DNA from: a virus
Taxonomy: Duplodnaviria > Heunggongvirae > Uroviricota > Caudoviricetes
Virus record (IMG/VR): IMGVR_UViG_2718218135_000001
Location: 49,251 to 113,250 of that record
Length of the DNA stretch: 64,000 nt
Reading direction: 5' to 3' (one strand)
Position numbers and translations under genes: made by a program
Part shown: piece by piece, positions 1 through 64,000 of the stretch
How positions within the stretch are numbered: position 1 is the stretch's first letter
How the letters are laid out: each line of letters starts with the position of its first letter
The notes under the pieces: model-generated
Told to the model about the DNA's origin: nothing
The model's database searches: none
Seen by the model: the letters and a program-made list of their open reading frames with translations, nothing else

Positions 1-7
1 TATTTCT

Positions 8-904
8 ATGAATCTGTGGCAAATGCTTATGGCCCGTCGTGGCCTGATGGATGTAGCCGAAGCGCATGAGCGCGGCGGCGCTGGTGGCGGTGCTCCTGCT
101 GGAGACAATGAGCAGAGCATTCAAGACCCAGGCAAACAGGGCGAGCAAAAAGAGCAACCGAAGGGTGACGACGACGAGTATGCCGGTATGACTCAGGAAG
201 AGTTGCTGGCAGAACTGCGTAAGTCTAAGAAAGCCGGTGCTGATCTGTTGAAAGAGAATATGAAGCGCAAGGAGAAAGAGCGCACATTGGCCGATCAGCT
301 GGCTCAGTACGGTGATATTGACCCGACGCGTGCTCGTCAGCTTCTCGAAGCTGAACAAGCCGCAGAAACCGCACGTCGGGAGGCGGAGCAGGCTGAACTG
401 GAACGTCGTGGTGAGTTCGATGCTGTGAAAAAGCAGATGATCGAAGCACACCAGACTGAACTGGCACAGCGCGACGAACGCTACGCCGCTCTGGAGAGCG
501 AGAACGCCGCACTGAAGGCTCAACTGGTCGAAATGACTGTTGGTGTTTCCTTCAGCAGTTCTGCTTTCCTGCGTGACAAAGTTCTGATGACTCCGGCTAA
601 GGCACGCGTTATCTACGGCTCTCATTTCGAAGTGGGTGAAGACGGTAGTGTTGTGGGCTTTGATAAGCCAGCCGGTCAGAAAGAACGTGCAGTTCTGGTT
701 GACGGTGAAGGCAAGCCGTTACCGTTCGAATCCGCGATTGAGCGCATTCTGCGTGCAGATCCGGAAGCTGACGCACTGTTGCGTAGCGAAGCCAAGCAGG
801 GTGCTGGTTCCAATAGCAAACCGCCCCACAAAGTAAGCCAGCCGAAGAGCAAGTCGACTATGGATAAGTTGACCTCCGGTCTGGGAAAAATCGGACTCAA
901 GTAA
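8..904 (+). CDS. putative capsid scaffolding protein (possibly 5'-truncated by window edge)
   Basis: Directly upstream of capsid gene; Glu/Ala/Gln-rich with heptad-like coiled-coil segment (ELERRGEFDAVKKQMIEAHQTELAQRDERYAALESENAALKAQL); frame is open to position 2 so the true start may lie left of the window. Confidence 0.45.
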   Translation: MNLWQMLMARRGLMDVAEAHERGGAGGGAPAGDNEQSIQDPGKQGEQKEQPKGDDDEYAGMTQEELLAELRKSKKAGADLLKENMKRKEKERTLADQLAQYGDIDPTRARQLLEAEQAAETARREAEQAELERRGEFDAVKKQMIEAHQTELAQRDERYAALESENAALKAQLVEMTVGVSFSSSAFLRDKVLMTPAKARVIYGSHFEVGEDGSVVGFDKPAGQKERAVLVDGEGKPLPFESAIERILRADPEADALLRSEAKQGAGSNSKPPHKVSQPKSKSTMDKLTSGLGKIGLK

Positions 905-930
905 CATCTTAAATCATAGGGAAATGAAAG

Positions 931-1806
931 ATGCCATTACTGCGTGATGAAGCTGAAAAGCTGTCTAATAACGAACTTGAGCAGGGTGTGATCGAGACCA
1001 TCATCGATCGCGATGATCTGTTCGCTATTCTGCCTTTCATGAAGATTAATTCTAAGGCATACCTTTACAACCGCGAAGCTACCCTGAGCGAAGCTACCTT
1101 CATTGATGTGAACGACACCATCACTGAAGGCGCAGCAACCTTCAGCGAACACGTTGCGAAGCTACGTATCCTGGCAGGCGACGTAGACGTCGACAAATTC
1201 CTGGCGACCACTATGTCCGACACCAACAACCAGCTGGCAATCCAGGTTCGTCAGAAGGTGAAAGGTCTGGCTCGCGCATTCCGCCGCAACCTGATTCTGG
1301 GCGACTCCAGCACCAACACCAAAGCGTTCGACGGTATTCCGAAACTGATGCACGACGATCAGAAGATCGACATCGAAGGCGCTTCCATGACCTTCTCCAT
1401 GTTCGACGAACTGGTCGACGCGGTGAAAGATCTGGGTGCGGACTGCATCATGATGCGCTCCGAGCATCTGCGTGCTTATCGCGCTCTGCTGCGTACCGTT
1501 AATATCGGCCCGTCCGAAATTATGATGGAAAACTTCGGTCGACCGATGTTGTGCCACAACGGTGTACCTTTCATCGTGAACGACTTCATCCCGACTGACG
1601 CGGGCAAAGCAAGCATCTATTGTCTGCACCTGTCCGAAGAGAACGGTGTGACCGGTCTGTATGGCGGTGAAAACGCTGGTATCGTTGTTGAGAACATCGG
1701 TACTGTTCAGAACAAAGACGCAACCCGTACCCGCGTTAAGTGGTACTGCTCTCTGGCGAACAAGCACGACAAAGCTATCGCCGCGCTGACCAATGTAAAA
1801 ATTTGA
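931..1806 (+). CDS. major capsid protein (HK97-fold type)
   Basis: 291-aa ORF with RBS GGGAAATGAAAG before ATG; position after scaffold and before decoration/tail genes; followed by strong intrinsic terminator. Confidence 0.65.
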   Translation: MPLLRDEAEKLSNNELEQGVIETIIDRDDLFAILPFMKINSKAYLYNREATLSEATFIDVNDTITEGAATFSEHVAKLRILAGDVDVDKFLATTMSDTNNQLAIQVRQKVKGLARAFRRNLILGDSSTNTKAFDGIPKLMHDDQKIDIEGASMTFSMFDELVDAVKDLGADCIMMRSEHLRAYRALLRTVNIGPSEIMMENFGRPMLCHNGVPFIVNDFIPTDAGKASIYCLHLSEENGVTGLYGGENAGIVVENIGTVQNKDATRTRVKWYCSLANKHDKAIAALTNVKI

Positions 1807-1816
1807 TCAGAATACT

Positions 1817-1840
1817 AGGTAAGTAGTTATCTACTTAATA
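1817..1840. promoter_or_regulatory. conserved intergenic motif A copy (AGGTAAGTAGTTATCTACTTAATA)
   Basis: Near-palindromic TAAGTA...TACTTA element recurring in many intergenic regions of this window. Confidence 0.5.
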
Positions 1841-1841
1841 T

Positions 1842-1867
1842 GGGTGGGCTATACGCCCACCTTTTTT
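1842..1867 (+). terminator. rho-independent terminator-like hairpin after capsid gene
   Basis: GGGTGGGC-TATAC-GCCCACC stem-loop followed by TTTTTT. Confidence 0.6.
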
Positions 1868-1880
1868 GTAGGAGCGATAA

Positions 1881-2309
1881 ATGCCAGAACAAAAGATGAA
1901 AATCATGGAGGAGACGTTTGCGGATTTCACAGGGCATATGTGCCGTGCCGGATTCACCAACTCCGTCTCCAACGAGCCTCTGAGCGAGCGCCAGCAGAAC
2001 CATCTTGCGGCTTGCTTCCGGACAGTTCCGTTCACGCAGTCTGTCAGCGTGGAGTCTGTTGCTCTGACTCCTGATTCTGTCTCTGTTGAGAAGGGGAAGT
2101 CAGTCAAATTGCGAGTTGATGTGCAACCGTCAAACGCAACCAATCAAAAAGTCACCTGGACTTCTCAAAATAGCGACAAAGCGACCGTGGATCAGAACGG
2201 TAACGTAGTTGGCGTAGCCGTTGGTACGGCAACCATTGAAGTGGCTTCACATGATGGCAGTCACAAAGCGACTGCGACCGTTGAAGTGACCGCAGCACCG
2301 GCTGCGTAA
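1881..2309 (+). CDS. Big_2 (bacterial Ig-like) domain protein, putative head decoration protein
   Basis: C-terminal region VSVEKGKSVKLRVDVQPSNATNQKVTWTSQNSDKATVDQNGNVVGVAVGTATIEVASHDGSHKATATVEV matches Big_2 domain pattern; RBS GGAGCGATAA. Confidence 0.55.
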   Translation: MPEQKMKIMEETFADFTGHMCRAGFTNSVSNEPLSERQQNHLAACFRTVPFTQSVSVESVALTPDSVSVEKGKSVKLRVDVQPSNATNQKVTWTSQNSDKATVDQNGNVVGVAVGTATIEVASHDGSHKATATVEVTAAPAA

Positions 2310-2352
2310 CCAACATATGGGCAGCATAGCTGTCCATTAAGTGAGAAGAAAA

Positions 2353-2787
2353 ATGAAACCAGCAAAAATTCGTTTATTGGAGCCTCAATTTTTGGGGTAC
2401 ACGGGGATTCTCTGCGGTATCAAGTTTGTAGACGGTATCTCAGTTGCTGAACTGCCATTCGTCGATCAGCAGCGGATTTGTGCTTCCATGCGTGCGACTA
2501 CCGTTGAAGGTAAAAATGTATCTCCTTCTGCCGCGTACAGTAGCCGCAATAACTTGACTGCGGAAGACATTGTCGAGACGCCAGCCCCGGATATTGTGCC
2601 AATGAAACGTGGTGCGGCTGAAACAAAGCCCAAACCGGTACAGCGCTTTACTCGTGAAGAACTGGAGTCGATTGCGGACTGTGAAGGTATTGCGGGTCTT
2701 CGTCAGATCGGCAACCAAATTGGCGTGAAAGCCAAAGGCATCGTTGAAATGATCGAGGGTATCCTGAAAGCACAGGGCGGTGAGTAA
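2353..2787 (+). CDS. hypothetical structural protein (head-tail joining region)
   Basis: ORF in same-strand structural operon; ATG at 2353 preferred over GTG at 2341. Confidence 0.35.
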   Translation: MKPAKIRLLEPQFLGYTGILCGIKFVDGISVAELPFVDQQRICASMRATTVEGKNVSPSAAYSSRNNLTAEDIVETPAPDIVPMKRGAAETKPKPVQRFTREELESIADCEGIAGLRQIGNQIGVKAKGIVEMIEGILKAQGGE

Positions 2788-3620
2788 TGGCACAGATCGA
2801 CACGTACCGTAGCGGGGAAGCCGTTTCCCTGTCGTTTGCATTTAACGTTCTGGATATTGAGTCGGCAACGTATACCGTCAGAGATGGCGCGGGTTCGATC
2901 ATCGTTGATAACGAACCTCTCGATATTACTGAGGGGCAGATGTCCATTCCGGTTGTCGTGTCGGCCGAACACAACCTGCTTGCCGACAAAGAGCGCGATC
3001 TGCGTTACGTCCTCGTCAAAGCGGTGGCATCCGGTCTGACGCATGAAGAGCGCAAGATGTACGTTCTGCTAAATAGCTTCGAGCTGTCTATCCCAGGCCA
3101 GTCATTCGCAACGGTCGCAGACGCCCAGATGCAAGCCATCGACATGCTGAACGGCGACACTCTGTTGGCTGATGGTGACGGGCTGATGCGCAAACGTCTC
3201 ATTGAGGCCACCAGACGCGTCAAAACGCTGCCGTTTTCAATCCGCAAAGTCCTTCGTATCGATTTCGATCGGTACGACCGTCCACAAAACATGCTGAACG
3301 TATATGACGTACCGTGGGGTGCTGACGGGGCATATCGTCACGATCTGATTGATTGGGAGAAGATGACGCAGGATAAATTCGACGAATTCCCTGACTACTT
3401 CAAACAGACATTAATGCTGGCCGTGGTTAATGAAGCCTGCGAAATCGCTAACGGCAATGACGTAGCGGCAGCTCGCGAGGACGGCATCCTGTCTGAATCC
3501 ATTGGTGAAACGACAAATATGTACCGCACCGGCAAAGCGGCAAATTTACATGTGGCTCGCAGTACCTGGAGACTGCTGGTCAGCTACATCAACAACCGCA
3601 TGATTGTTCGCCGTGCGTAA
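2787..3620 (+). CDS. hypothetical structural protein
   Basis: 277-aa ORF, ATG overlaps upstream stop (TAATG); between capsid and tail genes. Confidence 0.35.
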   Translation: MAQIDTYRSGEAVSLSFAFNVLDIESATYTVRDGAGSIIVDNEPLDITEGQMSIPVVVSAEHNLLADKERDLRYVLVKAVASGLTHEERKMYVLLNSFELSIPGQSFATVADAQMQAIDMLNGDTLLADGDGLMRKRLIEATRRVKTLPFSIRKVLRIDFDRYDRPQNMLNVYDVPWGADGAYRHDLIDWEKMTQDKFDEFPDYFKQTLMLAVVNEACEIANGNDVAAAREDGILSESIGETTNMYRTGKAANLHVARSTWRLLVSYINNRMIVRRA

Positions 3621-3717
3621 CGCCAGTCGCATTATTTACTTCTGGTCGAAAGGCTCAAGACGCACAATCGCGCCTTCGCCTGGTAATGCGTGCGGATGCC
3701 AACCACAGGGAGAGTGC

Positions 3718-4062
3718 ATGAACATTTCATGGCAAGCAGAGATGGCGATTTACCGTCTGGGTTCGAAGAATGTCTACGGTGAAGCGCAATTGCAGTTCGT
3801 CAGGAAGACGAACGTCGGTGTCGTTAAGTTTGAACAAAGTAATGAGAAGTCATCGGTACGTGCGGACAGCTCCGGCAGTCGCGGAAAAGCCAATATGGAA
3901 TTGTTCGATGTCGTTCTGGTGGTCCCACTTGAGGCCGCAGTGCAACTTGATGACGTTCTTATTCTGGAGGGGCTAAAGCTGAAGGTATCCAGTGTGCATC
4001 GTCGTTGGGGGTTACGTGGACGCCCTGGTCATCTGGAAGTAGGGGCAAACATATGGGCCTGA
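3718..4062 (+). CDS. hypothetical head-tail joining protein
   Basis: RBS AGGGAGAG before ATG at 3718 (internal start of track ORF 3604..4062); stop overlaps next start (ATGGGCCTGA). Confidence 0.35.
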   Translation: MNISWQAEMAIYRLGSKNVYGEAQLQFVRKTNVGVVKFEQSNEKSSVRADSSGSRGKANMELFDVVLVVPLEAAVQLDDVLILEGLKLKVSSVHRRWGLRGRPGHLEVGANIWA

Positions 4063-4526
4063 AGTATGACTCGCATCAGTTTAAGCGTGCTGGCGACAGA
4101 CTCAATAACAGCCAGAAAGCCTTTAAGCGTTATCTCATTCGTGACATGGAGAAGCTGGCGCGTCTGGTTGAGCGTCTGGCGCGGGCAATGGCTCCGCTGG
4201 AGACTGGCTCACTCGAAAGCGCGATTTTCGCGAGAGTTGTCAAAGAGGGCTATACGGGGCTGCGTATTGAGTTATCGGTGTCTGGGGCTAAACCGCGCGA
4301 AGGGAACCCTGGTGTTGAGGTTGGCGATTATGCGGAGTACATGGAGTTGGGCAAGTATCGTCTCGGCTATCTCTCCCGCATGAAGAGCGTCACCAACCCG
4401 CCAGTTGCTGGTGTGAAGCCACGCGTTGGGCCTTTGTTCCTTGAAAGAGCGGCACAGGTCAGTGAGAAACAGTTCGCTCAGACGATAGCTGAAGCAGCAA
4501 GGAAAGCAGGTTTTACGAGAGGTTGA
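4053..4526 (+). CDS. hypothetical head-tail joining protein
   Basis: ATG at 4053 with GGGGCAAAC upstream; translationally coupled to flanking genes. Confidence 0.35.
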   Translation: MGLKYDSHQFKRAGDRLNNSQKAFKRYLIRDMEKLARLVERLARAMAPLETGSLESAIFARVVKEGYTGLRIELSVSGAKPREGNPGVEVGDYAEYMELGKYRLGYLSRMKSVTNPPVAGVKPRVGPLFLERAAQVSEKQFAQTIAEAARKAGFTRG

Positions 4527-4527
4527 T

Positions 4528-4911
4528 GTGTTTATTGAAGCATTTGCGAGCCTGATGCAGAAGGCGAAGATCGGCACACTCGGCACTGACATTTTCTGTC
4601 ACTACATGCCAGCCAATGTGAAGTCCGGCATCCTGTTGGTTACTCCCAATACGGGGATCGCCATTGACCATGAGTTAAAAGGTTTTTATCACGACTCTTT
4701 TACCGTCATCGTGCGTAATGCGACGATCACAAAGGCGGTGGCGAAAGCCAATAAGATCATGGACATGTTTCCGGTCGAGGAAACCGTGTCAGATGGCGTT
4801 TACTTCCGGTTGGTACGACCAATGTCGATGCCGATAACTTATCCAAAAAACGAAGGCTCGTTGATTGAAGCGGGCATCCCGATTGAATTTGCGGGCTATT
4901 TGTTGAATTAA
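4528..4911 (+). CDS. hypothetical tail completion/terminator-like protein
   Basis: GTG start 2 nt after upstream stop; position immediately before major tail protein gene. Confidence 0.3.
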   Translation: MFIEAFASLMQKAKIGTLGTDIFCHYMPANVKSGILLVTPNTGIAIDHELKGFYHDSFTVIVRNATITKAVAKANKIMDMFPVEETVSDGVYFRLVRPMSMPITYPKNEGSLIEAGIPIEFAGYLLN

Positions 4912-4914
4912 CAA

Positions 4915-4939
4915 AATAAGTAAATATATACTTACTATT
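4915..4939. promoter_or_regulatory. conserved intergenic motif A copy (AATAAGTAAATATATACTTACTATT)
   Basis: TAAGTA / TACTTA inverted arms; about 45 bp upstream of major tail protein start. Confidence 0.5.
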
Positions 4940-4985
4940 GGCGCCATGAAGGTGCTGATTTAACGGAAAAAGGAGTTTTCCAACA

Positions 4986-5732
4986 ATGTCCAATACCCAT
5001 GTAAAAAACATCAAACTTGGCGCCTGCAAAGTGTCGTTTGGTGGTGTTGATCTGGGTTACACCAAAGGCGGTGTTCAGGTTGAGGTTGCGACCGAAACTC
5101 TGAAAGTTACCGTAGACCAGCTAGGGCAAACCACCATCTCCGAGCTGGTACAGGGCCGTAACATCACTATCACTGCGCCGCTGGCCGAGTCTGTGTTGCA
5201 GAATATGGTCGATCTGATGCCGGGTTCTACCCTGAGTGAAGAAGATAACTCTGTGACCATCACTTCCGCACAGGGCGTCAACCTGATCGACGTAGCTAAA
5301 GAGCTGGTTCTGACCCCGCAGGATACCACCGACTACGTTCTGACCATCCCGAAAGCTGCGACCGCAGGTAACTTCACCATGACCTACCAGTCTGATGATG
5401 TTCGCGTGTTCTCGGTTCAGTTCACCGCTTACCCGGATGACGACGGTATTCTGGGGAAAATGAGCGGCCCAAAGCCGGTTAAATCCGTCTCTATCTCTCC
5501 GGATTCTCCGGAAGTTAAAGCCGGTGAGAGCGTGCAGCTGGCAGCCCAGATCACACCTGCAGATGCCGGCGACAAAACCGGTGTGTGGGAGTCCGACAAT
5601 CAGGAGAAGGCTACCGTTGATCAGACTGGTCTGGTTCGCGGAGTAGCTGAAGGTTCGGCAAATATCTCCTTCACCAGCAATAGCGGCGGCAAGAAAGCGA
5701 CCAAAGCTGTAACGGTTAATTCTGCCGAATAA
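4986..5732 (+). CDS. major tail protein with C-terminal Big_2 domain (lambda gpV-like architecture)
   Basis: RBS AAAGGAG; C-terminal VKSVSISPDSPEVKAGESVQLAAQITPADAGDKTGVWESDNQEKATVDQTGLVRGVAEGSANISF is Big_2-like; followed by G/T-like chaperones and tape measure. Confidence 0.6.
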   Translation: MSNTHVKNIKLGACKVSFGGVDLGYTKGGVQVEVATETLKVTVDQLGQTTISELVQGRNITITAPLAESVLQNMVDLMPGSTLSEEDNSVTITSAQGVNLIDVAKELVLTPQDTTDYVLTIPKAATAGNFTMTYQSDDVRVFSVQFTAYPDDDGILGKMSGPKPVKSVSISPDSPEVKAGESVQLAAQITPADAGDKTGVWESDNQEKATVDQTGLVRGVAEGSANISFTSNSGGKKATKAVTVNSAE

Positions 5733-5749
5733 TCGTGACGTGACTAAGC

Positions 5750-5775
5750 AGAGGCTCAGGAAGAGCCTCTCTTTT
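5750..5775 (+). terminator. terminator-like hairpin after major tail gene
   Basis: AGAGGCTC-AGGAA-GAGCCTCT stem-loop followed by CTTTT. Confidence 0.5.
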
Positions 5776-5791
5776 AAAAGGATTTTAACCA

Positions 5792-6109
5792 ATGACCAAA
5801 TTACTCGATCTCGACTCCATTCTACCTCCGAAGAAAAGTATCAAGTTCGGCGGTCAGGAATACCCCATCGTTGAAATGACAGTTGGTCTGTTCGTCTCCA
5901 TCAAGCAGATGGAAGGCAAAGATCTTCAGAACATGTCTCCTGTAGAGCAGGTTACTGCTTACGCCGACCTGGTTCGCAAGGTCATCCCATCCGTGCCGGA
6001 CGCTGTACTGGAAAAACTGACTGTTCCGCAGCTTCAGCAAATCTTCACCTTCGCTATGGAAGTGATTGATGAAGAGAACGAAAAAGCGGCTGGTGAAGGG
6101 GCAAAGTAA
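5792..6109 (+). CDS. tail assembly chaperone (gpG-like)
   Basis: 105-aa acidic protein between major tail and tape measure genes; RBS AAAGGA. Confidence 0.45.
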   Translation: MTKLLDLDSILPPKKSIKFGGQEYPIVEMTVGLFVSIKQMEGKDLQNMSPVEQVTAYADLVRKVIPSVPDAVLEKLTVPQLQQIFTFAMEVIDEENEKAAGEGAK

Positions 6110-6189
6110 TTTCCCGCGATGAATCCGGGGTAAAGACCGTATCGATAGATCTCGGATTCTATTTCAGTCGTGTAGTTGCTCACTACGCC

Positions 6190-6459
6190 GTGTCGCCATT
6201 AGAGCTGCTGGGCGTCCCTCTAACGATGTTCTGGATGCTCAGTCGCAACATCGACCGTCTACGTGCGGAAGAGGATGTCCGCAACCTGCAAGTCGCTCGC
6301 GCTGCCCAGGCAGATGGCGAGGGCGTGAAGGCGTTCATGGAGGGTTTGCAACTCAGGATTGGAAGACCAGTCGTAACCGATAAAGTCTACGATCCGCGCA
6401 AGGATAAGGCAGACCCTGACGCCAAAGAGCAACTGATGCAAATTTTTGGCAGAGGATGA
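6190..6459 (+). CDS. tail assembly chaperone T-like segment (possibly expressed as G-T fusion by -1 frameshift)
   Basis: Frame is -1 relative to 5792..6109 and open from 6097; ends just before tape measure start. Confidence 0.3.
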   Translation: MSPLELLGVPLTMFWMLSRNIDRLRAEEDVRNLQVARAAQADGEGVKAFMEGLQLRIGRPVVTDKVYDPRKDKADPDAKEQLMQIFGRG

Positions 6460-6466
6460 CAAGGGA

Positions 6467-9400
6467 ATGTCACAAAACGTAGAGTTTGTCCTGTCGCTGG
6501 AAGACAAGCAGTTTACAGCGTCAATCGACCGGGCGGGTAAGCTACTTACCAGATTCGGGGAGCAGGCCACAAAACCAGCTCAGAAAATTAACAATCTGGA
6601 ACGCTCGTTGGGTTCGGTCTCCCGCATCATCGGCGTTCTGGAGTCCAAGCTCGATGCCACGGCAGACAAACTACAGGATGTAGCTGCCGGCTTCGAACTT
6701 GTGTCTGATGTTTCGCGCAAGACGCGAGGCAACATTACCAGCCTCAATTCAGGTCTCAAAACCCTGATTGAGCGCGTCGACACAACCACCTCTTCCGTTA
6801 ATAAGCTCACCACATCGTTGCGCAAGGTTCAGTCTGAACTCAATGAGTTTTCCGATTGGGCAACGTTCGCTGGTAAGAGCGCCAGCCGCTTCGGTACGGA
6901 GGTAAAAGAAGCCTCTACATCTGTGAGTGGTATGAATACGCGCCTTAACACCACGACGAAGCGTCTCAGTAATTGGGGTGTCACAACGAACCAGGCTGCC
7001 GAGGGGCTGAAGAAAGTCCGCGATCAGATGGATGCGGTGATTGGCCGCCAGCAGCTGATCAGCAAGCCGGTGCGTGTGCGCACCAGCGGCTACGGTGAGG
7101 GCGGTGGTAATGGCGGTGGCGGTCGACACAGCGGTTCCTATGGCCACGGCGGGCGCGGTGCTGAAAATGGCGTGTTCTCTGGTCTGCGCGGCAATATTTT
7201 CCTGCTGGGCGAGATTGGTGATGCGGCAAGAACGGTAACTGACATCCTGTTCGGCTGGCAGAAGCCAATCGTCGAAGCTGCCTCCAAAATGGAGCGTATG
7301 TGCGTCATGTTGCGCGGGCTGAACAAGGACAAGGCCAACCCTGGCAAAGCAGCCGCAGAGGATATGCAGTACATCGTGGATATGGCGCAAAACGCCCCGT
7401 TTGCGATGCAGGCGCTGACCGATTCCTTCGTTAAATTCCGCTCGGCAGGTCTCGATCCTACTGACGGATCGCTGAAAGCATTGGTGGACTCTGTTGCACG
7501 CTTCGGCGGCGATAGTGAACTGCTAAAACGCGCAGCAGTGGCCGTCCAGCAGATGTCCGGTAAGGGCGTCGTTTCGATGGAAGAACTGCGTCAGCAATTA
7601 GGTGAAGCCGTTCCTAACGCGATGAAAGCGATGGCAGACGCTGCCGGCATTACTATGGGGGAACTGACCAAAGCAGTCTCCAGCGGTACTGTGGAAGCGA
7701 AACAGGCGTTATCGCTGATGTTCGTTGGTCTGCGTGCAGAGAACGAAAACGCCGCCAAAGACATGATGCAAACCTACACCGGTGCGCTGGCGCAACTACA
7801 AACCTCCTTTACGTTGTTCGCCGATCGTGTCGGTCAGACGGGCTATCTGGATTCTCTCTCTAAGGGAATGAAAGAACTAGCCTCCATCATGAATAGCGCA
7901 GAAGGGATTTCGTTTGCTAATTCTTTAGGTTCGGGGTTAACGACGGCAATCGATGGGTTGCGTCAGCTTGCTCAATGGTTAGCAAAGAACCAAGAGCTGG
8001 TAATTAATCTTGGTAAGGTCGTGGCCGCGATGGTTGCGTTCAAACTGATGCGAGCAGGGATCATGGGGGTAGTTGGCGCTGGGAGCCAGATGGTTAGCAC
8101 CTTTGCCACGATGGCGACCGCCATACAGACTCCATTTAACCTCGGCGCTACAGCAGTAACTCGATTCAATCGTGCGGCACGTATGGGGCTGGCTCCGATC
8201 CCCTCTCTTATTTTCGCCATCCGTGGGGCGATTACGGGGCTTAAAGGCGCTTTTGCTGGATTAACGGCGTTCATTGCAGCAAATCCAATTGGCGCTGCGT
8301 TTACCGTGGCAACCGTGGCCGTGGCCGGGTTGATCACGTATATGACCATGCTTCGCAGCGAAACGTCAAAAGTCGTTGACGAGATTAGGAAAATACCAGA
8401 GGCGATGACGGCGGCCAAACGTGCACAAATGGCGGAGTATAAAGCGCGTCTTGAGCAACAAATCACGCAAAAGGAACAAGAGTTAAAATCTGGCGAAAAG
8501 GTGGTTTATGGGCCGGGTATGGCCGGAACTGCAGTAAAGATTAATCAGGATGAACGTAAGCGTATAGAAAATGAGCTAAATGACCTTCGTGAGAAACGCG
8601 ATAAAACTACTGGGGCAATTGAACGCGGAGACACTGCTGTAGCCAAACGTCTTGCAAAAGATGCGGCAGAATCACAGATAGAGAAAATACGGGAAGAGAA
8701 TAGAGACTTTGCGGCAACATTCGCTAAAGCTCGTCAAGAGGCTCTGGAGAAGATCCAAAAAATCAATGATGACGATTCACTTTCTGATGACGAAAAGAAC
8801 AAACTATTGGCACCGTTACGTGAAACGGTAAACAAAAGCTATCTGGAGCCTGCGCAAAAACTGGTTGATTCACTTTCTTCTCGTAAGAATGCGACCGAGA
8901 AGCAAATCGCGACTCTTAATGATCAGCTTGAAAAAGCCAAAAAAGATGGCAATACCGAGCAGATCCAGAAACTGCAAGGCAGTATTCGTGGTTATCAGGA
9001 GCATTTGGAAGCCGTTGCTCAGGAGCTGACTCAGGCAGAGTTCGAGAGAGATAATGCGGCCAAAACTGGTAAGGGCGTAATGTCAAACCAGGGGACTGTT
9101 CTTGGGTTAGGTACAACTGATAAAGCTGCTCAGAAGGCGCTGGCGCAATATATGCGAAACCAGATGGATTCTGCGACTTATCAGCGTACTTTGCCTGACG
9201 GCACTCCGATGATGGACTTCGAAGGTAAGCCGATTATTGGGCCTAAACAACTCAAGACGCAGCTTAATTTGCAGAAAGCATCCAGTGCCAGCTCTCTGGA
9301 GAAAATGAGCGATGCGGAACGCGCCGCAGCCATTGCAGCGCTGACCAAAGCGCGCGAACAGGATGCCGCAGCAGCGGAAAAAGCCGGGCGACGTACAGCC

Positions 9401-11038
9401 AATGCTTCTCAGCGTGCGGCCAAGAAAGAACAGGCAGCGCAACAGAAACTGGCGGCCGGATATCAGAAGGCTCTGGATAAAGCCGATCAGCTTATGGGGC
9501 AAATGGGTGAAAGCTCTAAGGCTACGGTATCGTTTGATCAGTCTCTTCGCGATACAACGAAATCGCTGACTGATTTGGCTAATGCGGTTCCTAACGAGTT
9601 CATCACTCAAGAGATGATCGACAAGGCGAAAAAACGTCTTGAAGACCTTAAAAATGCGACACCTGAATATCGCGAGATGTTTAATCGCCGCAATGTTGAG
9701 CAGATGATCTCCACTTGGGCACCGGAGGCGGATTCCATTATTAGTGCTGGCTATACGCCGTCTCGCGAAGAGAAAGTTGCTGATTTCGAAGACACCTACA
9801 ACCGCAATCTCAAAGCGTTGATAGAACTTCGTGATAAGGCGTCTGATCCTAAAGTTGTGGCGCTTTATACAAAGAAAATCAATCAACTGATTGCTGCTGG
9901 CAATACCGCGCTTATTAAAGAGACGGGGACTGCGACGCAGAAGTTGGCACTGGAATACGAAAACCTGGCAGAGCAGATCGAAAGCACCTGGACTGATTTG
10001 TTTAGTGGCTTAACTGATGTTCTGACTGATTTCGTTATTAACGGGAAGATGAGCTTCTCCAGCCTGTCCCAGTCCATTTTGAAAGATATCACCAATATGG
10101 TCGTGAAGTCGCAGATCACGCTGCCTCTAATGAACATGTTGGGGATGGGAACCACCGCAGTTGGTAGTTCACAGAGTGGTAATTTGCTCACCGGGGTTGC
10201 TTCCGCAGTTGCCAATCAAGGTGTGCGCATAAGCAACACTGTTAATGGCGACAAGTCGGTAGGAGAAGCCACGAAGGAGACGTCCAGTTCGGTAACTGGA
10301 TTGGGGCAAACGACACAGCAGACCACCAGCGCAATTGGCACAGCAACAAATGCGATTGGTAGCTGGGTATCAGGGCTATTTGATAGCACCGAAGCCAAAG
10401 ATGCTGAGACAAAAGCAGTGAAGGATTCCATCTTCTCGATGCAGAACCTCAGCTCTGTTACCGGTGCTCTGTCTGCCGCGTTCGCAATGCTTGGAGCTAA
10501 TGCTTCCGGCTCTGGTAATAAGTGGTTGAATTTCGGCGCGACAGTTGCATCTGGGTTGGTTTCAGTATGGGCAGGTGGTGGTTTCGACAGCGCGACATCA
10601 AACTCTGCTAAAACCGCAACCAGCAGTGTGGCTGACGGAACTAAAGGCATTCCTGCAATCCCGAAGTTTGCAAATGGAGGAATATTCGGAAAAGACGGCG
10701 TGATCCCGCTCCGGGCATACCAGAAAGGCGGTATTGCTAACTCGCCTCAATTAGCGTTGTTTGGGGAAGGTTCTATGAATGAGGCGTATGTTCCATTGCC
10801 TGATGGTCGAACAATCCCTGTAACGCTCAGTACCGATGGTATGAGTGGAGGAGGAAATGTTCTTTCTCCGGTATCAATTGAGATCAACGTCCATAGTGAC
10901 GGTAGCACAACTGAATCCGGCGATACAGAAAGCATATGGAACAATGCCGCTCAACGGATGAAAGCAATCGCGCTTGAGACTATCGCTCAAGAGAAACGCC
11001 CTGGCGGATCACTCAACCCAAACACTCAACGTAACTAA
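6467..11038 (+). CDS. tail tape measure protein
   Basis: About 1520-aa ORF with long helical/coiled-coil content, Gly-rich tract and hydrophobic segments; ATG at 6467 with AAGGGA RBS (track TTG at 6446). Confidence 0.7.
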   Translation: MSQNVEFVLSLEDKQFTASIDRAGKLLTRFGEQATKPAQKINNLERSLGSVSRIIGVLESKLDATADKLQDVAAGFELVSDVSRKTRGNITSLNSGLKTLIERVDTTTSSVNKLTTSLRKVQSELNEFSDWATFAGKSASRFGTEVKEASTSVSGMNTRLNTTTKRLSNWGVTTNQAAEGLKKVRDQMDAVIGRQQLISKPVRVRTSGYGEGGGNGGGGRHSGSYGHGGRGAENGVFSGLRGNIFLLGEIGDAARTVTDILFGWQKPIVEAASKMERMCVMLRGLNKDKANPGKAAAEDMQYIVDMAQNAPFAMQALTDSFVKFRSAGLDPTDGSLKALVDSVARFGGDSELLKRAAVAVQQMSGKGVVSMEELRQQLGEAVPNAMKAMADAAGITMGELTKAVSSGTVEAKQALSLMFVGLRAENENAAKDMMQTYTGALAQLQTSFTLFADRVGQTGYLDSLSKGMKELASIMNSAEGISFANSLGSGLTTAIDGLRQLAQWLAKNQELVINLGKVVAAMVAFKLMRAGIMGVVGAGSQMVSTFATMATAIQTPFNLGATAVTRFNRAARMGLAPIPSLIFAIRGAITGLKGAFAGLTAFIAANPIGAAFTVATVAVAGLITYMTMLRSETSKVVDEIRKIPEAMTAAKRAQMAEYKARLEQQITQKEQELKSGEKVVYGPGMAGTAVKINQDERKRIENELNDLREKRDKTTGAIERGDTAVAKRLAKDAAESQIEKIREENRDFAATFAKARQEALEKIQKINDDDSLSDDEKNKLLAPLRETVNKSYLEPAQKLVDSLSSRKNATEKQIATLNDQLEKAKKDGNTEQIQKLQGSIRGYQEHLEAVAQELTQAEFERDNAAKTGKGVMSNQGTVLGLGTTDKAAQKALAQYMRNQMDSATYQRTLPDGTPMMDFEGKPIIGPKQLKTQLNLQKASSASSLEKMSDAERAAAIAALTKAREQDAAAAEKAGRRTANASQRAAKKEQAAQQKLAAGYQKALDKADQLMGQMGESSKATVSFDQSLRDTTKSLTDLANAVPNEFITQEMIDKAKKRLEDLKNATPEYREMFNRRNVEQMISTWAPEADSIISAGYTPSREEKVADFEDTYNRNLKALIELRDKASDPKVVALYTKKINQLIAAGNTALIKETGTATQKLALEYENLAEQIESTWTDLFSGLTDVLTDFVINGKMSFSSLSQSILKDITNMVVKSQITLPLMNMLGMGTTAVGSSQSGNLLTGVASAVANQGVRISNTVNGDKSVGEATKETSSSVTGLGQTTQQTTSAIGTATNAIGSWVSGLFDSTEAKDAETKAVKDSIFSMQNLSSVTGALSAAFAMLGANASGSGNKWLNFGATVASGLVSVWAGGGFDSATSNSAKTATSSVADGTKGIPAIPKFANGGIFGKDGVIPLRAYQKGGIANSPQLALFGEGSMNEAYVPLPDGRTIPVTLSTDGMSGGGNVLSPVSIEINVHSDGSTTESGDTESIWNNAAQRMKAIALETIAQEKRPGGSLNPNTQRN

Positions 11039-11080
11039 CTATCGACTGCCCCGACCGGGGCAGTCTCACAAGGATGTGAG

Positions 11081-11416
11081 ATGGAAAGACAAACGTTTAA
11101 TTGGTATCCAGATTACGAATCTGAAAAAAGCGTAAAACCGAATGTAACGGTACTTAATTTTGGTGATGACTACGAGCAGCGACAGGCTCAAGGTCTTAAT
11201 CGTATTAAAGAAGAATGGTCGTTAACCTTTACCAGATCATACAACGAAATTAATGCAATCGATGACTTCCTGACTGAGCGATCAGGCGTTGAATCGTTCT
11301 ATTGGGTTAATCCAAGAGGCAAGCAGATTGTAGTTGTATGTGACAGTCATACGGTCAAGCGATATCAGGGGTACTGTGTCTTAACTGCTACATTCAGACA
11401 AGTATTTGAGGCTTAA
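11081..11416 (+). CDS. minor tail protein (gpM-like by position)
   Basis: 111-aa ORF immediately after tape measure. Confidence 0.45.
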   Translation: MERQTFNWYPDYESEKSVKPNVTVLNFGDDYEQRQAQGLNRIKEEWSLTFTRSYNEINAIDDFLTERSGVESFYWVNPRGKQIVVVCDSHTVKRYQGYCVLTATFRQVFEA

Positions 11417-11423
11417 GTATCTG

Positions 11424-11448
11424 GATAAGTAAGTACTAATTTACTATC
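11424..11448. promoter_or_regulatory. conserved intergenic motif A copy (GATAAGTAAGTACTAATTTACTATC)
   Basis: Same TAAGTAAGTA core as other copies; about 50 bp upstream of next start. Confidence 0.5.
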
Positions 11449-11498
11449 ATTGTGGCGCTGACAGGATGTTGGCGCCTTTTTATTTCAAGGAAGAAACA

Positions 11499-12200
11499 AT
11501 GGGTATTAAAGCTGATATTCAGAGCTTGTCGCCCTCCGCGCTCATTGAACTGTTCGAACTTGATATGTCGAACACCACCTCTGGAGGCAAGCTATATTTC
11601 CACGCTGGTACAAACGAGCTGATGGAGCCGGTTGTTTGGCAAGGCGTGTCCTACGAACCGTGGCCAATCAAAGCGTCAGGCTTTGATAAGACTGGTCAGG
11701 GTACTTTGCCTCGTCCAAAAATCCAGGTCTCCAACTTTGCCGGAACTGTCTCCGCTGAAGTTCAGGCAAACGACGATCTGGTAGGTTGCCGCATCATCCG
11801 CAAGATGACACTGGCGCGTTTTCTCGACGAGGCCAACTTCAAAGACGGTAATCCAACCGCAGATCCAAATCAGCACTTCCCGGATGAGATGTGGTTCATC
11901 GAACAGAAGACTCTCGAAACCCATGAGGTCGTCGAGTTTGAGCTGTCGAGTGTGTTCGATCTGATGGGCGTGCAGCTGCCGTACCGCCAGATCATCAAAA
12001 ACACCTGCCCGTGGAAATACCGCGGCCCAGAGTGCGGCTACACCGGCCCATATTTCGACAAAAACAACCAGCAAACCACCATGTCTGGCGCGGATTACTG
12101 CACGAAACGCTACGACTCATGCAACGCACGGCGCAACTACTTTGCCAATGGCGTAATCCACTTTGGCGGGTTCATTGGGGCAACGCGTTATGGGCAATAG
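11499..12200 (+). CDS. minor tail protein (gpL-like) with C-terminal Cys cluster
   Basis: ATG at 11499 with AAGGAAG RBS; C-terminal CPWKYRGPECGYTGPYFDKNNQQTTMSGADYCTKRYDSCNARRNYF cysteine motif as in lambda L-type proteins. Confidence 0.55.
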   Translation: MGIKADIQSLSPSALIELFELDMSNTTSGGKLYFHAGTNELMEPVVWQGVSYEPWPIKASGFDKTGQGTLPRPKIQVSNFAGTVSAEVQANDDLVGCRIIRKMTLARFLDEANFKDGNPTADPNQHFPDEMWFIEQKTLETHEVVEFELSSVFDLMGVQLPYRQIIKNTCPWKYRGPECGYTGPYFDKNNQQTTMSGADYCTKRYDSCNARRNYFANGVIHFGGFIGATRYGQ

Positions 12201-12987
12201 AGTATTCCCGGAGCTTGGTTCGGACGTTATGCAGGAAATCTATCTGACAGCCATTAAACGTTACCCGAACGAAGCGTGTGGCTTTCTGGTGCGTACCACT
12301 GGCGAGAAATATCGCTTCATTGAAGCCCGGAACGTGTCGGAGCACCCGGAAAACACGTTTGTTATGCACGCTGACGACATTATCACTGCGGAAGATGCGG
12401 GAGACGTGGTTGCCATCTGGCACTCCCATACTGACGAATCTGCTGATGCGTCAGACGCCGACCGCGCCGGATGTGAGGCAACGGAAGTTCCGTGGCTGAT
12501 TCTGGCTGTTCGCAAGAACATCGAGGGCGATGCGCCATTTCACTTCAGTGAAATGAATGTGATCACCCCAGACGGCTTTGAGATGCCTTATCTGGGCCGA
12601 CCCTATGTGTTCGGCGTCTTCGACTGCTGGATGCTTTGTCGCGACTATCTGAAACGAGAGTTTGGTGTCGAGCTGAACCCGAATGCGCATCTGCATATTC
12701 CGTTATGGTACACGGGTGATGATGACATTCTCGACCATAACTATCGAAATGAAGGGCTTGTGCGTCTTGCGCCAGGGACGGAGCCGCAGCGCGGCGATGT
12801 CTTCTTCATCCAGTACGGGAAAATGCCTGATCACTGCGCGGTGTATATCGGAGACGGCATGATCCTGCATCACCAAATCGACCGCCTGAGTTGTCGCGCT
12901 TATTACGGCGGCATGTACCAGAAACATACGACGCACCATCTGCGTCACAGAGACTTACTCAAGGGTGATGAAAAGTGTCTGAGTTAG
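12190..12987 (+). CDS. tail assembly protein (gpK-like; MPN/JAMM plus NlpC/P60-like motifs)
   Basis: HSHTDE (JAMM-like) then FDCWMLCRDY ... DHCAVYIGDGMILHH (Cys/His papain-like); ATG at 12190 overlapping upstream stop. Confidence 0.55.
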   Translation: MGNRVFPELGSDVMQEIYLTAIKRYPNEACGFLVRTTGEKYRFIEARNVSEHPENTFVMHADDIITAEDAGDVVAIWHSHTDESADASDADRAGCEATEVPWLILAVRKNIEGDAPFHFSEMNVITPDGFEMPYLGRPYVFGVFDCWMLCRDYLKREFGVELNPNAHLHIPLWYTGDDDILDHNYRNEGLVRLAPGTEPQRGDVFFIQYGKMPDHCAVYIGDGMILHHQIDRLSCRAYYGGMYQKHTTHHLRHRDLLKGDEKCLS

Positions 12988-13568
12988 TTCATGTGCAACT
13001 TGGCGGCCCTATGGCCAAACATTTTGGTCGTCACTGGCATTTGAAAGTTCGCAACACCAAGCAGGCTCTGGATTTGATTGAGGCTAATCGCCCCGGATTC
13101 AAAGCCTGGATGAAGCGAAATCTCAAAACCTACGACAAATACCACATCCAGATCACCAATAAACAGGGCTACAAGTGGTCTGTGGACGAGAGTGAATATC
13201 AGATGATGGGGCAGTCTGACAACATAGCCAAAATCCGCATTACCCCTGTTCCGCGAGGAAGCGGCGGTTCTGCTTTTGGGTGGTTTCAGACGGTAGTAGG
13301 AGCCGCTTTGTTGGTTGTATCGGCGGTAATGATGCCTGCTTTAGCACCTCTCGGTTTGTCACTGATGATGGGCGGTATAGCGCAAATCATATCTCCGCAA
13401 GCCACTAACGAAAGTGTAAGACAGGCAGATAACTCCGACTCGTTCTATTTCGACGGCCCTCAAAATACAGAAAACCAGGGCAACCCAGTACAACTTATCT
13501 ATGGCGAGGAAATTCTGGTTGGCTCACAGGTTGTGAGTTCTTCAATCACGATTGACCAGCTAATGTAA
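12975..13568 (+). CDS. tail assembly protein (gpI-like)
   Basis: 197-aa ORF with hydrophobic segment, between K-like and J-like genes; GTG start. Confidence 0.45.
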   Translation: MSELVHVQLGGPMAKHFGRHWHLKVRNTKQALDLIEANRPGFKAWMKRNLKTYDKYHIQITNKQGYKWSVDESEYQMMGQSDNIAKIRITPVPRGSGGSAFGWFQTVVGAALLVVSAVMMPALAPLGLSLMMGGIAQIISPQATNESVRQADNSDSFYFDGPQNTENQGNPVQLIYGEEILVGSQVVSSSITIDQLM

Positions 13569-13585
13569 ACAAGGATTTTTTGAAC

Positions 13586-16500
13586 ATGGAACAGTTCAAG
13601 AAGAAAAAGTTACCGCTGTTTATTGCCGGTGCGGGTGGTAAAAAAAGTAGCAAAAGCTCCAGCCGTACACCGGTTGAAGCCGACGATACCGTAAATTCTC
13701 GTGCAATGGCCGCTATCCTCGATCTTCTTGGGGAAGGGGTAATTGGCGGCTTAGTAAATGGCGCAAGATCTATTTTTATCGACGATCTGCCGATTGTAAA
13801 TGAAGACGGTTCCTCCAACTTCAGCGGAATCACATGGGATTTTCGCGACGGTTCACAAGACCAGACTCCAATGTCTGGCTTTGATTTCGTTGAAACGCCT
13901 AAATCCGTCAATATCCAGTTAAAAAAAACGCATTATGTAACGGTTTCAATCGATAACGATGAAGCTGATCGGGTTCGTGTCATCATGAAGTTTCCTTCTT
14001 TGCGAAGCATAGATAAAAAAACTGGTGACACGAACGGTACGACTGTTGAGTACAAGTTCCAGATAGCAAATGGCGACTCAACATTTGTAGATGTGGTCGC
14101 GGAAGGTGAAAAAAGCGTTGGCATTAAGCTAACAGCAAAGAAGACCGGCGTTTATTACCGTAGCTATGAGCTGAAGCTGCCTAAGCCTGGACGAGCATAC
14201 AAGGTTCGTGTAGTCCGTATTACCGATGATAACAGTAGCCAGTATCTCTATAACGATACATGGGTGGATTCAATCGGGGAAATTGTCGATACACCGATGA
14301 ACTATCCAAACTCTGTTTTGGTTGGATTGAAGGTAAACTCTGAGCAATTCGGCAGCACCATGCCATCTCGCTCTTATCTGGTGCGTGGCCTAAAAATTCG
14401 AGTACCTTCAAACTATAACGAGTCCAGTAACACTTACGCTGGGGTATGGGATGGCACTTTTAAGCTGTTGTCTTCTTCGAACCCCGCGTGGATTCTCTTT
14501 GATTTGCTGACCAATGCTCGATATGGCCTTGGTCAGTATGTGTCGGAATCTATGATTGACCTTGGCCAGTTGTACCAGATTGGTCGATATTGTGACGAAG
14601 AGGTCGATGATGGCTTTGGTGGCAAAGAGAAACGCTTTGCAATCAATACGCAGATCACCAGTCGACAGGACGCATACCGGCTAATTCAGGATATTGCTGG
14701 AGCATTCCGCGGCATGGTGTTTTGGGCTGGTGGGATGGTTAACATCATGCAGGATAGCCCATCAGATCCGGTAATGATGTTTACCAACTCTAACGTCAAA
14801 GATGGATTGTTTACCTATAAAGGTTCTGCGCGTAAAGATCGCCCATCCGTTGCGCTCGTAACCTACAACAACAAGGAGGACGGTTATAAGCAAAACATCG
14901 AGTACGTTGAAGATCAGGACGCAATGCGCCGTTATGGTGAGCGTAAGACAGAAGTCGTAGCATTTGGCTGTACAAGCCGAGGGCAGGCTCACCGAGTTGG
15001 TTTGTGGCTTTTGTATACCGCCAGAATGGAGTCGGATGTAATTACATTTACTGCCGGCTTAGACGCGTCATTTTTGATGCCTGGTGAAACCGTTCTGATT
15101 CAGAACAAATATCGCGCAGGCAAACGTAACTCAGGTCGAATTGTGGCGTTTACCAAAAACAGCGTCACACTCGATGCGCCTGTGTCGTTAGCCAAAGGCG
15201 GCTGCTTTATTCGAATACTGAATCAGGAAGGCAAAATCGTTGAACGCGATGCTCTTGAAACTGGCGAAAATATAACAAAAGTTACGTTTTCAAAAGCCCT
15301 GTCGTCAGCGGAAACGCCTGTTTTGAACGGTGTCTGGACAATTACAGAACCAGATCTCGAACCTATGCGCGTTCGCATCGTTAACATCGCTCAGGGGGAA
15401 ACGTCGGGTAGCTTTGACATCACCGCTGTTGAAAACAATCCGTCTAAATATGAGGCGATCGACAATGGTGCAACGCTTATCCCGCAGAATACGACGGTAT
15501 TGGACCCGACTTACTCCAAGCCGTCTAATTTGCAAATCACTGAAGGGACTTATCTCTCAAGCCCGGGCAACCTGTCAGTAAAACTGACTGCAACATGGGA
15601 AGGGAAATCTCCAGAGTATTGGATCAGTTGGCGACGTTCTGATGCAAACAATGTATCGAACTGGCAATCGACGCGTGTAACCGAAGAGCAATACGAAATC
15701 GTTAATGTCGCGGAGAATGGACGCTACGACTTCCAACTGTATGCGGTTTCATTCAACGGTAAAAAAACAGAAATTATCAGCACCGTCTACAAAGTTCAGG
15801 GGACGATGACGCCGCCGGATGCACCGACTGCACTGACGGCCGTGGGCGACTACCGCAACGTGATTCTGAATTGGGTTAACCCGGACTCAATCGACCTCGA
15901 TCACATCAACGTGTATGCATCCCGGACCAACAACCTGGACACTGCAAAACTAATTGCCGAAGCAGCCAGTACCACCTTTACGCACGCAGGTCTTGGAGAT
16001 AGCGAAACTTGGTTCTATTGGGTTCGTGCAGCAAACAAACGCGGAATGTTGAGCCAGCCGAACTCCAATTTGGGCACTGAGGCGATGACGAAAGATGTTC
16101 TGTCTTTCCTGACCGGGAAGATCACTTCTTCGGAATTGGGGCAGGAACTGCTTGAGGAAATCGACACCAAAGCCTCGCAGGAAGCCGTCGACGCAATCAA
16201 CAAGCAGATGGAAGAAAGCCTGAAAAGCCTTGATGACAAATTTACTGAGACCGATCAACGGATTGAAGAAGCCCAAAACGTTCTTAGAACGGAAGTTTCT
16301 AATACTGCCAGCAAGGTGGAAGAGGCTCTTAAGGAGGTTGAAAACTCAAATGCCGCATTAATTCAGTTGAAGGAAACTGTTTCAGAGCAGGACAAGGTCG
16401 TTGCTGGAGCGGTTGAGGCCGCGAATGCAGCACTGGACAATTCATCGGCTTTAGTTGCGGAGGAACGTGAGGCACGAGTCGAAGGCGACTTGGCGAACGC

Positions 16501-18163
16501 GAAAGAAATCGAGGCAATGAAGTCAACTGTAGATAGCAGTTTGGCCACCATTGAAGAGATGAAAAAAACCGTGGCTGAAGTCGAGCACTCCAGTGCCGAA
16601 GTGACGACAAACATTGAGGCATTGGCTAAAACAAACATCGATTTAGCTTTGCGTCAGGATGAAGACCAGCACAAACAGATGGTGAGCAATTCCAGGATCG
16701 CCACAACTCAGAAGGCTTTTGCAGATGATATGTCCGCAATGGCTACGAAAATGGAAGAGATTAGAGCTGAAATAAATGAGGATATCAGAGCTTCAATCAC
16801 TGAAGAGACTACGGCTCGTGTAGATGCGGATAATGCTATTGGAAGCAGAATCACCAAACTTGAATCAAAGATTAACGATGACATTTCTGCCGCAATTGTG
16901 AGTGAACAAGAGGCGCGAGCCAGTGCCGATGAAGCACTTTCAAAAGAAGTCCTATCGTTACAAGCCAAAGTTGAAGGCGATATTAGTGCCGCTATATCTG
17001 AAGAAAAAAACGCCCGAGCAACTGCCGACGAATCTTTGGCACAACAGATAACTACATTGAAGAGTCAAACGGGCAAGGATATTAAGGCGGCTGTAGCTGA
17101 AGAGACGAAAGCCAGAACTGATGCTGATTCCGCTTTGGCTTCTAATATCACTAATCTACAGGCTCAAACGAGCAAAGATATTCATGCTGCGATTACATCT
17201 GAAGCGACTGCGCGTACAAGCTCCGACAATGCACTAAGTGGGAGAGTTGACACCTTAAAAGCATCAGTAGATGGAAATACAGCAACAATTCAACAACAGG
17301 CCACAGCTATTGCTGATACGAACAAGAAGGTATCAACAGCCTGGACGCTGAAAATGGAAACCTCCACCAGCGGAGGCCAAAAATATGTTGCCGGCATAGC
17401 GTTGGGCATCGACACAACAGGTCTATCGCAGTTTTTGGTGCAGGCAGATCGCTTTGGTTTGGTGAACTCCGTTAATGGGAAAATTACAACGCCATTCGTT
17501 ATTGATGCCGGTGTGGCTTATATGAACGGAGCTTATATCAAGAACGGCACCATTGATAACGCCAAAATAGGCAACTTTATTCAGTCCAACGATTACTCAA
17601 GCGGGATGACGGGGTGGCATATTAATAAAAACGGGAACTCAGAGTTTAACAATGTAACTGTTAGAGGCACCGTTTACGCAACGAATGGCAAATTCACAGG
17701 AGAAATACAGGCTACCAGCGGAACATTCAGAGGCACGGTACAAGCAGATCACTTCGTAGGCGATGTCGCTAACATGTATGTGGGCAATGACTTCTCAGTT
17801 CGTTACAGCGGCACATATACAATGACATATACAGACTCTTCTTCGTCTGCATTGCCCAAAAATATTTATGTGGCAATAAATGTATATACGGGGGGCGTCG
17901 GCCCTGTTGCAGCCCAATTTACCTGCAATGGAGTGACGAAGACCGCAACCACTGGTAAGGGGGCAACATACAGAGACCCTGATCTTAATTCAACAAGATC
18001 TACAGGCGTCGGTGGCACTCTTTACGCTGCTTTTAACAATGTTACCTCAAGAACTGTTGCTGTTACGGTAAAAGTGACCAGTTCATCACAGACACATATT
18101 TATTCGCCCGTGATGCTAATCAGCCGTGGAAGTGGCGCATTTTCCATGTCGGGCATCAGTTAA
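13586..18163 (+). CDS. host specificity / central tail fibre protein (lambda gpJ-like)
   Basis: About 1525 aa; N-terminal GAGGKKSSKSSSRTPVEADDTVNSRAMAAILDLLGEGVIGG region typical of J-type proteins; internal periodic about 26-aa repeats; ATG at 13586 with AAGGA RBS. Confidence 0.7.
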   Translation: MEQFKKKKLPLFIAGAGGKKSSKSSSRTPVEADDTVNSRAMAAILDLLGEGVIGGLVNGARSIFIDDLPIVNEDGSSNFSGITWDFRDGSQDQTPMSGFDFVETPKSVNIQLKKTHYVTVSIDNDEADRVRVIMKFPSLRSIDKKTGDTNGTTVEYKFQIANGDSTFVDVVAEGEKSVGIKLTAKKTGVYYRSYELKLPKPGRAYKVRVVRITDDNSSQYLYNDTWVDSIGEIVDTPMNYPNSVLVGLKVNSEQFGSTMPSRSYLVRGLKIRVPSNYNESSNTYAGVWDGTFKLLSSSNPAWILFDLLTNARYGLGQYVSESMIDLGQLYQIGRYCDEEVDDGFGGKEKRFAINTQITSRQDAYRLIQDIAGAFRGMVFWAGGMVNIMQDSPSDPVMMFTNSNVKDGLFTYKGSARKDRPSVALVTYNNKEDGYKQNIEYVEDQDAMRRYGERKTEVVAFGCTSRGQAHRVGLWLLYTARMESDVITFTAGLDASFLMPGETVLIQNKYRAGKRNSGRIVAFTKNSVTLDAPVSLAKGGCFIRILNQEGKIVERDALETGENITKVTFSKALSSAETPVLNGVWTITEPDLEPMRVRIVNIAQGETSGSFDITAVENNPSKYEAIDNGATLIPQNTTVLDPTYSKPSNLQITEGTYLSSPGNLSVKLTATWEGKSPEYWISWRRSDANNVSNWQSTRVTEEQYEIVNVAENGRYDFQLYAVSFNGKKTEIISTVYKVQGTMTPPDAPTALTAVGDYRNVILNWVNPDSIDLDHINVYASRTNNLDTAKLIAEAASTTFTHAGLGDSETWFYWVRAANKRGMLSQPNSNLGTEAMTKDVLSFLTGKITSSELGQELLEEIDTKASQEAVDAINKQMEESLKSLDDKFTETDQRIEEAQNVLRTEVSNTASKVEEALKEVENSNAALIQLKETVSEQDKVVAGAVEAANAALDNSSALVAEEREARVEGDLANAKEIEAMKSTVDSSLATIEEMKKTVAEVEHSSAEVTTNIEALAKTNIDLALRQDEDQHKQMVSNSRIATTQKAFADDMSAMATKMEEIRAEINEDIRASITEETTARVDADNAIGSRITKLESKINDDISAAIVSEQEARASADEALSKEVLSLQAKVEGDISAAISEEKNARATADESLAQQITTLKSQTGKDIKAAVAEETKARTDADSALASNITNLQAQTSKDIHAAITSEATARTSSDNALSGRVDTLKASVDGNTATIQQQATAIADTNKKVSTAWTLKMETSTSGGQKYVAGIALGIDTTGLSQFLVQADRFGLVNSVNGKITTPFVIDAGVAYMNGAYIKNGTIDNAKIGNFIQSNDYSSGMTGWHINKNGNSEFNNVTVRGTVYATNGKFTGEIQATSGTFRGTVQADHFVGDVANMYVGNDFSVRYSGTYTMTYTDSSSSALPKNIYVAINVYTGGVGPVAAQFTCNGVTKTATTGKGATYRDPDLNSTRSTGVGGTLYAAFNNVTSRTVAVTVKVTSSSQTHIYSPVMLISRGSGAFSMSGIS

Positions 18164-18231
18164 TTGATAGGAATAATGAGCAGCAATGTATATAGCGTGT
18201 TTTCTTAGTGCAAAAGGATTTTGTATCATGG

Positions 18232-18255
18232 ATAATAAGTAAGTATATACCTATT
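18232..18255. promoter_or_regulatory. conserved intergenic motif A copy (ATAATAAGTAAGTATATACCTATT)
   Basis: About 45 bp upstream of side tail fibre start. Confidence 0.5.
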
Positions 18256-18256
18256 T

Positions 18257-18278
18257 GTGTGGGCAGGGACGCCCACAC
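18257..18278 (+). other. GC-rich hairpin in 5' leader of tail fibre gene
   Basis: GTGTGGGC-AGGGAC-GCCCACAC perfect inverted repeat, no U-tract, immediately followed by AAGGAG RBS. Confidence 0.45.
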
Positions 18279-18298
18279 TTCAAGGAGTGAAAAAGAAC

Positions 18299-21200
18299 AT
18301 GTGGTACAGGGAAGGCACTGTTACATTTACAAAAGGAAGCGACACAATATCAGGCATCGGAACACGTTGGAATTTGACCGAAAACGGCGTGTTACCGGGC
18401 ATGATTGTCATTGGTCCTGACAATAAGTTGTATGAGGTCAAGCGCGTAACCAGTGATAAGGTCATTGTTCTCTCAGAACCTTATACCGGCGAAACTCAAT
18501 CTAAAGTTCCGTGCCGAATCATTACGACCTATGAAGGCGACTTAACTCAGTTTAGTGCGCGCTTTACTGCACTAATGTCGCGTATGTCGGCTGATTCCAA
18601 GTCCATGCGCAGTTGGTTGACCGCTCTGGATGATGTGACAATCGAGCGTGAAGACGGTACAGAAGTGACCGTTAAGCCGCTAATGCAGATCGTCAACGAG
18701 CATAACGAAAACGTTGAGTGGTATAAAAATAACACCGATGCGATTGAGGCCGCTGGAGACAAAGCTCGGGAGGCGGCGGCCAGTGCTGTCGCTGCGGCAG
18801 AAAGTGCCAACACTGCTGTAGAAAAAGCCTCTCAGGCATCTCAAAGTGCATCCGCTGCGGTATCTTCACAAAGTGCGGCGAGTGAGAGTGCAGCTGCTGC
18901 GGAAAAATCTGAAACAAACGCAGAAGCGGCAAAAGAAGCGGCAGCAGAATCAGCATCTGTGGCGTCGACTAAAGCATCGGAGGCAGCCACATCAGCGTCC
19001 AGTGCCTCTGCATCTAAGGATGCGGCTAAATTATCAGAGACTAACGCTTCATCGAGTGCAAACGCGGCAGCATCATCAGCTACAGAAGCTGCAAATTCAT
19101 GTAAGGCAGCAAAAGCATCAGAGACAAACGCAAAAGCGTCTGAAGCTGCTGCCGAACAGAGTGCATTGTCTGCAAACAGTTCGAAATCTGCGGCAGAAAC
19201 GTCAGCGAGCGCGGCCTCAGTAAGCGCGGATAGTGCTTCATCAAGTGCAACGTCGGCAGAAAAGTCTGCGGAAAGCGCTTCGTTATCTGCGGCAAATGCC
19301 ACCGCTAAAGCGACAGAGGCGACGAAACAGGCAACAGCTGCGGAAAAGTCAGCAGAGGCGGCAAAATCTTCTGAAACCAATGCAAAGACTTCAGAAGACA
19401 ATGCCGCTGCTTCTAAGGAGACAGCAGCCGAATCTGCAAGCTCTGCCTCTGTTTCAGCTTCCTCGGCGTCATCTTCAAAAGATGAGGCCGCTCGCCAGGC
19501 GTCAGCGGCAGCAGAGAGTGCGACAACGGCATCAACGAAGGCGACGGAAGCGGCAGACAGTGCGACGGAGGCTGCGCAGAGCAAAAATGCGGCAGAATCC
19601 GCGGCAACACGCTCTGAGACAGCGGCAAAACGAGCTGAGGATATTGCATCCGCCGTGGCGCTTGAGGATGCGAGCACGACGAAAAAGGGGGTAGTACAGC
19701 TCAGCAGTGCGACCAACAGCACGTCTGAAACGCTGGCGGCAACGCCAAAAGCCGTTAAGGCCGCGTATGACCTGGCTAACGGGAAATACACCGCACAGGA
19801 TGCAACGACAGCACAGAAAGGGATAATCCAGCTAAGCAGCGCGACCAACAGCACGTCTGAAACGCTTGCCGCGACACCAAAGGCAGTAAAAGCAGCCAAT
19901 GACAATGCTGAGAAACGTCTGCAGAAAGATCAGAACGGTGCGGATATCCCTGGCAAAGATACCTTTACGAAAAATATTGGTGCCTGCCGTGCCTTCGGTG
20001 GGTCAGTAAGCACAACAACAGGAAACTGGACGACTGCACAGTTTATCGAGTGGCTGGATTCTCAGGGAGCATTTAACCATCCATACTGGATGTGCAAGGG
20101 TTCCTGGTCTTATGGCAATAATAAAATCATTACTGATACTGACTGCGGTAATATTCATCTCGCCGGAGCTGTCATTGAAGTAATGGGGATAAAGTCAGCG
20201 ATGACGATCCGCATTACCACACCGACCACCTCCACTGGTGGTGGAACAACTAACGCCCAGTTTACCTATATTAATCACGGAACAGATTATTCACCTGGCT
20301 GGCGAAGGGACTATAACTCCAGAAATAAGCCAACGGCATCAGAGATCGGGGCGTTACCGTCAGGTGGAACAGCAGTATCATCAGTTAATCTGGCTTCAAA
20401 AGGTCGGGTAACCGCGCTGACAGACAATACGCAGGGGGCAGCAGGTCTTGAGTTATACGAGGTGTATAACAACGGATATCCAACAGCGTATGGAAATATC
20501 ATTCACCTGAAAGGGATGACAGCCGTTGGCGAAGGTGAGTTACTCATCGGCTGGAGTGGTACAAGCGGTGCTCATGCTCCGGCATTTATTCGTTCACGAC
20601 GGGATACGACCGACGCAAACTGGTCGCCGTGGGCGCAGCTTTACACCTCGGCTCATCCTCCTGCAGAGTTTTATCCAGTCGGTGCACCAATCCCGTGGCC
20701 ATCAGATACCGTTCCGTCTGGCTATGCCCTGATGCAGGGGCAGACTTTTGACAAATCTGCATACCCGAAACTTGCAGTTGCTTATCCGTCAGGCGTGATC
20801 CCTGATATGCGTGGCTGGACGATTAAGGGCAAGCCCGCCAGTGGTCGGGCCGTATTATCTCAGGAACAGGACGGCATTAAATCGCACACCCACAGCGCCA
20901 GCGCATCCAGTACGGATTTGGGGACGAAAACCACATCGTCGTTTGATTACGGAACCAAATCCACGAATAACACCGGGGCGCATACCCATAGTATTAGCGG
21001 GACCGCAAATAGTGCCGGTGCGCACCAACACAAGAGTTCCGGTGCATTTGGTGGCACGAACACGAGCATTTTCCCTAATGGTTATACCGCGATTTCAAAT
21101 CTAAGCGCGGGGATTATGAGCACAACAAGCGGTAGTGGCCAGACTCGTAATGCAGGGAAGACATCATCAGATGGTGCTCATACCCACTCGCTGTCCGGCA

Positions 21201-21364
21201 CAGCTGCATCTGCAGGTGCACACGCACATACTGTCGGTATTGGTGCTCATACGCACTCGGTTGCGATTGGCTCACATGGACACACCATCACCGTTAACGC
21301 TGCTGGTAACGCGGAAAACACCGTCAAAAACATCGCATTTAACTATATTGTGAGGCTTGCATAA
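18299..21364 (+). CDS. side tail fibre protein
   Basis: Long Ala/Ser/Glu-rich low-complexity stalk, two tandem about 39-aa repeats ([23 protein letters not shown]), His-rich GAHTHS C-terminal repeats and terminal [20 protein letters not shown]. Confidence 0.7.
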
Positions 21365-21945
21365 TGGCATTCAGAATGAGTGAACAACCACGGACCATAA
21401 AAATTTATAATCTGCTGTCCGGAACTAATGAATTTATTGGTGAAGGTGATGCATATATTCCGCCTCATACAGGTCTGCCAGCAAACAGTACCGATATTGC
21501 ACCGCCAGATATTCCGGCAGGCTTCGTGGCTGTTTTCAACAGTGATGAGGCATCGTGGCATCTCGTTGAAGATCATCGGGGAAAAACCGTCTATGACGTG
21601 GCTTCCGGCGACGCGTTATTTATTTCTGAACTCGGTCCGTTACCGGAAAATGTTACCTGGTTATCACCGGATGGGGAATATCAGAAGTGGGACGGCACAT
21701 CCTGGGAGAAGGATGAGGAAACAGAAAAATTGTTTCAGGTACGGGAAGCGGAAGAAACAAAAAAAAGTCTGATGCAGGTAGCCAGCGAGCACATTGCGCC
21801 ACTTCAGGATGCTGTAGATTTGGAGATTGCAACGGAGGAAGAAGCATCGTTGCTGACTGCATGGAAGAAGTATAGAGTTTTATTGAACCGCATTGACACA
21901 TCAACGGCACCGGATATTGACTGGCCAACAATACCAGCAGAGTAA
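21364..21945 (+). CDS. tail fibre assembly protein (Tfa-like)
   Basis: 193-aa ORF translationally coupled (TAATG) to fibre gene; N-terminal region resembles Tfa-type chaperones. Confidence 0.55.
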
Positions 21946-21990
21946 GGGGCAGATTATATCTGCATTATTAACAACGATTAGTTTGCAAGA

Positions 21991-22017
21991 TATATAGTAG
22001 GTAAGTACATACCTACT
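21991..22017. promoter_or_regulatory. conserved intergenic motif A copy (TATATAGTAGGTAAGTACATACCTACT)
   Basis: AGTAGGTA / TACCTACT 8-bp inverted arms; upstream of lysis cassette. Confidence 0.5.
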
Positions 22018-22078
22018 GCAAATGGTTAAAATATGATATAAACACGCCATCCCGATTTGACTTTTCATGGAGGAAAAC

Positions 22079-22402
22079 ATGTCGAACGAGATGGCGGGAG
22101 TCACAACTGAACAGGTTGAGCGCATCGTCTCAATCGTTGCTCGGGAAGTCGTAGGCAAATTAGGTAAAGAAATACGCGAGGAAATTGGTCAGGAGGTCAA
22201 TGACCAGCTCAAAACCTACTTTGGCGATATGACGCCCGCACAACACAGCATTCAGCACTCCAATCTGGACAAACTTCTTAACCGGCTCGACACCATCTCC
22301 AGTGGGTTCTTTGGCGGCATTGTTTCGAAACTAACGTCGTTCATTATTACCGTACTGCTTTTAGGATTGGCCGCGTATGGCGTAAAAAATGGATTGCAAT
22401 AA
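22079..22402 (+). CDS. putative holin-like membrane protein
   Basis: GGAGG RBS; single C-terminal transmembrane segment (LTSFIITVLLLGLAAYGV); first gene of lysis-region operon. Confidence 0.3.
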   Translation: MSNEMAGVTTEQVERIVSIVAREVVGKLGKEIREEIGQEVNDQLKTYFGDMTPAQHSIQHSNLDKLLNRLDTISSGFFGGIVSKLTSFIITVLLLGLAAYGVKNGLQ

Positions 22403-22415
22403 CAGGAGATCAAGG

Positions 22416-23108
22416 ATGAAAACTCCGAGAGGCATTCGTAATAACAACCCCGGTAATCTTGATAAAGGAGCGCCGTGGCAGGGCTTAGTCAACAACTCTT
22501 CAGAACCGCGCTTCTGCACGTTTAAAGACCCCGTGTGGGGGATTCGGGCATTGGCAGTGACACTCATTACTTACCACGACAAGCGCCGCGCAAAAGATGG
22601 CTCCAGCATTGATACGATCCGCGAAGTCATCGAACGCTGGGCGCCTCCACATGAGAACAACACTTTGGCTTATGTGAACGAGGTATCCAAAGCCGTTGGA
22701 GTAGCACCAGATATGATTATCGATCTGCATGACTACGAGACCTTAAGACCGCTGGTAGAGGCGATCATTAGACATGAAAATGGCCGAGGTCCGCTGAAAA
22801 CCCCCAATAGCTGGTATACACCAGAACTTATCGAAGAAGGGCTGCGACGTGCCGGCATTGTCAAACCGGTAAAGGCTGTAAAAGCCGTTCCTGTAACAAA
22901 AGAAACCACAGGTGCTACAGTCACTGCAGGTATTGGCCTTGCACAAATTGCTGACGTTATGCCTCAAGTTTCTGCCGCAATGGATAAAGCGCAAGGCAAT
23001 ATCTCCAGTGGAGATACGGTACGCATCATCTTTGGCGTAGCTACCATTCTTGTGGCAGCATTCATTGCCTGGTCCCAGGTTCGCAAGCACCAGAAAGGAT
23101 TAGTATAA
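22416..23108 (+). CDS. putative endolysin / cell-wall hydrolase (family not recognised)
   Basis: Position between holin-like gene and spanins; conserved-looking GIRNNNPGN motif; C-terminal hydrophobic segment; CAGGAG RBS. Confidence 0.3.
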   Translation: MKTPRGIRNNNPGNLDKGAPWQGLVNNSSEPRFCTFKDPVWGIRALAVTLITYHDKRRAKDGSSIDTIREVIERWAPPHENNTLAYVNEVSKAVGVAPDMIIDLHDYETLRPLVEAIIRHENGRGPLKTPNSWYTPELIEEGLRRAGIVKPVKAVKAVPVTKETTGATVTAGIGLAQIADVMPQVSAAMDKAQGNISSGDTVRIIFGVATILVAAFIAWSQVRKHQKGLV

Positions 23109-23110
23109 GT

Positions 23111-23362
23111 ATGTTCGACGGCCTGTTGTTCAAAATGAAATCCGCTTTGTTCACTCTGGCCGCCGTCATTCTAGTCCTTGTCGGCGCATACTCCTATGGC
23201 GGGTATATGGCCAGACGCAGTATGGAAGAGAAAGAACGGCGGGAAGATAACAAGCGTCTTCAAAGCACAGTGGAAGTGGTGAATGAGACGAACAGTGAAA
23301 TACGTCAGAAAGATGCTTCTGCCATTCATCGTGAGCTGCATGATAAGTGGGTGCGTAATTAA
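23111..23362 (+). CDS. i-spanin (Rz-like)
   Basis: N-terminal TM helix then charged coiled-coil region; lipoprotein ORF embedded in +1 frame. Confidence 0.5.
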   Translation: MFDGLLFKMKSALFTLAAVILVLVGAYSYGGYMARRSMEEKERREDNKRLQSTVEVVNETNSEIRQKDASAIHRELHDKWVRN

Positions 23363-23498
23363 GCCACAGACCACCAGCGTGTTGTTCTGCGATGGCGCTG
23401 AACCTATTTATATCAGCAATGACGATGTAATGACCGAAGAAACCGAACGCCAAATCCTTTTTCACAATACGATGGGAGAGAGAGTTTGCGGTTGGTGA
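23283..23498 (+). CDS. o-spanin (Rz1-like outer-membrane lipoprotein)
   Basis: Lipobox ISGC in signal peptide; starts inside i-spanin gene in alternate frame (true start may be the internal Met at 23313). Confidence 0.5.
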   Translation: MRRTVKYVRKMLLPFIVSCMISGCVIKPQTTSVLFCDGAEPIYISNDDVMTEETERQILFHNTMGERVCGW

Positions 23499-23530
23499 TG
23501 TCGAAGTTCCCCTCAAATGAGGGGGACACA

Positions 23531-24052
23531 TTATTCTTCGAACAATTTTTCGATAGATTTTGTTGGATAGAACAAAGAACGATCGTTGTTACCAACCAGC
23601 TGGATAAAGCCCAAACTTTTATAAAACGCCCTAGCTTTATCGTTCAACGCCTCAACGAAAAGCCCATGAATGCCTACCGCAAGAGATGCATTGTACACAA
23701 CACGCATTGCGTGAGTTACAAGCATTGAGCCAAACCCCTGACCTTGAAGAGATTTGTCCAAAGCCAGTCTGCCTAAAGTGATACTTGGGACATTCCGATA
23801 AGGCACTTTCTTTTGCTGACTCTTTGAAGGTAAGGTTTCTTTCTCAAAGCAGCTGCCTGACAAAGTGTAATAACCTAATACCTTTGGTATTTCTTCTTTA
23901 GTGCAAAGCACATAAGCGCGAAGAATTTTTCCTTCATGCTGTCTTTTTAAGTGGTTGGTCAAAAATGCGTTTAGTGACTCTTCGCCGCAATCAAAACCGT
24001 TTAGATCATAATCTTTCTCTCCAGAGAAAATCTCGATCGTCGTATTGCTCAC
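23531..24052 (-). CDS. GNAT-family acetyltransferase toxin (TacT/ItaT-like)
   Basis: GNAT motifs (QGQGFGSMLV); GTG start 7 nt after upstream DUF1778-type ORF with GGAG RBS. Confidence 0.65.
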   Translation of the reverse strand: MSNTTIEIFSGEKDYDLNGFDCGEESLNAFLTNHLKRQHEGKILRAYVLCTKEEIPKVLGYYTLSGSCFEKETLPSKSQQKKVPYRNVPSITLGRLALDKSLQGQGFGSMLVTHAMRVVYNASLAVGIHGLFVEALNDKARAFYKSLGFIQLVGNNDRSLFYPTKSIEKLFEE

Positions 24053-24059
24053 GAGTAAA

Positions 24060-24329
24060 TTACTCCATGCTTTTCAGACGATTGGCAGCTCGTTTCAGCT
24101 TGTCGTTCGGTGCCGGAGGATTGCTTATAGCATCCATAACCAGATTCCAGGACTCTTCACTTAGAACCAGTCTACGGTGTTGCTCTATCACCTTCACGGC
24201 ACGTTCGGATGCACTGCTAACCATGAACTGGGTAATGCTCTGGTTAGACATTGCGGCAGCTTCCTCGATGATGCTTTTATCGTCATCGGTTAATCTCAAA
24301 TCGATGCGCTGCTTTTTCAGTGCGGACAT
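24060..24329 (-). CDS. DUF1778-type (RHH) antitoxin
   Basis: 89-aa protein MSALKKQRIDLRLTDDDKSIIEEAA... typical of GNAT-toxin partners; upstream of and co-directional with toxin. Confidence 0.65.
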   Translation of the reverse strand: MSALKKQRIDLRLTDDDKSIIEEAAAMSNQSITQFMVSSASERAVKVIEQHRRLVLSEESWNLVMDAISNPPAPNDKLKRAANRLKSME

Positions 24330-24340
24330 GTGTACCCCCT

Positions 24341-24367
24341 GATGGCCGGTGATGTAGGAAGGCCATC
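24341..24367. promoter_or_regulatory. palindrome in toxin-antitoxin promoter region (candidate operator)
   Basis: GATGGCC-N13-GGCCATC inverted repeat 12-38 bp upstream of antitoxin start. Confidence 0.4.
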
Positions 24368-24598
24368 ATTGCTCTCTATTTAAACTGAGTTTTCGACTCA
24401 AAGGTTATTTAACTGGGCTATAGCCCATTGCGTATGTGTCATCAAATTGTGTACGGCAATTTACCGTACTCGTAATATAGAGGTGATTGTCACTTTTTTC
24501 AACAGACAAATGAAAACAGTTACTAGCAATAGGCAATAACAACCTACTAAATAACCTTTACACCGCAGCCGTAGGCATTTAGGCTATATCGCATATAA

Positions 24599-24614
24599 GA
24601 AAACAAGTTGTTTC
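24599..24614. promoter_or_regulatory. conserved intergenic motif B copy (GAAAACAAGTTGTTTC)
   Basis: Palindromic AAACAA-N-TTGTTT element about 35 bp upstream of parA-like start. Confidence 0.5.
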
Positions 24615-24648
24615 ATACGACAATAATTCACGCAAAGGAAACTCACCA

Positions 24649-25314
24649 ATGACCAAGATCATTGTGGTTGGCGGCACAAAAGGCGGCCCAGGCAAATCTA
24701 CCGTTGCCCAGCAAATTGCGGTATGTCTCAAAGTTAAAAAGAAAAAGAAGGTTCACGTCACCGATATCGATATCCAGCGCACCACGACCAGCTGGTGTGA
24801 AGACCGTCGCCAGAACGAAGATCTTGAACTGATCCCGTTCGCTTATGTGCAGGACGACATCGTCAAACATCTTAAATCGCTTCAGGGGCGAACTGATTAT
24901 GTAGTGGTAGATGCTGGTGGCTTTGACTCCGAAATTCAGCGTCTGGCGATGCTTATGGCTGATGTAATCATCATCCCGCTGCGCCCTAAACGTCGTGATT
25001 TGAAATCTCTGCGTGATATCGACCCGATTATCGACAACGTTCGCAATGTGAACGAGAAAGTTAAGATCCGCGCGGTAATAAACCAGTGTCCGTCATTGCC
25101 TTCCCAGGTATCACGTATTCTGGCCGCGAAGGAAATTGTCGAAACTTTCGGCATCGAGGCTGCGCCGGTCAATCTGTACAACCGTAACGTTTATGACGAT
25201 GCGGAAGAGGCAGGTCGTTCTATCTTTGAAATGACTGGCGCTGAACGCGATAAGAAGGCAGAAGCCGAGTTCGAAGAGTTTGTAGATTACATCTTGAGTC
25301 TGGAGGAAGAATAA
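24649..25314 (+). CDS. ParA/ParF-type partition ATPase
   Basis: Deviant Walker A GGTKGGPGKST at N-terminus; 221 aa; followed by small basic protein. Confidence 0.7.
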   Translation: MTKIIVVGGTKGGPGKSTVAQQIAVCLKVKKKKKVHVTDIDIQRTTTSWCEDRRQNEDLELIPFAYVQDDIVKHLKSLQGRTDYVVVDAGGFDSEIQRLAMLMADVIIIPLRPKRRDLKSLRDIDPIIDNVRNVNEKVKIRAVINQCPSLPSQVSRILAAKEIVETFGIEAAPVNLYNRNVYDDAEEAGRSIFEMTGAERDKKAEAEFEEFVDYILSLEEE

Positions 25315-25673
25315 TGTCCATGAGAATGGGAGACCTTGCAAAGCGCAATGAGCCTAAAGAACCGGCCAAAAGCAGCACTCCACTGCGCCAGCCAGTCAGA
25401 CCGCAGGGGCGTCCGACTCGTGGCAAAGAGAAAATTAAAAGTCGCACAATGTCACTGGAGGACGAATACTTCGAACTGCTGGAAATGATGAAGTTCATCC
25501 CTCGTTTCGAGAAGTTCACCCGTTCTGACGTGATTCGCGCCGCCATTTTCCATCTGGCAGAGAAGTCACCGCAGGAAATCGAGGACATCGTGAAACTTAA
25601 CGAGGCGATCACAGCTGCCGATGTCACGATGCGTACCGATGAAATCAAACGAGAGTTGATGAAGAAAGGTTAA
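25314..25673 (+). CDS. putative partition centromere-binding protein (ParG/ParB-like partner)
   Basis: Small basic ORF translationally coupled to ParA-type gene (GGAGG RBS, ATG overlaps stop). Confidence 0.4.
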   Translation: MSMRMGDLAKRNEPKEPAKSSTPLRQPVRPQGRPTRGKEKIKSRTMSLEDEYFELLEMMKFIPRFEKFTRSDVIRAAIFHLAEKSPQEIEDIVKLNEAITAADVTMRTDEIKRELMKKG

Positions 25674-25678
25674 AAATT

Positions 25679-25709
25679 ATGCATTGGCGCAATGTACGCG
25701 CCAATGCAT
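25679..25709. terminator. hairpin between convergent genes (terminator or centromere-like palindrome)
   Basis: ATGCATTGGCGC-AATGTAC-GCGCCAATGCAT perfect 12-bp inverted repeat, A-run on + side. Confidence 0.4.
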
Positions 25710-25725
25710 AAGTACAGTGTCAGCT

Positions 25726-26493
25726 TTATGCCGCGCTAACACTATGTTCATTCCTAACCACCCCAACCTTCACAAAAGGGCTGCCGTAGCTTGGTGGCTT
25801 CTTGATTAATTTGCCTACATACAGTTTTCTAATATGCTCATCGGCTATTCTGCCAACAAATTCATAACGTTTTGTGTCGGGGCCAAGAGCTATATCCCTT
25901 GTAAAGTACTGCTGAGAACCGGCTTTGACCCAGCATTCAATCTGATAAACTTCCATTATCAGGCCCCCATATGTAGCGTAGGCATATTTGAGATTCTCGT
26001 CTCTTGGAACCTTTGCCCATACGCCACGCGTAGCTTCATATAATGCCAGAGCGGACATTCCTGACTTGTAGGTGCTGTTTAGCAGGAAGGCAAGACCGGC
26101 GTGCTCAGGAGCAATTTCAGTTTCCTCTTGCAGCACTAAGTGATGGTAGGCGTCCAGTGATATTCTGCCCATCATGGAACCACTTCCTCGTACCTTATTC
26201 GTAAGCTCTCCGACACCCATAAGGTCGATGCATGTCGCCTCAACAAGTTTGGCTGTGGTTTCATCCATACCATGACGAAGAATATCTATGCCTAATTTTT
26301 TATTAGCCAAAAGTTCTTTGATCCGCATGGATTTGGGAGAGTCATCGGGATACTTGATGTGATCGAGACAACGAGTCGATTTGCCTTTTCCTATGTAAAA
26401 CGGTCTTTTCATCTTGTCTTCTGTATCATAGAGACAGTAAACATAGTATTTAGCCTTATCCAATGATCTCGCGTATACCGATAAATCGTCCAT
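25726..26493 (-). CDS. GIY-YIG domain protein (free-standing nuclease candidate)
   Basis: N-terminal YYVYCLYDTEDKMKRPFYIGKGKSTR resembles GIY-YIG motif; about 150-aa C-terminal domain of unknown type. Confidence 0.45.
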   Translation of the reverse strand: MDDLSVYARSLDKAKYYVYCLYDTEDKMKRPFYIGKGKSTRCLDHIKYPDDSPKSMRIKELLANKKLGIDILRHGMDETTAKLVEATCIDLMGVGELTNKVRGSGSMMGRISLDAYHHLVLQEETEIAPEHAGLAFLLNSTYKSGMSALALYEATRGVWAKVPRDENLKYAYATYGGLIMEVYQIECWVKAGSQQYFTRDIALGPDTKRYEFVGRIADEHIRKLYVGKLIKKPPSYGSPFVKVGVVRNEHSVSAA

Positions 26494-26620
26494 TATTGCA
26501 TCTCTTAGCTACTGACTAATGCGTTCTATTTTACACATAAGTTTTTAATCAATTTTACAGGCTCAAAGTGTAGAGCTTCTGGGTGTCTAAGACGACAAGT
26601 TATGCCTGTTTCTGTATATA

Positions 26621-26648
26621 AATAATAAGTAACTTATTAAATATATAC
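26621..26648. promoter_or_regulatory. conserved intergenic motif A-like palindrome (AATAAGTAACTTATT)
   Basis: AATAAGT-A-ACTTATT perfect inverted repeat in divergent promoter region. Confidence 0.4.
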
Positions 26649-26740
26649 GGAAGCAGGTCTTTTAAAAGACACCCACCAGAACAACTCCCTTCCGTTTCCA
26701 CTTCCCAAAAATATCTCCAGTCGCTATGATTCGCTCACTT

Positions 26741-26763
26741 AGATAAGTAAGTACATACCTATT
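26741..26763. promoter_or_regulatory. conserved intergenic motif A copy (AGATAAGTAAGTACATACCTATT)
   Basis: Matches TAAGTAAGTACATACCTA consensus; upstream of 26776 gene. Confidence 0.5.
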
Positions 26764-26775
26764 AAAGGGAATCAT

Positions 26776-27501
26776 GTGAGCCAGATCTTCTTCAACACTA
26801 TCGACAATGACCAGTACGATTTCATGACAGAGTGGAATACCGCTGTTATGGACAAGTGGGTCGCTGAAAACATTGGTTTGTCGCGCTGTAAAGACGAGGC
26901 TGAACTCTTCGAGACGAAGTGGTTTGATTACCGCGACATGCACCCACTTATGGCCACATGCCTTTTCACTGAGGCATACAAGCGCCAGTACTCATACATC
27001 ATGCTGTCGCATGGTCGTGAACACTATGAGACGGCTCCATTCACAACCGGTCTGAAGCGTGTGCCATATCAGGAGTTGTCGACGGTCAACAAAACGTCGC
27101 TCTGGAAAGCACGCCAGTTTGCTGACCGCTATTGCTGCTCATACGACTACTTTATCTCCACCGTTCTTTCCGCAGCTGCACGACGGCTGTGGGACAAATT
27201 ACCGCGCCCCCAGCATCTCTGGCAGCCCGAGTTGATCGAGATATTCGAAGAGAAGTTAGCCAAACGCGCTGTAACCCGTCTGGATGACTCTCTGGTGAGT
27301 TTTAAGCATCTTGGAGACATGCAGCGTGACCCGATTCAGGAACGCTATTTTGAGTGGATTCTGGAGCGTCTGCGTGGCATTACCCGAGATAAACGCATCC
27401 GTATCATCTTCTCCGCTGTCTGGTTGATGGAAATCGTGCCTGAGCGTGTGATTTACGCGCACTTCCCGGAAGAACTGGAAGAAGCACGGCGATTCTGTTG
27501 A
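26776..27501 (+). CDS. hypothetical protein (replication-region, function unknown)
   Basis: 241-aa ORF, GTG start with AAAGGGA RBS; upstream of helicase. Confidence 0.4.
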   Translation: MSQIFFNTIDNDQYDFMTEWNTAVMDKWVAENIGLSRCKDEAELFETKWFDYRDMHPLMATCLFTEAYKRQYSYIMLSHGREHYETAPFTTGLKRVPYQELSTVNKTSLWKARQFADRYCCSYDYFISTVLSAAARRLWDKLPRPQHLWQPELIEIFEEKLAKRAVTRLDDSLVSFKHLGDMQRDPIQERYFEWILERLRGITRDKRIRIIFSAVWLMEIVPERVIYAHFPEELEEARRFC

Positions 27502-27527
27502 TCCCCTATCTGGCTTTTTTAGTATTA

Positions 27528-27542
27528 GAAAACAAATTGTTT
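27528..27542. promoter_or_regulatory. conserved intergenic motif B copy (GAAAACAAATTGTTT)
   Basis: Identical core to copy at 45164; about 20 bp upstream of helicase start. Confidence 0.5.
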
Positions 27543-27561
27543 AAGCACCAAAGGAAAGCAC

Positions 27562-37687: not shown

Positions 37688-38500
37688 ATGAAAGAAGAAT
37701 TTCAGAAGTTAGTCTGCGACATCATCGACAAATCCGGCGTAGAAATTGATACAGAAGAGCGCCAGAAGATTATCGACGAGGCGATCCAAACTGCGCTGGA
37801 GCATATCGCCACGTCCGTGAGCGCCGCACCTCTTTCGGAAGGCTCGAAATACATGCAGGTCTGGGTTCGTTTTGGAGAGTCCCCGGAGTTGCCAGGTGTT
37901 AAGCAGAAACGCGCGGCACTTGTGGCGTTCTCTCGCGAGATGAAAGACGCAACGGTCGAAGTGAGTACCGGTGCATGGTACGACGGTCGCATTGTCTACA
38001 CTAATCAGACTGTCTACACCAATCAGACTGTGTGCGATGAAGGTGAACGGTTTGAGGATATTGTCGACGCAACTCTTCGCACGCTCAAAGTCAGAGCTGG
38101 TGTGGCGGATGACCCGTCCATCGCGGCGTTCCTGAGTATTGTCGAACAGTCTGAAGTTACCGAGCGCGTAACAGATCTGACAACTCCACCTGGTTTGCTG
38201 GAATTGGTGGTCAGTGGCGATATCAAAAAAGCCGTTGAGCGCATTCGTGAGGTGGAATACGGCATTATCTGCGATATGTGCCGCAGCGACTTAGACCTGG
38301 TGCGCATCATTGTCGACGCGGGTCAGGCATGTGACGGAGTACTCGCCAGTTTTGCAGGGCAAGTGGCTCGTCTGGCCAACGAATTACCCATGATTAAACA
38401 AGAAGCCAAATCCTACGCCGTTCATCGTACCAACGATTTACTGGACCCATACCGGTTCGAAGCTGCTCAGGACAAAATGACTGGCTGGGCGACCTGGTAA
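37688..38500 (+). CDS. hypothetical protein
   Basis: 270-aa acidic ORF with AGGAG RBS; contains 18-bp tandem duplication (VYTNQT x2). Confidence 0.4.
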   Translation: MKEEFQKLVCDIIDKSGVEIDTEERQKIIDEAIQTALEHIATSVSAAPLSEGSKYMQVWVRFGESPELPGVKQKRAALVAFSREMKDATVEVSTGAWYDGRIVYTNQTVYTNQTVCDEGERFEDIVDATLRTLKVRAGVADDPSIAAFLSIVEQSEVTERVTDLTTPPGLLELVVSGDIKKAVERIREVEYGIICDMCRSDLDLVRIIVDAGQACDGVLASFAGQVARLANELPMIKQEAKSYAVHRTNDLLDPYRFEAAQDKMTGWATW

Positions 38501-38517
38501 GCCTCGATAAAACATTT

Positions 38518-38539
38518 AGCCCCCTCGTGGGGCTTCTTT
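38518..38539 (+). terminator. terminator-like hairpin
   Basis: AGCCCC-TCGT-GGGGCT followed by TCTTT. Confidence 0.5.
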
Positions 38540-38550
38540 AAACTGCGATT

Positions 38551-38570
38551 AATAAGTAAGTACAAGATTA
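38551..38570. promoter_or_regulatory. conserved intergenic motif A copy (AATAAGTAAGTACAAGATTA)
   Basis: TAAGTAAGTA core; between terminator and next start. Confidence 0.45.
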
Positions 38571-38581
38571 CGGTTAGAAGC

Positions 38582-39058
38582 ATGTCCACAAGAACAGATT
38601 TGTCGAAAATCCCGTCTATCTCCGGAAACAACGGTTATTCGCTGCGCTGCCCGGAAGTGAAGCTCAACGGCCATGAGGCTCATTGCAGCTATACAGTCTG
38701 CCAACACACGATCCTCGCCTATAAAGAAAAACGTCTCCCGGCTACATCGTTCCAGTCCTGCGCTGCGGCTATTGCTGCTGGTAAATGTCAGGCACTGAAA
38801 ATGATGGTCGAAGAGATCCGCAAAGACGAACAGCTCTACTTCATCGATATGTCTTCACTTATCAAAGAAGTGGAAGAGCAAAACGACCATGCCAGAACGC
38901 TCCCCCGGAAGCGAAACACCGCGACAATTGACAGTCTTATTCATCGCACGAAGAAAACAGAACCTGCTAAATCCGAAACCAAGCCCACCGATTCACTGGC
39001 GCCGGTCACTGACGTGTACGCGGCACTCATTGAAGAAGCAACCAAAGAAAACACATGA
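38582..39058 (+). CDS. hypothetical Cys-rich protein
   Basis: 158-aa ORF; several Cys/His (CPEVKLNGHEAHCSYTVCQH). Confidence 0.35.
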   Translation: MSTRTDLSKIPSISGNNGYSLRCPEVKLNGHEAHCSYTVCQHTILAYKEKRLPATSFQSCAAAIAAGKCQALKMMVEEIRKDEQLYFIDMSSLIKEVEEQNDHARTLPRKRNTATIDSLIHRTKKTEPAKSETKPTDSLAPVTDVYAALIEEATKENT

Positions 39059-39092
39059 AAACTCCCGAGCGACCGATGGAGGTTAAACACTA

Positions 39093-40415
39093 ATGGAAAA
39101 ACTGATCGCCCTAAAGCACAAGCTGGATGCTATTAAAACGATGGGAACCAACGCCAAGAAAGAGGCGCTGGCCAATCTGGATGAATTTGAACAGAGCATG
39201 GTCTCGCTAATGCTCAATCCATTCATTCGATTCGGTGTGAAGAAGTACAAAGTGGCCGAGCCACTCGATACTTCCGTACCCAGCGACCAGAAGGTAGTAG
39301 ATCTGCTGGAGAAGCTGGCAGCGCGCGAACTGACCGGGAACATCGCTATTGCTGCTGTCGAATCACTCGTTGCCTCGATGTGCGCTGACGGGCAGGACGT
39401 GTTTCGTCGCTTCCTGCTGAAAGATCCGAAAGCCGGTGTCGGCATCAGCCTGTGCAACAAGGTGTTCGAAAACCCAATTCCGAAGTTTGAGGTACAGCTG
39501 GCGTCTCCGTACAAGGAGAAAGGCGACAAATACCCATTTAAACCAAATCCAAAGGCCAAGTGGCCAATGATCGGCAGTCTCAAACTCGATGGTCTCCGGG
39601 TTATCTGCGAAGTCATCGTGGACGAGGGTGAGGTCAATTTCCTGACGCGCACCGGCAATCCGATTACGTCACTCGATCACCTTAAACCAGCCATGCTGGA
39701 GCGGAGCAGACTCTCCGGCTTCAATCACATCTTCTTCGATGGAGAGGGCACTGCAGGTACATTCAACCAGTCAGTGTCGGCGCTTCGTAAGAAGAACGTG
39801 AAAGCCATTGGTGCCGTTTACCACATTTTCGATTTCTTCTTACCGGAGTGGCGTGCTCAAGCAAAAAGCAAAGAGTACCTGAAGACCGGTATGAAGCTGA
39901 AAGAGCGCCTGGCTATGCTGGTGGCGTTGTTCCGCAACACTTGCGTGGAAGATTATGCGCAAGATATCCACCTTCATCCGTTCTACATCATCCATAGCCA
40001 CGAAGATTTCATCGAACGTTTCATGAAGCGACTGGACGAGAATGAAGAGGGAGAGATGGGCAAAGATCCGGATTCAGTTTACGAGTTCAAACGTACCCGC
40101 AGCTGGTGGAAGCTGAAAGACGAGGATTCAGAAGACGGTGAAATCATCGACTTCGAGCCTGGCGATCCGGATTCTGGATTTGCGCATACGCTAGGCAAGA
40201 TAGTGATTCGTCTGGAGAACGGCGTCATCGTTCGTGCCAGCGGTATCAAGCATAAATACCTGGATGAAATCTGGAACAATCAGGAGAAGTATCGTGGACG
40301 CATCGTTGAGGTTCACTGCCATGAGAAAACGCCAGATGGTAGCTTGCGTCATCCACGTCTGAAGTGGCCTAAATGTCTTCGAGATACCGAAGATCGTATT
40401 GGAGATAAAGAATGA
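39093..40415 (+). CDS. ATP-dependent DNA ligase
   Basis: Motif I KLDGLR, motif III FFDGE, motif V-like WWKLK; GGAGG RBS. Confidence 0.65.
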   Translation: MEKLIALKHKLDAIKTMGTNAKKEALANLDEFEQSMVSLMLNPFIRFGVKKYKVAEPLDTSVPSDQKVVDLLEKLAARELTGNIAIAAVESLVASMCADGQDVFRRFLLKDPKAGVGISLCNKVFENPIPKFEVQLASPYKEKGDKYPFKPNPKAKWPMIGSLKLDGLRVICEVIVDEGEVNFLTRTGNPITSLDHLKPAMLERSRLSGFNHIFFDGEGTAGTFNQSVSALRKKNVKAIGAVYHIFDFFLPEWRAQAKSKEYLKTGMKLKERLAMLVALFRNTCVEDYAQDIHLHPFYIIHSHEDFIERFMKRLDENEEGEMGKDPDSVYEFKRTRSWWKLKDEDSEDGEIIDFEPGDPDSGFAHTLGKIVIRLENGVIVRASGIKHKYLDEIWNNQEKYRGRIVEVHCHEKTPDGSLRHPRLKWPKCLRDTEDRIGDKE

Positions 40416-40591
40416 TGCTCGGCTGGATGTTTGTATTTTTAGTCGTCGGCATTGTTATCGGAAGTCTGGTTATGTCCAGCTGTATCCACGATTACGTAAA
40501 AGCCGGTGTCATGCAAAGGCGAGGTCGTATTTATCGCATAGTAGATATCACGGACACACTGAAGGAGATTAAGGATGAGCATGTTAAGTAA
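40412..40591 (+). CDS. small membrane protein (59 aa)
   Basis: ATG overlaps ligase stop; one TM helix; C-terminal RIYRIV motif shared with ORF at 40787. Confidence 0.25.
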   Translation: MMLGWMFVFLVVGIVIGSLVMSSCIHDYVKAGVMQRRGRIYRIVDITDTLKEIKDEHVK

Positions 40592-40787
40592 ACGAGAGAA
40601 GGAAACCCTGCGTGAAATCAGCAAGTGGAAGGAGTTCTACGCCAACTGGAAGCCGAAGACCAGAGCCAAACTGGAGCGCATGAATCTTGTCGCCAACGTT
40701 TCTCCAAAGGGATGTATTGAGAACTATCAACTGACTGAAAAAGGTTATTTGTTGTTGCAGCAATTGACTGAGGCGGGGGCATACTGA
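40575..40787 (+). CDS. small hypothetical protein (70 aa)
   Basis: GAAGGAG RBS; overlapping small-gene array. Confidence 0.3.
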   Translation: MSMLSKREKETLREISKWKEFYANWKPKTRAKLERMNLVANVSPKGCIENYQLTEKGYLLLQQLTEAGAY

Positions 40788-40939
40788 TGATTCCATACAT
40801 CATTTTATCATTCACTGGTGGCGTGGGCCTCGGCCTCGCAATCTGCCGCGCCCTGGTCCAGCAGGAACTGAAAACCAAAACACTTCGTGTCGGTAAGCGT
40901 GTGTATCGGGTTGTTCACGAGACGGGAGTGCGAAAATGA
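40787..40939 (+). CDS. small membrane protein (50 aa), paralog-like of 40412 ORF
   Basis: Starts ATGATTCCATAC; TM helix then RVYRVV motif; stop overlaps next start. Confidence 0.2.
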   Translation: MIPYIILSFTGGVGLGLAICRALVQQELKTKTLRVGKRVYRVVHETGVRK

Positions 40940-41241
40940 GCAATTTGACTTCCTTCGACTGGTGGCTGGCAACCTACCTTGTTGCGGCCGGCTTCGGATT
41001 TGCCTTTTACGTTGGTCAGTTAATCGTAAAGCTACTGCTGATAAGATTCGCCAGCGATAAACGCATAGACGACGGTCTGTGGCGTCTGGGGCCCCTGTTA
41101 GAGACGCATTACGGCGAACTCAAGGAAAACGAAACTATCACTATTCAAGCGAAGCGTTTTACCGCCATCATCACGAGAACTTCGGAACAAAAGGGGAGCC
41201 TGATCAAAAAGATAGCAACTAAACGCATCACAGATAGATAA
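40936..41241 (+). CDS. small membrane protein (101 aa)
   Basis: N-terminal TM helix (WWLATYLVAAGFGFAFYVGQLIV). Confidence 0.35.
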   Translation: MSNLTSFDWWLATYLVAAGFGFAFYVGQLIVKLLLIRFASDKRIDDGLWRLGPLLETHYGELKENETITIQAKRFTAIITRTSEQKGSLIKKIATKRITDR

Positions 41242-41258
41242 GTATTTACTTACCTATC
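41233..41258. promoter_or_regulatory. conserved intergenic motif A copy, extended palindrome (GATAGATAAGTATTTACTTACCTATC)
   Basis: 12-bp inverted arms with one mismatch; at the edge of the non-coding tRNA region. Confidence 0.5.
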
Positions 41259-41984
41259 TAATATGTATAAGATCACTTTGTTTTCGTTGAGATGCGACTG
41301 TTTGAACGTTAAATATAACTGCAAACGAAGATGCATACCTGGCAGTAGCCTAAGAAGCCAAACACCAGCGAGGTCAGTTTCCAGCCTCGTCACCAAAATG
41401 GGACACACTGAGCGAGTGTGATTGCAGAACGCAGAATAGGGCATATTGCACCATCCATGCCCTATTCAATGAAGTAACAGAATGGGCGGTTGGTTTCATC
41501 ATTCCATTCACCCATCCCGGTTTCAGCTGACCGTCCATTCTGTTACGTCATTTCCATTACTTATGTCGTTTATACTTGGGTTAAAAGCGGCGACGTAACC
41601 CGGCTGACTTGGTTAGTCAGCACATAACGTTGAGATCACTGATTTTTCTTAAAATCATACAGGCGATTCCACATAGCTGTAGCGACTGATCAATATGTTG
41701 GGTTGAACATTAATCGGTTCAGTGATCTCAACGTTGTGAAAGCAGGATTAATTAACCCTCTAGTGAAAACATTGTTGCCTTTATTGCCCCTGGCTTCACA
41801 ACATGTATGATTCCATACATCTAATAAGATCGAAGAATCTAACGGCAATCAACCACCGAGAAAGATTCCAGATCTTCGCTCATATGAGCGAGCCACATAC
41901 CTTGTCTGGCACTAACGTAAAGTGCAAGTTGCGGGAAAGTTTCTGGCTGCCTGGTTGTCCATAAGCTAGTACCGCCGCGAATAT

Positions 41985-42059
41985 GATGGTGTAGCTCAGT
42001 GGTAGAGCGGTTGACTGTTAATCAACTGGTCGGTGGTTCGAGTCCACCCACCATCGCCA
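41985..42059 (+). tRNA. tRNA-Asn (anticodon GTT)
   Basis: Cloverleaf by hand: acceptor GATGGTG/CACCATC, D-arm GCTC..GAGC, anticodon stem GTTGA/TCAAC with loop CTGTTAA, T-arm GGTGG-TTCGAGT-CCACC, discriminator G, CCA encoded; differs from E. coli tRNA-Asn as I recall it. Confidence 0.75.
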
Positions 42060-42213
42060 ACATAGCGCTGAACGGTTTGGATTCGCCACCACCGTCCGAA
42101 CGAAAGACTCCGCAAATGTCGCCAGACCGTTCAGCGCTGTGATAGACACGGCAGACGTTTTTTAACCATTGCTTCTAAGCATCGTAGCAACACTTTTTTC
42201 AGCGCAAAATCCA

Positions 42214-42235
42214 AAGGGGCTTCGGCCCCTTTTTG
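42214..42235 (+). terminator. rho-independent terminator
   Basis: AGGGGC-TTCG-GCCCCT followed by TTTTT. Confidence 0.6.
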
Positions 42236-42313
42236 CTATCAAGTCGCATATGCAACCAACTTTTTTTAGCTTATAGTTAAGTTCAGTAGTAGAATGCTAC
42301 GCTTCGTCGAGAA

Positions 42314-42829
42314 ATGACGATTATGGAGTCTATCGTGAAATTTAAAATCCAGCATTTGCAGGCAGCAGTGGCACTGGTTCTTGCCAGTATCCAGCCGCAA
42401 CCCAAAGCGGTTGCGTGTCAGCCTACGATTGTAGAACGGGTTTATGAGATGGGCGCTAGAGTCAACAAAACCGACATCAGTGATCTTACAGCTGCTCTCA
42501 ATGAATTGGCTAAAGAACTGCGTTCAAGCCGCGCTGAACTTGCTCGTTATGCTGACACTGACTTCTTTGCTGCTATCAAAGTAGCGGAAGAAATTAAGAA
42601 TCAAACTATTCATGTAGCCGGTATCGCAGAATCTTTTGTTTTGATGTTACCTGAAAAAGACGTCATCATGTCTTACGACAAAAACACTGTTGAGTTTGCG
42701 TTTTTTAAAGCTATTAAAATGGTCAGTATTGCGACCAAAAACTATCTCAATCTGATTGATCAGATTACACACACTTCTGTAGTGCGTGACTCTGGTGTCA
42801 ACCTTTTAGCCATGAACCATTCTAGCTGA
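42314..42829 (+). CDS. hypothetical protein
   Basis: 171-aa ORF after terminator; TAGAAT -10-like element upstream. Confidence 0.4.
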   Translation: MTIMESIVKFKIQHLQAAVALVLASIQPQPKAVACQPTIVERVYEMGARVNKTDISDLTAALNELAKELRSSRAELARYADTDFFAAIKVAEEIKNQTIHVAGIAESFVLMLPEKDVIMSYDKNTVEFAFFKAIKMVSIATKNYLNLIDQITHTSVVRDSGVNLLAMNHSS

Positions 42830-42997
42830 ACTTTAGCGATCGTCATCTTCTTCATCATTCTTTTTCTTCTAACAAATCATTCTCATCAATCTGGCTCAGA
42901 TGGCATTCCAAAGTTGGCGTTATTAGGCGCTTTTTACTATTTAGCGTTTAAGATGGTTTGTCTACATAATTTATTCAGAATTTACGTAAGCTATATA

Positions 42998-43030
42998 AAT
43001 GATTCCATACTTGTAAGGTATGGAATCATT
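42998..43030. repeat. perfect 13-bp inverted repeat (AATGATTCCATAC-N7-GTATGGAATCATT)
   Basis: Exact palindrome about 100 bp upstream of recombinase gene; ATGATTCCATAC core also at 40787 and 41807. Confidence 0.6.
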
Positions 43031-43128
43031 TTCAAAAACAGTCTATTTTACTGTTGATCATACAAAACTTAGGCCTAACATACTGTTTATAAATACAGTA
43101 AAAACAGGCTTCACTCAGTGAGTGGACT

Positions 43129-44232
43129 ATGAAAAACACTTTTGATAAAGCACGCGCAGCAGAAAACACCTCTAGAGAAGCCATCGAGTATCTCGAACGC
43201 GCTTCCGGTTTGTCAGCAGTGTCGACCACCAATTTCGACGGTGACATGTCGTTTTCTTCCGCATTCATGTTATTCACTCGCTTATCTTTGCTGATAACGA
43301 GACGTCGACCTGAAATAGCTGTTCATTGTATTTTGATACATGTAATGCCGCATATCTGTGAAGTAAAAGTAAGTGACATTAGTAGGGTTTTAGTCAACCA
43401 GCTGGTGAACCCATTAATACTTGAGGGCAAGATCGTCCAGGGCAGACGTGTGTTCTCGCTGATGAAGCAGTTTCTCAGTTGGTGTGCATTTCAGGGCTTA
43501 ATTGATACATCCCCATTGAACGATATGTCGCTTAACAGAGTAGCCGGTGGCGCGAAGCCCACGCCGCGCGAGCGCAAACTGACCGACGCAGAGGTCTGGG
43601 TCTTTTGGAATGTATGGGACTACTTCAACGTATGTGAGGGTACAAAGTGGGCGGCCAGATTATGCCTTGTAGCGGCCAGACGACCAGATGAAGTGCTCCG
43701 AGCTAAAAGATCAGAATTCAACCTCGAATATAATTTATGGAATCAAGGAACGAGGAATAAATCGGCTCGCCAGCACTCGTTACCATTAAGCCCGCTAATG
43801 CGCAAATGTGTTGAGGAGCTGATCAAATACGGAAAAGGCAGCCAGTGGCTTGTTCCTTCAAACAAGAAACAGGGTGAGGATGTGCCAATGTCTAAGGTGG
43901 CCATATCACAGGCGTTGAGAAGGATTTTAGAACGTCCAGAGTTGATGGAGCTTGAGCCATTTACTCCCCGAGATTTGCGTCGTACTGCGCGTAGTTACTT
44001 CCCCGCGTTAGGCATAAGTCAGGAGGTATCCCGCAAAATTATGAACCACAGTCTTGAGGGGATAGATCGAGTATACGATCGACACGATTATATAGACGAG
44101 ATGCGAGACGCCTTAAACAGTTTTTCGGCGTACATCGCATCAATCGTAGAGAAACAGGATTTAGAGGAGATAGATCATAAGTTCAAGGGAGATCGACTCG
44201 CTACTGAGCTAATCCGTGTAAATTTCTCATAG
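43129..44232 (+). CDS. tyrosine recombinase / integrase
   Basis: C-terminal catalytic region RDLRRTARSYF ... MNHSLEGIDRVYDRHDY (R..H..R..Y pattern). Confidence 0.65.
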   Translation: MKNTFDKARAAENTSREAIEYLERASGLSAVSTTNFDGDMSFSSAFMLFTRLSLLITRRRPEIAVHCILIHVMPHICEVKVSDISRVLVNQLVNPLILEGKIVQGRRVFSLMKQFLSWCAFQGLIDTSPLNDMSLNRVAGGAKPTPRERKLTDAEVWVFWNVWDYFNVCEGTKWAARLCLVAARRPDEVLRAKRSEFNLEYNLWNQGTRNKSARQHSLPLSPLMRKCVEELIKYGKGSQWLVPSNKKQGEDVPMSKVAISQALRRILERPELMELEPFTPRDLRRTARSYFPALGISQEVSRKIMNHSLEGIDRVYDRHDYIDEMRDALNSFSAYIASIVEKQDLEEIDHKFKGDRLATELIRVNFS

Positions 44233-44616
44233 CGACTTGATTGCCTCAACAACCCGCTCCGACGCACCACGTTGGTCACCGAAACGTCGACGGAAGGCTT
44301 CCAGAACTAGTTTTTCATCTTTAGTCAGAGGGGCTGTGCCTTCGTCGCGAAAAAACTCTAACAGCTCTGGATGACGCTCTTCCAGCACCATTAGCATCAA
44401 TCGGACCGAATCGGCATCCAATGCTTTAGCCAACGCTCTGACCTTGTCGATCGGAAGCGGGATTTTGCCGCTCTTGATAAGTGAAAGATTGTTAGGATTT
44501 TTATAGCCTGCTTCTTTCGCGATGGTCGCCTGGCTTTTCGGAGAAATCGCGATTAAAGCGTCAATGTAAGCAGCGTAGCGACCTACTTTAGCTTCTGTTA
44601 TTTCGTTGGTAGCCAT
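44227..44616 (-). CDS. HTH transcriptional regulator (candidate repressor)
   Basis: HTH-like QATIAKEAGYKNPNNLSLIKSGKIP; divergent from 45198 operon with motif B in the shared region. Confidence 0.45.
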   Translation of the reverse strand: MATNEITEAKVGRYAAYIDALIAISPKSQATIAKEAGYKNPNNLSLIKSGKIPLPIDKVRALAKALDADSVRLMLMVLEERHPELLEFFRDEGTAPLTKDEKLVLEAFRRRFGDQRGASERVVEAIKSL

Positions 44617-44872
44617 AATTATCAACCTGCGTGTTTTGATTTTATATGGTAAGTGCTTACTGATATTACATCAAAGGTTAGTGTTGTAAAGACTTATCTA
44701 TTTTTTTTCGTAGAGTTATTGACCGCAAAAGGCTTCATTAATAGACAACTATCTAAAAAACAACTCATTTAAGAACTTAAAACTAAGTTGTATTTGATAT
44801 ATAAGTATTCCGTATTGATACAATAGGTAGTAGTATTGCAAGGCATTTACGTGTTCAGTTGGATGATATGAA

Positions 44873-45085
44873 ATGAAAAAAATAACTTCTAATTTGATCG
44901 CCCTTGAGGTCGGACATACGGTTTCAATTGACGATGATGGGGCAGCAGCCATACTCACTGAACTGCCAACAAAGTCTTTGTTACTTGACATGAAAGACGC
45001 AACCGCATACATCTTTGAGCTAAAGGGCAAGTGCTTCACTCTCATCAATACCGGCTGCGGTTCAGTAGCCGTCCGCACTATTTAA
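44873..45085 (+). CDS. small hypothetical protein
   Basis: 70-aa ORF in AT-rich divergent region. Confidence 0.2.
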   Translation: MKKITSNLIALEVGHTVSIDDDGAAAILTELPTKSLLLDMKDATAYIFELKGKCFTLINTGCGSVAVRTI

Positions 45086-45163
45086 CACACCCCTCCCATC
45101 CTCTCTAGCGCCTGTACGAACAGATTAGATGCCTGTTCGTACAGTGATAAATTACGCACATCA

Positions 45164-45179
45164 GAAAACAAATTGTTTT
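45164..45179. promoter_or_regulatory. conserved intergenic motif B copy (GAAAACAAATTGTTTT)
   Basis: Palindrome 19 bp upstream of VWA gene ATG at 45198. Confidence 0.5.
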
Positions 45180-45197
45180 AACAACAAGGAAATTCTA

Positions 45198-47426
45198 ATG
45201 TCCAAAAAAACCACCAAAGCTGTACTGAAAGAGGTGCAGGATTTTCGCGACTGTGTAAAACGAGTTGTAGCGATGCTTTCAGGTAAACAGATACCTGTTG
45301 CAGAACGAGGCAATGAAGCATATGTCCGCTATAACCGGCGCGGCGAACCAGTGCTGGTAAACATCCCATCTATACCGGACGACGCGTCGCCAACCCTCAT
45401 GAACGCAGTGCGTGGTTTTCTCGACCATGAGGTGGCCCATATTCTCTTTACTGAACCGAAAGTCGCAATGCAGATGCGCGAAAGAGGAAAGGCTCCGTCT
45501 ACGGGGCTTTGGAATGCGCTGGAAGACGTTTTTATTGAACGCAGAATGGGGCAGGTCTTTAACGGAACCCGGCGTAATTTACTTGCAACACAGAGTCTGG
45601 TTATCGACAAATACTTCAGGAATAAAGTACCAGAAGCGGTTTTAGCCTGTCACGGAGACCAGCGTGAATTGTTTTTGAAATTCTTCCTTTGCCCGGTCGT
45701 CCGCGCCTGGGATGGACAAAGCCCCTTCATCGATTTTATGGAAGAACACTGGCGCCTTATCGAGAGGCCGGTAGCCTTACTAAAGGAGCATGGTATAGAC
45801 GTGGCCGTTCGCAATATGTCGAACACTGAGGATTGCGTGAAGGTCGCTGCTGCTATAGCCCAAATCATGCAGGATATGAAAGACAAGCCAGAGGGCAAAT
45901 TACCAGAACTTAAATCATCTGCCAGAAAGCCGTCGGAGAGCAAAGACGAGTCCGAGGAAACGCCAGAATCAGGTGACGAGCCGTCTCATGGTGACTCTGC
46001 ATCTAAGCCTGCCAAAGGCGAAGGCGATGACAAGGAAGAACGAGAAGATGATGCATCAGAAGAGGAAGATTCTGGGGATTCCGATTTGCCTGATTCGTTA
46101 GATAAGGACTTACCTACACACGTTAAAGATATTAGTGATACAGAAAGTAAATATACAGAAGCAGGCCACGAAGAGTCAGGAGACACCCCAGAATCCGATG
46201 CTATCGGCATGAAATCAAGTGACTCTGACACTGATGGTGATGACGGTGAGGACTCCGATACTGATCGTGGGGAAACTGAAGAAGACGTCGAAGGCAAAAA
46301 AAATAAAGATGGTGCGGAAGTGCCCAAAGACAGTGAGTCTGGCTTTGTTCCTGCGCCGGATGAAATGACTCTGGAGGAGGCGCTAAAGGCGCTCGACGAG
46401 ATGGAAGACGGAATCGGTGAAATGACCGAAGACGCACTGTCGGCCACCATCAGCAAAGAGCTTATGAGCGTCTCACCTTCTGATTATCGGCCATACGATC
46501 GATCATACGACTTTATCGGGTTGATTGATGGAGCCGAAGAGCATGTGAAGCGCACCAGAAAGACGTTCGGTGCAATACCAATGCACTCACCAGTCGACCG
46601 CTACCGTATGGTGCCAGAAGGCAGAAAACTCTTTGAACTGAAAATCGAAAAACATCTGTCTGCAGGCGTTTCTTCGACGCTGGCCAAAGACCTGGAGCGG
46701 GCCATCGCCAGCCGCAACCGAGTTCAGTTTATACCTGGTCAGAGGCGTGGGCGGATACATGGCGCGAGCCTGTATCGTCTGGCAATGAACGACGACCGAG
46801 TGTTCCGCAAGAAGGAAGACCATAGAGCGGTGAACGCGTGTGTCCAGCAGGTCATCGACTTGTCCGGCTCAATGGATGGCGTGAAGATTCAACTGGCCCT
46901 AGCCAGTGCCTATACCATTGCGGATGCTTTAGATCGTATCAATGTCCCCAACATCATCACCGGCTTTACCACGTTCGGTAGCCCAGATTATGAAACCAGG
47001 TCGAAGCGCGGGTTTACACGCTTCGAGGCGCTCATGCTGCCCATTATCAAAAACTGGAATGAGAAAGCAAACTCTCCAGAGATCCGTGCTCGCATGGGAT
47101 GCGTATGTGAGACGTTCCCACTGCTCAATAACGTCGATGGTGAGAGTGTCGCGCAACTGGCTACCCTGTTTGCAGGGCGAATGGAGGACAAAAAGATCAT
47201 GCTGGTTATGAGTGATGGGGAGCCATGTGCTACAGGTAGTGGATTCCATCAGCATTTACGAACCGTCACCAAAGAAATTGAGACCTTGAGCGACATCGAA
47301 CTGATGGCTATCGGCATTCTGACCGACGAACCACGGCGTTACTACAAAAATTACGCACTGGTTAACAGTGTTGAAGAGCTAGGGCCGTCAGTCGTCACTG
47401 AGTTATCTCGTATCATTCTTGGGTAA
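45198..47426 (+). CDS. VWA-domain protein (CobT-like) with long acidic tract
   Basis: MIDAS motif DLSGSMDG; Asp/Glu/Ser-rich region about 45950-46400; ATG at 45198 preferred. Confidence 0.55.
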   Translation: MSKKTTKAVLKEVQDFRDCVKRVVAMLSGKQIPVAERGNEAYVRYNRRGEPVLVNIPSIPDDASPTLMNAVRGFLDHEVAHILFTEPKVAMQMRERGKAPSTGLWNALEDVFIERRMGQVFNGTRRNLLATQSLVIDKYFRNKVPEAVLACHGDQRELFLKFFLCPVVRAWDGQSPFIDFMEEHWRLIERPVALLKEHGIDVAVRNMSNTEDCVKVAAAIAQIMQDMKDKPEGKLPELKSSARKPSESKDESEETPESGDEPSHGDSASKPAKGEGDDKEEREDDASEEEDSGDSDLPDSLDKDLPTHVKDISDTESKYTEAGHEESGDTPESDAIGMKSSDSDTDGDDGEDSDTDRGETEEDVEGKKNKDGAEVPKDSESGFVPAPDEMTLEEALKALDEMEDGIGEMTEDALSATISKELMSVSPSDYRPYDRSYDFIGLIDGAEEHVKRTRKTFGAIPMHSPVDRYRMVPEGRKLFELKIEKHLSAGVSSTLAKDLERAIASRNRVQFIPGQRRGRIHGASLYRLAMNDDRVFRKKEDHRAVNACVQQVIDLSGSMDGVKIQLALASAYTIADALDRINVPNIITGFTTFGSPDYETRSKRGFTRFEALMLPIIKNWNEKANSPEIRARMGCVCETFPLLNNVDGESVAQLATLFAGRMEDKKIMLVMSDGEPCATGSGFHQHLRTVTKEIETLSDIELMAIGILTDEPRRYYKNYALVNSVEELGPSVVTELSRIILG

Positions 47427-47442
47427 TAGCTTTACCCTTAAA

Positions 47443-47465
47443 AATAAGTAACTACTTACTATACA
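47443..47465. promoter_or_regulatory. conserved intergenic motif A copy (AAAATAAGTAACTACTTACTATA)
   Basis: AAGTA / TACTT arms; about 55 bp upstream of AAA+ gene. Confidence 0.5.
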
Positions 47466-47521
47466 GCCTAATATATTTCTATAAGATATACCCCACAAAC
47501 GACAAACAGTAAGGAAAAAAC

Positions 47522-48757
47522 ATGACCGCTACTGCACTACAGCAAGAAGAACATTTGCCGGAAGCCATCGTCTGCAAGTGGTGTGGCAAATCCTTTCATT
47601 ACCTGAAATCCCATATCTCTATGGGCCGTTGCGAGAATATTCCTGAGTCTGCGAAGGGTCTGGACGTGGACGAAGTGGTGAAGATGTACACCTCTGCGTT
47701 TCCAGATGAACCAACGATCTCTCGCACGGCACTGGCCAAACTCAATGAGAAGCGTGCCGAAAAGCATTCAGGCGAAGGAAAAGTAGCGGAGATTAGCGCA
47801 CATCCGGGCTACGCAGGAACGGTCGAATACAAGACCGAACTGGTGGCCGCGCACGAGCTGCTTGGCGTAACGATCAAAGAGCTGGGTACACCACGCGGAA
47901 AACCACTACAGGTGACAGTCAACGTCAACACGCCCTATCCGGAGTTCGTACCTGAAGCGAAGAAAAACTATGTGTATGGCGACTTCGACCTGATCAAGGA
48001 CATCTTTATGATGCTGGAAATCGGAATCCCGGGTTATCTCTGGGGCCATGCAGGAACCGGTAAATCTTCTCTTCCTACGCAGCTATGTGCCCTGCTAAAT
48101 CGACCACTGATCCGCGCCCAGCATACGGCGTCTATGGAGGAAGCGCACGTTACAGGCCAGATCCTCGCTCGCGATGGTTCCACCTATTTCGAACCGGGTT
48201 TACTAGCGCTGGCGATGAAAAATGGTTGGGTTTACCTCGCTGATGAATATGACTTCGCGTTCCCGCAGATTCTGGGTGTGTATCAGCCAGTTCTTGAAGG
48301 AGAGCCGCTGATCATCAAAGAGGCAACTGCGGACTGGCGCCGCATCACCCCGCATAAACGCTTTGCCTTCATTGGCACTGGCAACACTAACGGCTCTGGC
48401 GACGAAACAGGTCTCTATCAAGGCACAAACATCCAGAACGCAGCGAACTTCTCGCGTTTTGGCATTGTTTCAAACGTGAAGTACATGAGTACGAAGGCAG
48501 AAGTCAACATGCTGGCTGAAGCAGGCGTCATCCGCGAATACGCCGAGAAGATGGTGAAGTTCGCGAATCTTATCCGTGAAGGTTATGAAAAGCATCAGAT
48601 TAGCCAGCCAATCGGGCCTCGTGAGCTGCTGCTGTCCGCCAAAATCGGAATGATGCGCGGTGATTTCTCTGCCGGCATCGAAAAGTCGTTTATCAATAAA
48701 CTTCCATCCACGTCTGCACAGGCAGCGCGTGAAGTGGTTCAGAAGATCTTTGGTTAA
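47522..48757 (+). CDS. AAA+ ATPase (MoxR/CobS-like) with N-terminal zinc-ribbon
   Basis: Walker A GHAGTGKS, Walker B VYLADEYD; CKWCGKSFHYLKSHISMGRC zinc motif. Confidence 0.6.
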   Translation: MTATALQQEEHLPEAIVCKWCGKSFHYLKSHISMGRCENIPESAKGLDVDEVVKMYTSAFPDEPTISRTALAKLNEKRAEKHSGEGKVAEISAHPGYAGTVEYKTELVAAHELLGVTIKELGTPRGKPLQVTVNVNTPYPEFVPEAKKNYVYGDFDLIKDIFMMLEIGIPGYLWGHAGTGKSSLPTQLCALLNRPLIRAQHTASMEEAHVTGQILARDGSTYFEPGLLALAMKNGWVYLADEYDFAFPQILGVYQPVLEGEPLIIKEATADWRRITPHKRFAFIGTGNTNGSGDETGLYQGTNIQNAANFSRFGIVSNVKYMSTKAEVNMLAEAGVIREYAEKMVKFANLIREGYEKHQISQPIGPRELLLSAKIGMMRGDFSAGIEKSFINKLPSTSAQAAREVVQKIFG

Positions 48758-48937
48758 TCGTGCGTAAAGGATGTTTCGGCTCTCTTATCGCAGCGTCTGA
48801 AACTGGCAGTGCTTGTTTGGCATGTCCGGATAGACCCGAGTGCCACCAGTCAGCCAAAGAGGTTGCGATTTCGATGTATGGGAAGTTCGTTGGCTTCCCC
48901 AATGACAAAATCAAGAAAACCAGAAAGGTAAAAGCAC

Positions 48938-51900
48938 ATGAAGGCTCTGATGGTCAGAACTGACTTCTCCCTGGGAGAGTCAGCTCTAAAAGCAGAAAAC
49001 GCGGTGAAAATCGCGAGAGACGCTGGCTACACCGCTGTCATTTCCGCTGACAGCATGAACATTGCCAGTGTGATCCCCCTGCAGCGTGCCGCTGGCGACG
49101 ACATGGCGGTTATTTGTGGTGTTAAGCTGAATGTGGTCGACGATCCGACATACGAGCATCGCGCCCGCCTGGCGAAAGAGTCAGGAGGATGTATGGAATC
49201 ATTGGTGCGTGATCGAAGCTACTGCTTCACGGCACTGATAAAGAATGAGCAAGGTTATCGCGACGTGTGCGAACTGATGACCTTAGCCAACAAGCGCGAG
49301 CAATTCTACTTTGTTCCGCGTCTGGCACTTGACCAGCTGGCGGCCGCATATGCCAAAGGCAACATCATCCTGCTGACGTCCGACATTGGCAGTGTATTCC
49401 AGCGCCGGGACTTCGCAAAGATTATCGGGACGCTGGTGACAGCTGGAGGACGCGATAACTTCTACAGCGTGGTTTATCCGCACCCTACCCCATTCTACGA
49501 CCAGATTAACGTCCGGGCGATGAAAGTGGCGAGCGCACTGAAAATAGAGCCAGTGGCGTTCTATCCCGCTTATTACGAAGCGATCGACGACGCTGACATT
49601 AAAGACATTGCGCACATGGTTACGAACAACATCAAAATCGACCAGCCGCATCGTCTGCGCATCCCCCACCAGCGAGATAACGCTGTTAATGGTCGTCGCC
49701 ATCTCCTTGAAGCGCTGAAAGCCTTCTCCGTTCGCATGGGCGTACCGGTAACAGCTGCAATGGTCTCAACAACGCAGGACACCATTATTGAAGCCTGCAC
49801 ATGGCGCTGGCATGAACTGCCACCAGCACTGCCCAAGATGGCAGACGACGAGCCTGCAACGCTGATGAAGCTGGCTGTCGCGGGGCTACGCAAGCGTCTA
49901 ACTACTAAAGAGTTTGGCTACACACCACCGGCTTCTGAGCACCGAGTGTATGTTGAGCGACTGAAGTACGAAATGGACACACTGACCCGTCTGGGCTTCT
50001 GTGGCTACTTCCTGATGGTACGCGATCTGATGAATCACAGCCGTGAAACAGGAATACCGGTTGGGCCAGGTCGTGGTTCCTCTGCCGGTTCTCTGGTGGC
50101 GTGGTGCATAGGCATAACCAACGTCGATCCTATCCGTCACGGTCTTCTGTTTGAGCGTTTCATCAACCCTGAACGTCTTGACTTACCGGATGCGGATCTG
50201 GACTTCAGCCAGGCACGTCGTCATGAGGTGATCGAGTATCTGAATGAACACTATGGCGAAGATTACGTTGCCGGTATTCCAAACTTCACCTATCTGGGCG
50301 CCGCTTCTGCGCTGCGAGACACTGCGCGTATTTACGGTGTCGACGCTGCGGATATGTCGGTATCCAAAGAGTTCAAGAATCTGGAAGACGATAGCCTGTC
50401 TCTGGAAGAGCTGCGCGAGCAACTGGCCAGCCTGGACAAATACGCCACGAAAAACCCGGAAGCGTTCAAAGCGGCGTGTAAGCTGCAAAGCCTGATGCGT
50501 GGTTTTGGTCGTCACGCTGCGGGGATGATCGTCGCTGGCGTTCCACTGGTAGAGCGCACGCCCGTCGAGCTGCGTGGCAACGCTCGCTGTATTGCGTTCG
50601 ATAAACGTTACTGCGAGGCGATGGGGCTGATTAAGCTGGACGTTCTCGGTCTGGCAACGCTCGATCTGCTGGATAGCGCGAAACGCTACATCAAAGAGAG
50701 TACCGGGGAAGACATCAATCTCGATGCTATTCCACTGGACGATCGTAAGGTTCTGGATGGGTTCGCTGCAGGGTACACGCAGGGCGTATTCCAGCTGGAG
50801 TCCGGCCCCATGCGCAAGCTGCTTAAAGATCTGGGCGGTGGCATTGAGCCAATGAGCTTCAAAACCGTTGTCGCCACGACCGCACTCTTCCGACCTGGCC
50901 CGATCCAATCCGGCATGTTGGACGACTATGTCTCCGTGGCCAAAGGCTTCATGGCTCCACATTCAATTCATCCGCGTCTTGAGGAAGTCACCCGGGAGAC
51001 TAATGGTGTTTTGCTCTATCAGGAACAAATCATGCAAAGTTCCCGAGTACTTGCCGGGTTCTCTATGGCCGAAGCAGACGCTCTGCGTTCCGCTATCGGT
51101 AAAAAGAACATGGATAAGATGAAAGCGATCGGCAGCGATTTTGTAGAACGAGCACAAGCAGGCTGGGTGACACTGTCACTCAAAAATGGAGGTACTGTAG
51201 AGGTTCACAAACACGCAAAACTGGATTGCTCAGACGGTAAGCGTAGAAGCTACAGCGAGGCTATTAGTGACGGCATAGACTACGTGGAGATCGTCTCTGA
51301 ACAAGAAGGTCTCAGTAAGGAAAAAGCCCAAGAAATATGGGACGCCTTTGAGAAGTTCGGTGGATATGCCTTCAACAAATCACACAGTGTTGCTTATTCT
51401 TTAATCAGCTATCAGTCTATGTGGTTAAAGACACATTACCCTGCTGAGTTCTTCGCTGCTGCGCTCACCATTCTGGGCGAGGATAAGCACCAGGGGCTGG
51501 TTAAGGATGCGCTGACCTATGGCATTCGCGTATTGCCACCAGACGTTAACGTGTCATCTAACCGAATTGAGATCCGCACGCTGGAAGACGGCAGTCAGGT
51601 TCTGTATGCACCATTCTCTGCTGTGAAAGGCTGCTCTGAGAATGGTTGCCAGGCCATCATGAGAGCGCGTGAGAAAGTTGGCGGCAAATTCGAGTCACTT
51701 GAGCAATTTGAGGAAGCGGTCGAGAAGCGTGCATGTAACAGCCGGGTACGCGAATCACTGCAAAAAGTCGGTGCGTTCGCATCGATTGAGTCTGGCAGTC
51801 TGCCAGCGACAGATCCGGAACGGCTGCGCGACCAGGCAGAGTTGATGGGTAATCTGGTGATCGACGCTGTAAAAGCCTCTCGACCGTTCGAGATGAACCC

Positions 51901-52444
51901 TAAGCGCTCTGCTGAAGTAAATGTACTGATGACGCGCATGGCGGCCGAAATGGGGCTGGGAGACGATCTAATCCGTCCAAGCATTGGTATTAAGCCAAAA
52001 ATCATGGTTATTCTGGACAACGCGAACGGCAATGATGGGCGTACCGGCTACTTCATGGAGAACGGTTACGACGACTTTAAGGCGAAGTTGCTTACTGCAG
52101 GCGATCTGCGTATGGGCGATCTCTACGTCACCGGCGTGTGCAAAAAGGTGAAGGACAAAGAGAAGGACTACACCAAAGACGAGATCGGTCAGTTCACCGA
52201 CTTTATGCGTGAAGAGATCAATCTGGTGCGTCCGACCTATGTACTGACGTGTGGCAGCCGGGCGACGTCGCTCTTCAACAACAAGAGCAAACCATCCGAC
52301 CTGGTTGGACGCAAAGAGTATCTGCCGGAGCTGGATGCGACCGTTTTCTACGGATTTAACCCGAATATCCTTTACTTCCGACCGGAAGAAGGAGAGCGAC
52401 TGGAGGCCATTCTGACTGATATTGCGGAGACGATAAATAAGTAA
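48938..52444 (+). CDS. DNA polymerase III alpha-type (DnaE-like) replicative polymerase
   Basis: GYFLMVRDLMNHSRETGIPVGPGRGSSAGSLVAWCIGITNVDPIRHGLLFERFINPERLDLPDADLDF matches DnaE palm signature; 1168 aa. Confidence 0.8.
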   Translation: MKALMVRTDFSLGESALKAENAVKIARDAGYTAVISADSMNIASVIPLQRAAGDDMAVICGVKLNVVDDPTYEHRARLAKESGGCMESLVRDRSYCFTALIKNEQGYRDVCELMTLANKREQFYFVPRLALDQLAAAYAKGNIILLTSDIGSVFQRRDFAKIIGTLVTAGGRDNFYSVVYPHPTPFYDQINVRAMKVASALKIEPVAFYPAYYEAIDDADIKDIAHMVTNNIKIDQPHRLRIPHQRDNAVNGRRHLLEALKAFSVRMGVPVTAAMVSTTQDTIIEACTWRWHELPPALPKMADDEPATLMKLAVAGLRKRLTTKEFGYTPPASEHRVYVERLKYEMDTLTRLGFCGYFLMVRDLMNHSRETGIPVGPGRGSSAGSLVAWCIGITNVDPIRHGLLFERFINPERLDLPDADLDFSQARRHEVIEYLNEHYGEDYVAGIPNFTYLGAASALRDTARIYGVDAADMSVSKEFKNLEDDSLSLEELREQLASLDKYATKNPEAFKAACKLQSLMRGFGRHAAGMIVAGVPLVERTPVELRGNARCIAFDKRYCEAMGLIKLDVLGLATLDLLDSAKRYIKESTGEDINLDAIPLDDRKVLDGFAAGYTQGVFQLESGPMRKLLKDLGGGIEPMSFKTVVATTALFRPGPIQSGMLDDYVSVAKGFMAPHSIHPRLEEVTRETNGVLLYQEQIMQSSRVLAGFSMAEADALRSAIGKKNMDKMKAIGSDFVERAQAGWVTLSLKNGGTVEVHKHAKLDCSDGKRRSYSEAISDGIDYVEIVSEQEGLSKEKAQEIWDAFEKFGGYAFNKSHSVAYSLISYQSMWLKTHYPAEFFAAALTILGEDKHQGLVKDALTYGIRVLPPDVNVSSNRIEIRTLEDGSQVLYAPFSAVKGCSENGCQAIMRAREKVGGKFESLEQFEEAVEKRACNSRVRESLQKVGAFASIESGSLPATDPERLRDQAELMGNLVIDAVKASRPFEMNPKRSAEVNVLMTRMAAEMGLGDDLIRPSIGIKPKIMVILDNANGNDGRTGYFMENGYDDFKAKLLTAGDLRMGDLYVTGVCKKVKDKEKDYTKDEIGQFTDFMREEINLVRPTYVLTCGSRATSLFNNKSKPSDLVGRKEYLPELDATVFYGFNPNILYFRPEEGERLEAILTDIAETINK

Positions 52445-52454
52445 TAAAGAAAAA

Positions 52455-52475
52455 CCCGCCATTTGGCGGGTTTTA
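52455..52475. terminator. bidirectional rho-independent terminator
   Basis: CCCGCCA-TT-TGGCGGG with flanking A-run and T-run, between convergent genes. Confidence 0.65.
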
Positions 52476-53033
52476 TGCGCAAATTTTTTCGCAGTCTTGC
52501 GAGTGACTGAGTGAGCGAGTAACTCTCTCCACCTCATGAATGTCGCCCAACGATCTTATACGCATGGCAAGATTCCACGTACTCAATGTGCGCGCGTTAC
52601 GCACCAGTTCTTCCCGTGCTTTTTCGTCTTTGCTGTCAAGACGACCGCAGTCGTTCAACCATTTAGCGACTTCCGCCCAGTCCCAGAGTGGAGACTGACC
52701 GCTGATACGCTGAACAGGGCAAGGAAAATCACCTTTGCCACGTAATCCGTCTTTAAGCAGAGTAATAGCCTGGCGCGTTAAGCCAGAGAGTTGAGCAATA
52801 TCGCTCAAGCCTACCAGTGCTGAATCTACCGATTCCACCACTGCGCCAATGCCTGCTGTTTCAATATCAAGGATTGCCGATTCGATTGCTTCATCTAAAG
52901 ATTTAGCTTCTCGGTCAAATTCTACATACACTGAGTTTCCGTAGTAGCAAATGAGCGCATCATCGCAACCGTGGCTATACAGAGCATCTGCGACTACGCA
53001 GTACTGACTACAGGTTATCAGAATTATCCCCAT
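52473..53033 (-). CDS. hypothetical protein with C-terminal HTH-like region
   Basis: 186-aa ORF filling otherwise empty 0.7-kb interval; LSDIAQLSGLTRQAITLLKDG HTH-like. Confidence 0.35.
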   Translation of the reverse strand: MGIILITCSQYCVVADALYSHGCDDALICYYGNSVYVEFDREAKSLDEAIESAILDIETAGIGAVVESVDSALVGLSDIAQLSGLTRQAITLLKDGLRGKGDFPCPVQRISGQSPLWDWAEVAKWLNDCGRLDSKDEKAREELVRNARTLSTWNLAMRIRSLGDIHEVERVTRSLSHSQDCEKICA

Positions 53034-53142
53034 TTACATCAGCTTATCTACGTCAGCCCTCAAGTTCTTCAGCAAGCCAGCTCCACCGCCTGATTCCAAC
53101 ATGATAGAATTGATATACTAAAATAAGTATATAGATAACATT

Positions 53143-53574
53143 ATGAGCACCGATATCTACGAAAAAATCATGTCCGATCTGGAGTTCGACCGCGACAATC
53201 TGGAGGAAGTCTGGCGTCAGCAACCGCGTCTGTTGATGGAGTATGGCTCTAAGCTGGCACGGGCAGAACGTGAGGTTGCAGATGCAAAACTCTCTCTCGA
53301 CGCGATCGAGGCAAAAATCTATGACAACGAGCGTAAGAGCTTGAGTATGAATGGAATTAAGTTTAATGAATCCGTACTGGAAGCGAAGGTTAGAACCAAC
53401 CCGCAATACCTCGCAAAGCGCCAGAAACTCGACGATGCTCGACACATTGCAGACCTGTACAAGCACGCTGTAGCCGCCTTCTCCCACCGCCGCGATATGA
53501 TTGTCCAGGCGTCGAAGATGGCTATCGTAGAGATAGAGCGTCTGGGGGCCGAACGATTCCATTTACCCCGTTAA
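53143..53574 (+). CDS. hypothetical coiled-coil protein
   Basis: 143-aa charged helical ORF; preferred over overlapping antisense ORF. Confidence 0.35.
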   Translation: MSTDIYEKIMSDLEFDRDNLEEVWRQQPRLLMEYGSKLARAEREVADAKLSLDAIEAKIYDNERKSLSMNGIKFNESVLEAKVRTNPQYLAKRQKLDDARHIADLYKHAVAAFSHRRDMIVQASKMAIVEIERLGAERFHLPR

Positions 53575-53583
53575 TTTATGCTA

Positions 53584-53608
53584 GATAGTAAGTAAGCACT
53601 GATCTATC
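53584..53608. promoter_or_regulatory. conserved intergenic motif A copy (GATAGTAAGTAAGCACTGATCTATC)
   Basis: GATAG...CTATC outer arms plus TAAGTAAG core; upstream of SSB-like gene. Confidence 0.45.
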
Positions 53609-53693
53609 ATTCTTCTCGCTCGAAAGAGCCACGAACAAACGAACGCCCAATGCGCATAGCGCCAATGGCCACAATCACAACAAGGAGAAATAC

Positions 53694-54710
53694 ATGTCTA
53701 AGTCATTACTTGATCTGCTTAACAAGACCCGTGGCGATATTGCTTCCAAACGTGGCAATAACATTGATTTGACCCGTCTGAAAGATGGCAATAACTATCT
53801 GCGCATTTTTCCGAACAAGGACGATCCGAATGGCGTGTTCTTCCAGACTTTCGGTATGCACTACGTTAAGCATCAGAATGAGGAAGGCAAAGATGTAACC
53901 ACCGCCTATATCTGCGAACAACACACCCACGGCCACGCTTGCCAGCTGTGTGAGATGGTTATGGAAGGTCGCGCTCGCTTTAAGGGCAACAAAGCGATGG
54001 AAGAGCGCATTAATAGTATGCGTGCTACGCCGCGTTATCTGGTCAACGGTGTTCTGTCTGCGCGTGAAGACTTTGCGGACGCAGAGAAATGCCAGCTGAT
54101 TGAGCTGCCGTCTACGGTCTTCGACGATATCTGCAAAGTGATGTCCGAAGATATTGCGGACGATATTGGCAACCCACTGAGCAAAGAAGAAGGCTATGCG
54201 TTCCTGATTAAACGCACCGGTTCCGGTCGTGACACCAAGTACGACGTATCCCCGAAACGTAAAGTCTACAAAGGCGACATTCCTGAGAAGCTCTGGACTA
54301 CCCAACACGATCTGATCGCATATGCGAACCAGGCTGACGAAACTCGTTTGCTGTCCACGACTCGCACTATGGGTCGTCTGATTGGTATTGCGGCTCCGGC
54401 AGCAACTATGTCCTCACCAGCCATTTCTTCCGCTGCAAAATCAGCCGCAGCTGGACTGCCAGGCTTTGGCTCTATCACTGGTCATACGGAAGGCGCAGCT
54501 GCTGTCGCTACAGCACATACTCCGGCGCCAGAGTCCACCAGCCTGGTTGATGAAGAGATCCTGCGTGCCGCTGAAGCTGAGTTCAAACCGGAAGAAGCGA
54601 AAGCTCCGGAAGCCACCGAAGCCGCAAGTGCTTCAGCATCTGCTGCCGCTGCATCTGTACCAGCTGATGAAGGTCTCGATGACCTGCTGGCTGAACTGGA
54701 CGCTCTGTAA
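53694..54710 (+). CDS. single-stranded DNA-binding protein (T4 gp32-like architecture)
   Basis: His/Cys zinc motif EQHTHGHACQLC, Ala/Ser-rich linker and acidic C-terminal tail DEGLDDLLAELDAL; AAGGAG RBS. Confidence 0.5.
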   Translation: MSKSLLDLLNKTRGDIASKRGNNIDLTRLKDGNNYLRIFPNKDDPNGVFFQTFGMHYVKHQNEEGKDVTTAYICEQHTHGHACQLCEMVMEGRARFKGNKAMEERINSMRATPRYLVNGVLSAREDFADAEKCQLIELPSTVFDDICKVMSEDIADDIGNPLSKEEGYAFLIKRTGSGRDTKYDVSPKRKVYKGDIPEKLWTTQHDLIAYANQADETRLLSTTRTMGRLIGIAAPAATMSSPAISSAAKSAAAGLPGFGSITGHTEGAAAVATAHTPAPESTSLVDEEILRAAEAEFKPEEAKAPEATEAASASASAAAASVPADEGLDDLLAELDAL

Positions 54711-54726
54711 TCCCATAACGTAACCA

Positions 54727-54755
54727 GTAAGGCGTCTGCGGACGCCTTACTTTTT
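54727..54755 (+). terminator. rho-independent terminator
   Basis: GTAAGGCGTC-TGCG-GACGCCTTAC followed by TTTTT. Confidence 0.65.
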
Positions 54756-54770
54756 GGAAGGAGTGTACCG

Positions 54771-55715
54771 GTGAATTATCTCTTTGTGGACGGTAACAGC
54801 CTGGGCTATTACCACCAGCAATCCGACAAATTACACAACGGCGAGATGGAAGTTCAGGCGGTTTTTGGCTTCGTGAAGAACGTTCGTCGTTACGCCTCAA
54901 TTCTCCATGCCCGGCCAATGATCTTGTGGGATGGATTCAGCGACAAACGTCGCGACTTCTACCCGGAGTACAAAGCGAACCGCGACGACGACCCGGACAT
55001 GAAGAAGATGAAAGAAGGCTTTGCCATCCAGAAGCCGTACATCTTGAAAATGATGACCGCGCTGGGCGTTAACCAACTCATTGCAAAGGACGCAGAAGCG
55101 GATGACCTGGCTGGAATGCTGGTCTCTCGTCTGGCTCCGCAGCCGACCGTCGATCACATCTACCTGCTGACTGGCGATGGCGACTGGCTCCAGCTTGTTC
55201 GTGAGAACGTGAGCTGGATAAGCCTGCGTGAAGACGCCAAGCACAAGCAGGTGAACTTCGAACAGTTCGCAGAGCTGACCGGTCTGCCGACCCCACGCGC
55301 GTTTCTGGAAGCGAAAGCGTTGCAGGGCGATAACTCGGACAACATCAAAGGCGTAGGTGGCATTGGTGATGGTGGCGCGAAAGAGCTGCTTCATGAATGG
55401 GGAAGCGTGGCCGCAATGGTACGCGGCATTAACGACGGTTCCATTGTCATCAACAAAGGTCGCTATAAGACGGCATTCAACAAGCTGGCAAAGAACGCCT
55501 TCAACGAGAAGACGGGCTGCCGGATGCTCGAAGCCTTTAAGCGCAACATGATGCTGATGAACCTTATCGACACAAAATTCCCACCCAGCGAAATCGAGTC
55601 GATTAAAGGCGCACGCGATATGAGCGCCTTTGAACAGATGTGTTACGAGCTGAATTTCCGTTCGTTTCTGGAAGATCTGGAAGTGTTTGTTCTGCCGTTT
55701 GAGAGGTATTGCTGA
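54771..55715 (+). CDS. 5'-3' exonuclease / flap endonuclease (FEN, PolI N-terminal-like)
   Basis: N-terminal YLFVDGNSLGYYHQ and H3TH-like KGVGGIGDGGAKELL; GTG start with GGAAGGAG RBS. Confidence 0.7.
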   Translation: MNYLFVDGNSLGYYHQQSDKLHNGEMEVQAVFGFVKNVRRYASILHARPMILWDGFSDKRRDFYPEYKANRDDDPDMKKMKEGFAIQKPYILKMMTALGVNQLIAKDAEADDLAGMLVSRLAPQPTVDHIYLLTGDGDWLQLVRENVSWISLREDAKHKQVNFEQFAELTGLPTPRAFLEAKALQGDNSDNIKGVGGIGDGGAKELLHEWGSVAAMVRGINDGSIVINKGRYKTAFNKLAKNAFNEKTGCRMLEAFKRNMMLMNLIDTKFPPSEIESIKGARDMSAFEQMCYELNFRSFLEDLEVFVLPFERYC

Positions 55716-55981
55716 TGCTGAAATCCATCATTAATGGCGGGGCAACTACGCCAACCATGCTGGCAAAGGAGATTGTTTTCTGCCACGGCGAGCACGCTGT
55801 GGTAGCGCTGCCGAACATTCTGGGCGCTGCTGGCATTTCTGCTACTGAGCGTGAGTTCGCGCTGGTCAGTGAGCAGGTCGTGAAGATCATCGCTCGCGTC
55901 GCCAAACACCTGAACCACGACGCAATCAAGTTTGACGAAGCCGCTGCTTCGAAGCGAATCAACGAATCAAAAGGAGCCTAA
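55715..55981 (+). CDS. hypothetical small protein
   Basis: ATG overlapping FEN stop; 88 aa. Confidence 0.3.
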   Translation: MLKSIINGGATTPTMLAKEIVFCHGEHAVVALPNILGAAGISATEREFALVSEQVVKIIARVAKHLNHDAIKFDEAAASKRINESKGA

Positions 55982-55983
55982 TC

Positions 55984-58323
55984 ATGGCAAAAGGCAAATC
56001 CGCACTGGCACTGGCGCTGAAAAAGAAAATCGGCAGCAATGACGAGATTCAGAAGGTCTCCCACTGGATTGACTCCGGTTTCCCTCCACTGAACAAAGCC
56101 ATTTCCGGACGTTACGACGGTGGTTTTCCGTGTGGGCGTATCGTTGAAGTCTTCGGGCCACCAAGCGCGGGGAAATGTGTTACCGCAGACACCATGCTGC
56201 TGACGGAGCGTGGAATTGTAACAGTGAAAGAACTGTTTGAGATTGAGGGGCACAAAGCAACATGCACTACTCGCGATGTAGAGCATAACGTTGGACTCAT
56301 CAATGAAAATGGCGTGATAGAGAAGACCTCACACCTGACATGGAACAACCGTCGCAAATTCAAGCGCATTAAGCTGGCATCAGGGGGTTACATCGAGGCT
56401 ACGTTCCGTCACCCAATTCGTGTGGTTGACGACTTAGGCAATATCGTCTGGCGGTATGCTGAAAAAATCAGTGTAGGCGACACGATTCCTTCAATGGTTG
56501 GCACACATCAATTCGGCGATCAGCACTTGGATGCCAATATCGCAAAACTGATGGGCTATTTAATTGCTGACGGATACGTGGCCTCTGAAAATTCTGTGCA
56601 TTTTTCTAACACAGATCCATTCATCAAGGATGAGTACTACCGCCTCATTTCGCTGGTATCAGACAAGATGCCAGTTACGAGAAAACATAACGGCTCGGAA
56701 GACCATGTGCTGTTTAGCAAAGAGGTGCGTTCGCTGCTTTTTAAAGAATATGGTCTGGAGTATGAGAAAGCTGCTGGCAAGCAGGTTCCGTTGAGTGTGC
56801 GTCGCGCCAATAGCGAGGCTCAAATTGCATTCCTTCGCGGCTACTTTGAGCTGGAATGCCACGTCAATGATGGTCGCTGCATTGAGGTTGTGAGCGCGAG
56901 TGGGCTGCTGCTACAGCAAATTCGCCTCATGCTCCTGAATCTGGGGATTACGTCAACTATCTCTGAAAAACACGTCGCAGGTTATAAAAACATATATTAC
57001 CGGCTGTCATTCAGTGGCTCTAACTACGACCTTTTCCTGTCAACGATTGGGTTCGAGTCTCCGGCTCGTTTAGCAGTGGCAACCAAACGGGACATTAGTT
57101 TTGACCGCACTTATTTAGGCTACGTTCCGCACATCAGCGGCTTAGTGAAATCACTCTACGAGTCACTCACCAAGACCTCTCGTAAAGACTACGTTCTGGT
57201 AGATCACGTTATTGGCCGCGGCGATCGTGTCGGAATAGACAAACTGCGAGAAATCTATGTCTCCTTCATTGGCAGAAAGAATCGTTTTAACGAGCATCTG
57301 TTTGCACAACTGGCAGCGGTAATTGACTCTAACTTGTTCTACGACGAAGTCGTGGCTATTGAGGAAGGTGAAGCACCAACGTTCGACGTAGCGATGCCGG
57401 AAACACACTCTTTCTGGTCTAACGGGATTATCAGCCACAACACATTCCTCGCGACGGCTGCGATGGTGTCAGCACAAAAACAGGATGGTCTGGCCGTATT
57501 CCTTGACCACGAAAACAGTTTCGACGTTGGTCTGGCGGTAGCGAACGGACTGAACGCCGACGAAGACGACGGTCAGTGGGTCTACAAACAGCCGGATACC
57601 TTCGAAGACTCCGTAGAGCTGATCGGCACAATCCTCAAGCTGGTGCGCGACGAAGAGCTTATTCCGGAAACAGCCCCTATCTGCATCGTAGCCGACTCTC
57701 TGGCGTCGATGGTTCCGAACTCGAAGGCTGAGAAGTTCGACAAGATGGCAGAAGGCACTGCGAAGGACAAAGATCAGCTGAACATGAACGACAACACGGC
57801 GCTGGCGCGCGCGACAAGTGCGAACTTCCCTACTCTGGCGCTTTGGGCGCGTAAGTACAACGCGTGCATCATCTTCTTGAACCAGGTGCGTACCAAAATT
57901 GGTGTGATGTTTGGCGATCCGACTACGTCTCCGGGTGGCGACTCTCCGAAGTTCTACGCGTCGGTGCGCATCCGTCTGGGTGCATCCGTCATGAAGGATG
58001 GCAAAGAGAAGATCGGACAGGACGTTGGCGCCGAGTGCATTAAAAACAAAGTCGCGCCTCCGTTTGGCAAATGCTCATGGAAATTCTACTTCGACCCGAC
58101 TCGCGGGCTGGACGTCGTCGAGTCTCTGGTTGAATACATGCTGGAGGAAGGATACCTGCCCAAGAGCGCCAGCGGGCGTGTGGAAATTGGCGAGAAGAAA
58201 TACACCAAATCACAGATCGTCGAGATGTACCGGGAGAAGCCATTAGCTGAAATCATTGCTGCGTTACAGGCAATAGATGACAGGCGCGAGAAGACATCAC
58301 CGACAGATGAATTAGAAGATTAA
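55984..58323 (+). CDS. RecA-family recombinase (UvsX/Sak4-like) precursor containing an intein
   Basis: Exteins give GPPSAGK|T Walker A, FLDHENSFD, IVADSLASM, PGGDSPKFYASVRIRL RecA-like motifs; AAAAGGAG RBS. Confidence 0.75.
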   Translation: MAKGKSALALALKKKIGSNDEIQKVSHWIDSGFPPLNKAISGRYDGGFPCGRIVEVFGPPSAGKCVTADTMLLTERGIVTVKELFEIEGHKATCTTRDVEHNVGLINENGVIEKTSHLTWNNRRKFKRIKLASGGYIEATFRHPIRVVDDLGNIVWRYAEKISVGDTIPSMVGTHQFGDQHLDANIAKLMGYLIADGYVASENSVHFSNTDPFIKDEYYRLISLVSDKMPVTRKHNGSEDHVLFSKEVRSLLFKEYGLEYEKAAGKQVPLSVRRANSEAQIAFLRGYFELECHVNDGRCIEVVSASGLLLQQIRLMLLNLGITSTISEKHVAGYKNIYYRLSFSGSNYDLFLSTIGFESPARLAVATKRDISFDRTYLGYVPHISGLVKSLYESLTKTSRKDYVLVDHVIGRGDRVGIDKLREIYVSFIGRKNRFNEHLFAQLAAVIDSNLFYDEVVAIEEGEAPTFDVAMPETHSFWSNGIISHNTFLATAAMVSAQKQDGLAVFLDHENSFDVGLAVANGLNADEDDGQWVYKQPDTFEDSVELIGTILKLVRDEELIPETAPICIVADSLASMVPNSKAEKFDKMAEGTAKDKDQLNMNDNTALARATSANFPTLALWARKYNACIIFLNQVRTKIGVMFGDPTTSPGGDSPKFYASVRIRLGASVMKDGKEKIGQDVGAECIKNKVAPPFGKCSWKFYFDPTRGLDVVESLVEYMLEEGYLPKSASGRVEIGEKKYTKSQIVEMYREKPLAEIIAALQAIDDRREKTSPTDELED
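56176..57441 (+). other. intein with LAGLIDADG homing-endonuclease domain, inserted in RecA P-loop
   Basis: Begins with Cys (CVTADTMLL), ends SHN followed by +1 Thr; LAGLIDADG-like blocks LMGYLIADGYV and FLRGYFELECH; length 1266 nt = 422 codons in frame. Confidence 0.7.
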
Positions 58324-58328
58324 TTTTC

Positions 58329-58353
58329 AGGCGTCCGAATGGACGCCTTTATA
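58329..58353 (+). terminator. rho-independent terminator after recombinase gene
   Basis: AGGCGTCC-GAAT-GGACGCCT followed by TTTAT. Confidence 0.6.
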
Positions 58354-58413
58354 CCTTGAAAATATATAATCACTTACTTATCATCTACGCACAATAGCCA
58401 CATAGGAAAACAC

Positions 58414-58614
58414 ATGATCAAACTCTATCTGATGGCAGTGGCTACAGGTATATCTGTAGTTTTCATCTACTGTTTGCTGGTTCCGTCGCTGATCTCGGCT
58501 AAAAGCGATATTGCCGTAATGCTTGGAATCATTGTTGCTTTTGGCGCTCCTGTTATCGGCTTTAATGTTGGTCGTAACTTTCTGAAGTCACTAATTAATT
58601 CGAAGGGGAAGTAA
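58414..58614 (+). CDS. small membrane protein
   Basis: 66 aa, two hydrophobic helices; AGGAAAACAC RBS region. Confidence 0.3.
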   Translation: MIKLYLMAVATGISVVFIYCLLVPSLISAKSDIAVMLGIIVAFGAPVIGFNVGRNFLKSLINSKGK

Positions 58615-58617
58615 GTA

Positions 58618-58809
58618 ATGAAGAAAGGTTTACTGGCAGTGATCGTGGCTGCTGTTTGCACAATGGGTCTTACAGGCTGCGATCGTGTTGAGCCTGGGTA
58701 CGTTGGCATCAAAGTAAACAAATTGGGTGAAGACAAAGGTATCGGTGAAGTTGTCGGCGTTGGCCGTCAGTGGACTGGTCTGAATACCGAGCTGTACACC
58801 TCTCTTTAA
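58618..58809 (+). CDS. small lipoprotein
   Basis: Signal peptide with lipobox LTGC; 63 aa; translationally coupled to upstream small gene. Confidence 0.4.
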   Translation: MKKGLLAVIVAAVCTMGLTGCDRVEPGYVGIKVNKLGEDKGIGEVVGVGRQWTGLNTELYTSL

Positions 58810-58880
58810 GTCATCTTAAATGACTCTGAGGTGTCTGTTAAACCTGTGGCGATTCAGTCTATTAAACCTGTGGCGATTCA
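58797..58880. repeat. inverted copy of IS3-family left terminus (60 bp, 1 mismatch vs 37160-37219) plus 24-bp tandem duplication of the terminal segment
   Basis: CACCTCTCTTTAAGTCATCTTAAATGACTCTGAGGTGTCTGTTAAACCTGTGGCGATTCA is reverse complement of 37160-37219; GTCTATTAAACCTGTGGCGATTCA repeated directly at 58857-58880. Confidence 0.6.
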
Positions 58881-59041
58881 CTTTATGGTGTCATAAACTT
58901 AAATCTAGCGCCGGGTAGAACAAGTTAATCGAACGATGTAGCGGCCATTTAGGCGTTACAGAAAGAACAGAATTTTAAATTTATAGTGAAGCCGTTGCAG
59001 CAACTTTGTGGGGTGCAACCAACACTGAACAGGAAAAGAAA

Positions 59042-61474
59042 ATGGATCATAGTGTACATAACAAGCTCATCTCATTTATATGGAACATTGCCGACGACTG
59101 TTTACGTGATGTGTACGTTCGCGGTAAGTACCGCGATGTGATTTTACCTATGGTGGTATTACGACGTTTAGATACGTTACTTGAACCCACCAAAGAAGCC
59201 GTGCTTGAAGAGGTCAAGTTCCAAAAAGAAGAGATGCAAGCCACGGAGCTTGATGATGAACCATTGAAGGCGGCTAGTGGTTATGTTTTTTACAATACAT
59301 CTAAATGGACCCTGAAATCCCTGTTCAACACCGCAACGAATAACCAACAGATATTACTCGCCAACTTTGAAGAGTACCTGCTTGGCTTTAGCGATAATGT
59401 TAAAGAAATCATTGAATGCTTTAACCTCAAGTCGCAAATTCGTCACATGGCCTCAAAGCAAGTCCTTCTTGATGTCGTCGAAAAGTTTGTTTCCCCTTAC
59501 ATCAACTTAACTCATGAAACGATCGAAGACCCAGATGGCAACAAGATGCCAGCCCTTACTAACCTGGGTATGGGGTACGTGTTCGAAGAGTTGATCCGTA
59601 AGTTCAACGAGGAGAATAACGAAGAAGCCGGTGAGCACTTTACACCTAGGGAAGTGATTGAGCTGATGACACACTTGGTTTTTGACCCAGTGAAAGAGCA
59701 GCTACCATTGACCATGACCGTTTACGACCCTGCGTGTGGTAGCGGTGGTATGCTCACTGAATCTCAAAACTTCATTGAAGAGAAATACCCGAACGACAGC
59801 CGAGATATTTACCTTTACGGCAAAGAGATCAATGACGAGACCTACGCGATTTGTAAATCGGACATGATGATCAAAGGTAACAACCCTGAGAACATCAAGG
59901 TAGGCTCAACCTTGTCTACCGACGAGTTTGCGGCTTCTCGCTTTGACTTTATGTTGTCTAACCCGCCATACGGTAAGAGTTGGGCGTCTGAACAGAAGTA
60001 CATTAAAGACGGCAGTGATGTGATTGACCCGCGTTTTAAGGTTAGCCTGAAAGACTATTGGGGAAATCTCGAAGTGGTGGATGCCACGCCACGTTCGAGT
60101 GATGGCCAGCTGCTTTTCTTAATGGAGATGGTCAACAAGATGAAAGATCCGAGCGTAAGTCCATTAGGCAGCCGGATTGCCTCTGTTCATAACGGCTCAT
60201 CGCTCTTTACCGGCGATGCGGGCGGTGGCGAAAGTAATATTCGTCGCTTCATCATTGAAAACGACATGCTAGATGCCATCGTTCAGTTACCTAATAACCT
60301 GTTCTATAACACTGGCATTACCACTTACATTTGGGTGTTGAACAACAATAAACCTGAGGCGCGTAAAGGTAAGGTGCAATTAATTGATGCCAGCTTGCTC
60401 TACCGTAAGTTGCGCAAGAACTTAGGTAACAAAAACTGCGAATTTGCGCCTGAGCACATCACGGAAATTACCGATACTTACCTCGCGTGTAAGGATGTTG
60501 AAAGAGCACTGGATGCAAACAATGATCCTGTTGGCATCGCCAGTAAGGTATTCAGCAATGACGATTTTGGCTACTACAAAGTCACTATAGAGCGCCCAGA
60601 TCGCCGCAAAGCCAAGTTTACTCAAGACGCAATAGCCCCACTGCGTTTTGATAAGCAACTTAGTGAAGTGATGGAGTACGTGTACGCAGAGCACGGCGAA
60701 CGTGTTTACGAAAAAACTGGCTACGGGTCAGATCAGAAAAAGAGCTTCTTAAAATCCATCGAGAAAGACATTCTTTCTTGGTGTGAAGATAACGACATCA
60801 GTCTCAATGCTAAGGCTAAGGCCAAACTGCTTGATGTGAAACACTGGCTGGCGCTAAAAGCATTGCTTGAAACTGCACAAACGCTGATGGCTGACATCGG
60901 TAGCATTGAATTTGATGACTTCAATAGCTTTAAAACCCAAGTTGATAAATCGCTAAAAGCCCATGCTATTAAGCTTTCAGCACCTGAGAAAAATGCCATT
61001 CTTCACGCGGTGAGCTGGTATGACGAAACCGCCAAGAAAGTGGTTAAAAAGGTAGTTAAATTAACGGGTGATAAATTAAACGACCTGCTGGAGCGCTATG
61101 AGTGTGAAGTCGCTGACTTGCCAGATTTTGGTTATTACCCCGTTCCTTCAGCAGAAGGCGGTAAAAAAGGCGAGTATATCACTTACGAGACCAATTCAGA
61201 CCTGCGAGATACAGAATCTGTTCCATTAAAGCAAAGCATTTACCAGTACTTCCTAGATGAAGTGAAGCCTCATGTCGATGAAGCATGGATAAACCTAGAT
61301 ACGGTAAAAATTGGCTATGAAATCAGCTTCAATAAGTATTTCTACCGTTATAAACCGCTGCGTAGTTTAGAAGAGGTCGCAACCGACATCATCAACCTAG
61401 AACAAAAAGCCGAAGGTCTCATTGCGCAGATATTGGGTGTTAAAGTGGCGGAAGTAAAAAAGGTTCAGGGGTAA
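59042..61474 (+). CDS. type I restriction-modification methyltransferase subunit (HsdM-like, long form)
   Basis: N6-adenine MTase motif IV NPPYG and motif I-like DPACGSGGML; followed by HsdS; ATG at 59042 preferred. Confidence 0.7.
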   Translation: MDHSVHNKLISFIWNIADDCLRDVYVRGKYRDVILPMVVLRRLDTLLEPTKEAVLEEVKFQKEEMQATELDDEPLKAASGYVFYNTSKWTLKSLFNTATNNQQILLANFEEYLLGFSDNVKEIIECFNLKSQIRHMASKQVLLDVVEKFVSPYINLTHETIEDPDGNKMPALTNLGMGYVFEELIRKFNEENNEEAGEHFTPREVIELMTHLVFDPVKEQLPLTMTVYDPACGSGGMLTESQNFIEEKYPNDSRDIYLYGKEINDETYAICKSDMMIKGNNPENIKVGSTLSTDEFAASRFDFMLSNPPYGKSWASEQKYIKDGSDVIDPRFKVSLKDYWGNLEVVDATPRSSDGQLLFLMEMVNKMKDPSVSPLGSRIASVHNGSSLFTGDAGGGESNIRRFIIENDMLDAIVQLPNNLFYNTGITTYIWVLNNNKPEARKGKVQLIDASLLYRKLRKNLGNKNCEFAPEHITEITDTYLACKDVERALDANNDPVGIASKVFSNDDFGYYKVTIERPDRRKAKFTQDAIAPLRFDKQLSEVMEYVYAEHGERVYEKTGYGSDQKKSFLKSIEKDILSWCEDNDISLNAKAKAKLLDVKHWLALKALLETAQTLMADIGSIEFDDFNSFKTQVDKSLKAHAIKLSAPEKNAILHAVSWYDETAKKVVKKVVKLTGDKLNDLLERYECEVADLPDFGYYPVPSAEGGKKGEYITYETNSDLRDTESVPLKQSIYQYFLDEVKPHVDEAWINLDTVKIGYEISFNKYFYRYKPLRSLEEVATDIINLEQKAEGLIAQILGVKVAEVKKVQG

Positions 61475-61480
61475 GTCGTT

Positions 61481-62818
61481 ATGATGAAGATTTCTGAAAT
61501 GCCGAAATATGACGATTATGTAGATTCTGGGGTTGAATGGTTGGGACGAGTTCCTTCTCATTGGCAGATTATAAGATTGAAAAATACGATCAATGGATGC
61601 GTCAATGGCTTATGGGGGGCTGATCCAAATGGTAAAGATGAATTGGTTGTAGTAAGAGTTTCGGATTTTGATGAGCAAAAATTGAATGTTTCTGATGAAA
61701 AACTTACTTATCGTTCCATACCTGAAAACGAACGGAAAAGTCGCCTATTGAAATTTGGTGATTTATTGATAGAAAAATCAGGTGGAGGCGATAAAACTTT
61801 AGTTGGTAGAGTTGTTTTGTTTGATAAAAGCTATACGGCAGTCACGTCAAACTTCGTCGCAAAAATGACTCCAAAAAATTGGGTAAACCACAGTTTTTTA
61901 AAGTATGTATTTTTTAGTTTATATAGTCGAGGTGTCAATTACGTATCTATTAAGCAAACAACAGGTATCCAAAACCTTGATGCGAATTCGTATTTAAATG
62001 AAGTTTTCTGTTTTCCTGATGAATTTGTTCAGGCAGAGGTCGCCAACTTTCTTGACAAGAAAACCGCTCTAATCGACGAAGCGATTTCGATCAAAGAGCA
62101 GCAAATTAGCCTGCTGAAAGAGCGTAAGCAGATCATCATCCAACAGGCGGTGACCCAAGGGCTTGACCCGAATGTGCCAATGAAAGACTCCGGTATGGAT
62201 TGGATTGGGAAGATTCCGCAACACTGGAAATTAAAGCCTAATAAGTGCCTTTTCAAGTTAAAAAAATCATTGGTAGGAAAAAGATCTGGAGACTATGAGC
62301 TTCTATCTCTAACCCTAAAAGGGATAATTAAACGAGATATGGATAACCCAGAGGGGAAATTTCCAGCTGAGTTTAATACGTACCAAGAAGTTAGTGTCGG
62401 TGACTTTGTATTCTGTTTATTCGATGTAGAGGAAACCCCTAGAACTGTTGGTCTTTCTAAATTTAACGGAATGATTACTGGGGCCTATACGGTTTTTGAA
62501 CTTGATGAGAGTGTTAGTAAGGAATTCCTTTATTATTTTTATTTAAATTTAGACTCAAGAAAAATGATGAGACCATTGTATAAGGGTCTAAGAAATACCA
62601 TCTCAAAAGAGACTTTTTTGAGCTTTAAGTCATTTATACCACCTTTGAAAGAGCAAGAAGAGATCGTTGATTTTATTGAATATGAGGTTAATAAGATAGA
62701 TCTCACTATAGATGGGATATCCGAACAAATTGATAAAATAAAGGAATATAAGTCTTGTCTAATAAATGGTTCGGTCACAGGTAAAATTAAAGTTACGTCA
62801 GAAATGGCTGAGCGATAG
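61481..62818 (+). CDS. type I restriction-modification specificity subunit (HsdS)
   Basis: Two target-recognition domains separated by conserved central helical spacer; AT-rich codon usage. Confidence 0.7.
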   Translation: MMKISEMPKYDDYVDSGVEWLGRVPSHWQIIRLKNTINGCVNGLWGADPNGKDELVVVRVSDFDEQKLNVSDEKLTYRSIPENERKSRLLKFGDLLIEKSGGGDKTLVGRVVLFDKSYTAVTSNFVAKMTPKNWVNHSFLKYVFFSLYSRGVNYVSIKQTTGIQNLDANSYLNEVFCFPDEFVQAEVANFLDKKTALIDEAISIKEQQISLLKERKQIIIQQAVTQGLDPNVPMKDSGMDWIGKIPQHWKLKPNKCLFKLKKSLVGKRSGDYELLSLTLKGIIKRDMDNPEGKFPAEFNTYQEVSVGDFVFCLFDVEETPRTVGLSKFNGMITGAYTVFELDESVSKEFLYYFYLNLDSRKMMRPLYKGLRNTISKETFLSFKSFIPPLKEQEEIVDFIEYEVNKIDLTIDGISEQIDKIKEYKSCLINGSVTGKIKVTSEMAER

Positions 62819-62827
62819 GACGCGAGT

Positions 62828-63991
62828 ATGTTCACGGTAAATCATCAGACCAATAGGATTAGTCCGGTTAAGACGAAGAAGTTCAGTGAGTTGGGCTTTA
62901 CTGAGCGCAAGCATCTTCAGGAGTGGTTGGCACACGAACCTTCCGCACTCGGTGAAGAGTTGTTGATTATTCAAAAAGAGTTCGATGGCTTTGATGACAC
63001 CCGTGAACGCTTAGATTTACTGGCACTGGATAAAGATGGCAACTTGGTCATTATTGAAAACAAGCTGGACGACAGTGGCCGCGATGTGGTGTGGCAGGCG
63101 CTTAAATATGCCTCTTACTGTGCCAGTTTAACCAAAGCGCAAATAGTTGAAATTTATCAGCAGTACTTAGACCGCTATGAGCCTGTCACAGGAGAGGTAG
63201 ACCTGTTAAATGCCCCTGCAAGTGCCTCAGCTAGAATATGTGAGTTTTTGGATGCGCCCGATCTGGATGAGTTAAAGCTCAACCTGGGTAACAGCCAGCG
63301 CATCATGTTAGTTGCGGCAAACTTTCGCAAAGAAGTGACCAGCACCGCGCTGTGGTTATTGGGTCAAGGAATTAGCATTGCCTGCTTCAAAATCACGCCT
63401 TATTCACTGGGTGAACAGCTACTGATTAATATTGACCAGATCATCCCAACGCCGGAAGCGAAAGAGTTGATGATCGGCATTAATGCCAAGGAAGCGGAAG
63501 AAAAAACCACCGAAGTGGTACTAAAAAACCGCCATACGGTGCGGCGCGAATACTGGGAGCGTGCCTTAGAGGCGTTTCAGAAAAGCGCTTGCCAACTCTA
63601 TAACAACATTAGCCCAAGCAATGATCATTGGTTATCAGCAGGCTCAGGGTTAAGTGGGTGTCCGTATAACCTGATATTTCTGCAAAAAGAGCTTCGAGTA
63701 GAGCTTTGTATCAGCCGTGGGGTTACCGAAGAGAATAAATACCTTTTTGACTTGTTGAGTCAGTCCAAACAGGACATTGAACATACTTTTGGTGCAGAAC
63801 TTGAGTGGATGAGGCTGGATGAGAAGAAATCTTGCCGTATTCAGTTTTCGACCAAAGCTGATGGGTTTAACAAAGATACGTGGCCCCAAGCGGTTGCGTG
63901 GCACTTAGAGCAGATGACAAAGTTAGAAAAAGCCTTAAAAGGACCGCTGCAAAAAGCGGCTGAGGCAATGAAACAGAAGAATTTTGATTAA
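62828..63991 (+). CDS. PD-(D/E)xK-like nuclease-domain protein associated with RM locus (DUF4268/NucS-like, tentative)
   Basis: N-terminal RERLDLLALDKDGNLVIIENKLDD fits D...ExK nuclease signature; immediately downstream of hsdS. Confidence 0.35.
   Translation: MFTVNHQTNRISPVKTKKFSELGFTERKHLQEWLAHEPSALGEELLIIQKEFDGFDDTRERLDLLALDKDGNLVIIENKLDDSGRDVVWQALKYASYCASLTKAQIVEIYQQYLDRYEPVTGEVDLLNAPASASARICEFLDAPDLDELKLNLGNSQRIMLVAANFRKEVTSTALWLLGQGISIACFKITPYSLGEQLLINIDQIIPTPEAKELMIGINAKEAEEKTTEVVLKNRHTVRREYWERALEAFQKSACQLYNNISPSNDHWLSAGSGLSGCPYNLIFLQKELRVELCISRGVTEENKYLFDLLSQSKQDIEHTFGAELEWMRLDEKKSCRIQFSTKADGFNKDTWPQAVAWHLEQMTKLEKALKGPLQKAAEAMKQKNFD

Positions 63992-64000: not shown

What the first reader, a model, noticed from the sequence alone, without database searches (positions are those of the whole stretch)
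41240..42310. One-kb structured non-coding region with tRNA-Asn and multiple long inverted repeats
Besides the tRNA (41985-42059) this gene-free stretch contains several long perfect or near-perfect inverted repeats: GAATAGGGCAT/ATGCCCTATTC (about 41443-41476), GTAACAGAATGG/CCATTCTGTTAC (about 41474-41546), a 17-bp repeat AACGTTGAGATCACTGA separated by about 80 bp (41617-41731, GATC-rich), GCTCATATGAGC (about 41888), and AGCGCTGAACGG/CCGTTCAGCGCT flanking the tRNA 3' side (42063-42136). This density of dyad symmetry is typical of replication origins, recombinase attachment sites or structured ncRNAs.
Basis: seen in the sequence. Interest (0 to 1): 0.65.

Follow-up and report, generated by a model that had tools for sequence, protein, structure and literature searches.

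The report
Phage tmRNA-like RNA beside tRNA-Asn
The "gene-free" kilobase is a promoter-to-terminator RNA operon of an SSU5-type phage-plasmid: a large folded RNA that carries a tmRNA-style peptide-tag template but no tRNA-like part, followed by tRNA-Asn; the RNA belongs to a widespread, unannotated phage family whose 5' end is complementary to the host's own ribosome-rescue RNA (tmRNA), so it may take over that system.

Summary
The inverted repeats and the tRNA-Asn are real. The repeats are RNA helices on the + strand, not DNA dyads of an origin or an att site. Across 45 relatives, 97-99% of pair cells are paired, 15 pairs show compensatory changes, and there are 672 G.U cells against 14 A.C cells.

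The unit has an operator-overlapped sigma-70 promoter (41239-41273), a transcription start near 41280, about 700 nt of structured RNA, tRNA-Asn (41985-42059), a further covarying hairpin, and terminators ending near 42234.

The first ~140 nt look like a tmRNA mRNA-like domain: a 10-codon frame with no start codon (41321-41353, ANEDAYLAVA*) and two downstream elements (one pseudoknot and one hairpin here; both are pseudoknots in the virulent-phage relatives). No tRNA-like domain was found in the window or in the rest of a 99.9%-identical plasmid.

The same module gives blastn matches in 749 phage records (147 near full length): Felix O1-like, ViI-like, N4-like and ~47 kb phages. It is also in 772 plasmids. 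It always sits among tRNA genes, is unannotated and is not in Rfam 15.

Its 5' 15-24 nt are antisense to host tmRNA nt 86/87-104, the resume-codon region (-14 to -21 kcal/mol; 0-26 of 2000 shuffles as good).

Best reading, inferred: a tmRNA-derived RNA that anneals to host tmRNA and substitutes its own tag template.

The parts
41239..41252 (.). Palindromic operator TAAGTAttTACTTA, overlapping the -35 hexamer
   Evidence: The motif TAAGTANNNACTTA (at most 1 mismatch) gives 22 strand matches in the window against 0.6 expected. The perfect copies sit at gene-unit boundaries such as 37628 and 47445. It is invariant in 45 relatives.
41245..41273 (+). Sigma-70-type promoter: -35 TTTACT (41245-41250), 17-nt spacer, -10 TAAGAT (41268-41273). 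The inferred transcription start is about 41280.
   Evidence: The hexamers are conserved (TAAGAT/TATGAT/TATAGT) while the spacer and discriminator vary between lineages. Unrelated phages place a consensus TTGACA-17-TATAGT/TAGATT/TAATCT promoter at the same distance before GTTTTCG. The simple scan did not list this promoter (8 of 12 matches, below its cut-off of 9), so the start site is an inference.
41280..41298 (+). 5' segment GUUUUCGUUGAGAUGCGAC, antisense to host tmRNA nt 86/87-104 (GUCGC-AAAC-GACGAAAAC, the resume-codon region)
   Evidence: The duplex energy is -21.1 kcal/mol as 10 + 6 bp, and 0 of 2000 shuffles are as good. This is the best site on the whole ssrA RNA in 39 of 45 family representatives. 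Pairing with the host is better than with the RNA's own tag in 45 of 45. The ssrA target sequence was verified in 5426 of 5426 E. coli genomes.
41299..41320 (+). Short hairpin P1 (UGUUU/AAAUA) followed by AUAACU immediately before the resume codon
   Evidence: P1 takes the form CUUUG/CAAAG, AUUUU/AAAAU or UUAU/AUAA in other groups (read from the sequences). A-U/C-A at -6..-4 is conserved, as in E. coli ssrA AAUAGUC|GCA.
41321..41353 (+). tmRNA-type tag reading frame GCA AAC GAA GAT GCA TAC CTG GCA GTA GCC TAA = ANEDAYLAVA*, with no start codon
   Evidence: An in-frame TGA lies 5 codons upstream. The spacing to the upstream motif differs by 0, 1 or 2 nt between lineages while the frame is kept. 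Among 121 loci fetched without reference to the tag, the frame is always 10 codons, all three stop codons are used, and there are many synonymous changes. Sub-threshold Rfam tmRNA-family hits fall only here, in every lineage tested.
41339..41368 (+). Helix-5-like hairpin holding the stop codon in its loop (CUGG/CCAG outer helix, UGGC/GCCA inner helix)
   Evidence: The inner helix is 99.4% paired with G-C to G.U changes. The outer helix covaries as CUGG/CCAG versus CUGA/UCAG between tag types (the register is shifted by 1, so this was read from the sequences).
41368..41403 (+). H-type pseudoknot PKa: stem 1 is 41368-41374 with 41384-41390; stem 2 is 41379-41383 (UUCCA) with 41399-41403 (UGGGA)
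   Evidence: Stem 1 variants are GCGAGG/CCUCGU, GCAAGG/CCUUGU, GUGAGG/CCUCAU and GCAGGG/CCCUGU. Stem 2 variants are UUCCA/UGGGA, CUCCA/UGGAG, CCGA/UCGG, CCAG/CUGG and CCAA/UUGG. Both stems are 100% paired within group A.
41404..41420 (+). Hairpin hp2 (CACAC-UGAGCGA-GUGUG). In the virulent-phage relatives it is the first stem of a second pseudoknot (PKc).
   Evidence: The stem varies as CACAC/GUGUG, CAGAC/GUCUG, CGCAC/GUGUG, CGCAU/AUGUG, CGUAC/GUAUG and CGCAG/CUGUG. In other groups the loop pairs downstream in at least 7 compensatory versions.
41425..41912 (+). Expansion domain specific to the phage-plasmids, closed by a long-range helix (41425-41431 with 41905-41910). It holds I6 (41434-41467), I1 (41468-41552), pseudoknot PKb (41563-41601), a hairpin with a conserved GGU loop (41603-41621), the long 'spacer' hairpin I2 (41623-41738), helix I5 (41733-41802), the invariant block AUGAUUCCAUACAU (41807-41820) and a GCUC-AUAU-GAGC hairpin (41878-41889).
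   Evidence: Per-helix counts are. I6 has 5 pairs with both-side changes, I2 has 3, and the long-range helix has 1 (G-C to A-U in 11 sequences). I1 is 99.7% paired with G.U/G-C alternation. I5 is read from the alignment as 13-14 bp compensatory versions in three lineages. Natural variants lack I2 (L010, L089). Group C replaces I2/I5 with a ~70-aa ORF.
41909..41979 (+). Two 3' hairpins (41909-41925 and 41929-41979) just before the tRNA
   Evidence: Both covary: C-G to U-A and A-U to G-C in one, and U.G/G-C/A-U at a single pair in the other.
41985..42059 (+). tRNA-Asn (anticodon GUU), with the CCA encoded
   Evidence: ARAGORN and Rfam 76.2 bits. It lies 662-775 nt after the start of the RNA unit in the group-A relatives whose locus reaches that far.
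42061..42141 (+). Post-tRNA 'spacer' hairpin I4
   Evidence: The arms are 20 nt and 90% complementary. A compensatory version, GCGUUGAGCGG/CCGCUCAACGC, occurs in other lineages. It has the same CACA..(C)G / (C)G..UGUG base as I2 and as the inter-tRNA hairpins of related phages, some of which contain a T-arm.
42136..42234 (+). Terminator region: a hairpin with a U-tract at 42136-42163, and GGGGCUUCGGCCCC with a U-tract at 42213-42234
   Evidence: The first terminator was listed by the scan. The second was read from the sequence and is conserved in the relatives that keep this part.

Best explanation
Shown. The stretch is one + strand RNA operon of an SSU5-type phage-plasmid. It runs from an operator-controlled promoter through a ~700-nt highly structured RNA, tRNA-Asn and a structured hairpin to the terminators. 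The inverted repeats are the helices of that RNA.

Shown. The 5' ~140 nt belong to a large, unannotated family of enterobacterial-phage RNAs built like the mRNA-like half of tmRNA. The order of elements is: a 5' single-stranded segment, a small hairpin, AUA-N3, a 10-codon tag frame that starts at GCA without a start codon and ends in L-A/M/I-V/A-A plus a stop codon, the stop codon inside a hairpin, and then two pseudoknots. The family lacks any tRNA-like domain.

Shown in silico. The invariant 5' segment (GUUUUCG...GCGAC) is bipartitely complementary to host tmRNA nt 86/87-104, which contain the resume codon and codons 2-5.

Inferred. The RNA anneals to the single-stranded mRNA-like domain of alanyl-tmRNA-SmpB. 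This masks the host resume codon and places the phage's own AUA-N3-GCA next to host pseudoknot 1. Stalled ribosomes rescued through the host tRNA-like domain would then resume on the phage template and add the phage-specified tag instead of ANDENYALAA.

Inferred. The co-transcribed tRNA(s) and the long spacer hairpins are released by ordinary tRNA and RNase processing. The extra ~500 nt in phage-plasmids are a lineage-specific expansion of unknown role.
For: RNA rather than DNA, and on the + strand:
- 97.3% of 5900 pair cells are paired, against 31-47% when partners are slid by 1-3 columns.
- 15 pairs have both-side changes, against 0-4 in the slid controls, and the covariation score is 0.124 against 0.026-0.042.
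- Pairing is 98.7% on the + strand against 85.4% if read on the - strand, with 672 G.U cells against 14 A.C cells.

A transcription unit: the promoter and operator are conserved and so are the terminators.

A translated tag without a start codon:
- There are 14 haplotypes in group A. The last five codons show 4 synonymous sites and no non-synonymous change.
- An independent sample of 121 loci always has 10 codons, uses TAA, TAG and TGA as stops, has Ala codons GCA/GCC/GCG/GCT, and ends in LAVA, LMAA, LAAA or LIAA.
- Upstream indels leave the frame intact.

tmRNA relationship: the only Rfam signals are sub-threshold tmRNA-family hits, and they fall on the tag in each of the lineages scanned. 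The pseudoknots are supported by many compensatory variants.

No tRNA-like domain: ARAGORN, Rfam and a T-arm + NCCA scan found none in the window, in the rest of plasmid pLAO4 or in the related loci scanned.

Antisense to host tmRNA:
- Energies are -14 to -21 kcal/mol, and 0-26 of 2000 shuffles are as good.
- The target is the best site on ssrA in 39 of 45 representatives.
- The 5' end is the best-pairing part of the module in 45 of 45.
- Mean energy is -18.0 kcal/mol with the host against -9.4 with the RNA's own tag, and the host is better in 45 of 45.
- GTTTTCG is present in 119 of 122 and GCGAC in 112 of 122 independently fetched loci, even though the linker between them varies from 2 to 11 nt.
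- The target sequence was verified in all 5426 E. coli genomes.

Breadth: blastn matches in 749 phage records, 147 covering at least 80% of the 185-nt query; 772 plasmids; 248 of 5426 complete E. coli genomes.
Against: - There is no expression, processing or interaction data. The transcription start is inferred.
- The annealing and template-swap steps are entirely inferred. A base-paired MLD replacement has no precedent, and frame setting by SmpB on a bimolecular complex is unproven.
- The phage tags still look like degradation tags (..MAA, ..AAA, ..AVA), so the benefit of swapping tags is unclear.
- The family members are homologous, so the repeated 'best site' results are not independent tests.
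- The complementarity amounts to 7-10 + 5-6 bp.
- From memory and untested here, the Salmonella tmRNA tag is ANDETYALAA. That would put one mismatch in the GUUUUCG pairing, although many carriers infect Salmonella.
- The GUUUUCG motif also resembles the tmRNA D-loop-region motif (GAUUCGAC). It could therefore be a relic or an SmpB-binding element rather than an antisense seed.
- The function of the large phage-plasmid-specific 3' domain is unexplained.
Confidence: 0.5

Rival explanations
1. Pure antisense inhibitor ('anti-tmRNA'). The RNA pairs with the host tmRNA resume region only to block trans-translation or tagging during phage growth. Its own tag-like frame is not translated and is kept for mimicry or folding.
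For: The same complementarity data apply. A phage RNA that interferes with host tmRNA has a precedent in the CDS-less tmRNA of phage DS6A, reported to inhibit endogenous tmRNA (PMC11915505).
Against: The frame behaves like a translated ORF. It has a fixed length of 10 codons, interchangeable TAA/TAG/TGA stops and synonymous third-position changes, with variable codons 3-5 and a conserved hydrophobic C-terminus. An inhibitor would not need about 120 nt of conserved pseudoknots after the seed.
Confidence: 0.15
2. A self-sufficient, unconventional tmRNA. The tRNA function would be supplied by an unrecognised domain or by a co-transcribed partner: the adjacent tRNA, one of the T-arm-containing 'spacer hairpins', or an odd tRNA-like gene. 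This would make it a new kind of two-piece tmRNA.
For: The module always lies inside tRNA arrays. Some spacer hairpins contain canonical T-arms (L199, L217, L285). The Felix O1-like phage heid has an 82-nt tRNA-like element with G3.U70, A73 and CCA directly after the module (L284:1665-1746).
Against: No common partner exists. The neighbouring tRNAs differ: Asn in SSU5-like elements; Ser, Arg and Met in the ~47 kb phages; none in group C. The G3.U70 element was found in only one of the fetched loci. A 5' extension on a complete tRNA would be removed by RNase P (established knowledge). Nothing in the rest of plasmid pLAO4 qualifies. No conserved complementarity to a partner was found.
Confidence: 0.15
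3. A structured leader and processing scaffold of a phage tRNA operon. The helices serve only as RNase III, RNase P or RNase E punctuation and for stability, and the tag-like frame is an evolutionary relic of a captured ssrA fragment.
For: The RNA is co-transcribed with tRNAs. The repeated long hairpins share a CACAAC/GUUGUG base between RNAs. I2 is dispensable in some natural variants.
Against: A relic would not keep a 10-codon frame, a stop codon and pseudoknots across at least six phage groups that share little else. Group C has the RNA without any downstream tRNA.
Confidence: 0.1
4. A DNA-level element: a lytic replication origin or an attachment site for the integrase at 43129.
For: The dyad symmetry is dense. 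The region lies inside the replication-gene module: helicase, primase, ligase and polymerase are nearby. A tyrosine integrase lies 1 kb downstream. The region borders a cargo hotspot that holds the caf1 operon in Y. pestis pMT1.
Against: The changes are strand-asymmetric and G.U-compatible, which is meaningless for duplex DNA. There are no DnaA boxes, iterons or GATC enrichment. The 3' end of the tRNA is not repeated. The integrase is absent from most relatives that keep the repeats. The same RNA module occurs in virulent phages with quite different replication systems.
Confidence: 0.03

Closest known systems
tmRNA (SsrA; Rfam RF00023, clan CL00001), the one-piece bacterial form
   Same: Both have a tag frame without a start codon that begins GCA AAC GA. 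Both encode a 10-residue tag of the form AN(D/E)xx(Y/F)-hydrophobic-A. Both have A-U-A at -6..-4, a stop codon in a hairpin, and H-type pseudoknots after the frame.
   Different: This RNA has no acceptor stem, T-arm or CCA, so it cannot be alanylated. It has a small hairpin in place of pseudoknot 1. It has its own promoter directly before the D-loop-like GUUUUCG. Its 5' end is antisense to the host tmRNA. It scores far below the Rfam thresholds (15-20 bits against 47-84).
Two-piece (circularly permuted) tmRNAs of alpha- and beta-proteobacteria and cyanobacteria (RF01849-51, RF04321)
   Same: The idea that the coding part and the tRNA-like part can be separate RNAs held together by base pairing. 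The weak Rfam hits are to these models.
   Different: In those RNAs both pieces come from one gene, the coding piece carries the 5' acceptor strand, and the pieces pair through the acceptor stem and helix 2. Here no acceptor piece is encoded, and the proposed pairing is with the mRNA-like domain of the host's tmRNA.
Phage-encoded tmRNAs: cluster C mycobacteriophages, huge phages, and the CDS-less tmRNA of phage DS6A (PMC11915505)
   Same: They are phage genes that act on trans-translation and usually lie in tRNA clusters. The DS6A RNA interferes with host tmRNA.
   Different: Those RNAs keep the tRNA-like domain, and DS6A lacks the tag. This family is the converse: the tag and pseudoknots are kept and the tRNA-like domain is lost.
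GOLLD and ROOL large ornate RNAs of phages and prophages
   Same: They are large, highly structured non-coding RNAs of phages that often lie next to tRNA genes and have unknown function. The ~700-nt phage-plasmid version is of similar size.
   Different: There is no Rfam match to either. GOLLD and ROOL have no tag-like frame, as far as I know.
Trans-acting antisense sRNAs and prophage 'anti-sRNAs' of enterobacteria
   Same: A short seed at the 5' end is complementary to a single-stranded region of a host RNA.
   Different: The target would be tmRNA rather than an mRNA or an sRNA. The effector also carries a translatable template and pseudoknots.

Membership tests
tmRNA (SsrA) | tRNA-like domain: a 7-bp acceptor stem with G3.U70, a T-arm and a 3' NCCA | tested here: not met
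   ARAGORN finds no tmRNA, even at relaxed thresholds that return only junk. Rfam gives no hit in 41400-41984. The T-arm + NCCA scan of the window and the rest of pLAO4 finds only tRNA-Asn. None was found in the ~70 related loci scanned.
tmRNA (SsrA) | Tag reading frame with no start codon, a GCA resume codon and a hydrophobic ..A-A-type end, under coding selection | tested here: met
   The frame is at 41321-41353. It is always 10 codons, all three stop codons are used, and there are synonymous changes. Indels just upstream do not disturb the frame.
tmRNA (SsrA) | Frame-setting nucleotides upstream of the resume codon (U85, A86 in E. coli) | tested here: met
   The sequence is AUAACU|GCA here, AUAAAU|GCA in other groups and ACAAGU|GCA in one lineage, against AAUAGUC|GCA in ssrA. 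The function of these nucleotides is not testable here.
tmRNA (SsrA) | Stop codon in helix 5, and pseudoknots around the frame | tested here: met
   The helix-5-like hairpin and the downstream pseudoknots PKa and PKc have many compensatory variants. There is no pseudoknot upstream of the frame, only a hairpin.
tmRNA (SsrA) | Score above the Rfam gathering threshold for a tmRNA family | tested here: not met
   Scores are 14.7-19.9 bits against thresholds of 47-84.
tmRNA (SsrA) | Alanylation, SmpB and EF-Tu binding | not testable with these tools
   These require biochemistry.
Two-piece tmRNA | A separate acceptor piece encoded with the coding piece, and a 5' acceptor strand on the coding piece | tested here: not met
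   No acceptor piece exists in the window or in the rest of pLAO4. The transcript starts at GUUUUCG directly after the promoter.
Trans-acting antisense RNA that targets host tmRNA (proposed) | Conserved, statistically unusual complementarity to an accessible region of the target | tested here: met
   That the tmRNA mRNA-like domain is single-stranded comes from established knowledge.
Trans-acting antisense RNA that targets host tmRNA (proposed) | Physical interaction and a functional consequence | not testable with these tools
   This requires RIL-seq or CLASH, genetics or proteomics.
GOLLD / ROOL | Match to the covariance models | tested here: not met
   There is no hit at E <= 10.
Replication origin | Initiator boxes or iterons, an AT-rich unwinding element, Dam-site clustering | tested here: not met
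   There are no DnaA boxes (at most 1 mismatch allowed), GATC is not enriched or conserved, and the only low-GC spot is at the promoter. The direct-repeat scan gave only two short two-copy families. repA lies elsewhere on pLAO4. Origin activity itself is not testable here.
tRNA-linked integrase attachment site | A duplicated copy of the tRNA 3' segment flanking an island that carries the integrase | tested here: not met
   No repeat of 12 nt or more of the tRNA 3' end exists in the window. The cargo insert relative to SSU5 is bounded only by CCGTCCG, inside hairpin I4.
tRNA-Asn | Cloverleaf with a GUU anticodon | tested here: met
   

The most novel reading that the evidence does not exclude
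A new class of phage RNA hijacks the host ribosome-rescue system in trans. It is a tmRNA derivative that has lost its tRNA-like domain. It base-pairs with the resume-codon region of the host's charged tmRNA and supplies a replacement template, so that stalled ribosomes in infected or lysogenic cells add a phage-chosen tag. It is present in Felix O1-like, ViI-like, N4-like and ~47 kb phages and in SSU5/pHCM2/pMT1-type phage-plasmids of E. coli, Salmonella, Klebsiella and Yersinia.
Probability: 0.35. Interest if true: 0.95.

Novelty: new variant of a known kind. Interest (0 to 1): 0.85.

Why it matters
tmRNA has been thought to work only as one molecule, or as two pieces from one gene, that combine a tRNA part and an mRNA part. 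A widespread phage RNA that keeps only the mRNA part and is complementary to the host tmRNA would be a new way for viruses to reprogram translation quality control. It would also give a direct handle on a long-standing question: why many phages need or manipulate trans-translation.

The idea is directly testable in standard E. coli phage collections and in clinically common plasmids. These include pHCM2 of S. Typhi, the K. pneumoniae phage-plasmids and relatives of Y. pestis pMT1.

Two practical consequences follow:
- An RNA family with blastn matches in 749 phage records and 772 plasmids is missing from Rfam and from genome annotation.
- The 'unusual gene-free region' next to the tRNAs of ViI-like phages, noted in PMC3184105, probably corresponds to this locus. 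That link is inferred, because the module was located in a related Kuttervirus and not in CBA120 itself.

Tried and rejected
- Origin of replication: no DnaA boxes, iterons or GATC enrichment.
- Att site: no tRNA 3' repeat, and the integrase is not conserved with the element.
- Hidden protein gene: the small ORFs in the region are not conserved; only the start-less 10-codon frame is.
- Permuted or two-piece tmRNA with an acceptor piece inside the upstream ORF 40936-41241: that ORF varies like a protein gene, with amino-acid substitutions in Buttiauxella and Kluyvera copies, and it has no T-arm or CCA.
- The ARAGORN 'tRNA-Lys' at 24637-24717 as a possible acceptor piece: it lies inside a ParA-like P-loop gene and is not supported by Rfam.
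- Internal 'CACCA' at 41390-41394 as an acceptor end: it reads CACCG in most lineages.
- The RNAalifold long-range pairs between the leader and the tRNA acceptor strands: they are invariant 4-6-mers, expected by chance, and incompatible with the cloverleaf.
- A closing helix between the 5' region and the 3' hairpin or I4: the covariation is internal to those hairpins.
- Overall sequence homology to E. coli ssrA: only the tag and a PK3-like stretch reach p of about 0.04.
- Global duplex folding of the 705-nt RNA against ssrA: uninformative.
- Y. pestis sRNA-seq sRNAs sR082 and sR083 on pMT1: they map elsewhere on the plasmid.
- Genome-collection scan: it returned only two more close relatives, from Buttiauxella and Kluyvera.
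- Literature: ten full-text searches found no description of this RNA or of its tags.
- G3.U70 tRNA-like partner: found only in one Felix O1-like phage.
Full report
**What the window is.** The region matches Salmonella phage SSU5 at 90.9%. It matches 773 plasmids of Escherichia, Klebsiella, Enterobacter, Yersinia (pMT1), Salmonella (pHCM2) and others, nearly all non-mobilizable IncFIB phage-plasmids, with E. coli plasmid pLAO4 at 99.9%. In SSU5 and its relatives the stretch lies in the replication-gene module. It sits after the ligase cluster and a small membrane-protein ORF mislabelled 'C-type natriuretic protein', and before cargo genes and the cobT/cobS-like genes. No protein gene is annotated in it anywhere. 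NCBI's PGAP annotates only tRNA-Asn.

**Checking the observation.** The tRNA-Asn (41985-42059) is confirmed. The 705-nt stretch 41280-41984 folds far better than shuffled sequence (z = -6.3). The claimed GATC richness is not real: 6 sites against 4.3 +/- 1.9, and the sites are poorly conserved.

**DNA dyads or RNA helices.** I aligned 45 non-identical relatives at 71-99.9% identity, drawn from plasmid, phage and viral-contig collections.
- On a curated structure of 132 pairs, 97.3% of cells are paired, against 31-47% when partners are slid by 1-3 columns.
- 15 pairs carry changes on both sides, against 0-4 in the slid controls.
- Examples are I6 (GAAUAGGGCAU/AUGCCCUAUUC against GGAGGGAACAU/AUGUUCCCUCC), I2, the GGU-loop hairpin, the post-tRNA hairpin I4 and helix I5, which exists as three different 13-14 bp versions.
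- One-sided changes are almost all G-C to G.U. There are 672 G.U cells against 14 A.C cells, so the pairs work on the + strand (98.7%) and not on the - strand (85.4%).

This asymmetry means nothing for duplex DNA. The element is therefore an RNA transcribed left to right, in the same direction as the tRNA.

**The transcription unit.** Directly after the upstream stop codon lies the palindrome TAAGTAttTACTTA. The motif TAAGTANNNACTTA (at most 1 mismatch) gives 22 strand matches in the window against 0.6 expected, and the perfect copies sit at gene-unit boundaries. It overlaps a -35 TTTACT, which is followed after 17 nt by a -10 TAAGAT. The hexamers are conserved while the sequence around them varies. 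Unrelated phages that carry the same RNA have consensus TTGACA-17-TATAGT-type promoters at the same distance. This puts the start at about 41280, the G of an invariant GUUUUCG. The simple scan did not list this promoter because it scores 8 of 12, so the start site is an inference. The unit ends with a hairpin/U-tract at 42136-42163 and a strong GGGGCUUCGGCCCC-U5 terminator at 42213-42234.

**What the RNA is.** Positions 41321-41353 read GCA AAC GAA GAT GCA TAC CTG GCA GTA GCC TAA, which translates as ANEDAYLAVA*. The E. coli tmRNA tag frame is GCA AAC GAC GAA AAC TAC GCT TTA GCA GCT TAA (ANDENYALAA), a sequence I verified in 5426 of 5426 E. coli genomes.
- The frame has no start codon. An in-frame TGA lies five codons upstream, and the three main lineages differ by 0, 1 and 2 nt just upstream without disturbing the frame.
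- Among SSU5-like elements the tag varies at codons 3-5 (ANEEV-, ANEDT-, ANDNQ-, ANEDA-, ANEDS-YLAVA). The last five codons show four synonymous sites and no replacement.
- A-U-A at -6..-4 matches the frame-setting U85/A86 region of ssrA.
- The stop codon sits in a hairpin, as in tmRNA helix 5.
- The frame is followed by an H-type pseudoknot (PKa) and a second hairpin/pseudoknot (hp2/PKc).
- The only Rfam signals anywhere in the RNA are sub-threshold hits of tmRNA families on the tag, and this recurred in each of the lineages scanned.

**A large family.**
- A scan for the tag pattern, followed by a second scan with a motif outside the tag, brought in two further groups. One is another phage-plasmid lineage (group C). 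The other is a large set of ~47 kb phages (group B).
- In the second, tag-independent sample (121 loci) the frame is always exactly 10 codons: ANDDVVLMAA, ANEEMYLAVA, ANDEQFLAVA, ANDDLMLMAA, ANDNTFLAVA, ANEERFLMAA and others. It ends in TAA, TAG or TGA and uses all four Ala codons at the last position. This is the signature of a translated frame.
- A 185-nt query from group B gives blastn matches in 749 phage records, 147 of them near full length.
- I inspected Felixounavirus, Kuttervirus (ViI-like), N4-like Gamaleyavirus and Kolesnikvirus members. In each the module lies inside the tRNA gene region, is unannotated or covered by dubious small 'hypothetical proteins', and in the Felixounavirus and Kolesnikvirus members a consensus promoter can be read directly upstream.
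[quoted passage not shown] Its identity with this locus is my inference from the related Kuttervirus.
- Across the family the pseudoknots are supported by many independent compensatory versions. PKa stem 1 has at least 4, PKa stem 2 at least 5, the PKc stem 6 and PKc stem 2 at least 7.
- The minimal RNA is about 190 nt. The SSU5-type version is expanded to about 345 nt of conserved core plus about 360 nt of lineage-variable hairpins. These include long 'spacer' hairpins (I2, I4) of a type that separates tRNAs in related phages and that sometimes contains a T-arm.

**What is missing.** A tmRNA needs a tRNA-like domain. None is detectable.
- ARAGORN finds none at any useful threshold.
- Rfam finds nothing outside the tag.
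- A direct scan for a T-arm followed by 7 nt and NCCA finds only tRNA-Asn in the window and nothing in the remaining 48 kb of the near-identical plasmid pLAO4.
- None of the ~70 related loci scanned has one.
- The transcript begins where the D-loop-region motif of tmRNA would be, so the 5' acceptor strand is absent.
- The neighbouring tRNAs differ between groups (Asn; Ser/Arg/Met; none in group C), so no common tRNA partner exists.
- An 82-nt tRNA-like element with G3.U70, A73 and CCA follows the module in one Felix O1-like phage only.

**The clue to mechanism.** The invariant 5' end, GUUUUCG followed by a 2-11-nt linker and GCGAC, is complementary in the correct antiparallel order to host tmRNA CGAAAAC (nt 98-104, tag codons 3-5) and GUCGC (nt 87-91, the last three leader bases and the start of the resume codon). 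Several lineages add a GUU opposite AAC.
- In the window the duplex is 10 + 6 bp at -21.1 kcal/mol. Across eight diverse representatives, 0-26 of 2000 shuffles do as well.
- This is the best site on the whole 363-nt ssrA for 39 of 45 representatives.
- The 5' end is the best-pairing part of the module in 45 of 45.
- The segment pairs much better with the host frame than with the RNA's own (mean -18.0 against -9.4 kcal/mol; better in 45 of 45). Its own codons 3-5 vary freely without any compensating change in GUUUUCG.
- In the independently fetched sample, GTTTTCG is present in 119 of 122 loci and GCGAC in 112 of 122.

**Proposed mechanism (inferred).** The phage RNA anneals to the single-stranded mRNA-like domain of host tmRNA. 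The duplex end nearest host pseudoknot 1 is where the phage RNA continues into its small hairpin, AUA-N3 and GCA. The phage resume codon therefore replaces the masked host one. After the host tRNA-like domain and SmpB have entered a stalled ribosome, translation resumes on the phage frame. This reading accounts together for the missing tRNA-like domain, the clear coding selection on a start-less frame, the invariant 5' motif, the tmRNA-like pseudoknots and the restriction to phages of enterobacteria, whose tmRNA tag regions are alike.

**Weak points.**
- There are no experimental data, and such a bimolecular template swap has no precedent.
- The phage tags still resemble degradation tags, so the benefit of a swap is unclear.
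- The family members are homologous, so repeated results are not independent tests.
- From memory and untested, the Salmonella tmRNA carries ACC at codon 5, which would give one mismatch.

**Rivals.** They are weighed in the rival section. The DNA-level readings are effectively excluded.

**Novelty.** The RNA is not in Rfam 15. It is not annotated in RefSeq or GenBank records. Ten full-text searches, including searches for the tag peptides themselves, found no description of it. The 2025 update of the tmRNA database describes tag-less phage and plastid forms but nothing lacking the tRNA-like domain. I file it as a new variant of a known kind: tmRNA-derived, but not a member of the tmRNA family, because the defining tRNA-like domain was tested for and not found. 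If the hijack mechanism holds, it would be a new kind of virus-host RNA interaction.

Noticed in passing
window 21707-21905 (+): A full-length Rfam match to the RNA family IS009 (RF02111): 189.6 bits against a gathering score of 117. It lies on this phage-plasmid, well away from the finding.
   Followed up: no
window 4921, 11426, 18240, 22002, 26744, 37628, 41239, 47445 and other sites: The palindrome TAAGTA-NN(N)-TACTTA recurs: 22 strand matches against 0.6 expected. The perfect copies lie at gene-unit boundaries. It is probably the operator or promoter motif of a phage-plasmid regulator that controls many units, including the RNA operon.
   Followed up: partly
window 24637-24717 (-): ARAGORN calls an 81-nt 'tRNA-Lys(ttt)' here. 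It lies inside the N-terminus of a ParA-like P-loop gene and is not supported by Rfam, so it is probably a false positive.
   Followed up: partly
window 42100-45068: Relative to phage SSU5, the window carries a ~3 kb cargo insert. It holds a 171-aa ORF, a tyrosine integrase at 43129-44232 and a 132-aa ORF on the opposite strand. Its junctions share CCGTCCG, and the left junction lies inside the loop of hairpin I4. Other relatives carry different cargo at this spot: YafO toxin-antitoxin, AbiH, a Hin invertase, phoH.
   Followed up: partly
L005 (Y. pestis pMT1) 3001-3524, equivalent to window about 41242-41742: In Y. pestis pMT1 the RNA is cut off at about window position 41742 by the caf1R-caf1M-caf1A (F1 capsule) locus. 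The plague capsule operon therefore sits in this cargo hotspot and has removed the 3' domain and tRNA-Asn, while the tmRNA-like core is kept at about 92% identity.
   Followed up: partly
L141 and L151 (group C contigs), about 270-480 nt after the tag: A related phage-plasmid lineage replaces the I2/I5 hairpins with a ~70-aa ORF (MQDVDELKHAAATLF...) that has a Shine-Dalgarno sequence. The ORF lies between the GGU-loop hairpin and the invariant AAUGAUUCCAUACAUC block, and no tRNA follows.
   Followed up: no
L284 (Escherichia phage heid) 1665-1746: An 82-nt tRNA-like element directly after the tmRNA-like module. It has a CGGGGCG/CGCCUCG acceptor stem with G3.U70, A73, CCA, a good T-arm and a UCU 'anticodon' loop, but almost no D-arm. 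ARAGORN does not call it, and an annotated HNH endonuclease CDS overlaps its 3' part.
   Followed up: partly
L199:~590-670, L217:~590-680, L285:~2300-2385; window I2 (41623-41738) and I4 (42061-42141): The long 'spacer' hairpins with a CACAAC.../...GUUGUG base that separate RNAs in these operons sometimes enclose a canonical T-arm (GGGUUCGAAUCCC) and a second hairpin, so they look like tRNA-derived structures without a free CCA end. They may be processing signals or mobile modules.
   Followed up: partly
L010 (K. pneumoniae plasmid) and L089: Natural variants have deleted hairpin I2 by recombination between its two CAACGTTG copies. L010 also has a premature stop in the tag (ANDN*), which suggests a decaying copy.
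   Followed up: no
window 40936-41241 (+): The upstream 101-aa ORF is annotated in many records as 'C-type natriuretic protein'. It has no Pfam match and its N-terminal segment reads as hydrophobic by eye. The name looks like an annotation artefact.
   Followed up: partly

Follow-up and report, generated by a model that had tools for sequence, protein, structure and literature searches.

A candidate lysogeny repressor with putative dispersed operators and a possible SOS input in the SSU5/pHCM2/pMT1 family of phage-plasmids

Introduction

The SSU5 supergroup of phage-plasmids includes pHCM2 of Salmonella Typhi and pMT1 of Yersinia pestis, together with many E. coli, Klebsiella, and Enterobacter elements that carry antibiotic resistance genes. 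What keeps these elements dormant as plasmids, and what could release them into lytic growth? Our literature search found no experimental work on this choice within the family, nor on the helix-turn-helix (HTH) regulator considered here. The question is raised by a locus in a 64,000-nucleotide stretch of viral DNA (the window; positions 49,251 to 113,250 of IMG/VR record IMGVR_UViG_2718218135_000001), which is part of an E. coli SSU5/pHCM2-like phage-plasmid. A sequence-only reading of this locus had proposed that an HTH gene and a VWA/AAA/DnaE operon diverge from a shared AT-rich region, next to a recombinase gene, and together resemble a repressor and early-operon switch.

For the repressor that holds the SSU5/pHCM2/pMT1 phage-plasmids in dormancy, the HTH protein is, we conclude, the best candidate. 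The fuller reading, in which it maintains lysogeny in the manner of the P1 C1 repressor and is embedded in an SOS-responsive three-gene module, is one that we put forward tentatively, giving it a little less than an even chance.

Results

A small XRE-type regulator in a conserved three-gene module

The HTH gene lies on the minus strand at 44227-44616, as had been read from the sequence, and encodes 129 amino acids. We base its identity on a PHROG match (phrog_8, "transcriptional regulator"; E 4.9e-11), a profile search, and its predicted fold; direct searches gave no Pfam-A match at E <= 0.01, no NCBIfam match at E <= 0.1, and nothing significant in the PDB. The profile family has 1,480 members, and remote homologs show weak matches to HTH_3, HTH_19, HTH_31, and HTH_37, most of them under the Pfam cut-offs. 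The AlphaFold model has a pLDDT of 80-90 over residues 11-80 and superposes on C.AhdI over 65 residues (TM 0.79-0.83, rmsd 1.7-1.8 A). It has the XRE-type fold of C.AhdI, C.Esp1396I, ClgR, and the Stl N-terminal domain (target-normalised TM 0.7-0.83, rmsd 1.7-3.5 A), and the SPC32H repressor (5d4z) is also among the fold matches; Foldseek gives these matches E-values of only about 0.02. Across 19 family members there is hardly any variation in NNLSLIKSGK, the putative recognition-helix stretch, and the C-terminal 45 residues are predicted, with low confidence, to be helical. Pfam shows no Peptidase_S24 domain, and at 129 residues the protein falls outside the self-cleaving LexA/CI-type class.

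The neighboring recombinase gene (43129-44232, plus strand), whose adjacency had also been recognized earlier, is convergent with the HTH gene and overlaps it by 6 bp. Its product is a tyrosine recombinase ("integrase"), with a Pfam Phage_integrase match (PF00589) of 36.2 bits against a cut-off of 27.1, a PHROG integrase match at E 7.5e-46, and no sequence relative in the PDB. On the other side of the HTH gene, and divergent from it, is a gene for a 70-residue protein, ORF70 (44873-45085, plus strand). These three genes form a conserved module, a putative control unit, in which the recombinase and HTH genes face each other and ORF70 points away. CobS, which is encoded downstream, occurs in 827 PLSDB plasmids, and the HTH protein, counted at >=80% query coverage, occurs in about 822 (genus counts match); the whole recombinase-HTH-ORF70 unit keeps its position in about 822 of the 827 and in a distant relative, L090, whose HTH homolog is 40% identical. 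A homolog 39% identical is found in an Acinetobacter phage-plasmid, and the HTH gene adjoins a small ORF, cobT, and cobS in Enterobacterales, Acinetobacter, and Rhizobium elements alike. In the Rhizobium phages, the HTH gene is co-oriented with these genes, an arrangement that is odd for a lysogeny repressor.

The surroundings of the module vary. Relatives differ in the cargo upstream of the recombinase gene, and in pMT1 of Y. pestis the F1 capsule genes adjoin the module. PADLOC matched none of six proteins (ORF171, recombinase, HTH, ORF70, CobT, and CobS) to a defence system. Over 41900-45300, Rfam recognized no RNA family besides a tRNA-Asn; a sub-threshold GAIT match on an inverted repeat was dismissed as chance.

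ORF70, rather than the replication operon, is the divergent partner

The AT-rich region described earlier as about 580 bp measures 581 bp (44617-45197; 37.2% GC versus 48.3% in the window), although 213 bp of it are ORF70 coding sequence. The true noncoding parts are 44617-44872 (256 bp, 29.3% GC) and 45086-45197 (112 bp). ORF70 itself proved to be a real and conserved protein, with a match to phrog_2627 (E 9e-32) and an ortholog of the same length and 50% identity in the phage-plasmid Cyrano. It has no Pfam, NCBIfam, or PADLOC match, its structure model is uninformative (pLDDT 47.6), and we detected no homology between it and the small ORFs that Rhizobium phages have in the corresponding position. 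Upstream of it, a block at 44793-44838 on the plus strand (TGATAT..TATTCC..TATTGATACAAT..TAGTAGTAT), conserved in our alignment of this region (A3), is its probable promoter or operator.

The three plus-strand genes that had been named are all present: a CobT-like VWA protein (45198-47426; CobT/CobT_C with a VWA domain, E 1e-108), a CobS-like AAA_5 ATPase identified by a domain match (47522-48757), and DnaE, the DNA polymerase III alpha subunit (48938-52444), for which the evidence includes the annotation of the closest plasmid. Their direct divergence from the HTH gene, however, did not hold up, for ORF70 is the partner and two further elements intervene. The first is a conserved hairpin at 45112-45144 on the plus strand, a perfect inverted repeat with a 12-bp stem and a 9-nt loop, a folding z-score of -3.9, two compensatory pairs, and G-U changes that preserve pairing only on the plus-strand RNA. 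We rejected it as an intrinsic terminator, as no U-tract follows the stem and a terminator scan found none in 44100-45400. Its arm, CTGTACGAACAG, was tried as a repeated motif, but no copy was found away from the hairpin, and the N4 spacer (a LexA box has N8) excludes it as a LexA box.

The second element is a motif that we call M2 (GAAAACAAATTGTTTT; 45164-45179, plus strand), which lies 34 nt upstream of the cobT start codon, has three perfect AAACAANTTGTTT copies in the window (at 24601, 27530, and 45166), and is conserved in relatives, including SSU5. The cobT-cobS-dnaE operon has its own motif, separate from the HTH-ORF70 divergence. The "motif B" that the sequence-only reading placed in this region had been left undefined; what the region contains is one copy each of M2 and of a second motif, M1 (described below), both of which are far above chance genome-wide.

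These features bear on the possibility that the HTH protein directly gates the VWA/AAA/DnaE operon as a replication or copy-number switch, which we consider very unlikely. Such a switch would account for the persistent proximity of the HTH gene to the small ORF, cobT, and cobS across three host groups, and for the finding that cobT, cobS, and dnaE are at background in Cyrano lysogens. It is hard to reconcile with the presence of ORF70, the hairpin, and a distinct motif between the HTH promoter region and cobT, or with SSU5, which has no HTH gene and yet retains the hairpin/M2 stretch and the operon intact. In addition, RNA levels in Cyrano drop about 30-fold from ORF70 to cobT, and RepA, which serves replication in the plasmid state, is expressed in lysogens.

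A dispersed dyad with its most conserved copy at the predicted HTH promoter

A promoter scan predicted an HTH promoter on the minus strand at 44663-44690 (-35 TTTACA, 44690-44685; -10 TAATAT, 44668-44663). At its predicted start site lies an M1 dyad, GGTAAGTGCTTACT (44648-44661), which we propose as an autoregulatory operator. Neither the promoter hexamers nor the M1 core vary among the 10 lineages of alignment A3, and in 7 of them the dyad is a perfect GGTAAG-NN-CTTACC. The overall consensus is RGTAAG-NN-CTTACY. A position weight matrix found 12 M1 sites in the window, compared to about 0.2 per strand in shuffled sequence, and all but one of them lie wholly inside the 9.2% of the window that is noncoding (11/12, p about 4e-12). 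The sites, which include copies at 22000 and 26746, precede both early and late genes. One (47447-47460) falls between cobT and cobS, a position that is also occupied in Rhizobium and Acinetobacter relatives, and another, at 1818, is located upstream of an intrinsic terminator, so M1 is not simply a promoter operator everywhere. As a sequence pattern, this distribution is suggestive of dispersed operators under a repressor like P1 C1.

The motif also recurs where HTH homologs occur. In L090, the sequence ahead of the HTH gene carries M1 after a -10-like hexamer (TATATT). The 40 copies in Rhizobium phage RHph_X66, another genome with an HTH homolog, compare with about 1.5 expected, and the Acinetobacter phage-plasmid has, in 27.5 kb, 7 copies of a symmetric variant, AGTCAG-NN-CTGACT, some of which precede its HTH gene and its small ORF. 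Conversely, in 50-kb cobT/cobS/dnaE stretches, M1 is at or below chance in Pseudomonas phage nickie (0 copies) and Stenotrophomonas phage BUCTxx99 (1 copy), and the same stretches, examined out of about 110 kb, have no detectable HTH homolog. This co-occurrence comprises only three clades with the HTH protein and two without it, and it is confounded with lifestyle because the HTH-bearing clades also carry plasmid-maintenance genes. The recognition helix varies by clade, but in a search for clean covariation with the dyad no simple code was seen.

M1 is almost unchanged between the Rhizobium and enterobacterial elements, which is unusual for immunity operators because these normally diversify. 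Such constancy would be in keeping with a promoter-core or 5'-leader element, or with a site bound by some other conserved protein. It is therefore conceivable, although we judge it unlikely, that M1 is no repressor operator and instead begins most transcription units as a promoter-core or leader element, for instance as a small 5' hairpin or as a site for a lytic-phase factor, and that the HTH promoter simply belongs to that class. Consistent with this, M1 follows -10-like hexamers at many sites (in RHph_X66 it follows GCGCTATAA or CTTGCAAGTA), stands before early and late genes alike, and is kept across very distant hosts. However, M1 is no commoner than chance in the 50-kb stretches examined of nickie and BUCTxx99, syntenic lytic relatives that would need the same promoters or leaders, and it is a perfect DNA dyad with a 2-bp center that would make a poor RNA hairpin. 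A dimeric protein as the binding partner would fit the two-sided, symmetric change seen in Acinetobacter, and the lytic growth of SSU5 without the HTH protein is what would be expected of an HTH-M1 interaction that is repressive and dispensable for the lytic cycle.

A LexA box on the convergent recombinase promoter

Given that the candidate repressor has no self-cleavage domain, we propose that SOS input would instead come through the recombinase promoter. Alignment A2 places a predicted sigma-70 promoter at 43054-43081 on the plus strand (-35 TTGATC; -10 TAACAT, which is TAATAT in most relatives). A LexA (SOS) box that the sequence-only reading had missed, TACTGTTTATAAATACAGTA (43081-43100), overlaps the -10 and start site of this promoter. 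It agrees with the consensus (TACTGT-N8-ACAGTA) at 18 of 20 positions (chance expectation, 0), and the window has no other CTGT-N8-ACAG. Its arms are conserved and its spacer is free to vary (A2), and 79 of 90 related loci have it in the same position; L090 has the module and no LexA box. Judged by its sequence, the site is predicted to bind LexA. From the recombinase gene to ORF70, the terminator scan predicts no intrinsic terminator, and the placement of the box on a promoter that would fire toward the HTH gene suggests SOS-driven antisense or read-through control.

Immediately upstream is an inverted repeat, TGATTCCATAC-N7-GTATGGAATCA (43000-43028), that occurs once in the window. Its 11-bp arms are invariant over 10 lineages and are also kept in L090, while the 7-bp spacer is variable. 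By its form, it is a candidate lox/dif-like core site for the recombinase, and this 11-7-11 site is probably used for plasmid multimer resolution.

Expression of the ortholog in Cyrano lysogens and in macrophages

If the HTH protein maintains dormancy, its gene would be on when most of the phage is off. In Cyrano lysogens, where most phage genes are silent, the HTH ortholog CYRAN_45 reaches 96 normalised counts (strandedness unstated) versus a median of 9.8, about 10-fold over background, and the authors of that work labelled it a "putative repressor" (PMC9928086 S1 Table). The combination of lysogen expression with lytic silence was found for the ortholog CYRAN_45 only, in counts that are possibly unstranded. 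Cyrano lysogens also express CYRAN_98 (S24-peptidase-like, 148 counts) and CYRAN_114 (a transcriptional regulator), the counterparts of which would lie outside the window.

Elements of this family respond to DNA damage, with ciprofloxacin inducing Cyrano 39-fold (PMC9928086) and mitomycin C inducing SSU5-like elements (PMC9600943). In macrophages, Cyrano int rises from 5.6 to 10.3 (log2) and ORF70 from 4.3 to 10.8, or about 90-fold, while cobT reaches only 5.9 (PMC9928086). Macrophages are an SOS-inducing niche, and the int, HTH, and ORF70 transcripts go up there together. Because counting may be unstranded, the rise in HTH RNA neither supports nor refutes antisense control.

These data bring in another explanation, namely, that the HTH protein is only a local regulator (of itself, or of the recombinase gene and ORF70), with a master repressor encoded elsewhere and M1 bound by a different protein. 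HTH genes beside recombinase genes often regulate them. Moreover, CYRAN_98 and CYRAN_114 offer other lysogen-expressed regulators, and int, HTH, and ORF70 co-vary as one unit that is uncoupled from cobT-dnaE. We take this to be a serious possibility, if not a probable one. Against it, the HTH gene's own predicted start site has the best M1 copy and the most conserved one, the clades with the HTH protein are those that have M1 or its Acinetobacter variant, and CYRAN_45 is the only family-wide classical HTH regulator clearly expressed in lysogens. The loss of the module in SSU5, described below, also argues for a broader role.

SSU5 as a natural deletion of the module

SSU5 is the only member that we found to be without the HTH gene, which it lost through a 2,977-bp deletion, and it is the sole member described as virulent (PMC5427195). 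By BLAST and alignment, homology ends at 42101 and resumes at 45069, so that SSU5 lacks 42102-45068. The missing segment is flanked by a 10-bp direct repeat, with the left copy, CCGTCCGAAC, at 42092-42101 and the right copy, CCGTCCGCAC, at the deletion junction (45069-45078).

The converse interpretation, that the 3-kb segment is a foreign integrative element made up of a recombinase and a regulator and that SSU5 is the empty site, draws on this flanking repeat about 35 bp downstream of the tRNA-Asn gene and on the variable cargo upstream of the recombinase gene among relatives. We rejected a foreign island at the tRNA-Asn on the distribution of HTH and CobS among plasmids, and we regard this interpretation as highly improbable. 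The unit is found at one place in nearly all of the CobS-bearing plasmids and in L090, and HTH homologs hold the same position by cobT in the Acinetobacter and Rhizobium relatives; because it is family-wide and its position is shared so broadly, a short-repeat deletion in SSU5 is far more parsimonious.

Discussion

Our results support the switch that was originally proposed for this locus only in part. The HTH protein stands as the best repressor candidate, being encoded at a divergent conserved promoter, present family-wide, expressed in Cyrano lysogens, and lost in SSU5; the early-operon partner assigned to it finds no support. In the model that we favor, a dimer of the HTH protein would bind the M1 dyad, RGTAAG-NN-CTTACY. 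Binding at the start site of its own promoter would provide autoregulation, and binding at a dozen or more copies in the short intergenic gaps before early and late operons would hold the prophage silent. DNA damage would then free the recombinase promoter, and a plus-strand transcript beginning there would run antisense through the overlapping HTH gene, probably into ORF70, and end at the conserved hairpin. This transcript could both lower repressor synthesis and yield ORF70, a possible Coi-like anti-repressor. The lytic replication genes cobT-cobS-dnaE would form a separate downstream unit under their own control sites, M2 and M1.

Several features of this model have counterparts in P1, a plasmid prophage that is also silenced by one repressor acting at many scattered operators, including one at its own gene. 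In P1, the C1 inactivator Coi is a protein of roughly 70 residues encoded beside the repressor gene, and Cre/lox pairs a tyrosine recombinase with a simple inverted-repeat site; a gene of about that length by the candidate repressor gene, and a recombinase with a candidate site of this kind, are found here as well. The likeness has limits. C1 has about 283 residues and binds asymmetric 17-bp operators, unlike the 129-residue XRE-type protein and symmetric dyad described here, and P1 induction uses the Ant/C4 immI circuit, of which we saw no equivalent. The stoperators bound by gp71 of mycobacteriophage L5 provide another parallel, as they are numerous short intergenic repressor sites, some of them transcribed (compare M1 at 1818), although they are asymmetric and have an orientation, in contrast to the dyad M1. 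The proteins share no homology, and L5 is an integrating phage.

With respect to induction, the systems of 186 (Tum), N15 (AntC), and Gifsy/SPC32H (Ant) similarly combine a repressor that has no S24 domain, a LexA box on another promoter, and an element inducible by ciprofloxacin or mitomycin C. In contrast to these systems, the module described here has its LexA box on the recombinase promoter, and we recognized no antirepressor gene. The proposed route of convergent antisense transcription plus ORF70 would resemble the interference between face-to-face promoters in 186 and P2. Integrons, too, have a LexA box over a tyrosine recombinase promoter and a recombination site immediately upstream (IntI/attI), but there are no gene cassettes or attC sites here, and the recombinase family and its lox/dif-like 11-7-11 site are distinct.

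A wider version of the model can be drawn, in which an ancient pairing of the HTH protein with RGTNAG-NN-CTNACY silences phage-plasmids of Enterobacterales, Acinetobacter, and Rhizobium, and induction in the enterobacterial elements would work by a LexA-gated antisense transcript of the recombinase promoter and a co-transcribed ORF70 inactivator, with neither repressor cleavage nor a classical antirepressor. The recombinase-repressor gene pair would then contain an SOS switch based on convergent transcription. We offer this as speculation and consider it rather doubtful in its entirety.

For the SSU5 family, the analysis supplies a candidate repressor, a candidate operator set, a candidate SOS input, and, in SSU5 itself, a natural knockout. 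If the link between the HTH protein and M1 is true, silencing in hundreds of clinical plasmids would be explained by a single protein and a single 14-bp site, and the same pair would provide a handle for curing or inducing the plasmids of this family.

The module and its loss from SSU5

The 3-kb region under study is at least 99% identical to many E. coli plasmids of ~105 to 120 kb (e.g., CP058032.1), and its related elements include the phage-plasmid Cyrano (pLF82) and Salmonella phage SSU5. Together, this plasmid identity and kinship identify the window, by sequence comparison, as part of a phage-plasmid of the SSU5/pHCM2 type. Gene calls, domain searches, and composition recovered each element that the sequence-only reading had described. 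A tRNA-Asn gene (41985-42059) and a variable ORF (42314-42829) precede a tyrosine recombinase gene (43129-44232, plus strand), which converges on the gene for an XRE-type HTH protein (44227-44616, minus strand); on the plus strand follow ORF70 (44873-45085), a cobT-like VWA gene (45198-47426), a cobS-like AAA_5 gene (47522-48757), and, after an intervening 67-aa ORF, dnaE (48938-52444). The region described as 580 bp and AT rich does have a low GC content (37%, versus 48% in the window); ORF70 (213 bp) sits inside it, and the 256-bp HTH-ORF70 spacer has a GC content of 29%.

The HTH protein matches PHROG family phrog_8 (E 4.9e-11) and has no match in Pfam or NCBIfam. Profile searching recovered 1,480 relatives, mostly of 125 to 160 aa, and weak HTH_3, HTH_19, HTH_31, or HTH_37 matches were found in 5 of the 10 that were scanned against Pfam. 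Its predicted structure is a five-helix XRE domain with a helical tail of low confidence and can be superposed on XRE regulators, controller proteins among them. Because the protein lacks an S24 domain, it does not belong to the CI/LexA self-cleaving family. The Cyrano ortholog, CYRAN_45, is 66% identical. ORF70 is a real gene, matching PHROG family phrog_2627 and sharing 50% identity and equal length with its Cyrano counterpart.

The gene order, with the recombinase and HTH genes convergent and ORF70 and cobT reading plus, is syntenic in Cyrano, Enterobacter, pHCM2, pMT1, and Cronobacter, as well as in pECOH89 and in E. albertii, Shigella, and Klebsiella elements. Cargo 5' of the recombinase gene differs between relatives. 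The slot between it and tRNA-Asn (window, 42102-43000; relatives L001, 5308-5862, and L005, 1-1143) is filled by a 171-aa ORF in the window and by a toxin-antitoxin pair (YafO) in the closest plasmid; pMT1 has the caf1 F1-capsule genes there, and Cyrano has CYRAN_43, with expression at 723-fold over background. In PLSDB, CobS was found in 827 plasmids and HTH, with at least 80% coverage required, in 822, with matching per-genus counts.

SSU5, which has been called virulent (PMC5427195), has tRNA-Asn directly joined to cobT. Its homology to the window ends at 42101 and restarts at 45069, and the 2,977 bp that it lacks lie exactly between copies of a 10-bp direct repeat, CCGTCCGAAC/CCGTCCGCAC (42092-42101 and 45069-45078; SSU5, 6001-6010). 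The deletion takes out the variable ORF, the recombinase and HTH genes, and most of ORF70. Since the module (recombinase, HTH, and ORF70) occurs in nearly all relatives, including the distant L090, whose HTH is 40% identical, the best reading of SSU5 is a mutant that lost the segment by deletion between short repeats, which makes it effectively a natural knockout. This distribution also argues against the segment being a foreign island at tRNA-Asn.

A dyad that tracks the HTH protein

The promoter scan and control-region alignments predict an HTH promoter with invariant hexamers, TTTACA (44690-44685) and TAATAT (44668-44663). One base 3' of its -10 lies a dyad, GGTAAGTGCTTAC(C/T) (44648-44661), whose core is invariant; the middle of the HTH-ORF70 spacer shows no conservation, and a second conserved block (44793-44838) lies 5' of ORF70. 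The dyad is one of a family of sites, M1 (RGTAAG-NN-CTTACY), which often grow into palindromes of ~22 to 26 bp and number 12 in the window (1818, 4919, 11428, 18238, 22000, 26746, 37630, 41237, 44648, 47447, 53591, and 58365). All but one of these (11/12) are wholly in the non-coding 9.2% of the window (p ~4e-12), and most follow a -10-like hexamer; in L090, M1 follows the -10-like hexamer TATATT 5' of the HTH gene. Within 1818-1880, an M1 copy follows the stop codon of the 931-1806 ORF, which, judged by its place in comparison with Cyrano, encodes the major capsid protein, and stands ahead of a canonical intrinsic terminator, GGGTGGGC..GCCCACC-TTTTTT, so some M1 sites are in transcribed 3' regions and not at promoters.

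Other phage-plasmid lineages carry HTH homologs, with 31 to 39% full-length identity, at the same genomic position. In Rhizobium phages RHph_X66 and RHEph10, leftward RepC and CopG genes are followed by rightward HTH, small ORF, cobT, cobS, sigma, and dnaE genes. AGTAAG-NN-CTTACT occurs 40 times in X66 (120 kb, 59% GC) versus ~1.5 expected, and the sampled copies are in gaps between genes, including those 5' of the small ORF, cobT, and cobS. With its flanks, the dyad reads TA-AGTAAG-NN-CTTACT-TA, and it stands 3' of two different conserved elements, GCGCTATAA in the early region and CTTGCAAGTA in the structural region. Given its synteny with SSU5-like elements and its RepC, ParA, and ParB genes, X66 is probably a phage-plasmid too. 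The Acinetobacter AB-group plasmids share the divergent layout, with small ORF, cobT, and cobS leftward and HTH, recombinase, and ParA rightward. There, a symmetrically changed dyad, AGTCAG-NN-CTGACT, has seven copies in 27.5 kb versus 0 expected (A. baumannii plasmid NZ_CP026705.1, at 4087, 6218, 6671, 7060, 13964, 19164, and 22690), among them copies between cobT and cobS, 5' of the small ORF, and 5' of HTH. No HTH homolog was detected in two further syntenic phages: Pseudomonas phage nickie, whose annotated stretch is without a recombinase or Rep gene, has no M1 dyad in 50 kb around cobT/cobS/dnaE, and Stenotrophomonas phage BUCTxx99, whose annotated stretch is without a Rep gene, has one in 50 kb, no more than chance predicts.

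The dyad thus tracks HTH, being present in three clades, one of which has both a diverged HTH and a symmetrically changed dyad, and missing in two without a detected HTH. This tracking is the strongest available argument that HTH binds M1, and it is circumstantial, as the clades bearing HTH are plasmid-prophage clades as well. Comparing the recognition helix with the dyad gave no simple code. Alternatively, M1 could be a promoter-core or leader element, as its extreme conservation would favor, although its dyad form and its absence from the stretches of lytic relatives that were examined speak against such a role.

The cobT operon is probably separate from the proposed switch

The sequence-only reading had proposed that HTH gates the cobT operon directly, and this is disfavored by the SSU5 layout, a hairpin, a second motif, and RNA data. 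The hairpin, with a 12-bp stem (45112-45144), lies between ORF70 and cobT and is stable (z = -3.9); two compensatory pairs and several G-U substitutions maintain pairing only in plus-strand RNA. It has no U-tract, and its position coincides with a ~30-fold drop in Cyrano RNA from ORF70 to cobT; possible roles are RNA processing, attenuation, and non-canonical termination. After it comes GAAAACAAATTGTTTT, 34 nt 5' of the cobT ATG. The motif here, M2 (AAACAANTTGTTT), has three perfect copies, 5' of a parA-like gene, a dnaB-like gene, and cobT (AGAAAACAA(A/G)TTGTTT at 24601, 27530, and 45166), and is exactly 34 nt 5' of the start codon at the latter two. SSU5 keeps both hairpin and M2 5' of cobT, so both are independent of the HTH module.

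Published Cyrano RNA values (PMC9928086, S1 Table; log2 fpkm in LB, medium at 1 h and 6 h, and macrophages at 1 h and 6 h) are 5.6, 7.9, 6.1, 8.9, and 10.3 for the recombinase; 6.6, 9.2, 7.5, 10.3, and 9.9 for HTH, which may contain antisense reads, the methods being silent on strand-specific counting; and 4.3, 7.0, 6.0, 8.7, and 10.8 for ORF70. These three genes therefore co-vary. The values are 2.9, 3.3, 4.0, 5.2, and 5.9 for cobT; 2.7, 3.5, 3.4, 3.9, and 5.1 for cobS; and 3.3, 4.4, 4.5, 4.6, and 4.5 for dnaE.

A conserved LexA box on the recombinase promoter

Upstream of the recombinase gene is a perfect 11-bp inverted repeat, TGATTCCATAC-N7-GTATGGAATCA (43000-43028), with invariant arms and a lineage-specific 7-bp spacer (alignments A2 to A4 of the control region across relatives); it is kept in L090 too. 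It looks like a candidate lox/dif-type core site for the adjacent recombinase, probably used in plasmid multimer resolution. A near-consensus LexA box, TACTGTTTATAAATACAGTA (43081-43100), overlaps both the -10 and the start site of the conserved, predicted recombinase promoter that lies 3' of the repeat (TTGATC-N16/17-TAATAT); the box matches the consensus at 18/20 positions (chance expectation, 0), with conserved arms and a drifting spacer. CTGT-N8-ACAG is found at this position in 79 of 90 related loci, and the box is its only copy in the 64-kb window.

Ciprofloxacin raises Cyrano virions 39-fold (PMC9928086), and mitomycin C induces other SSU5-like elements (PMC9600943). Because these elements are SOS inducible even though HTH has no S24 domain, the leading candidate for SOS input is the conserved LexA box on the recombinase gene, which converges on HTH and overlaps it. 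A terminator scan predicted none between the recombinase gene and ORF70, so a plus-strand transcript could pass antisense through HTH into ORF70.

Discussion

As the most likely mechanism, we tentatively propose that HTH acts as an XRE-type prophage repressor that is not cleavable and that would bind the M1 dyad at its own start site for autoregulation and dispersed intergenic M1 sites for global silencing, in the manner of P1 C1 or stoperators. CYRAN_45 is expressed ~10-fold over the prophage background in LB and is listed as a putative master repressor (PMC9928086), so the repressor idea itself is not new. HTH could instead be merely a local regulator with the master repressor elsewhere, a reading favored by the expression in Cyrano lysogens of CYRAN_98 (89311-89700), a LexA-like S24 peptidase protein, and CYRAN_114 (100780-101301), another transcriptional regulator; both are beyond the window's coverage and are alternative players in induction control.

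Under the repressor proposal, LexA derepression would yield a plus-strand transcript from the recombinase promoter, antisense across HTH and on through ORF70, that ends or is processed at the hairpin. Such read-through would explain why recombinase and ORF70 RNAs rise in parallel and why levels fall ahead of cobT, yet we regard this antisense part as rather unlikely. ORF70 could be a Coi-like inactivator.

In the literature, we found no description of the M1 regulon or its phyletic link to HTH, of a conserved LexA box on a convergent recombinase promoter or the lox-like site, or of the SSU5 deletion junction or the cobT operon's separation from the switch. In its proposed working, the system comes closest to P1 immC, with C1, Coi, and dispersed operators, and to the stoperators of L5. 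Its coupling to the SOS response would resemble that of 186, N15, and Gifsy, in which a second promoter carries the LexA box, and the promoter geometry is reminiscent of convergent-promoter switches and LexA-regulated integron integrases. As a variant of these, the mechanism is plausible but unproven. The cobT-cobS-dnaE genes, which occur in lytic relatives and are silent in the lysogen, are core lytic-replication genes that form a separate unit with its own M2 and M1 sites.

Follow-up and report, generated by a model that had tools for sequence, protein, structure and literature searches.

We read the "cobT/cobS" gene pair of SSU5-type phage-plasmids, with a probability of about one half, as a lytic-cycle AAA+/VWA/metallopeptidase protein remodeller that probably serves the replication of phage DNA or the takeover of the host early on, and not as a cobalt chelatase. 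The gene pair is already well known and its function has never been characterised, in agreement with the first-pass annotation of this DNA, which saw no established role for such pairs. The window analyzed here, 64,000 nucleotides in length, comes from an E. coli SSU5-type phage-plasmid. Its pair is 99.8% identical to that of known plasmids and 92% identical to SSU5_049/050, and consists of two genes:

45198..47426, plus strand: cobT-like gene, 742 aa, with zincin-like N-domain, acidic linker, shaft and VWA/MIDAS (Pfam CobT 1.9e-35, CobT_C 1.3e-108)
47522..48757, plus strand: cobS-like AAA+ ATPase gene, 411 aa (AAA_5 4.5e-15; Brucella CobS 9ujv 1.5e-25)

The initial description of a VWA protein with a MIDAS motif, paired with a CobS/MoxR-like AAA+ ATPase, is borne out by these open reading frames, their Pfam matches and their intact motifs. 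Given the Pfam E values of both proteins, chance is excluded. Both reach the Pfam gathering scores (CobT, CobT_C, AAA_5), with the full adaptor plan and intact ATPase motifs. Additionally, phrog_1576 covers the full length of the cobT-like protein and Brucella CobT (9uka_G) matches it at 4.8e-19. The cobT-like ATG at 45198 has an AAGGA 8 nt upstream, and an alternative in-frame ATG at 45129 is without a ribosome-binding site; the cobS-like ORF is also preceded by an AAGGA site. A protein database search with the whole CobT-like protein returned near-identical E. coli sequences only, and a scan of viral contigs with a CobS alignment returned SSU5-like loci only, at 80% identity or more. Diverse CobT-like relatives were obtained by searching a representative library with the N-domain, and distant gene contexts were gathered by encoding-contig look-ups and from a phage collection. 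The same pair is also found in Vibrio cholerae phages and on Acinetobacter plasmids.

The CobT-like protein is laid out as follows:

45198..45917, plus strand: N-domain, aa 1-240, zincin-like fold (Pfam CobT family)
45426..45440, plus strand: HExxH motif H77-E78-V-A-H81, with partners E109, D110 and E114 on the next helix
45918..46487, plus strand: acidic disordered linker, aa ~241-430 (35% D+E, 20% S+T, 13% hydrophobic)
46653..47423, plus strand: shaft segment and VWA domain, aa ~486-742, aligning with Brucella CobT 355-616
46857..46871, plus strand: MIDAS DxSxS (D554, S556, S558), invariant in the family alignment

The fold neighbours of the zincin-like N-domain include the antirestriction protein ArdC. 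The domain carries a conserved HExxH…E metallopeptidase motif, which had been missed at first. Among 130 representatives (clusters at ≤50% identity), HE..H is kept in 128, E109 and E114 in all 130, and D110 in 129. Brucella chelatase CobT instead has DSMALR at the position aligned to the phage HExxH; the Brucella segment for this comparison was taken from a PDB alignment with a CobT fragment as bait. The closest solved relatives of the pair by sequence are found in Brucella melitensis CobSTN (PDB 9ujv/9uka; bioRxiv 10.64898/2026.07.21.739949), and Brucella and phage CobT have in common an adaptor plan of putative M48-like N-domain, acidic disordered linker, shaft and VWA/MIDAS. The complete MIDAS (D554/S556/S558/N645/D673) aligns with D422/S424/S426/N518/D546 of Brucella CobT, and the invariant D76 aligns with its interface residue D80. 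The Brucella region aligned with the shaft and VWA segment includes shaft Q373-R413, which enters the CobS ring. The acidic tract is real and, at ~190 aa, longer than the ~150 residues first reported. Its length varies among homologues, and a tandem DNA repeat was sought in it and not found. The equivalent linker of Brucella CobT is likewise acidic and is invisible in structures. The tract is an ancestral CobT linker, disordered in the real chelatase too, and so no special feature.

In the CobS-like protein we mapped a zinc finger and the ATPase module:

47573..47632, plus strand: Ros/MucR-type zinc finger (C18, C21, H31, C37; H26 is conserved too)
47945..48754, plus strand: AAA+ module, aa 142-411
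48044-48067, plus strand: Walker A, aa 175-182 (GHAGTGKS)
48242-48247, plus strand: Walker B, D241-E242

The AAA+ motifs are the same in Brucella and phage CobS, and the invariant residues R312 and R367 fall at the aligned positions of R210 (arginine finger) and R271 (sensor 2) in Brucella. The top Foldseek matches of the ATPase model were NorQ and CbbQ (6e-14 to 2e-12). Brucella CobS interface residues E308/Q311/R312 align with E/Q/K near the phage CobS C-terminus. Phage CobS stops at the position aligned with Brucella 315 and therefore lacks the residues carrying the last Brucella helix (α10), which contacts CobT. Relative to Brucella CobS it has an additional N-terminal region of ~140 residues, which holds the finger.

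This finger had been described as an N-terminal CxxC zinc ribbon. The zinc-binding motif stands (C18-x2-C21-x9-H31-x5-C37), but it is not a ribbon: the first 140 residues hold one CxxC, H31 and C37 lie on a helix, and the type is the C2H2-like finger of Ros/MucR. Indeed, Pfam ROS_MUCR (PF05443) matches 13 of 26 homologues (best 1.3e-6), the top PDB match of the finger domain profile is Ros87 (2jsp; 1.9e-5), and hhalign of the domain against Ros/MucR gives 94% probability. Most homologues share with Ros87 the CxxC-x9-H-x4-H spacing (72 of 112 full-length sequences) and a subsequent 'EEY..K(W/F/Y)P' helix; unlike Ros87, the phage finger is fused to an AAA+ ATPase. The window protein has the variant C-x2-C-x9-H-x5-C, which alone does not reach Pfam ROS_MUCR, the assignment being made at the level of the family. 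A small insertion precedes C37, which probably serves as fourth ligand in the SSU5 clade. The CobS of cyanophage and ICP2 type is without the finger, and a literature search for a MucR finger on CobS found nothing.

Clear orthology to cobalamin-chelatase subunits, with the full chelatase set present, was one of the outcomes that the first-pass annotation had set against its own proposal. We found no equivalog-level orthology and no CobN. The CobT-like protein scores 75.4 bits against TIGR01651 (cut-off 759) and the CobS-like protein 85.4 against TIGR01650 (cut-off 559). No CobN domain was detected in any window ORF of at least 500 aa, and no cob genes are annotated in the complete 112-kb relative plasmid pLAO18. 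By these comparisons the pair is not a chelatase orthologue. As a true-chelatase reference, we also considered the protein annotated CobT on Caballeronia pNK83, the weakest plasmid match, and rejected it; it is part of an AAA-CobT-like pair that stands alone, outside any cob operon, and it has no HExxH.

As first proposed, the pair is embedded in a replication module, with genes for a DnaB-like helicase, primase and ligase upstream and for DnaE, SSB, a 5'-3' exonuclease and RecA downstream. Its immediate surroundings are:

44227..44625, minus strand: divergent repressor-like gene, 66% identity to Cyrano CYRAN_45 'putative repressor'
44873..45085, plus strand: 70-aa ORF heading the transcription unit, at the position of the CYRAN_46 homologue
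48760..48963, plus strand: 67-aa ORF between cobS and dnaE (phrog_6337 5.7e-49; annotated SSU5_051)
48938..52444, plus strand: dnaE (DNA polymerase III alpha type), the next same-direction gene, with PHP, DNA_pol3_alpha, finger and HHH_6 domains

The 67-aa ORF begins 3 nt past the stop of cobS and its end overlaps the beginning of dnaE, and from cobT to dnaE no convincing promoter or terminator rises above chance level. The order cobT-cobS-dnaE-gp32(SSB)-exonuclease-recA is kept in metagenomic contigs and marine relatives, in Pseudomonas phage nickie and in Rhizobium phage RHph_N2_6, with CobS identities of ~37-47%. In the ICP2-like Vibrio phage JSF27 the pair adjoins helicase and PolA genes, and in the T4-like cyanophage S-RIM8 it lies between gp46 and the genes for the gp45 clamp and gp44/62 clamp loader. 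Replisome chaperoning, one of the functions suggested at first, is thus plausible and backed by synteny in three phage lineages.

The suggestion that the pair shares a motif with the partition and helicase genes also holds. The palindrome AAAACAA(A/G)TTGTTT is common to parA, the helicase gene and cobT, 20-36 nt upstream of their start codons:

24600..24613, no strand: third copy, AAAACAAGTTGTTT, upstream of parA (24649..25314)
27529..27542, no strand: second copy, upstream of the DnaB-like helicase gene (27562..28902)
45165..45178, no strand: AAAACAAATTGTTT, 20 nt upstream of the cobT start

Its strand-matches number 6 against 0.86 expected, and the copy upstream of cobT is kept in SSU5 and about 30 relatives. 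For the Cyrano homologues in lysogenic LF82, published expression data give 7.8 for cobT, 6.7 for cobS and 10.1 for dnaE, compared with 95.8 for the repressor, which the Cyrano paper places 10-fold above background in lysogeny. The Cyrano pair and dnaE are at background expression in this state. On cobS timing in cyanophage transcriptomes, nothing was found in the literature.

We propose that the CobS-like protein would form an AAA+ ring that, by homology with the Brucella CobS-CobT complex, grips the shaft segment just before the CobT-like VWA domain and moves it using ATP. The MIDAS site of the CobT-like protein would capture a client protein, and its N-domain, which unlike that of real CobT has an intact zincin HExxH…E site, probably cleaves the client or holds it tightly. 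For the Ros/MucR-type finger that the ATPase carries in the SSU5/DnaE-type clade, the probable role is to anchor the machine on DNA. The genes orf70-cobT-cobS-orf67-dnaE would make up an operon divergent from the lysogeny repressor gene, with the pair near its head. These genes are silent in the plasmid state, as seen for cobT, cobS and dnaE of Cyrano, and would be switched on with lytic replication. The likeliest job would therefore be to remodel or process a protein on which the replication of phage DNA, or the takeover of the host early on, depends. A bolder version, which we regard as quite unlikely as it stands, has a DNA-tethered AAA+/VWA/zincin machine capture a DNA-bound protein, for example a nucleoid silencer or a component of the host replisome or clamp, and cleave or evict it to let the phage polymerase take over. 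The pair would then be a replication accessory factor common to DnaE-, PolA- and T4-type modules, and its naming as a B12 gene would have been wrong for 25 years.

A role in virion assembly, with the MoxR-vWA pair folding or processing structural proteins, is an unlikely alternative with a published precedent. For T4-like jumbo phages, Iyer et al. 2021 (PMC7824862) proposed it as the role of their paired MoxR and metallopeptidase-vWA proteins, drawing an analogy to Acidianus two-tailed virus. The domain architecture described there is that of the window pair, an adjacent AAA+ ATPase and vWA protein with an N-terminal metallopeptidase domain. Likened by this described architecture, the jumbo-phage pair, along with the cited tail-assembly MoxR-vWA of the Acidianus virus, is the same predicted ATPase and peptidase-vWA co-chaperone, and a protease motif would suit maturation cleavage. 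However, in every context examined the pair belongs to a replication or early block rather than to one for morphogenesis; the window has its genes for tape measure, tail tip and fibres at 6-21 kb and the pair at 45-49 kb beside dnaE. The zinc finger, of DNA-binding type, has no obvious assembly role, and neither it nor linkage to dnaE is described in PMC7824862.

At a similarly low probability we place an anti-defence or host-takeover effector, which would capture and cleave a host immunity or nucleoid protein early in the lytic cycle, or, as a variant, act as a defence or exclusion system for the host. In the early operon beside the repressor gene, the large ORFs that come first are those of the pair, and counter-defence genes are typically placed like this; ArdC is among the zincin-fold neighbours of the N-domain. 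Additionally, the N-domain profile weakly matches AcrIIA26 (E 0.0019, 47 residues), but this match is short and AcrIIA26 acts by stoichiometric Cas9 binding. An AcrIIA26 identity for the N-domain was rejected on both grounds. PADLOC-DB 2.0, searched at E up to 0.01, gave no match for the CobT-like protein, the CobS-like protein or ORF67. The pair is also strongly conserved and in fixed synteny with replication genes across distant phages, in contrast to anti-defence genes, whose turnover is usually patchy. The lack of PADLOC matches and the background expression in lysogeny disfavour the host-defence function that had been suggested alongside replisome chaperoning.

It is improbable that the pair is a metal-cofactor chaperone, loading or reactivating a metal centre in a phage enzyme such as the PHP domain of the adjacent DnaE, in the manner of NorQ-NorD, CbbQ-CbbO or CobST. 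NorQ-NorD and CbbQ are the nearest structural relatives of the ATPase, the neighbouring DnaE does have a PHP domain, and its adjacency is conserved. NorQ-NorD and CbbQ-CbbO, MoxR-class AAA+ proteins with VWA adaptors that activate metalloenzymes, follow the same logic of ATPase ring and VWA/MIDAS adaptor. In contrast to the phage pair, their adaptors are without a zincin domain, their ATPases are without a zinc finger, and their metalloenzyme clients are known. Some phages have the pair together with a PolA-type or T4 gp43-type replication module, where there is no DnaE, and no link is seen between metal delivery and either the HExxH site or the zinc finger.

E. coli is not known to have de novo cobalamin synthesis, and Salmonella and Klebsiella use an anaerobic, CobN-independent cobalamin route; both count against a role in making vitamin B12. 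That the pair does so is very unlikely, and for this host the idea is close to refuted: the scores are far under the equivalog cut-offs, no CobN or other cob gene was found in the window or the complete relative plasmid, real chelatase subunits have neither the HExxH site nor the zinc finger, the annotation of the element lists no B12-dependent enzyme, and the Vibrio cholerae phages and Acinetobacter plasmids carry the same pair. In its published form, a hypothesis of Liu et al. 2021 (PMC8651126), viral cobST clusters would hijack host CobN and CobS-CobT would raise cobalamin synthesis as a set of auxiliary metabolic genes. The pair is homologous in sequence to CobS and CobT, and its naming in databases ('porphyrin biosynthesis', 'cobalamin biosynthesis') follows this hypothesis. 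The viral cobST cluster, or cyanophage core gene cobS with its 'peptidase', treated there is the same two-gene cluster as the window pair, and the S-RIM8 'peptidase' has the same HExxH…ED..IE motif as the window CobT, and a MIDAS. The CobN-hijack reading of PMC8651126 is at odds with enterobacterial hosts. A literature search for cases where cobS/cobT are essential for something other than B12 synthesis found nothing.

Few viral "auxiliary metabolic genes" are cited as often as cobS and cobT, which belong to the core genes of marine cyanophages and are common in phage-plasmids of gut and clinical origin, and viromics studies routinely score them as vitamin-B12 metabolism. Such inferences would be wrong if the pair is an AAA+ remodeller that carries a protease and is linked to DNA replication. 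A widespread and conserved phage function would then be directly testable in genetically tractable systems (SSU5 in Salmonella, Cyrano in E. coli LF82), with four separable mutant classes possible: Walker B, HExxH, MIDAS and zinc finger.

One further element lies between the 70-aa ORF and cobT:

45112..45144, plus strand: inverted repeat with 12-bp arms

We considered this repeat as the shared operator and rejected it: it is unique in the window, and what cobT has in common with the other genes is the 45165 palindrome. It is possibly an attenuator.

The VWA/AAA+ pair at positions 45198-48757 is 91.9% identical to genes SSU5_049/050 of Salmonella phage SSU5, which carry the annotation "porphyrin biosynthesis", and the window as a whole belongs to an E. 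coli phage-plasmid of the SSU5 type. Plasmids of Enterobacter, Yersinia, Salmonella, Escherichia and Citrobacter gave 274 matches to this interval, with identity reaching ≥99% in 30 cases. The pair and its flanking genes are as follows.

44227..44625, (-) strand: divergent repressor-like gene, 66% identical to the "putative repressor" of Cyrano, a phage of E. coli LF82
45198..47426, (+) strand: cobT-like ORF, 742 aa, with a good ribosome-binding site
47522..48757, (+) strand: cobS-like ORF, 411 aa, with a good ribosome-binding site
48760-48963: 67-aa ORF (phrog_6337) with a CxxC-x5-C motif, starting 3 nt past the cobS stop and overlapping the dnaE start

The CobT-like protein matched Pfam CobT (1.9e-35) and CobT_C (1.3e-108) and the CobS-like protein matched AAA_5 (4.5e-15), while the nearest solved structures by sequence were the Brucella cobaltochelatase subunits (CobS, 1.5e-25; CobT, 4.8e-19). 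The MIDAS of the CobT-like protein is intact (D554, S556, S558, N645 and D673), as are the ATPase motifs of its partner (Walker A 175-182, Walker B D241-E242, R312 and R367). Together, the ORFs, Pfam matches and motifs confirm the pairing of a VWA/MIDAS protein with a MoxR-type AAA+ ATPase that the first-pass annotation had proposed. The acidic tract it singled out is also present (residues ~241-430, 35% D+E), but this is a family trait rather than a special feature because a comparable acidic linker of ~90 residues, likewise disordered, occurs in CobT of the real chelatase.

The phage pair is not the chelatase. Chelatase orthology accompanied by the full chelatase set, the finding that the first-pass annotation held would overturn its proposal, is not what we observed. 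Scores against the NCBIfam equivalog models were 75 bits for CobT (cut-off 759) and 85 bits for CobS (cut-off 559), and no CobN domain was found in the window ORFs of at least 500 aa (tape measure, tail tip, tail fibre, fimbrial usher, DnaE, intein-containing RecA and HsdM). Additionally, the complete 112-kb relative plasmid pLAO18, 99.8% identical to the window across the pair, has no annotated cob gene and no annotated B12-dependent enzyme. E. coli is not known to synthesize cobalamin de novo. Given these scores, the lack of CobN and cob genes and such a host, the proposal that viral CobST borrows the host CobN (PMC8651126) does not fit this element. In Cyrano (locus L095, 3797-7236), the two genes bear the names 'dimethylbenzimidazole phosphoribosyltransferase' and 'cobalamin synthetase', which belong to the unrelated enzymes called CobT and CobS in Salmonella nomenclature, an error that arises because the gene names are common to unrelated enzymes.

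The N-domain of the CobT-like adaptor contains an HExxH…E metallopeptidase motif that had been overlooked: one helix carries H77-E78-x-x-H81, and E109, D110 and E114 lie on the helix that follows. When this domain was searched against 1.84 billion representative proteins, 976 clusters were retrieved at E ≤ 0.001, and the window protein was aligned with 129 full-length representatives out of the best 150 clusters. HE..H was present in 128 of the 130 aligned sequences, D110 in 129, and E109 and E114 in all 130. Pseudomonas phage nickie has lost both histidines of HExxH. Brucella CobT reads RGLGDSMALRQ at the aligned position, without HExxH. The N-domain model (pLDDT 92.4) consists of a three-stranded sheet followed by helices, and a cobaltochelatase preprint independently assigns CobT_N an M48C-like fold. 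Sequence-level matches of the domain were to Pfam CobT only and a Foldseek search with it found nothing; thus, the assignment as a putative peptidase rests on predicted fold and motif. The top sequence match of the profile for the N-domain (aa 1-240) was the anti-CRISPR AcrIIA26 (PDB 9zq6_B, E 0.0019); this match covers the N..ED.FIE…G helix only (window aa ~100-145) and may be due to chance. A stand-alone bacterial pair on Caballeronia sp. NK8 plasmid pNK83 (locus L093, 4933-7780) has the reverse order, AAA+ (400 aa) then CobT-like (546 aa), with a MIDAS and without HExxH; it lies outside any cob operon and adjoins a two-partner secretion locus.

The N-terminal metal site of the CobS-like ATPase, C18-x2-C21-x9-H31-x5-C37, has a single CxxC and is therefore not the zinc ribbon described in the first-pass annotation, but a Ros/MucR-type finger. 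Homologues at ~45% identity have CxxC-x9-H-x4-H followed by "T.EEY..K(W/F/Y)P.AP", and 13 of 26 homologues match Pfam ROS_MUCR (best 1.3e-6). The top PDB match of the finger profile was Ros87 (2jsp, 1.9e-5), and hhalign against the Ros sequence gave 94% probability. The exact Ros spacing occurs in 72 of 112 full-length homologues; another 24 show a close variant, and 9 lack the motif. In the AlphaFold2 model, residues 10-81 are confidently folded and are followed by a disordered linker (82-99) and the AAA+ body. Ros/MucR domains bind DNA, and we infer that this finger does so as well. A MucR-type finger on CobS was not found in the literature searched.

Embedding in the replication module, as claimed earlier, was borne out by the dnaE neighbourhood in the window (integrase, divergent repressor-like gene, 70-aa ORF, cobT, cobS, 67-aa ORF, dnaE) and by gene order in relatives. 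The order cobT-cobS-(small or sigma-like gene)-dnaE-gp32-5'-3' exonuclease-recA is kept in five metagenomic relatives, nickie and Rhizobium phage RHph_N2_6, where CobS is only ~37-47% identical. Helicase and PolA genes lie downstream of the pair in the ICP2-like podophage JSF27. The T4-like cyanophage S-RIM8 has a "peptidase" gene, with cobS beside it, placed between gp46 on one side and the genes for the gp45 clamp and the gp44/62 clamp loader on the other; the "peptidase" shares the HExxH…ED..IE motif of the window protein and has a MIDAS. Three unrelated types of replication module thus host the pair, which is suggestive, although early phage genes tend to cluster anyway. The slot of the 67-aa ORF is occupied in distant relatives by a sigma-70 region-2-like gene of ~220 aa.

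Published transcriptome data for the LF82 lysogen give values of 7.8, 6.7 and 10.1 for the Cyrano homologues of cobT, cobS and dnaE, against 95.8 for the repressor, which the authors place 10-fold over local background. The low cobT and cobS values relative to the repressor indicate that the pair is silent in the plasmid state. Copies of the palindrome AAAACAA(A/G)TTGTTT precede the start codons of parA, the helicase gene and cobT by 20-36 nt (6 strand-matches versus 0.86 expected), and the copy ahead of cobT is kept in relatives. Hence the operator previously said to be shared by these genes exists as a sequence, with a putative regulatory function. The parA copy, at 24600, separates a GNAT-type toxin and DUF1778-like antitoxin (23531-24329, (-) strand) from the adjoining partition genes (24649-25673; parA-like, 221 aa, and a 119-aa gene). 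Between the 70-aa ORF and cobT, a perfect inverted repeat (45112-45144) has 12-bp arms, CTGTACGAACAG / CTGTTCGTACAG, and an RNA fold z of -3.9. The repeat is unchanged in SSU5 and at 28 other loci, and the Cyrano copy has compensatory TA-to-CG changes in its arms. In the LF82 data the ORF upstream of cobT reads log2 10.8 versus ~5.9 for cobT, a drop that suggests an attenuator or terminator.

We favor, at a probability of about 0.5, a lytic-cycle remodeller and processing protease serving replication or host takeover. By homology with CobST, the ATPase ring would hold the shaft segment that precedes the VWA domain, and the N-domain would dock on the small AAA+ subdomain; the CobST interface residues CobS E308/Q311/R312 and CobT D80 have counterparts in the phage pair. 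The MIDAS would serve to capture a client for cleavage or retention at the zincin site, and through the zinc finger the complex would be positioned on DNA. The kind is already known, since a "MoxR plus metallopeptidase-vWA" pair was described in T4-like jumbo phages with a proposed role in virion assembly (Iyer et al. 2021); for the window pair we consider that role unlikely. Anti-defence is similarly doubtful. PADLOC gave no matches for the pair, and silence in lysogeny argues against host defence. Loading of a metal cofactor into DnaE or another enzyme appears less likely still, and B12 synthesis, with equivalog scores far under the cut-offs and no CobN in the ORFs of at least 500 aa, is very improbable.

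The genes of the pair are known and annotated, and their kind has been described computationally before. Three points appear to be unstated in the literature searched: the Ros/MucR finger, the difference from genuine CobT at the HExxH site, and the placement of the pair within replication modules of several phage lineages. Together, these results take the pair from a vague annotation to a set of mutants that can be tested.

Elsewhere in the window, the RecA gene (55984-58323) is split by an intein that includes a homing endonuclease of the LAGLIDADG type, and the homologous ORF of pLAO18 is named 'LAGLIDADG family homing endonuclease'. A PapC-type outer-membrane fimbrial usher (32112-34604, (-) strand, E 6e-184) is cargo inside the phage-plasmid, with no annotated counterpart at the matching place in SSU5. 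Close to the window end lies a type I restriction-modification methylase, HsdM (59006-61474), and the corresponding end of pLAO18 holds a different defence-like block (SNF2, DUF4391, methyltransferase and DEAD helicase).

Follow-up and report, generated by a model that had tools for sequence, protein, structure and literature searches.

The window, as the whole 64-kb stretch of DNA analyzed here is called, belongs to an SSU5/pHCM2-type phage-plasmid and shares 95% nucleotide identity with phage SSU5. The ORF at 48938-52444 was confirmed as the C-family, DnaE-type polymerase gene of this element. The polymerase gene and its neighbouring replication genes were assigned as follows.

27562-28902, plus strand: DnaB-like helicase (Pfam DnaB_C; SSU5 and plasmid annotation)
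28963-30174, plus strand: DnaG/Toprim-type primase (Pfam DNAG_N and Toprim_2; same replication gene set as the helicase, 27562-30174)
39093-40415, plus strand: ATP-dependent DNA ligase (Pfam DNA_ligase_A_M)
45129-47426, plus strand: CobT-like vWA protein (Pfam)
47522-48757, plus strand: CobS-like AAA_5 ATPase (Pfam)
48938-52444, plus strand: dnaE-type polymerase gene, 1168 aa, complete and unsplit (ORF list, Pfam, NCBIfam)
53694-54710, plus strand: gp32-like ssDNA-binding protein (Pfam gp32, 1.1e-71)
54771-55715, plus strand: 5'-3' exonuclease/FEN (Pfam 5_3_exonuc_N and 5_3_exonuc)

The neighbours of dnaE comprise genes for the CobT-like and CobS-like proteins, the SSB, the FEN, and RecA. The CobT-like/CobS-like pair (45129-48757) lies directly upstream of dnaE, and this synteny is kept in SSU5, in phage nickie, and on the P0241 contig. 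No imuA/imuB-type genes were found among the neighbours of dnaE in the SSU5 and plasmid annotation or by local Pfam searches. A thymidylate synthase, a DHFR, and a MazG-like gene are carried by the same element. The polymerase would be expected to act together with the other replication proteins that the element encodes, namely its DnaB-like helicase, primase, gp32-like SSB, FEN, and ligase.

The ATG of dnaE is the first possible start after an upstream in-frame stop, with GAAAGG located 8-9 nt upstream of it, and homologues down to 41% identity share the same start position. The protein begins with MKALMVRTDFSLGESALK, exactly as quoted in the preliminary description. Proteins 100% identical to it have been deposited as "DNA polymerase III subunit alpha" (P0007-P0010), and the gene was present in 720 plasmid records by megablast. 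The domains and motifs of the encoded protein are distributed over the gene as listed below.

48938-49807, plus strand: PHP domain, residues ~1-290, fold kept and all nine metal ligands replaced (Pfam, alignments, AF2, Foldseek)
49862-51520, plus strand: polymerase core of palm, thumb, and fingers (Pfam DNA_pol3_alpha and finger matches)
50189-50191, 50195-50197, and 50639-50641, plus strand: codons of catalytic D418, D420, and D568 (alignment to E. coli D401, D403, and D555)
51164-51307, plus strand: beta-rich insertion of ~50 aa in the fingers domain, residues 743-790 (alignment gap, AF2)
51521-51790, plus strand: (HhH)2/beta-binding-type domain, residues 862-951 (HHH_6, alignment to Taq and Mtb alpha)
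51833-51856, plus strand: candidate clamp-binding-like motif Q-A-E-L-M-G-N-L, residues 966-973 (conservation)
51899-52444, plus strand: C-terminal family-4 UDG-fold domain with degenerate active-site motifs, residues ~988-1168 (TIGR00758, profile, AF2, Foldseek)

The conserved DnaE core of PHP, Pol3 (palm/thumb/fingers), and (HhH)2 is present in the window protein. Pfam assigned PHP (PF02811) to residues 6-156 with 46 bits, DNA_pol3_alpha (PF07733) to residues 309-571 at 1.3e-72, the finger domain (PF17657) to residues 574-740 at 2.3e-46, and HHH_6 (PF14579) at 1.2e-16. Among the NCBIfam models, TIGR00594 was matched with 646 bits against a cutoff of 434, while the DnaE1 model PRK05673 reached 692.8 bits and the error-prone DnaE2 model PRK05672 407.6 bits, below their respective cutoffs of 1002 (equivalog) and 939. 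Alpha subunits in the PDB were matched at E-values down to 8.7e-124. The full-length AF2 model had a pLDDT of 91 and a pTM of 0.84, and Foldseek matched it to Taq PolIII alpha 2hpi (E=4.5e-60), E. coli alpha 2hnh (TMt 0.83), and 7pu7. D418, D420, and D568 show no variation among 13 relatives or across the 49 sequences of alignment A3. The polymerase core is thus intact, and the strongly DnaE-like palm signature described earlier is borne out by the Pfam and NCBIfam matches and by these three conserved aspartates.

The fingers insertion is specific to SSU5/Xenorhabdus-type proteins and falls in a gap of E. coli and of more distant relatives. Strands were placed by AF2 at residues 743-748, 753-757, 761-763, 769-771, and 782-789. 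Many relatives are split into two genes at the end point of the insertion, and an HNH insertion was also observed. Downstream of the (HhH)2 domain, the family consensus at residues 966-973 reads Q-x-E-L-[LM]-P-G-L; R962 and Q966 are nearly invariant in alignment A3, and AF2 models this stretch as ordered. Q-A-E-L-M-G-N-L is listed as a candidate clamp-binding-like motif from its sequence and is not claimed as one. By manual alignment, Q-x-E-L-M-P-G-L presumably stands opposite E. coli RAALMNSL and not QADMF, and in the MAFFT alignment QADMF falls opposite non-conserved residues.

The PHP domain was found to be a folded module without any of its nine metal ligands. In HMMER and MAFFT alignments with Mtb DnaE1, E. 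coli DnaE, and intact-PHP relatives, the ligand positions H, H, D, H, E, H, C, D, and H are occupied by M5, R7, E14, S39, K63, C96, D149, P210, and Y212, respectively, so that 0 of 9 canonical ligands are retained. The histidine pair reported missing in the preliminary description is indeed absent, with M5 and R7 opposite H14 and H16 of Mtb DnaE1 (the HxH motif), and the loss is wider than was then noted. Because the relatives P0223, P0236, and P0241 keep HHDHEHCDH in the same alignment, an intact site would have been detected. Rescue of HxH by a different start site, and with it an intact PHP motif set after start correction, was ruled out: the ATG is the first after the in-frame stop, homologues begin at the same position, and since the most upstream possible start is already used, re-assignment cannot restore the motif. 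The barrel was nevertheless modelled with a pLDDT > 90, and the region matched the E. coli alpha PHP chains 4gx8 and 4gx9 with TMt of 0.65-0.71. Most of 54 full-length relatives share this degenerate pattern, as do the DnaEs of phages nickie and RHEph10. The intact-PHP relatives P0236 and P0241 sit on contigs of 4.8 and 10.6 kb, and no cultured phage close to P0236 was found. Degenerate PHP sites are common in DnaE, as E. coli DnaE and all DnaE3 have one. The domain would be unable to act as a Zn-dependent 3'-5' exonuclease and probably serves for structure or docking, as it does in E. coli alpha.

The C-terminal domain was missed in the preliminary description and is a more distinctive feature than the degenerate PHP. 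No DnaE model of Pfam or NCBIfam matched after residue 951, and the C-terminal OB fold and tau-binding CTD are absent. Instead, TIGR00758 was matched at E=3.5e-8 with 33.4 bits, below its cutoff of 125.3, and Pfam UDG with 14.9 and 18.8 bits, below its cutoff of 24.3 for the window protein; the latter model was matched by 34 of 34 sampled family members. The family profile A2 matched 4zbx at E=1.8e-23 as well as 1vk2 and 1ui0. With a pLDDT of 93.5, the AF2 model of the domain was matched by Foldseek to TM0511 (1vk2) at E=7.7e-12 with TM of 0.75-0.78. Homologues of the domain were restricted to close relatives in a word-indexed search, and more were recovered by an exhaustive one; by tblastn, the domain was present in 817 plasmid records.

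The fold is kept without the residues needed for uracil excision. GEAPG of motif A is replaced by LDNAN (residues 1026-1030), the motif-A Pro being Ala in the window protein, the catalytic His (Tth H155, motif B HPS) by N1141, followed by P1142, the uracil-binding Asn (Tth N80) by G1066, and the stacking Phe (Tth F54) by M1040. None of the four cysteines of the [4Fe-4S] site is found at the aligned positions of the window protein, positions that in part we take from Tth UDGa, and some distant relatives keep C-x2-C...H and one later Cys of this site. In Tth UDGa, k2/Km is lowered ~2500-fold by H155S, ~900-fold by E41Q, ~40-fold by N80A, and ~17-fold by F54A (PMC5387724). In place of the usual OB and tau-binding domains, the protein has a family-4 UDG fold devoid of the excision residues. 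An acidic residue, D1027, stands at the motif-A Glu position, and Y1063, T1065, K1069, E1093, and P1142 are near-invariant; given these, residual or altered catalysis may persist. Many family-A polymerases of phages in the BFVD carry a fused UDG fold, and UDG-like domains of phage polymerases have been proposed to act in processivity (PMC3201878). The domain is most readily understood as a non-catalytic DNA-binding or accessory module that would replace the lost OB and tau-binding region, because of the analogy with the UDG-like domains of SPO1-/T5-type phage polymerases and with vaccinia D4.

The preliminary reading saw no obvious epsilon-like exonuclease in the window, and no DnaQ-like gene was detected across the 64 kb by tblastn (best E=0.94) or by a six-frame profile search (best E=1.8; positive control, 2.5e-89). 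Among 24 ORFs in and around the replication module, the sole exonuclease found with Pfam was the 5'-3' FEN-type. The window ends ~11.5 kb after dnaE, and the proofreading candidate is known from relatives of this element. In SSU5, a 184-aa DnaQ-family exonuclease of the DEDDh type has its gene ~25 kb downstream of dnaE, beyond the range of the window, and it also occurs beyond this range in plasmids with dnaE 98.9-99.2% identical. It matches PF00929 at 4.3e-21, and its D8, E10, D98, H153, and D158 align with the catalytic residues of E. coli epsilon, leaving DEDDh intact in the three Exo motifs. The separate proofreading subunit that had been suggested thus has a counterpart in relatives.

The exonuclease was found in 24 of 24 complete phage genomes carrying the DnaE-UDG domain; as the three phage groups share gene order, this co-occurrence is phylogenetically non-independent. 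It was present in 728 plasmid records compared with 817 for the domain, with near-equal numbers per genus except in Yersinia, where 63 pMT1-type plasmids kept the polymerase and had no exonuclease match. The phage exonucleases end ~10 residues past Exo III with a short tail, G-[FLY]-[FV]-[KE]-x-P, and have neither the C-terminal alpha(PHP)-binding segment nor the QTSMAF clamp motif of E. coli epsilon. This co-occurrence suggests that proofreading would be provided in trans by the element's own exonuclease, encoded beyond the window.

Taken together, DnaE-UDG is probably the replicative C-family polymerase of the element, with a dead PHP domain, DnaQ-type proofreading in trans, and a non-catalytic UDG-fold accessory module. 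Proofreading could alternatively be supplied by host epsilon (DnaQ), recruited through the degenerate PHP as in E. coli alpha, with the element's exonuclease serving, for example, recombination or repair. In the Enterobacteriaceae that serve as hosts, epsilon binds to the inactive PHP of alpha (PMC3919608, PMC3664792), and the PHP fold is like that of E. coli alpha in the alpha-epsilon chimeras 4gx8 and 4gx9. The missing epsilon-type tether of the phage exonuclease and the Yersinia plasmids with polymerase alone also fit this alternative. However, the sequence of the PHP has only weak similarity to that of E. coli alpha, the best HMMER stretches starting at residue 92 (4jom) or 183, and the polymerase-exonuclease pair also occurs in Pseudomonas and Rhizobium phages, the hosts of which have different epsilon proteins. 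Recruitment of host epsilon is considered unlikely. A low-fidelity or translesion DnaE2-like polymerase without any dedicated proofreader appears less likely still. The window protein's score on the DnaE1 model PRK05673 is 693 bits compared with 408 on the error-prone PRK05672 (cutoff 939), it is accompanied by helicase, primase, SSB, FEN, and ligase and kept in the virion-forming SSU5, nickie, and RHEph10, no imuA/imuB-type neighbours were seen, and a DnaQ-family exonuclease co-occurs with it. In favour of this reading are the dead PHP site, the absence of OB and CTD as in some DnaE2, and the finding that DnaE2 accounts for about two-thirds of the C-family polymerases carried on plasmids (PMC3919608). 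Identity as an error-prone DnaE2 was rejected on model scores and gene context.

The C-terminal domain could also be an active glycosylase for uracil or another base that is coupled to the replicase and excises or senses template or nascent bases. Its fold is close to that of family-4 UDGs and Pfam UDG was matched by all sampled members; Asp at the motif-A Glu, the Pro after it (in the wider family), and an acidic residue at the position of Tth E47 are common, and part of the Fe-S site (C-x2-C...H and the later Cys) persists in some relatives. The thymidylate synthase, DHFR, and MazG-like gene of the element would suit such an activity as well. Nevertheless, an active enzyme is doubtful, as the window protein combines His to Asn, Asn to Gly, Phe to Met, and motif-A Pro to Ala with 0 Fe-S cysteines, equivalent changes made one at a time in Tth UDGa lower k2/Km 17- to 2500-fold (PMC5387724), and TIGR00758 gave 33 bits against a cutoff of 125. 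A more speculative extension of the favoured replicative reading, and a comparatively improbable one, is that DnaE-UDG, the tail-less exonuclease, and perhaps the CobT-/CobS-like pair that is always next to the polymerase gene form a self-contained replicase unlike the Pol III holoenzyme. The UDG fold would then stand in for the OB/tau region as a DNA grip, processivity factor, or uracil/modified-base sensor, the exonuclease would dock on the PHP or the clamp, and the split in the fingers would allow a two-polypeptide assembly.

The DnaE observation was real and correctly read, but it is ordinary or already known, both from the DnaE deposits of identical proteins and from the DnaE-UDG architecture (Timinskas et al. 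2013). The understanding of C-family polymerases is unchanged, and the locus illustrates tendencies already described, in which loss of PHP activity goes together with an exonuclease acting in trans and phage polymerases carry UDG folds. Phage-plasmids of the SSU5/pHCM2 type abound in clinical Enterobacteriaceae, judging by the 817 plasmid records with the C-terminal domain, and an own C-family polymerase for replication is unusual for a plasmid. The polymerase has no intrinsic proofreader, most likely depends on a co-carried DnaQ-type exonuclease, and has exchanged its host-replisome-coupling domains for a UDG fold; these three points would help to account for the way the element sets its own mutation rate and for the extent of its independence from the host replisome.

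The closest known system is "DnaEX" of Y. pestis pMT1 and S. enterica pHCM2, for which the DnaE-UDG architecture was noted before (PMC3919608). It and the window protein are of one protein family and come from one type of element. DnaEX carries an archaeal-type (family-4) UDG in place of OB and CTD, and is likewise an additional plasmid-borne polymerase; there is essentially no architectural difference from the window protein. That study devotes a single sentence to the variant; the complete loss of the nine PHP ligands, the degeneration of the UDG motifs, the co-occurring DnaQ-like gene, and the split forms are not mentioned in it. Literature searches for an account of such a fusion in phages gave nothing specific beyond Timinskas 2013 and Kazlauskas 2011.

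With E. coli Pol III alpha, the window protein shares the PHP-palm-thumb-fingers-(HhH)2 core and the three catalytic aspartates, and with alpha plus epsilon a PHP whose metal site is not functional and, probably, the assignment of proofreading to a DEDDh exonuclease encoded separately. While E. coli retains 5 of 9 PHP positions as identical or conservative (H12, D19, D69, H83, and D201), the window protein has none identical and only E14 conservative. Unlike E. coli alpha, it has no OB fold or tau-binding domain and scores below the DnaE1 equivalog cutoff (693 vs. 1002 bits), and unlike epsilon, its predicted partner exonuclease is devoid of the C-terminal alpha-binding segment. The family-4 UDGs Tth UDGa (1ui0), T. 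maritima TM0511 (1vk2), and S. tokodaii 4zbx have the same alpha/beta fold (TM 0.75-0.78; profile E=1.8e-23), but they are free-standing enzymes with the GEAPG motif, catalytic His, uracil-binding Asn, stacking Phe, and four Fe-S cysteines that are all missing from the polymerase-borne domain. In SPO1-/T5-type family-A polymerases and in vaccinia D4-A20-E9, a viral replicative polymerase likewise carries or recruits a UDG fold, with a processivity role proposed or shown (PMC3201878). Those polymerases are of family A or B with the UDG fold at the N-terminus, whereas the window polymerase is of family C and carries it at the C-terminus.

The polymerase gene is an intact, unsplit ORF of 3507 nt at window positions 48938-52444 (+). 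Its 1168-aa product begins with MKALMVRTDFSLGESALK, exactly the N-terminal sequence quoted in the preliminary description. The DnaE-like call made there held. By NCBIfam, the protein belongs to the PolIII-alpha superfamily (TIGR00594, 646 bits at a cutoff of 434), the catalytic aspartates D418, D420, and D568 were all present and invariant among relatives, and the alpha-subunit structures from Thermus, M. tuberculosis, and E. coli matched with E=1e-114 to 1e-124. No NCBIfam equivalog cutoff was reached, with 693 vs 1002 bits for DnaE1 (PRK05673) and 408 vs 939 bits for the error-prone polymerase. The full-length AlphaFold model (pLDDT 91, pTM 0.84) is confident and aligns structurally with the alpha subunits of Taq, Mtb, and E. 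coli, and the C-family polymerase core is intact. Pfam assigned the following domains:

Residues 6-156, PHP domain (46 bits)
Residues 309-571, PolIII-alpha catalytic domain (E=1.3e-72)
Residues 574-740, finger domain (E=2.3e-46)
Residues 862-951, HhH domain
Residues 1051-1118, UDG (weak match)

The N-terminus was aligned to Mtb DnaE1 (HMMER output), E. coli DnaE, and relatives with an intact PHP site, and the alignment was clean block by block. The histidine pair reported missing is indeed absent, with M5 and R7 in its place, and the other seven metal ligands are replaced too. Thus, none of the nine residues of the canonical pattern (H H D H E H C D H) is retained, and the sole conservative change is D to E. 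In E. coli alpha, the classic example of an inactive PHP domain, five of the nine positions are identical or conservative, whereas none is identical in the window protein. The ligands of Mtb DnaE1 are numbered as listed below, in agreement with the Mtb sequence used and with the cited Msm D228N proofreading mutant. Pairwise HMMER departed from the multiple alignment only in aligning S148 with the Cys and leaving a gap opposite H107.

Table. PHP metal-ligand positions (Mtb DnaE1; window protein; E. coli alpha)
H14; M5; R10
H16; R7; H12
D23; E14; D19
H48; S39; F44
E73; K63; D69
H107; C96; H83
C158; D149; G134
D226; P210; D201
H228; Y212; R203

Correction of the start site does not restore an intact set, as no start lies further upstream and the homologues share this start position. 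The PHP domain is folded without its metal ligands, with a predicted pLDDT >90 and matches to the PHP structures of E. coli alpha. The same loss was found in most of 54 full-length relatives, often with R, E, T, R, D, and P recurring at the ligand positions, and the polymerases of the phages nickie and RHEph10 likewise retain 0 of 9 ligands. Three relatives (P0223, P0236, and P0241) keep the full HHDHEHCDH set, which shows both the sensitivity of the alignment and the secondary nature of the loss within the DnaE-UDG family. Degenerate PHP sites are common among DnaE polymerases: every DnaE1 of the alpha-, beta-, and gamma-proteobacteria has one, as do all DnaE3 and most DnaE2 (PMC3919608).

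The preliminary description was correct on the polymerase as far as it went and overlooked the C-terminus. The OB fold and tau-binding domain are absent after the HhH domain of the window protein, and a degenerate family-4 UDG fold (residues ~988-1168) occupies their place. TIGR00758 matched the window protein with E=3.5e-8, and a profile of 34 relatives matched the family-4 UDGs of S. tokodaii, T. maritima, and T. thermophilus with E=1.8e-23 to 1.5e-17. The AlphaFold model of the domain (pLDDT 93.5) matches TM0511 at TM 0.75-0.78. An exhaustive search with this domain recovered 136 representative relatives, nearly all of them the C-terminus of a ~1100-aa DnaE or ~390-aa C-terminal halves of split DnaEs.

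Table. Active-site positions of family-4 UDGs and their state in the window protein
Motif A, GEAPG: LDNAN (1026-1030)
Stacking Phe (Tth F54): M1040
Uracil-reading Asn (Tth N80): G1066
Motif B catalytic His (Tth H155): N1141
Fe-S cysteines: none left

Single changes in Tth UDGa reduce activity ~2500-fold (H155S), ~900-fold (E41Q), ~40-fold (N80A), and ~17-fold (F54A) (PMC5387724). Given these costs and the replaced residues, canonical uracil excision by the domain is unlikely. An altered activity is conceivable, since the acidic D1027 and several near-invariant residues persist. The fold would serve as a DNA-binding or accessory module. Directly before it lies a conserved segment, Q-x-E-L-[LM]-P-G-L, which is ordered in the model and looks like a candidate clamp-binding motif; in a manual alignment, its counterpart lies elsewhere in E. 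coli alpha. Some distant DnaE-UDG relatives, among them P0147, P0156, and P0176, keep a C-x2-C-x-L...H motif and a later cysteine of the Fe-S site, and three relatives (P0165, P0202, and P0223) contain inteins.

Many relatives carry a dnaE split in the fingers domain. In S. Typhi pTy004_01 (L006 301-4543), a 787-aa N-terminal half is followed by a free-standing NUMOD4 HNH endonuclease ORF and a 374-aa C-terminal half (P0001) with the remaining fingers and the HhH and UDG domains. The split point is equivalent to window ~51300-51320 and was identical in all six C-terminal halves with inspected N-termini. Such halves of 340-460 aa made up 31 of 134 representatives of the UDG domain. A beta-rich insertion of ~50 aa in the fingers domain (window 51164-51307, residues 743-790) occurs only in SSU5/Xenorhabdus-type proteins and ends at the exact split point of the relatives. 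Pfam gave no match to it, and in the AF2 prediction it forms a small beta domain.

The dnaE gene is 95% identical at the DNA level to that of Salmonella phage SSU5, 83-88% to those of other SSU5-like phages, and 98-99% to those of many non-mobilizable E. coli plasmids of ~105-115 kb. It occurs in 720 plasmid records (megablast), and its C-terminal domain in 817 (tblastn) from Klebsiella, Escherichia, Enterobacter, Yersinia, Salmonella, and others. On this basis, the window belongs to an SSU5/pHCM2-type phage-plasmid. A full replisome gene set lies near dnaE, comprising a DnaB-like helicase, primase, ATP-dependent ligase, gp32-like SSB, and 5'-3' FEN exonuclease, together with an intein-containing RecA. 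Other features of the window are:

45129-48757, CobT-like vWA protein and CobS-like AAA_5 ATPase, directly upstream of dnaE
55984-58323, RecA gene interrupted by an intein that bears a LAGLIDADG homing endonuclease (779 aa vs 358 aa in SSU5)
32112-36856 (-) and 59006-63991 (+), cargo: chaperone-usher fimbrial operon (usher, PapD-like chaperone), IS3-family transposase, type I restriction-modification HsdM/HsdS pair, and DUF4268/NucS-like protein

The CobT-like/CobS-like synteny is conserved. SSU5 likewise has both genes upstream of dnaE, Pseudomonas phage nickie has a cobS-like gene ahead of it, and the metagenomic contig of the intact-PHP relative P0241 carries the pair upstream at a distance of a few ORFs; comparison loci outside the window are L007 1-209 and L013 186-3371. 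The deposited proteins P0094, P0099, and P0125 are chimeras of a DnaE N-terminal part and RecA (PF02811 and PF00154), presumably made by dnaE-to-recA deletions in derivative plasmids.

As the preliminary description had stated, no epsilon-like exonuclease was found in the window, either by tblastn (best E 0.94) or by a profile of four DnaQ-type proteins against all six frames (best E 1.8; positive control 2.5e-89). Among 24 ORFs from the replication module and its surroundings, Pfam identified the 5'-3' FEN as the only exonuclease. However, plasmid NZ_CP101235, with a 99.2% identical dnaE, carries a PGAP-annotated 184-aa "3'-5' exonuclease" at 101791-102345 (PF00929, E=4.3e-21) whose DEDDh residues align with E. 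coli epsilon. SSU5 also encodes this exonuclease (75676-76230; WP_025670512), and with a spacing of ~25.5 kb downstream of dnaE the gene would lie past the window end. Judging by near-identical plasmids, the window's own element probably encodes it as well. On NZ_CP101235 (L005, 100001-115200), the gene lies within a nucleotide-metabolism block of a P-loop kinase-like AAA_28 protein, DHFR, thymidylate synthase, and a MazG/PRA-PH-like pyrophosphohydrolase, with an SbcCD-like pair (AAA ATPase and metallophosphoesterase) nearby.

Related elements carry this DEDDh exonuclease alongside the polymerase. In the phage collection, a homologue was present in all 24 complete genomes with the DnaE-UDG C-terminal domain (SSU5-like, Pseudomonas nickie-like, and Rhizobium RHEph10-like), but these three groups have a common gene order and are not independent evidence. 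In the plasmid collection, the exonuclease occurred in 728 records and the domain in 817, and outside Yersinia and Escherichia the counts differed by few records per genus.

Table. Plasmid records by genus (exonuclease; DnaE-UDG domain)
Klebsiella: 343; 345
Escherichia: 194; 218 (gap 24)
Enterobacter: 89; 91
Salmonella: 49; 49
Citrobacter: 25; 25
Yersinia (pMT1-type): 0; gene in all 63

The suggestion that the polymerase relies on a separate proofreading subunit is supported by this co-occurrence, with four caveats: the shared gene order, the pMT1-type plasmids without the exonuclease, its extrapolated rather than observed presence in the window's own element, and its lack of epsilon's C-terminal alpha-binding segment and clamp motif, so that it may or may not dock. 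Proofreading would be provided in trans by the element's own DnaQ-like protein; provision by host epsilon is the less likely reading. The PHP domain would have a structural role only. Loss of the tau-binding domain may uncouple the polymerase from the host clamp loader and DnaB, an uncoupling that fits the element's own helicase and primase.

The degenerate PHP domain is thus real, and its earlier interpretation is supported. The additions made here are annotations, useful but short of a discovery: the absence of every one of the nine PHP ligands, the degeneracy of the UDG active site, the systematic pairing with a DnaQ-like exonuclease that has no tail, and the wide spread of split forms. Databases and the literature already cover the gene, the family, and the unusual architecture: 100% identical proteins are deposited as "DNA polymerase III subunit alpha", the GenBank record of RHEph10 notes "uracil-DNA glycosylase-like" for its DnaE, and the DnaE-UDG architecture was described by Timinskas et al. 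(PMC3919608). UDG-like fusions are also common among phage family-A polymerases, and an intrinsic processivity function has been proposed for the UDG-like domains of phage polymerases (PMC3201878).
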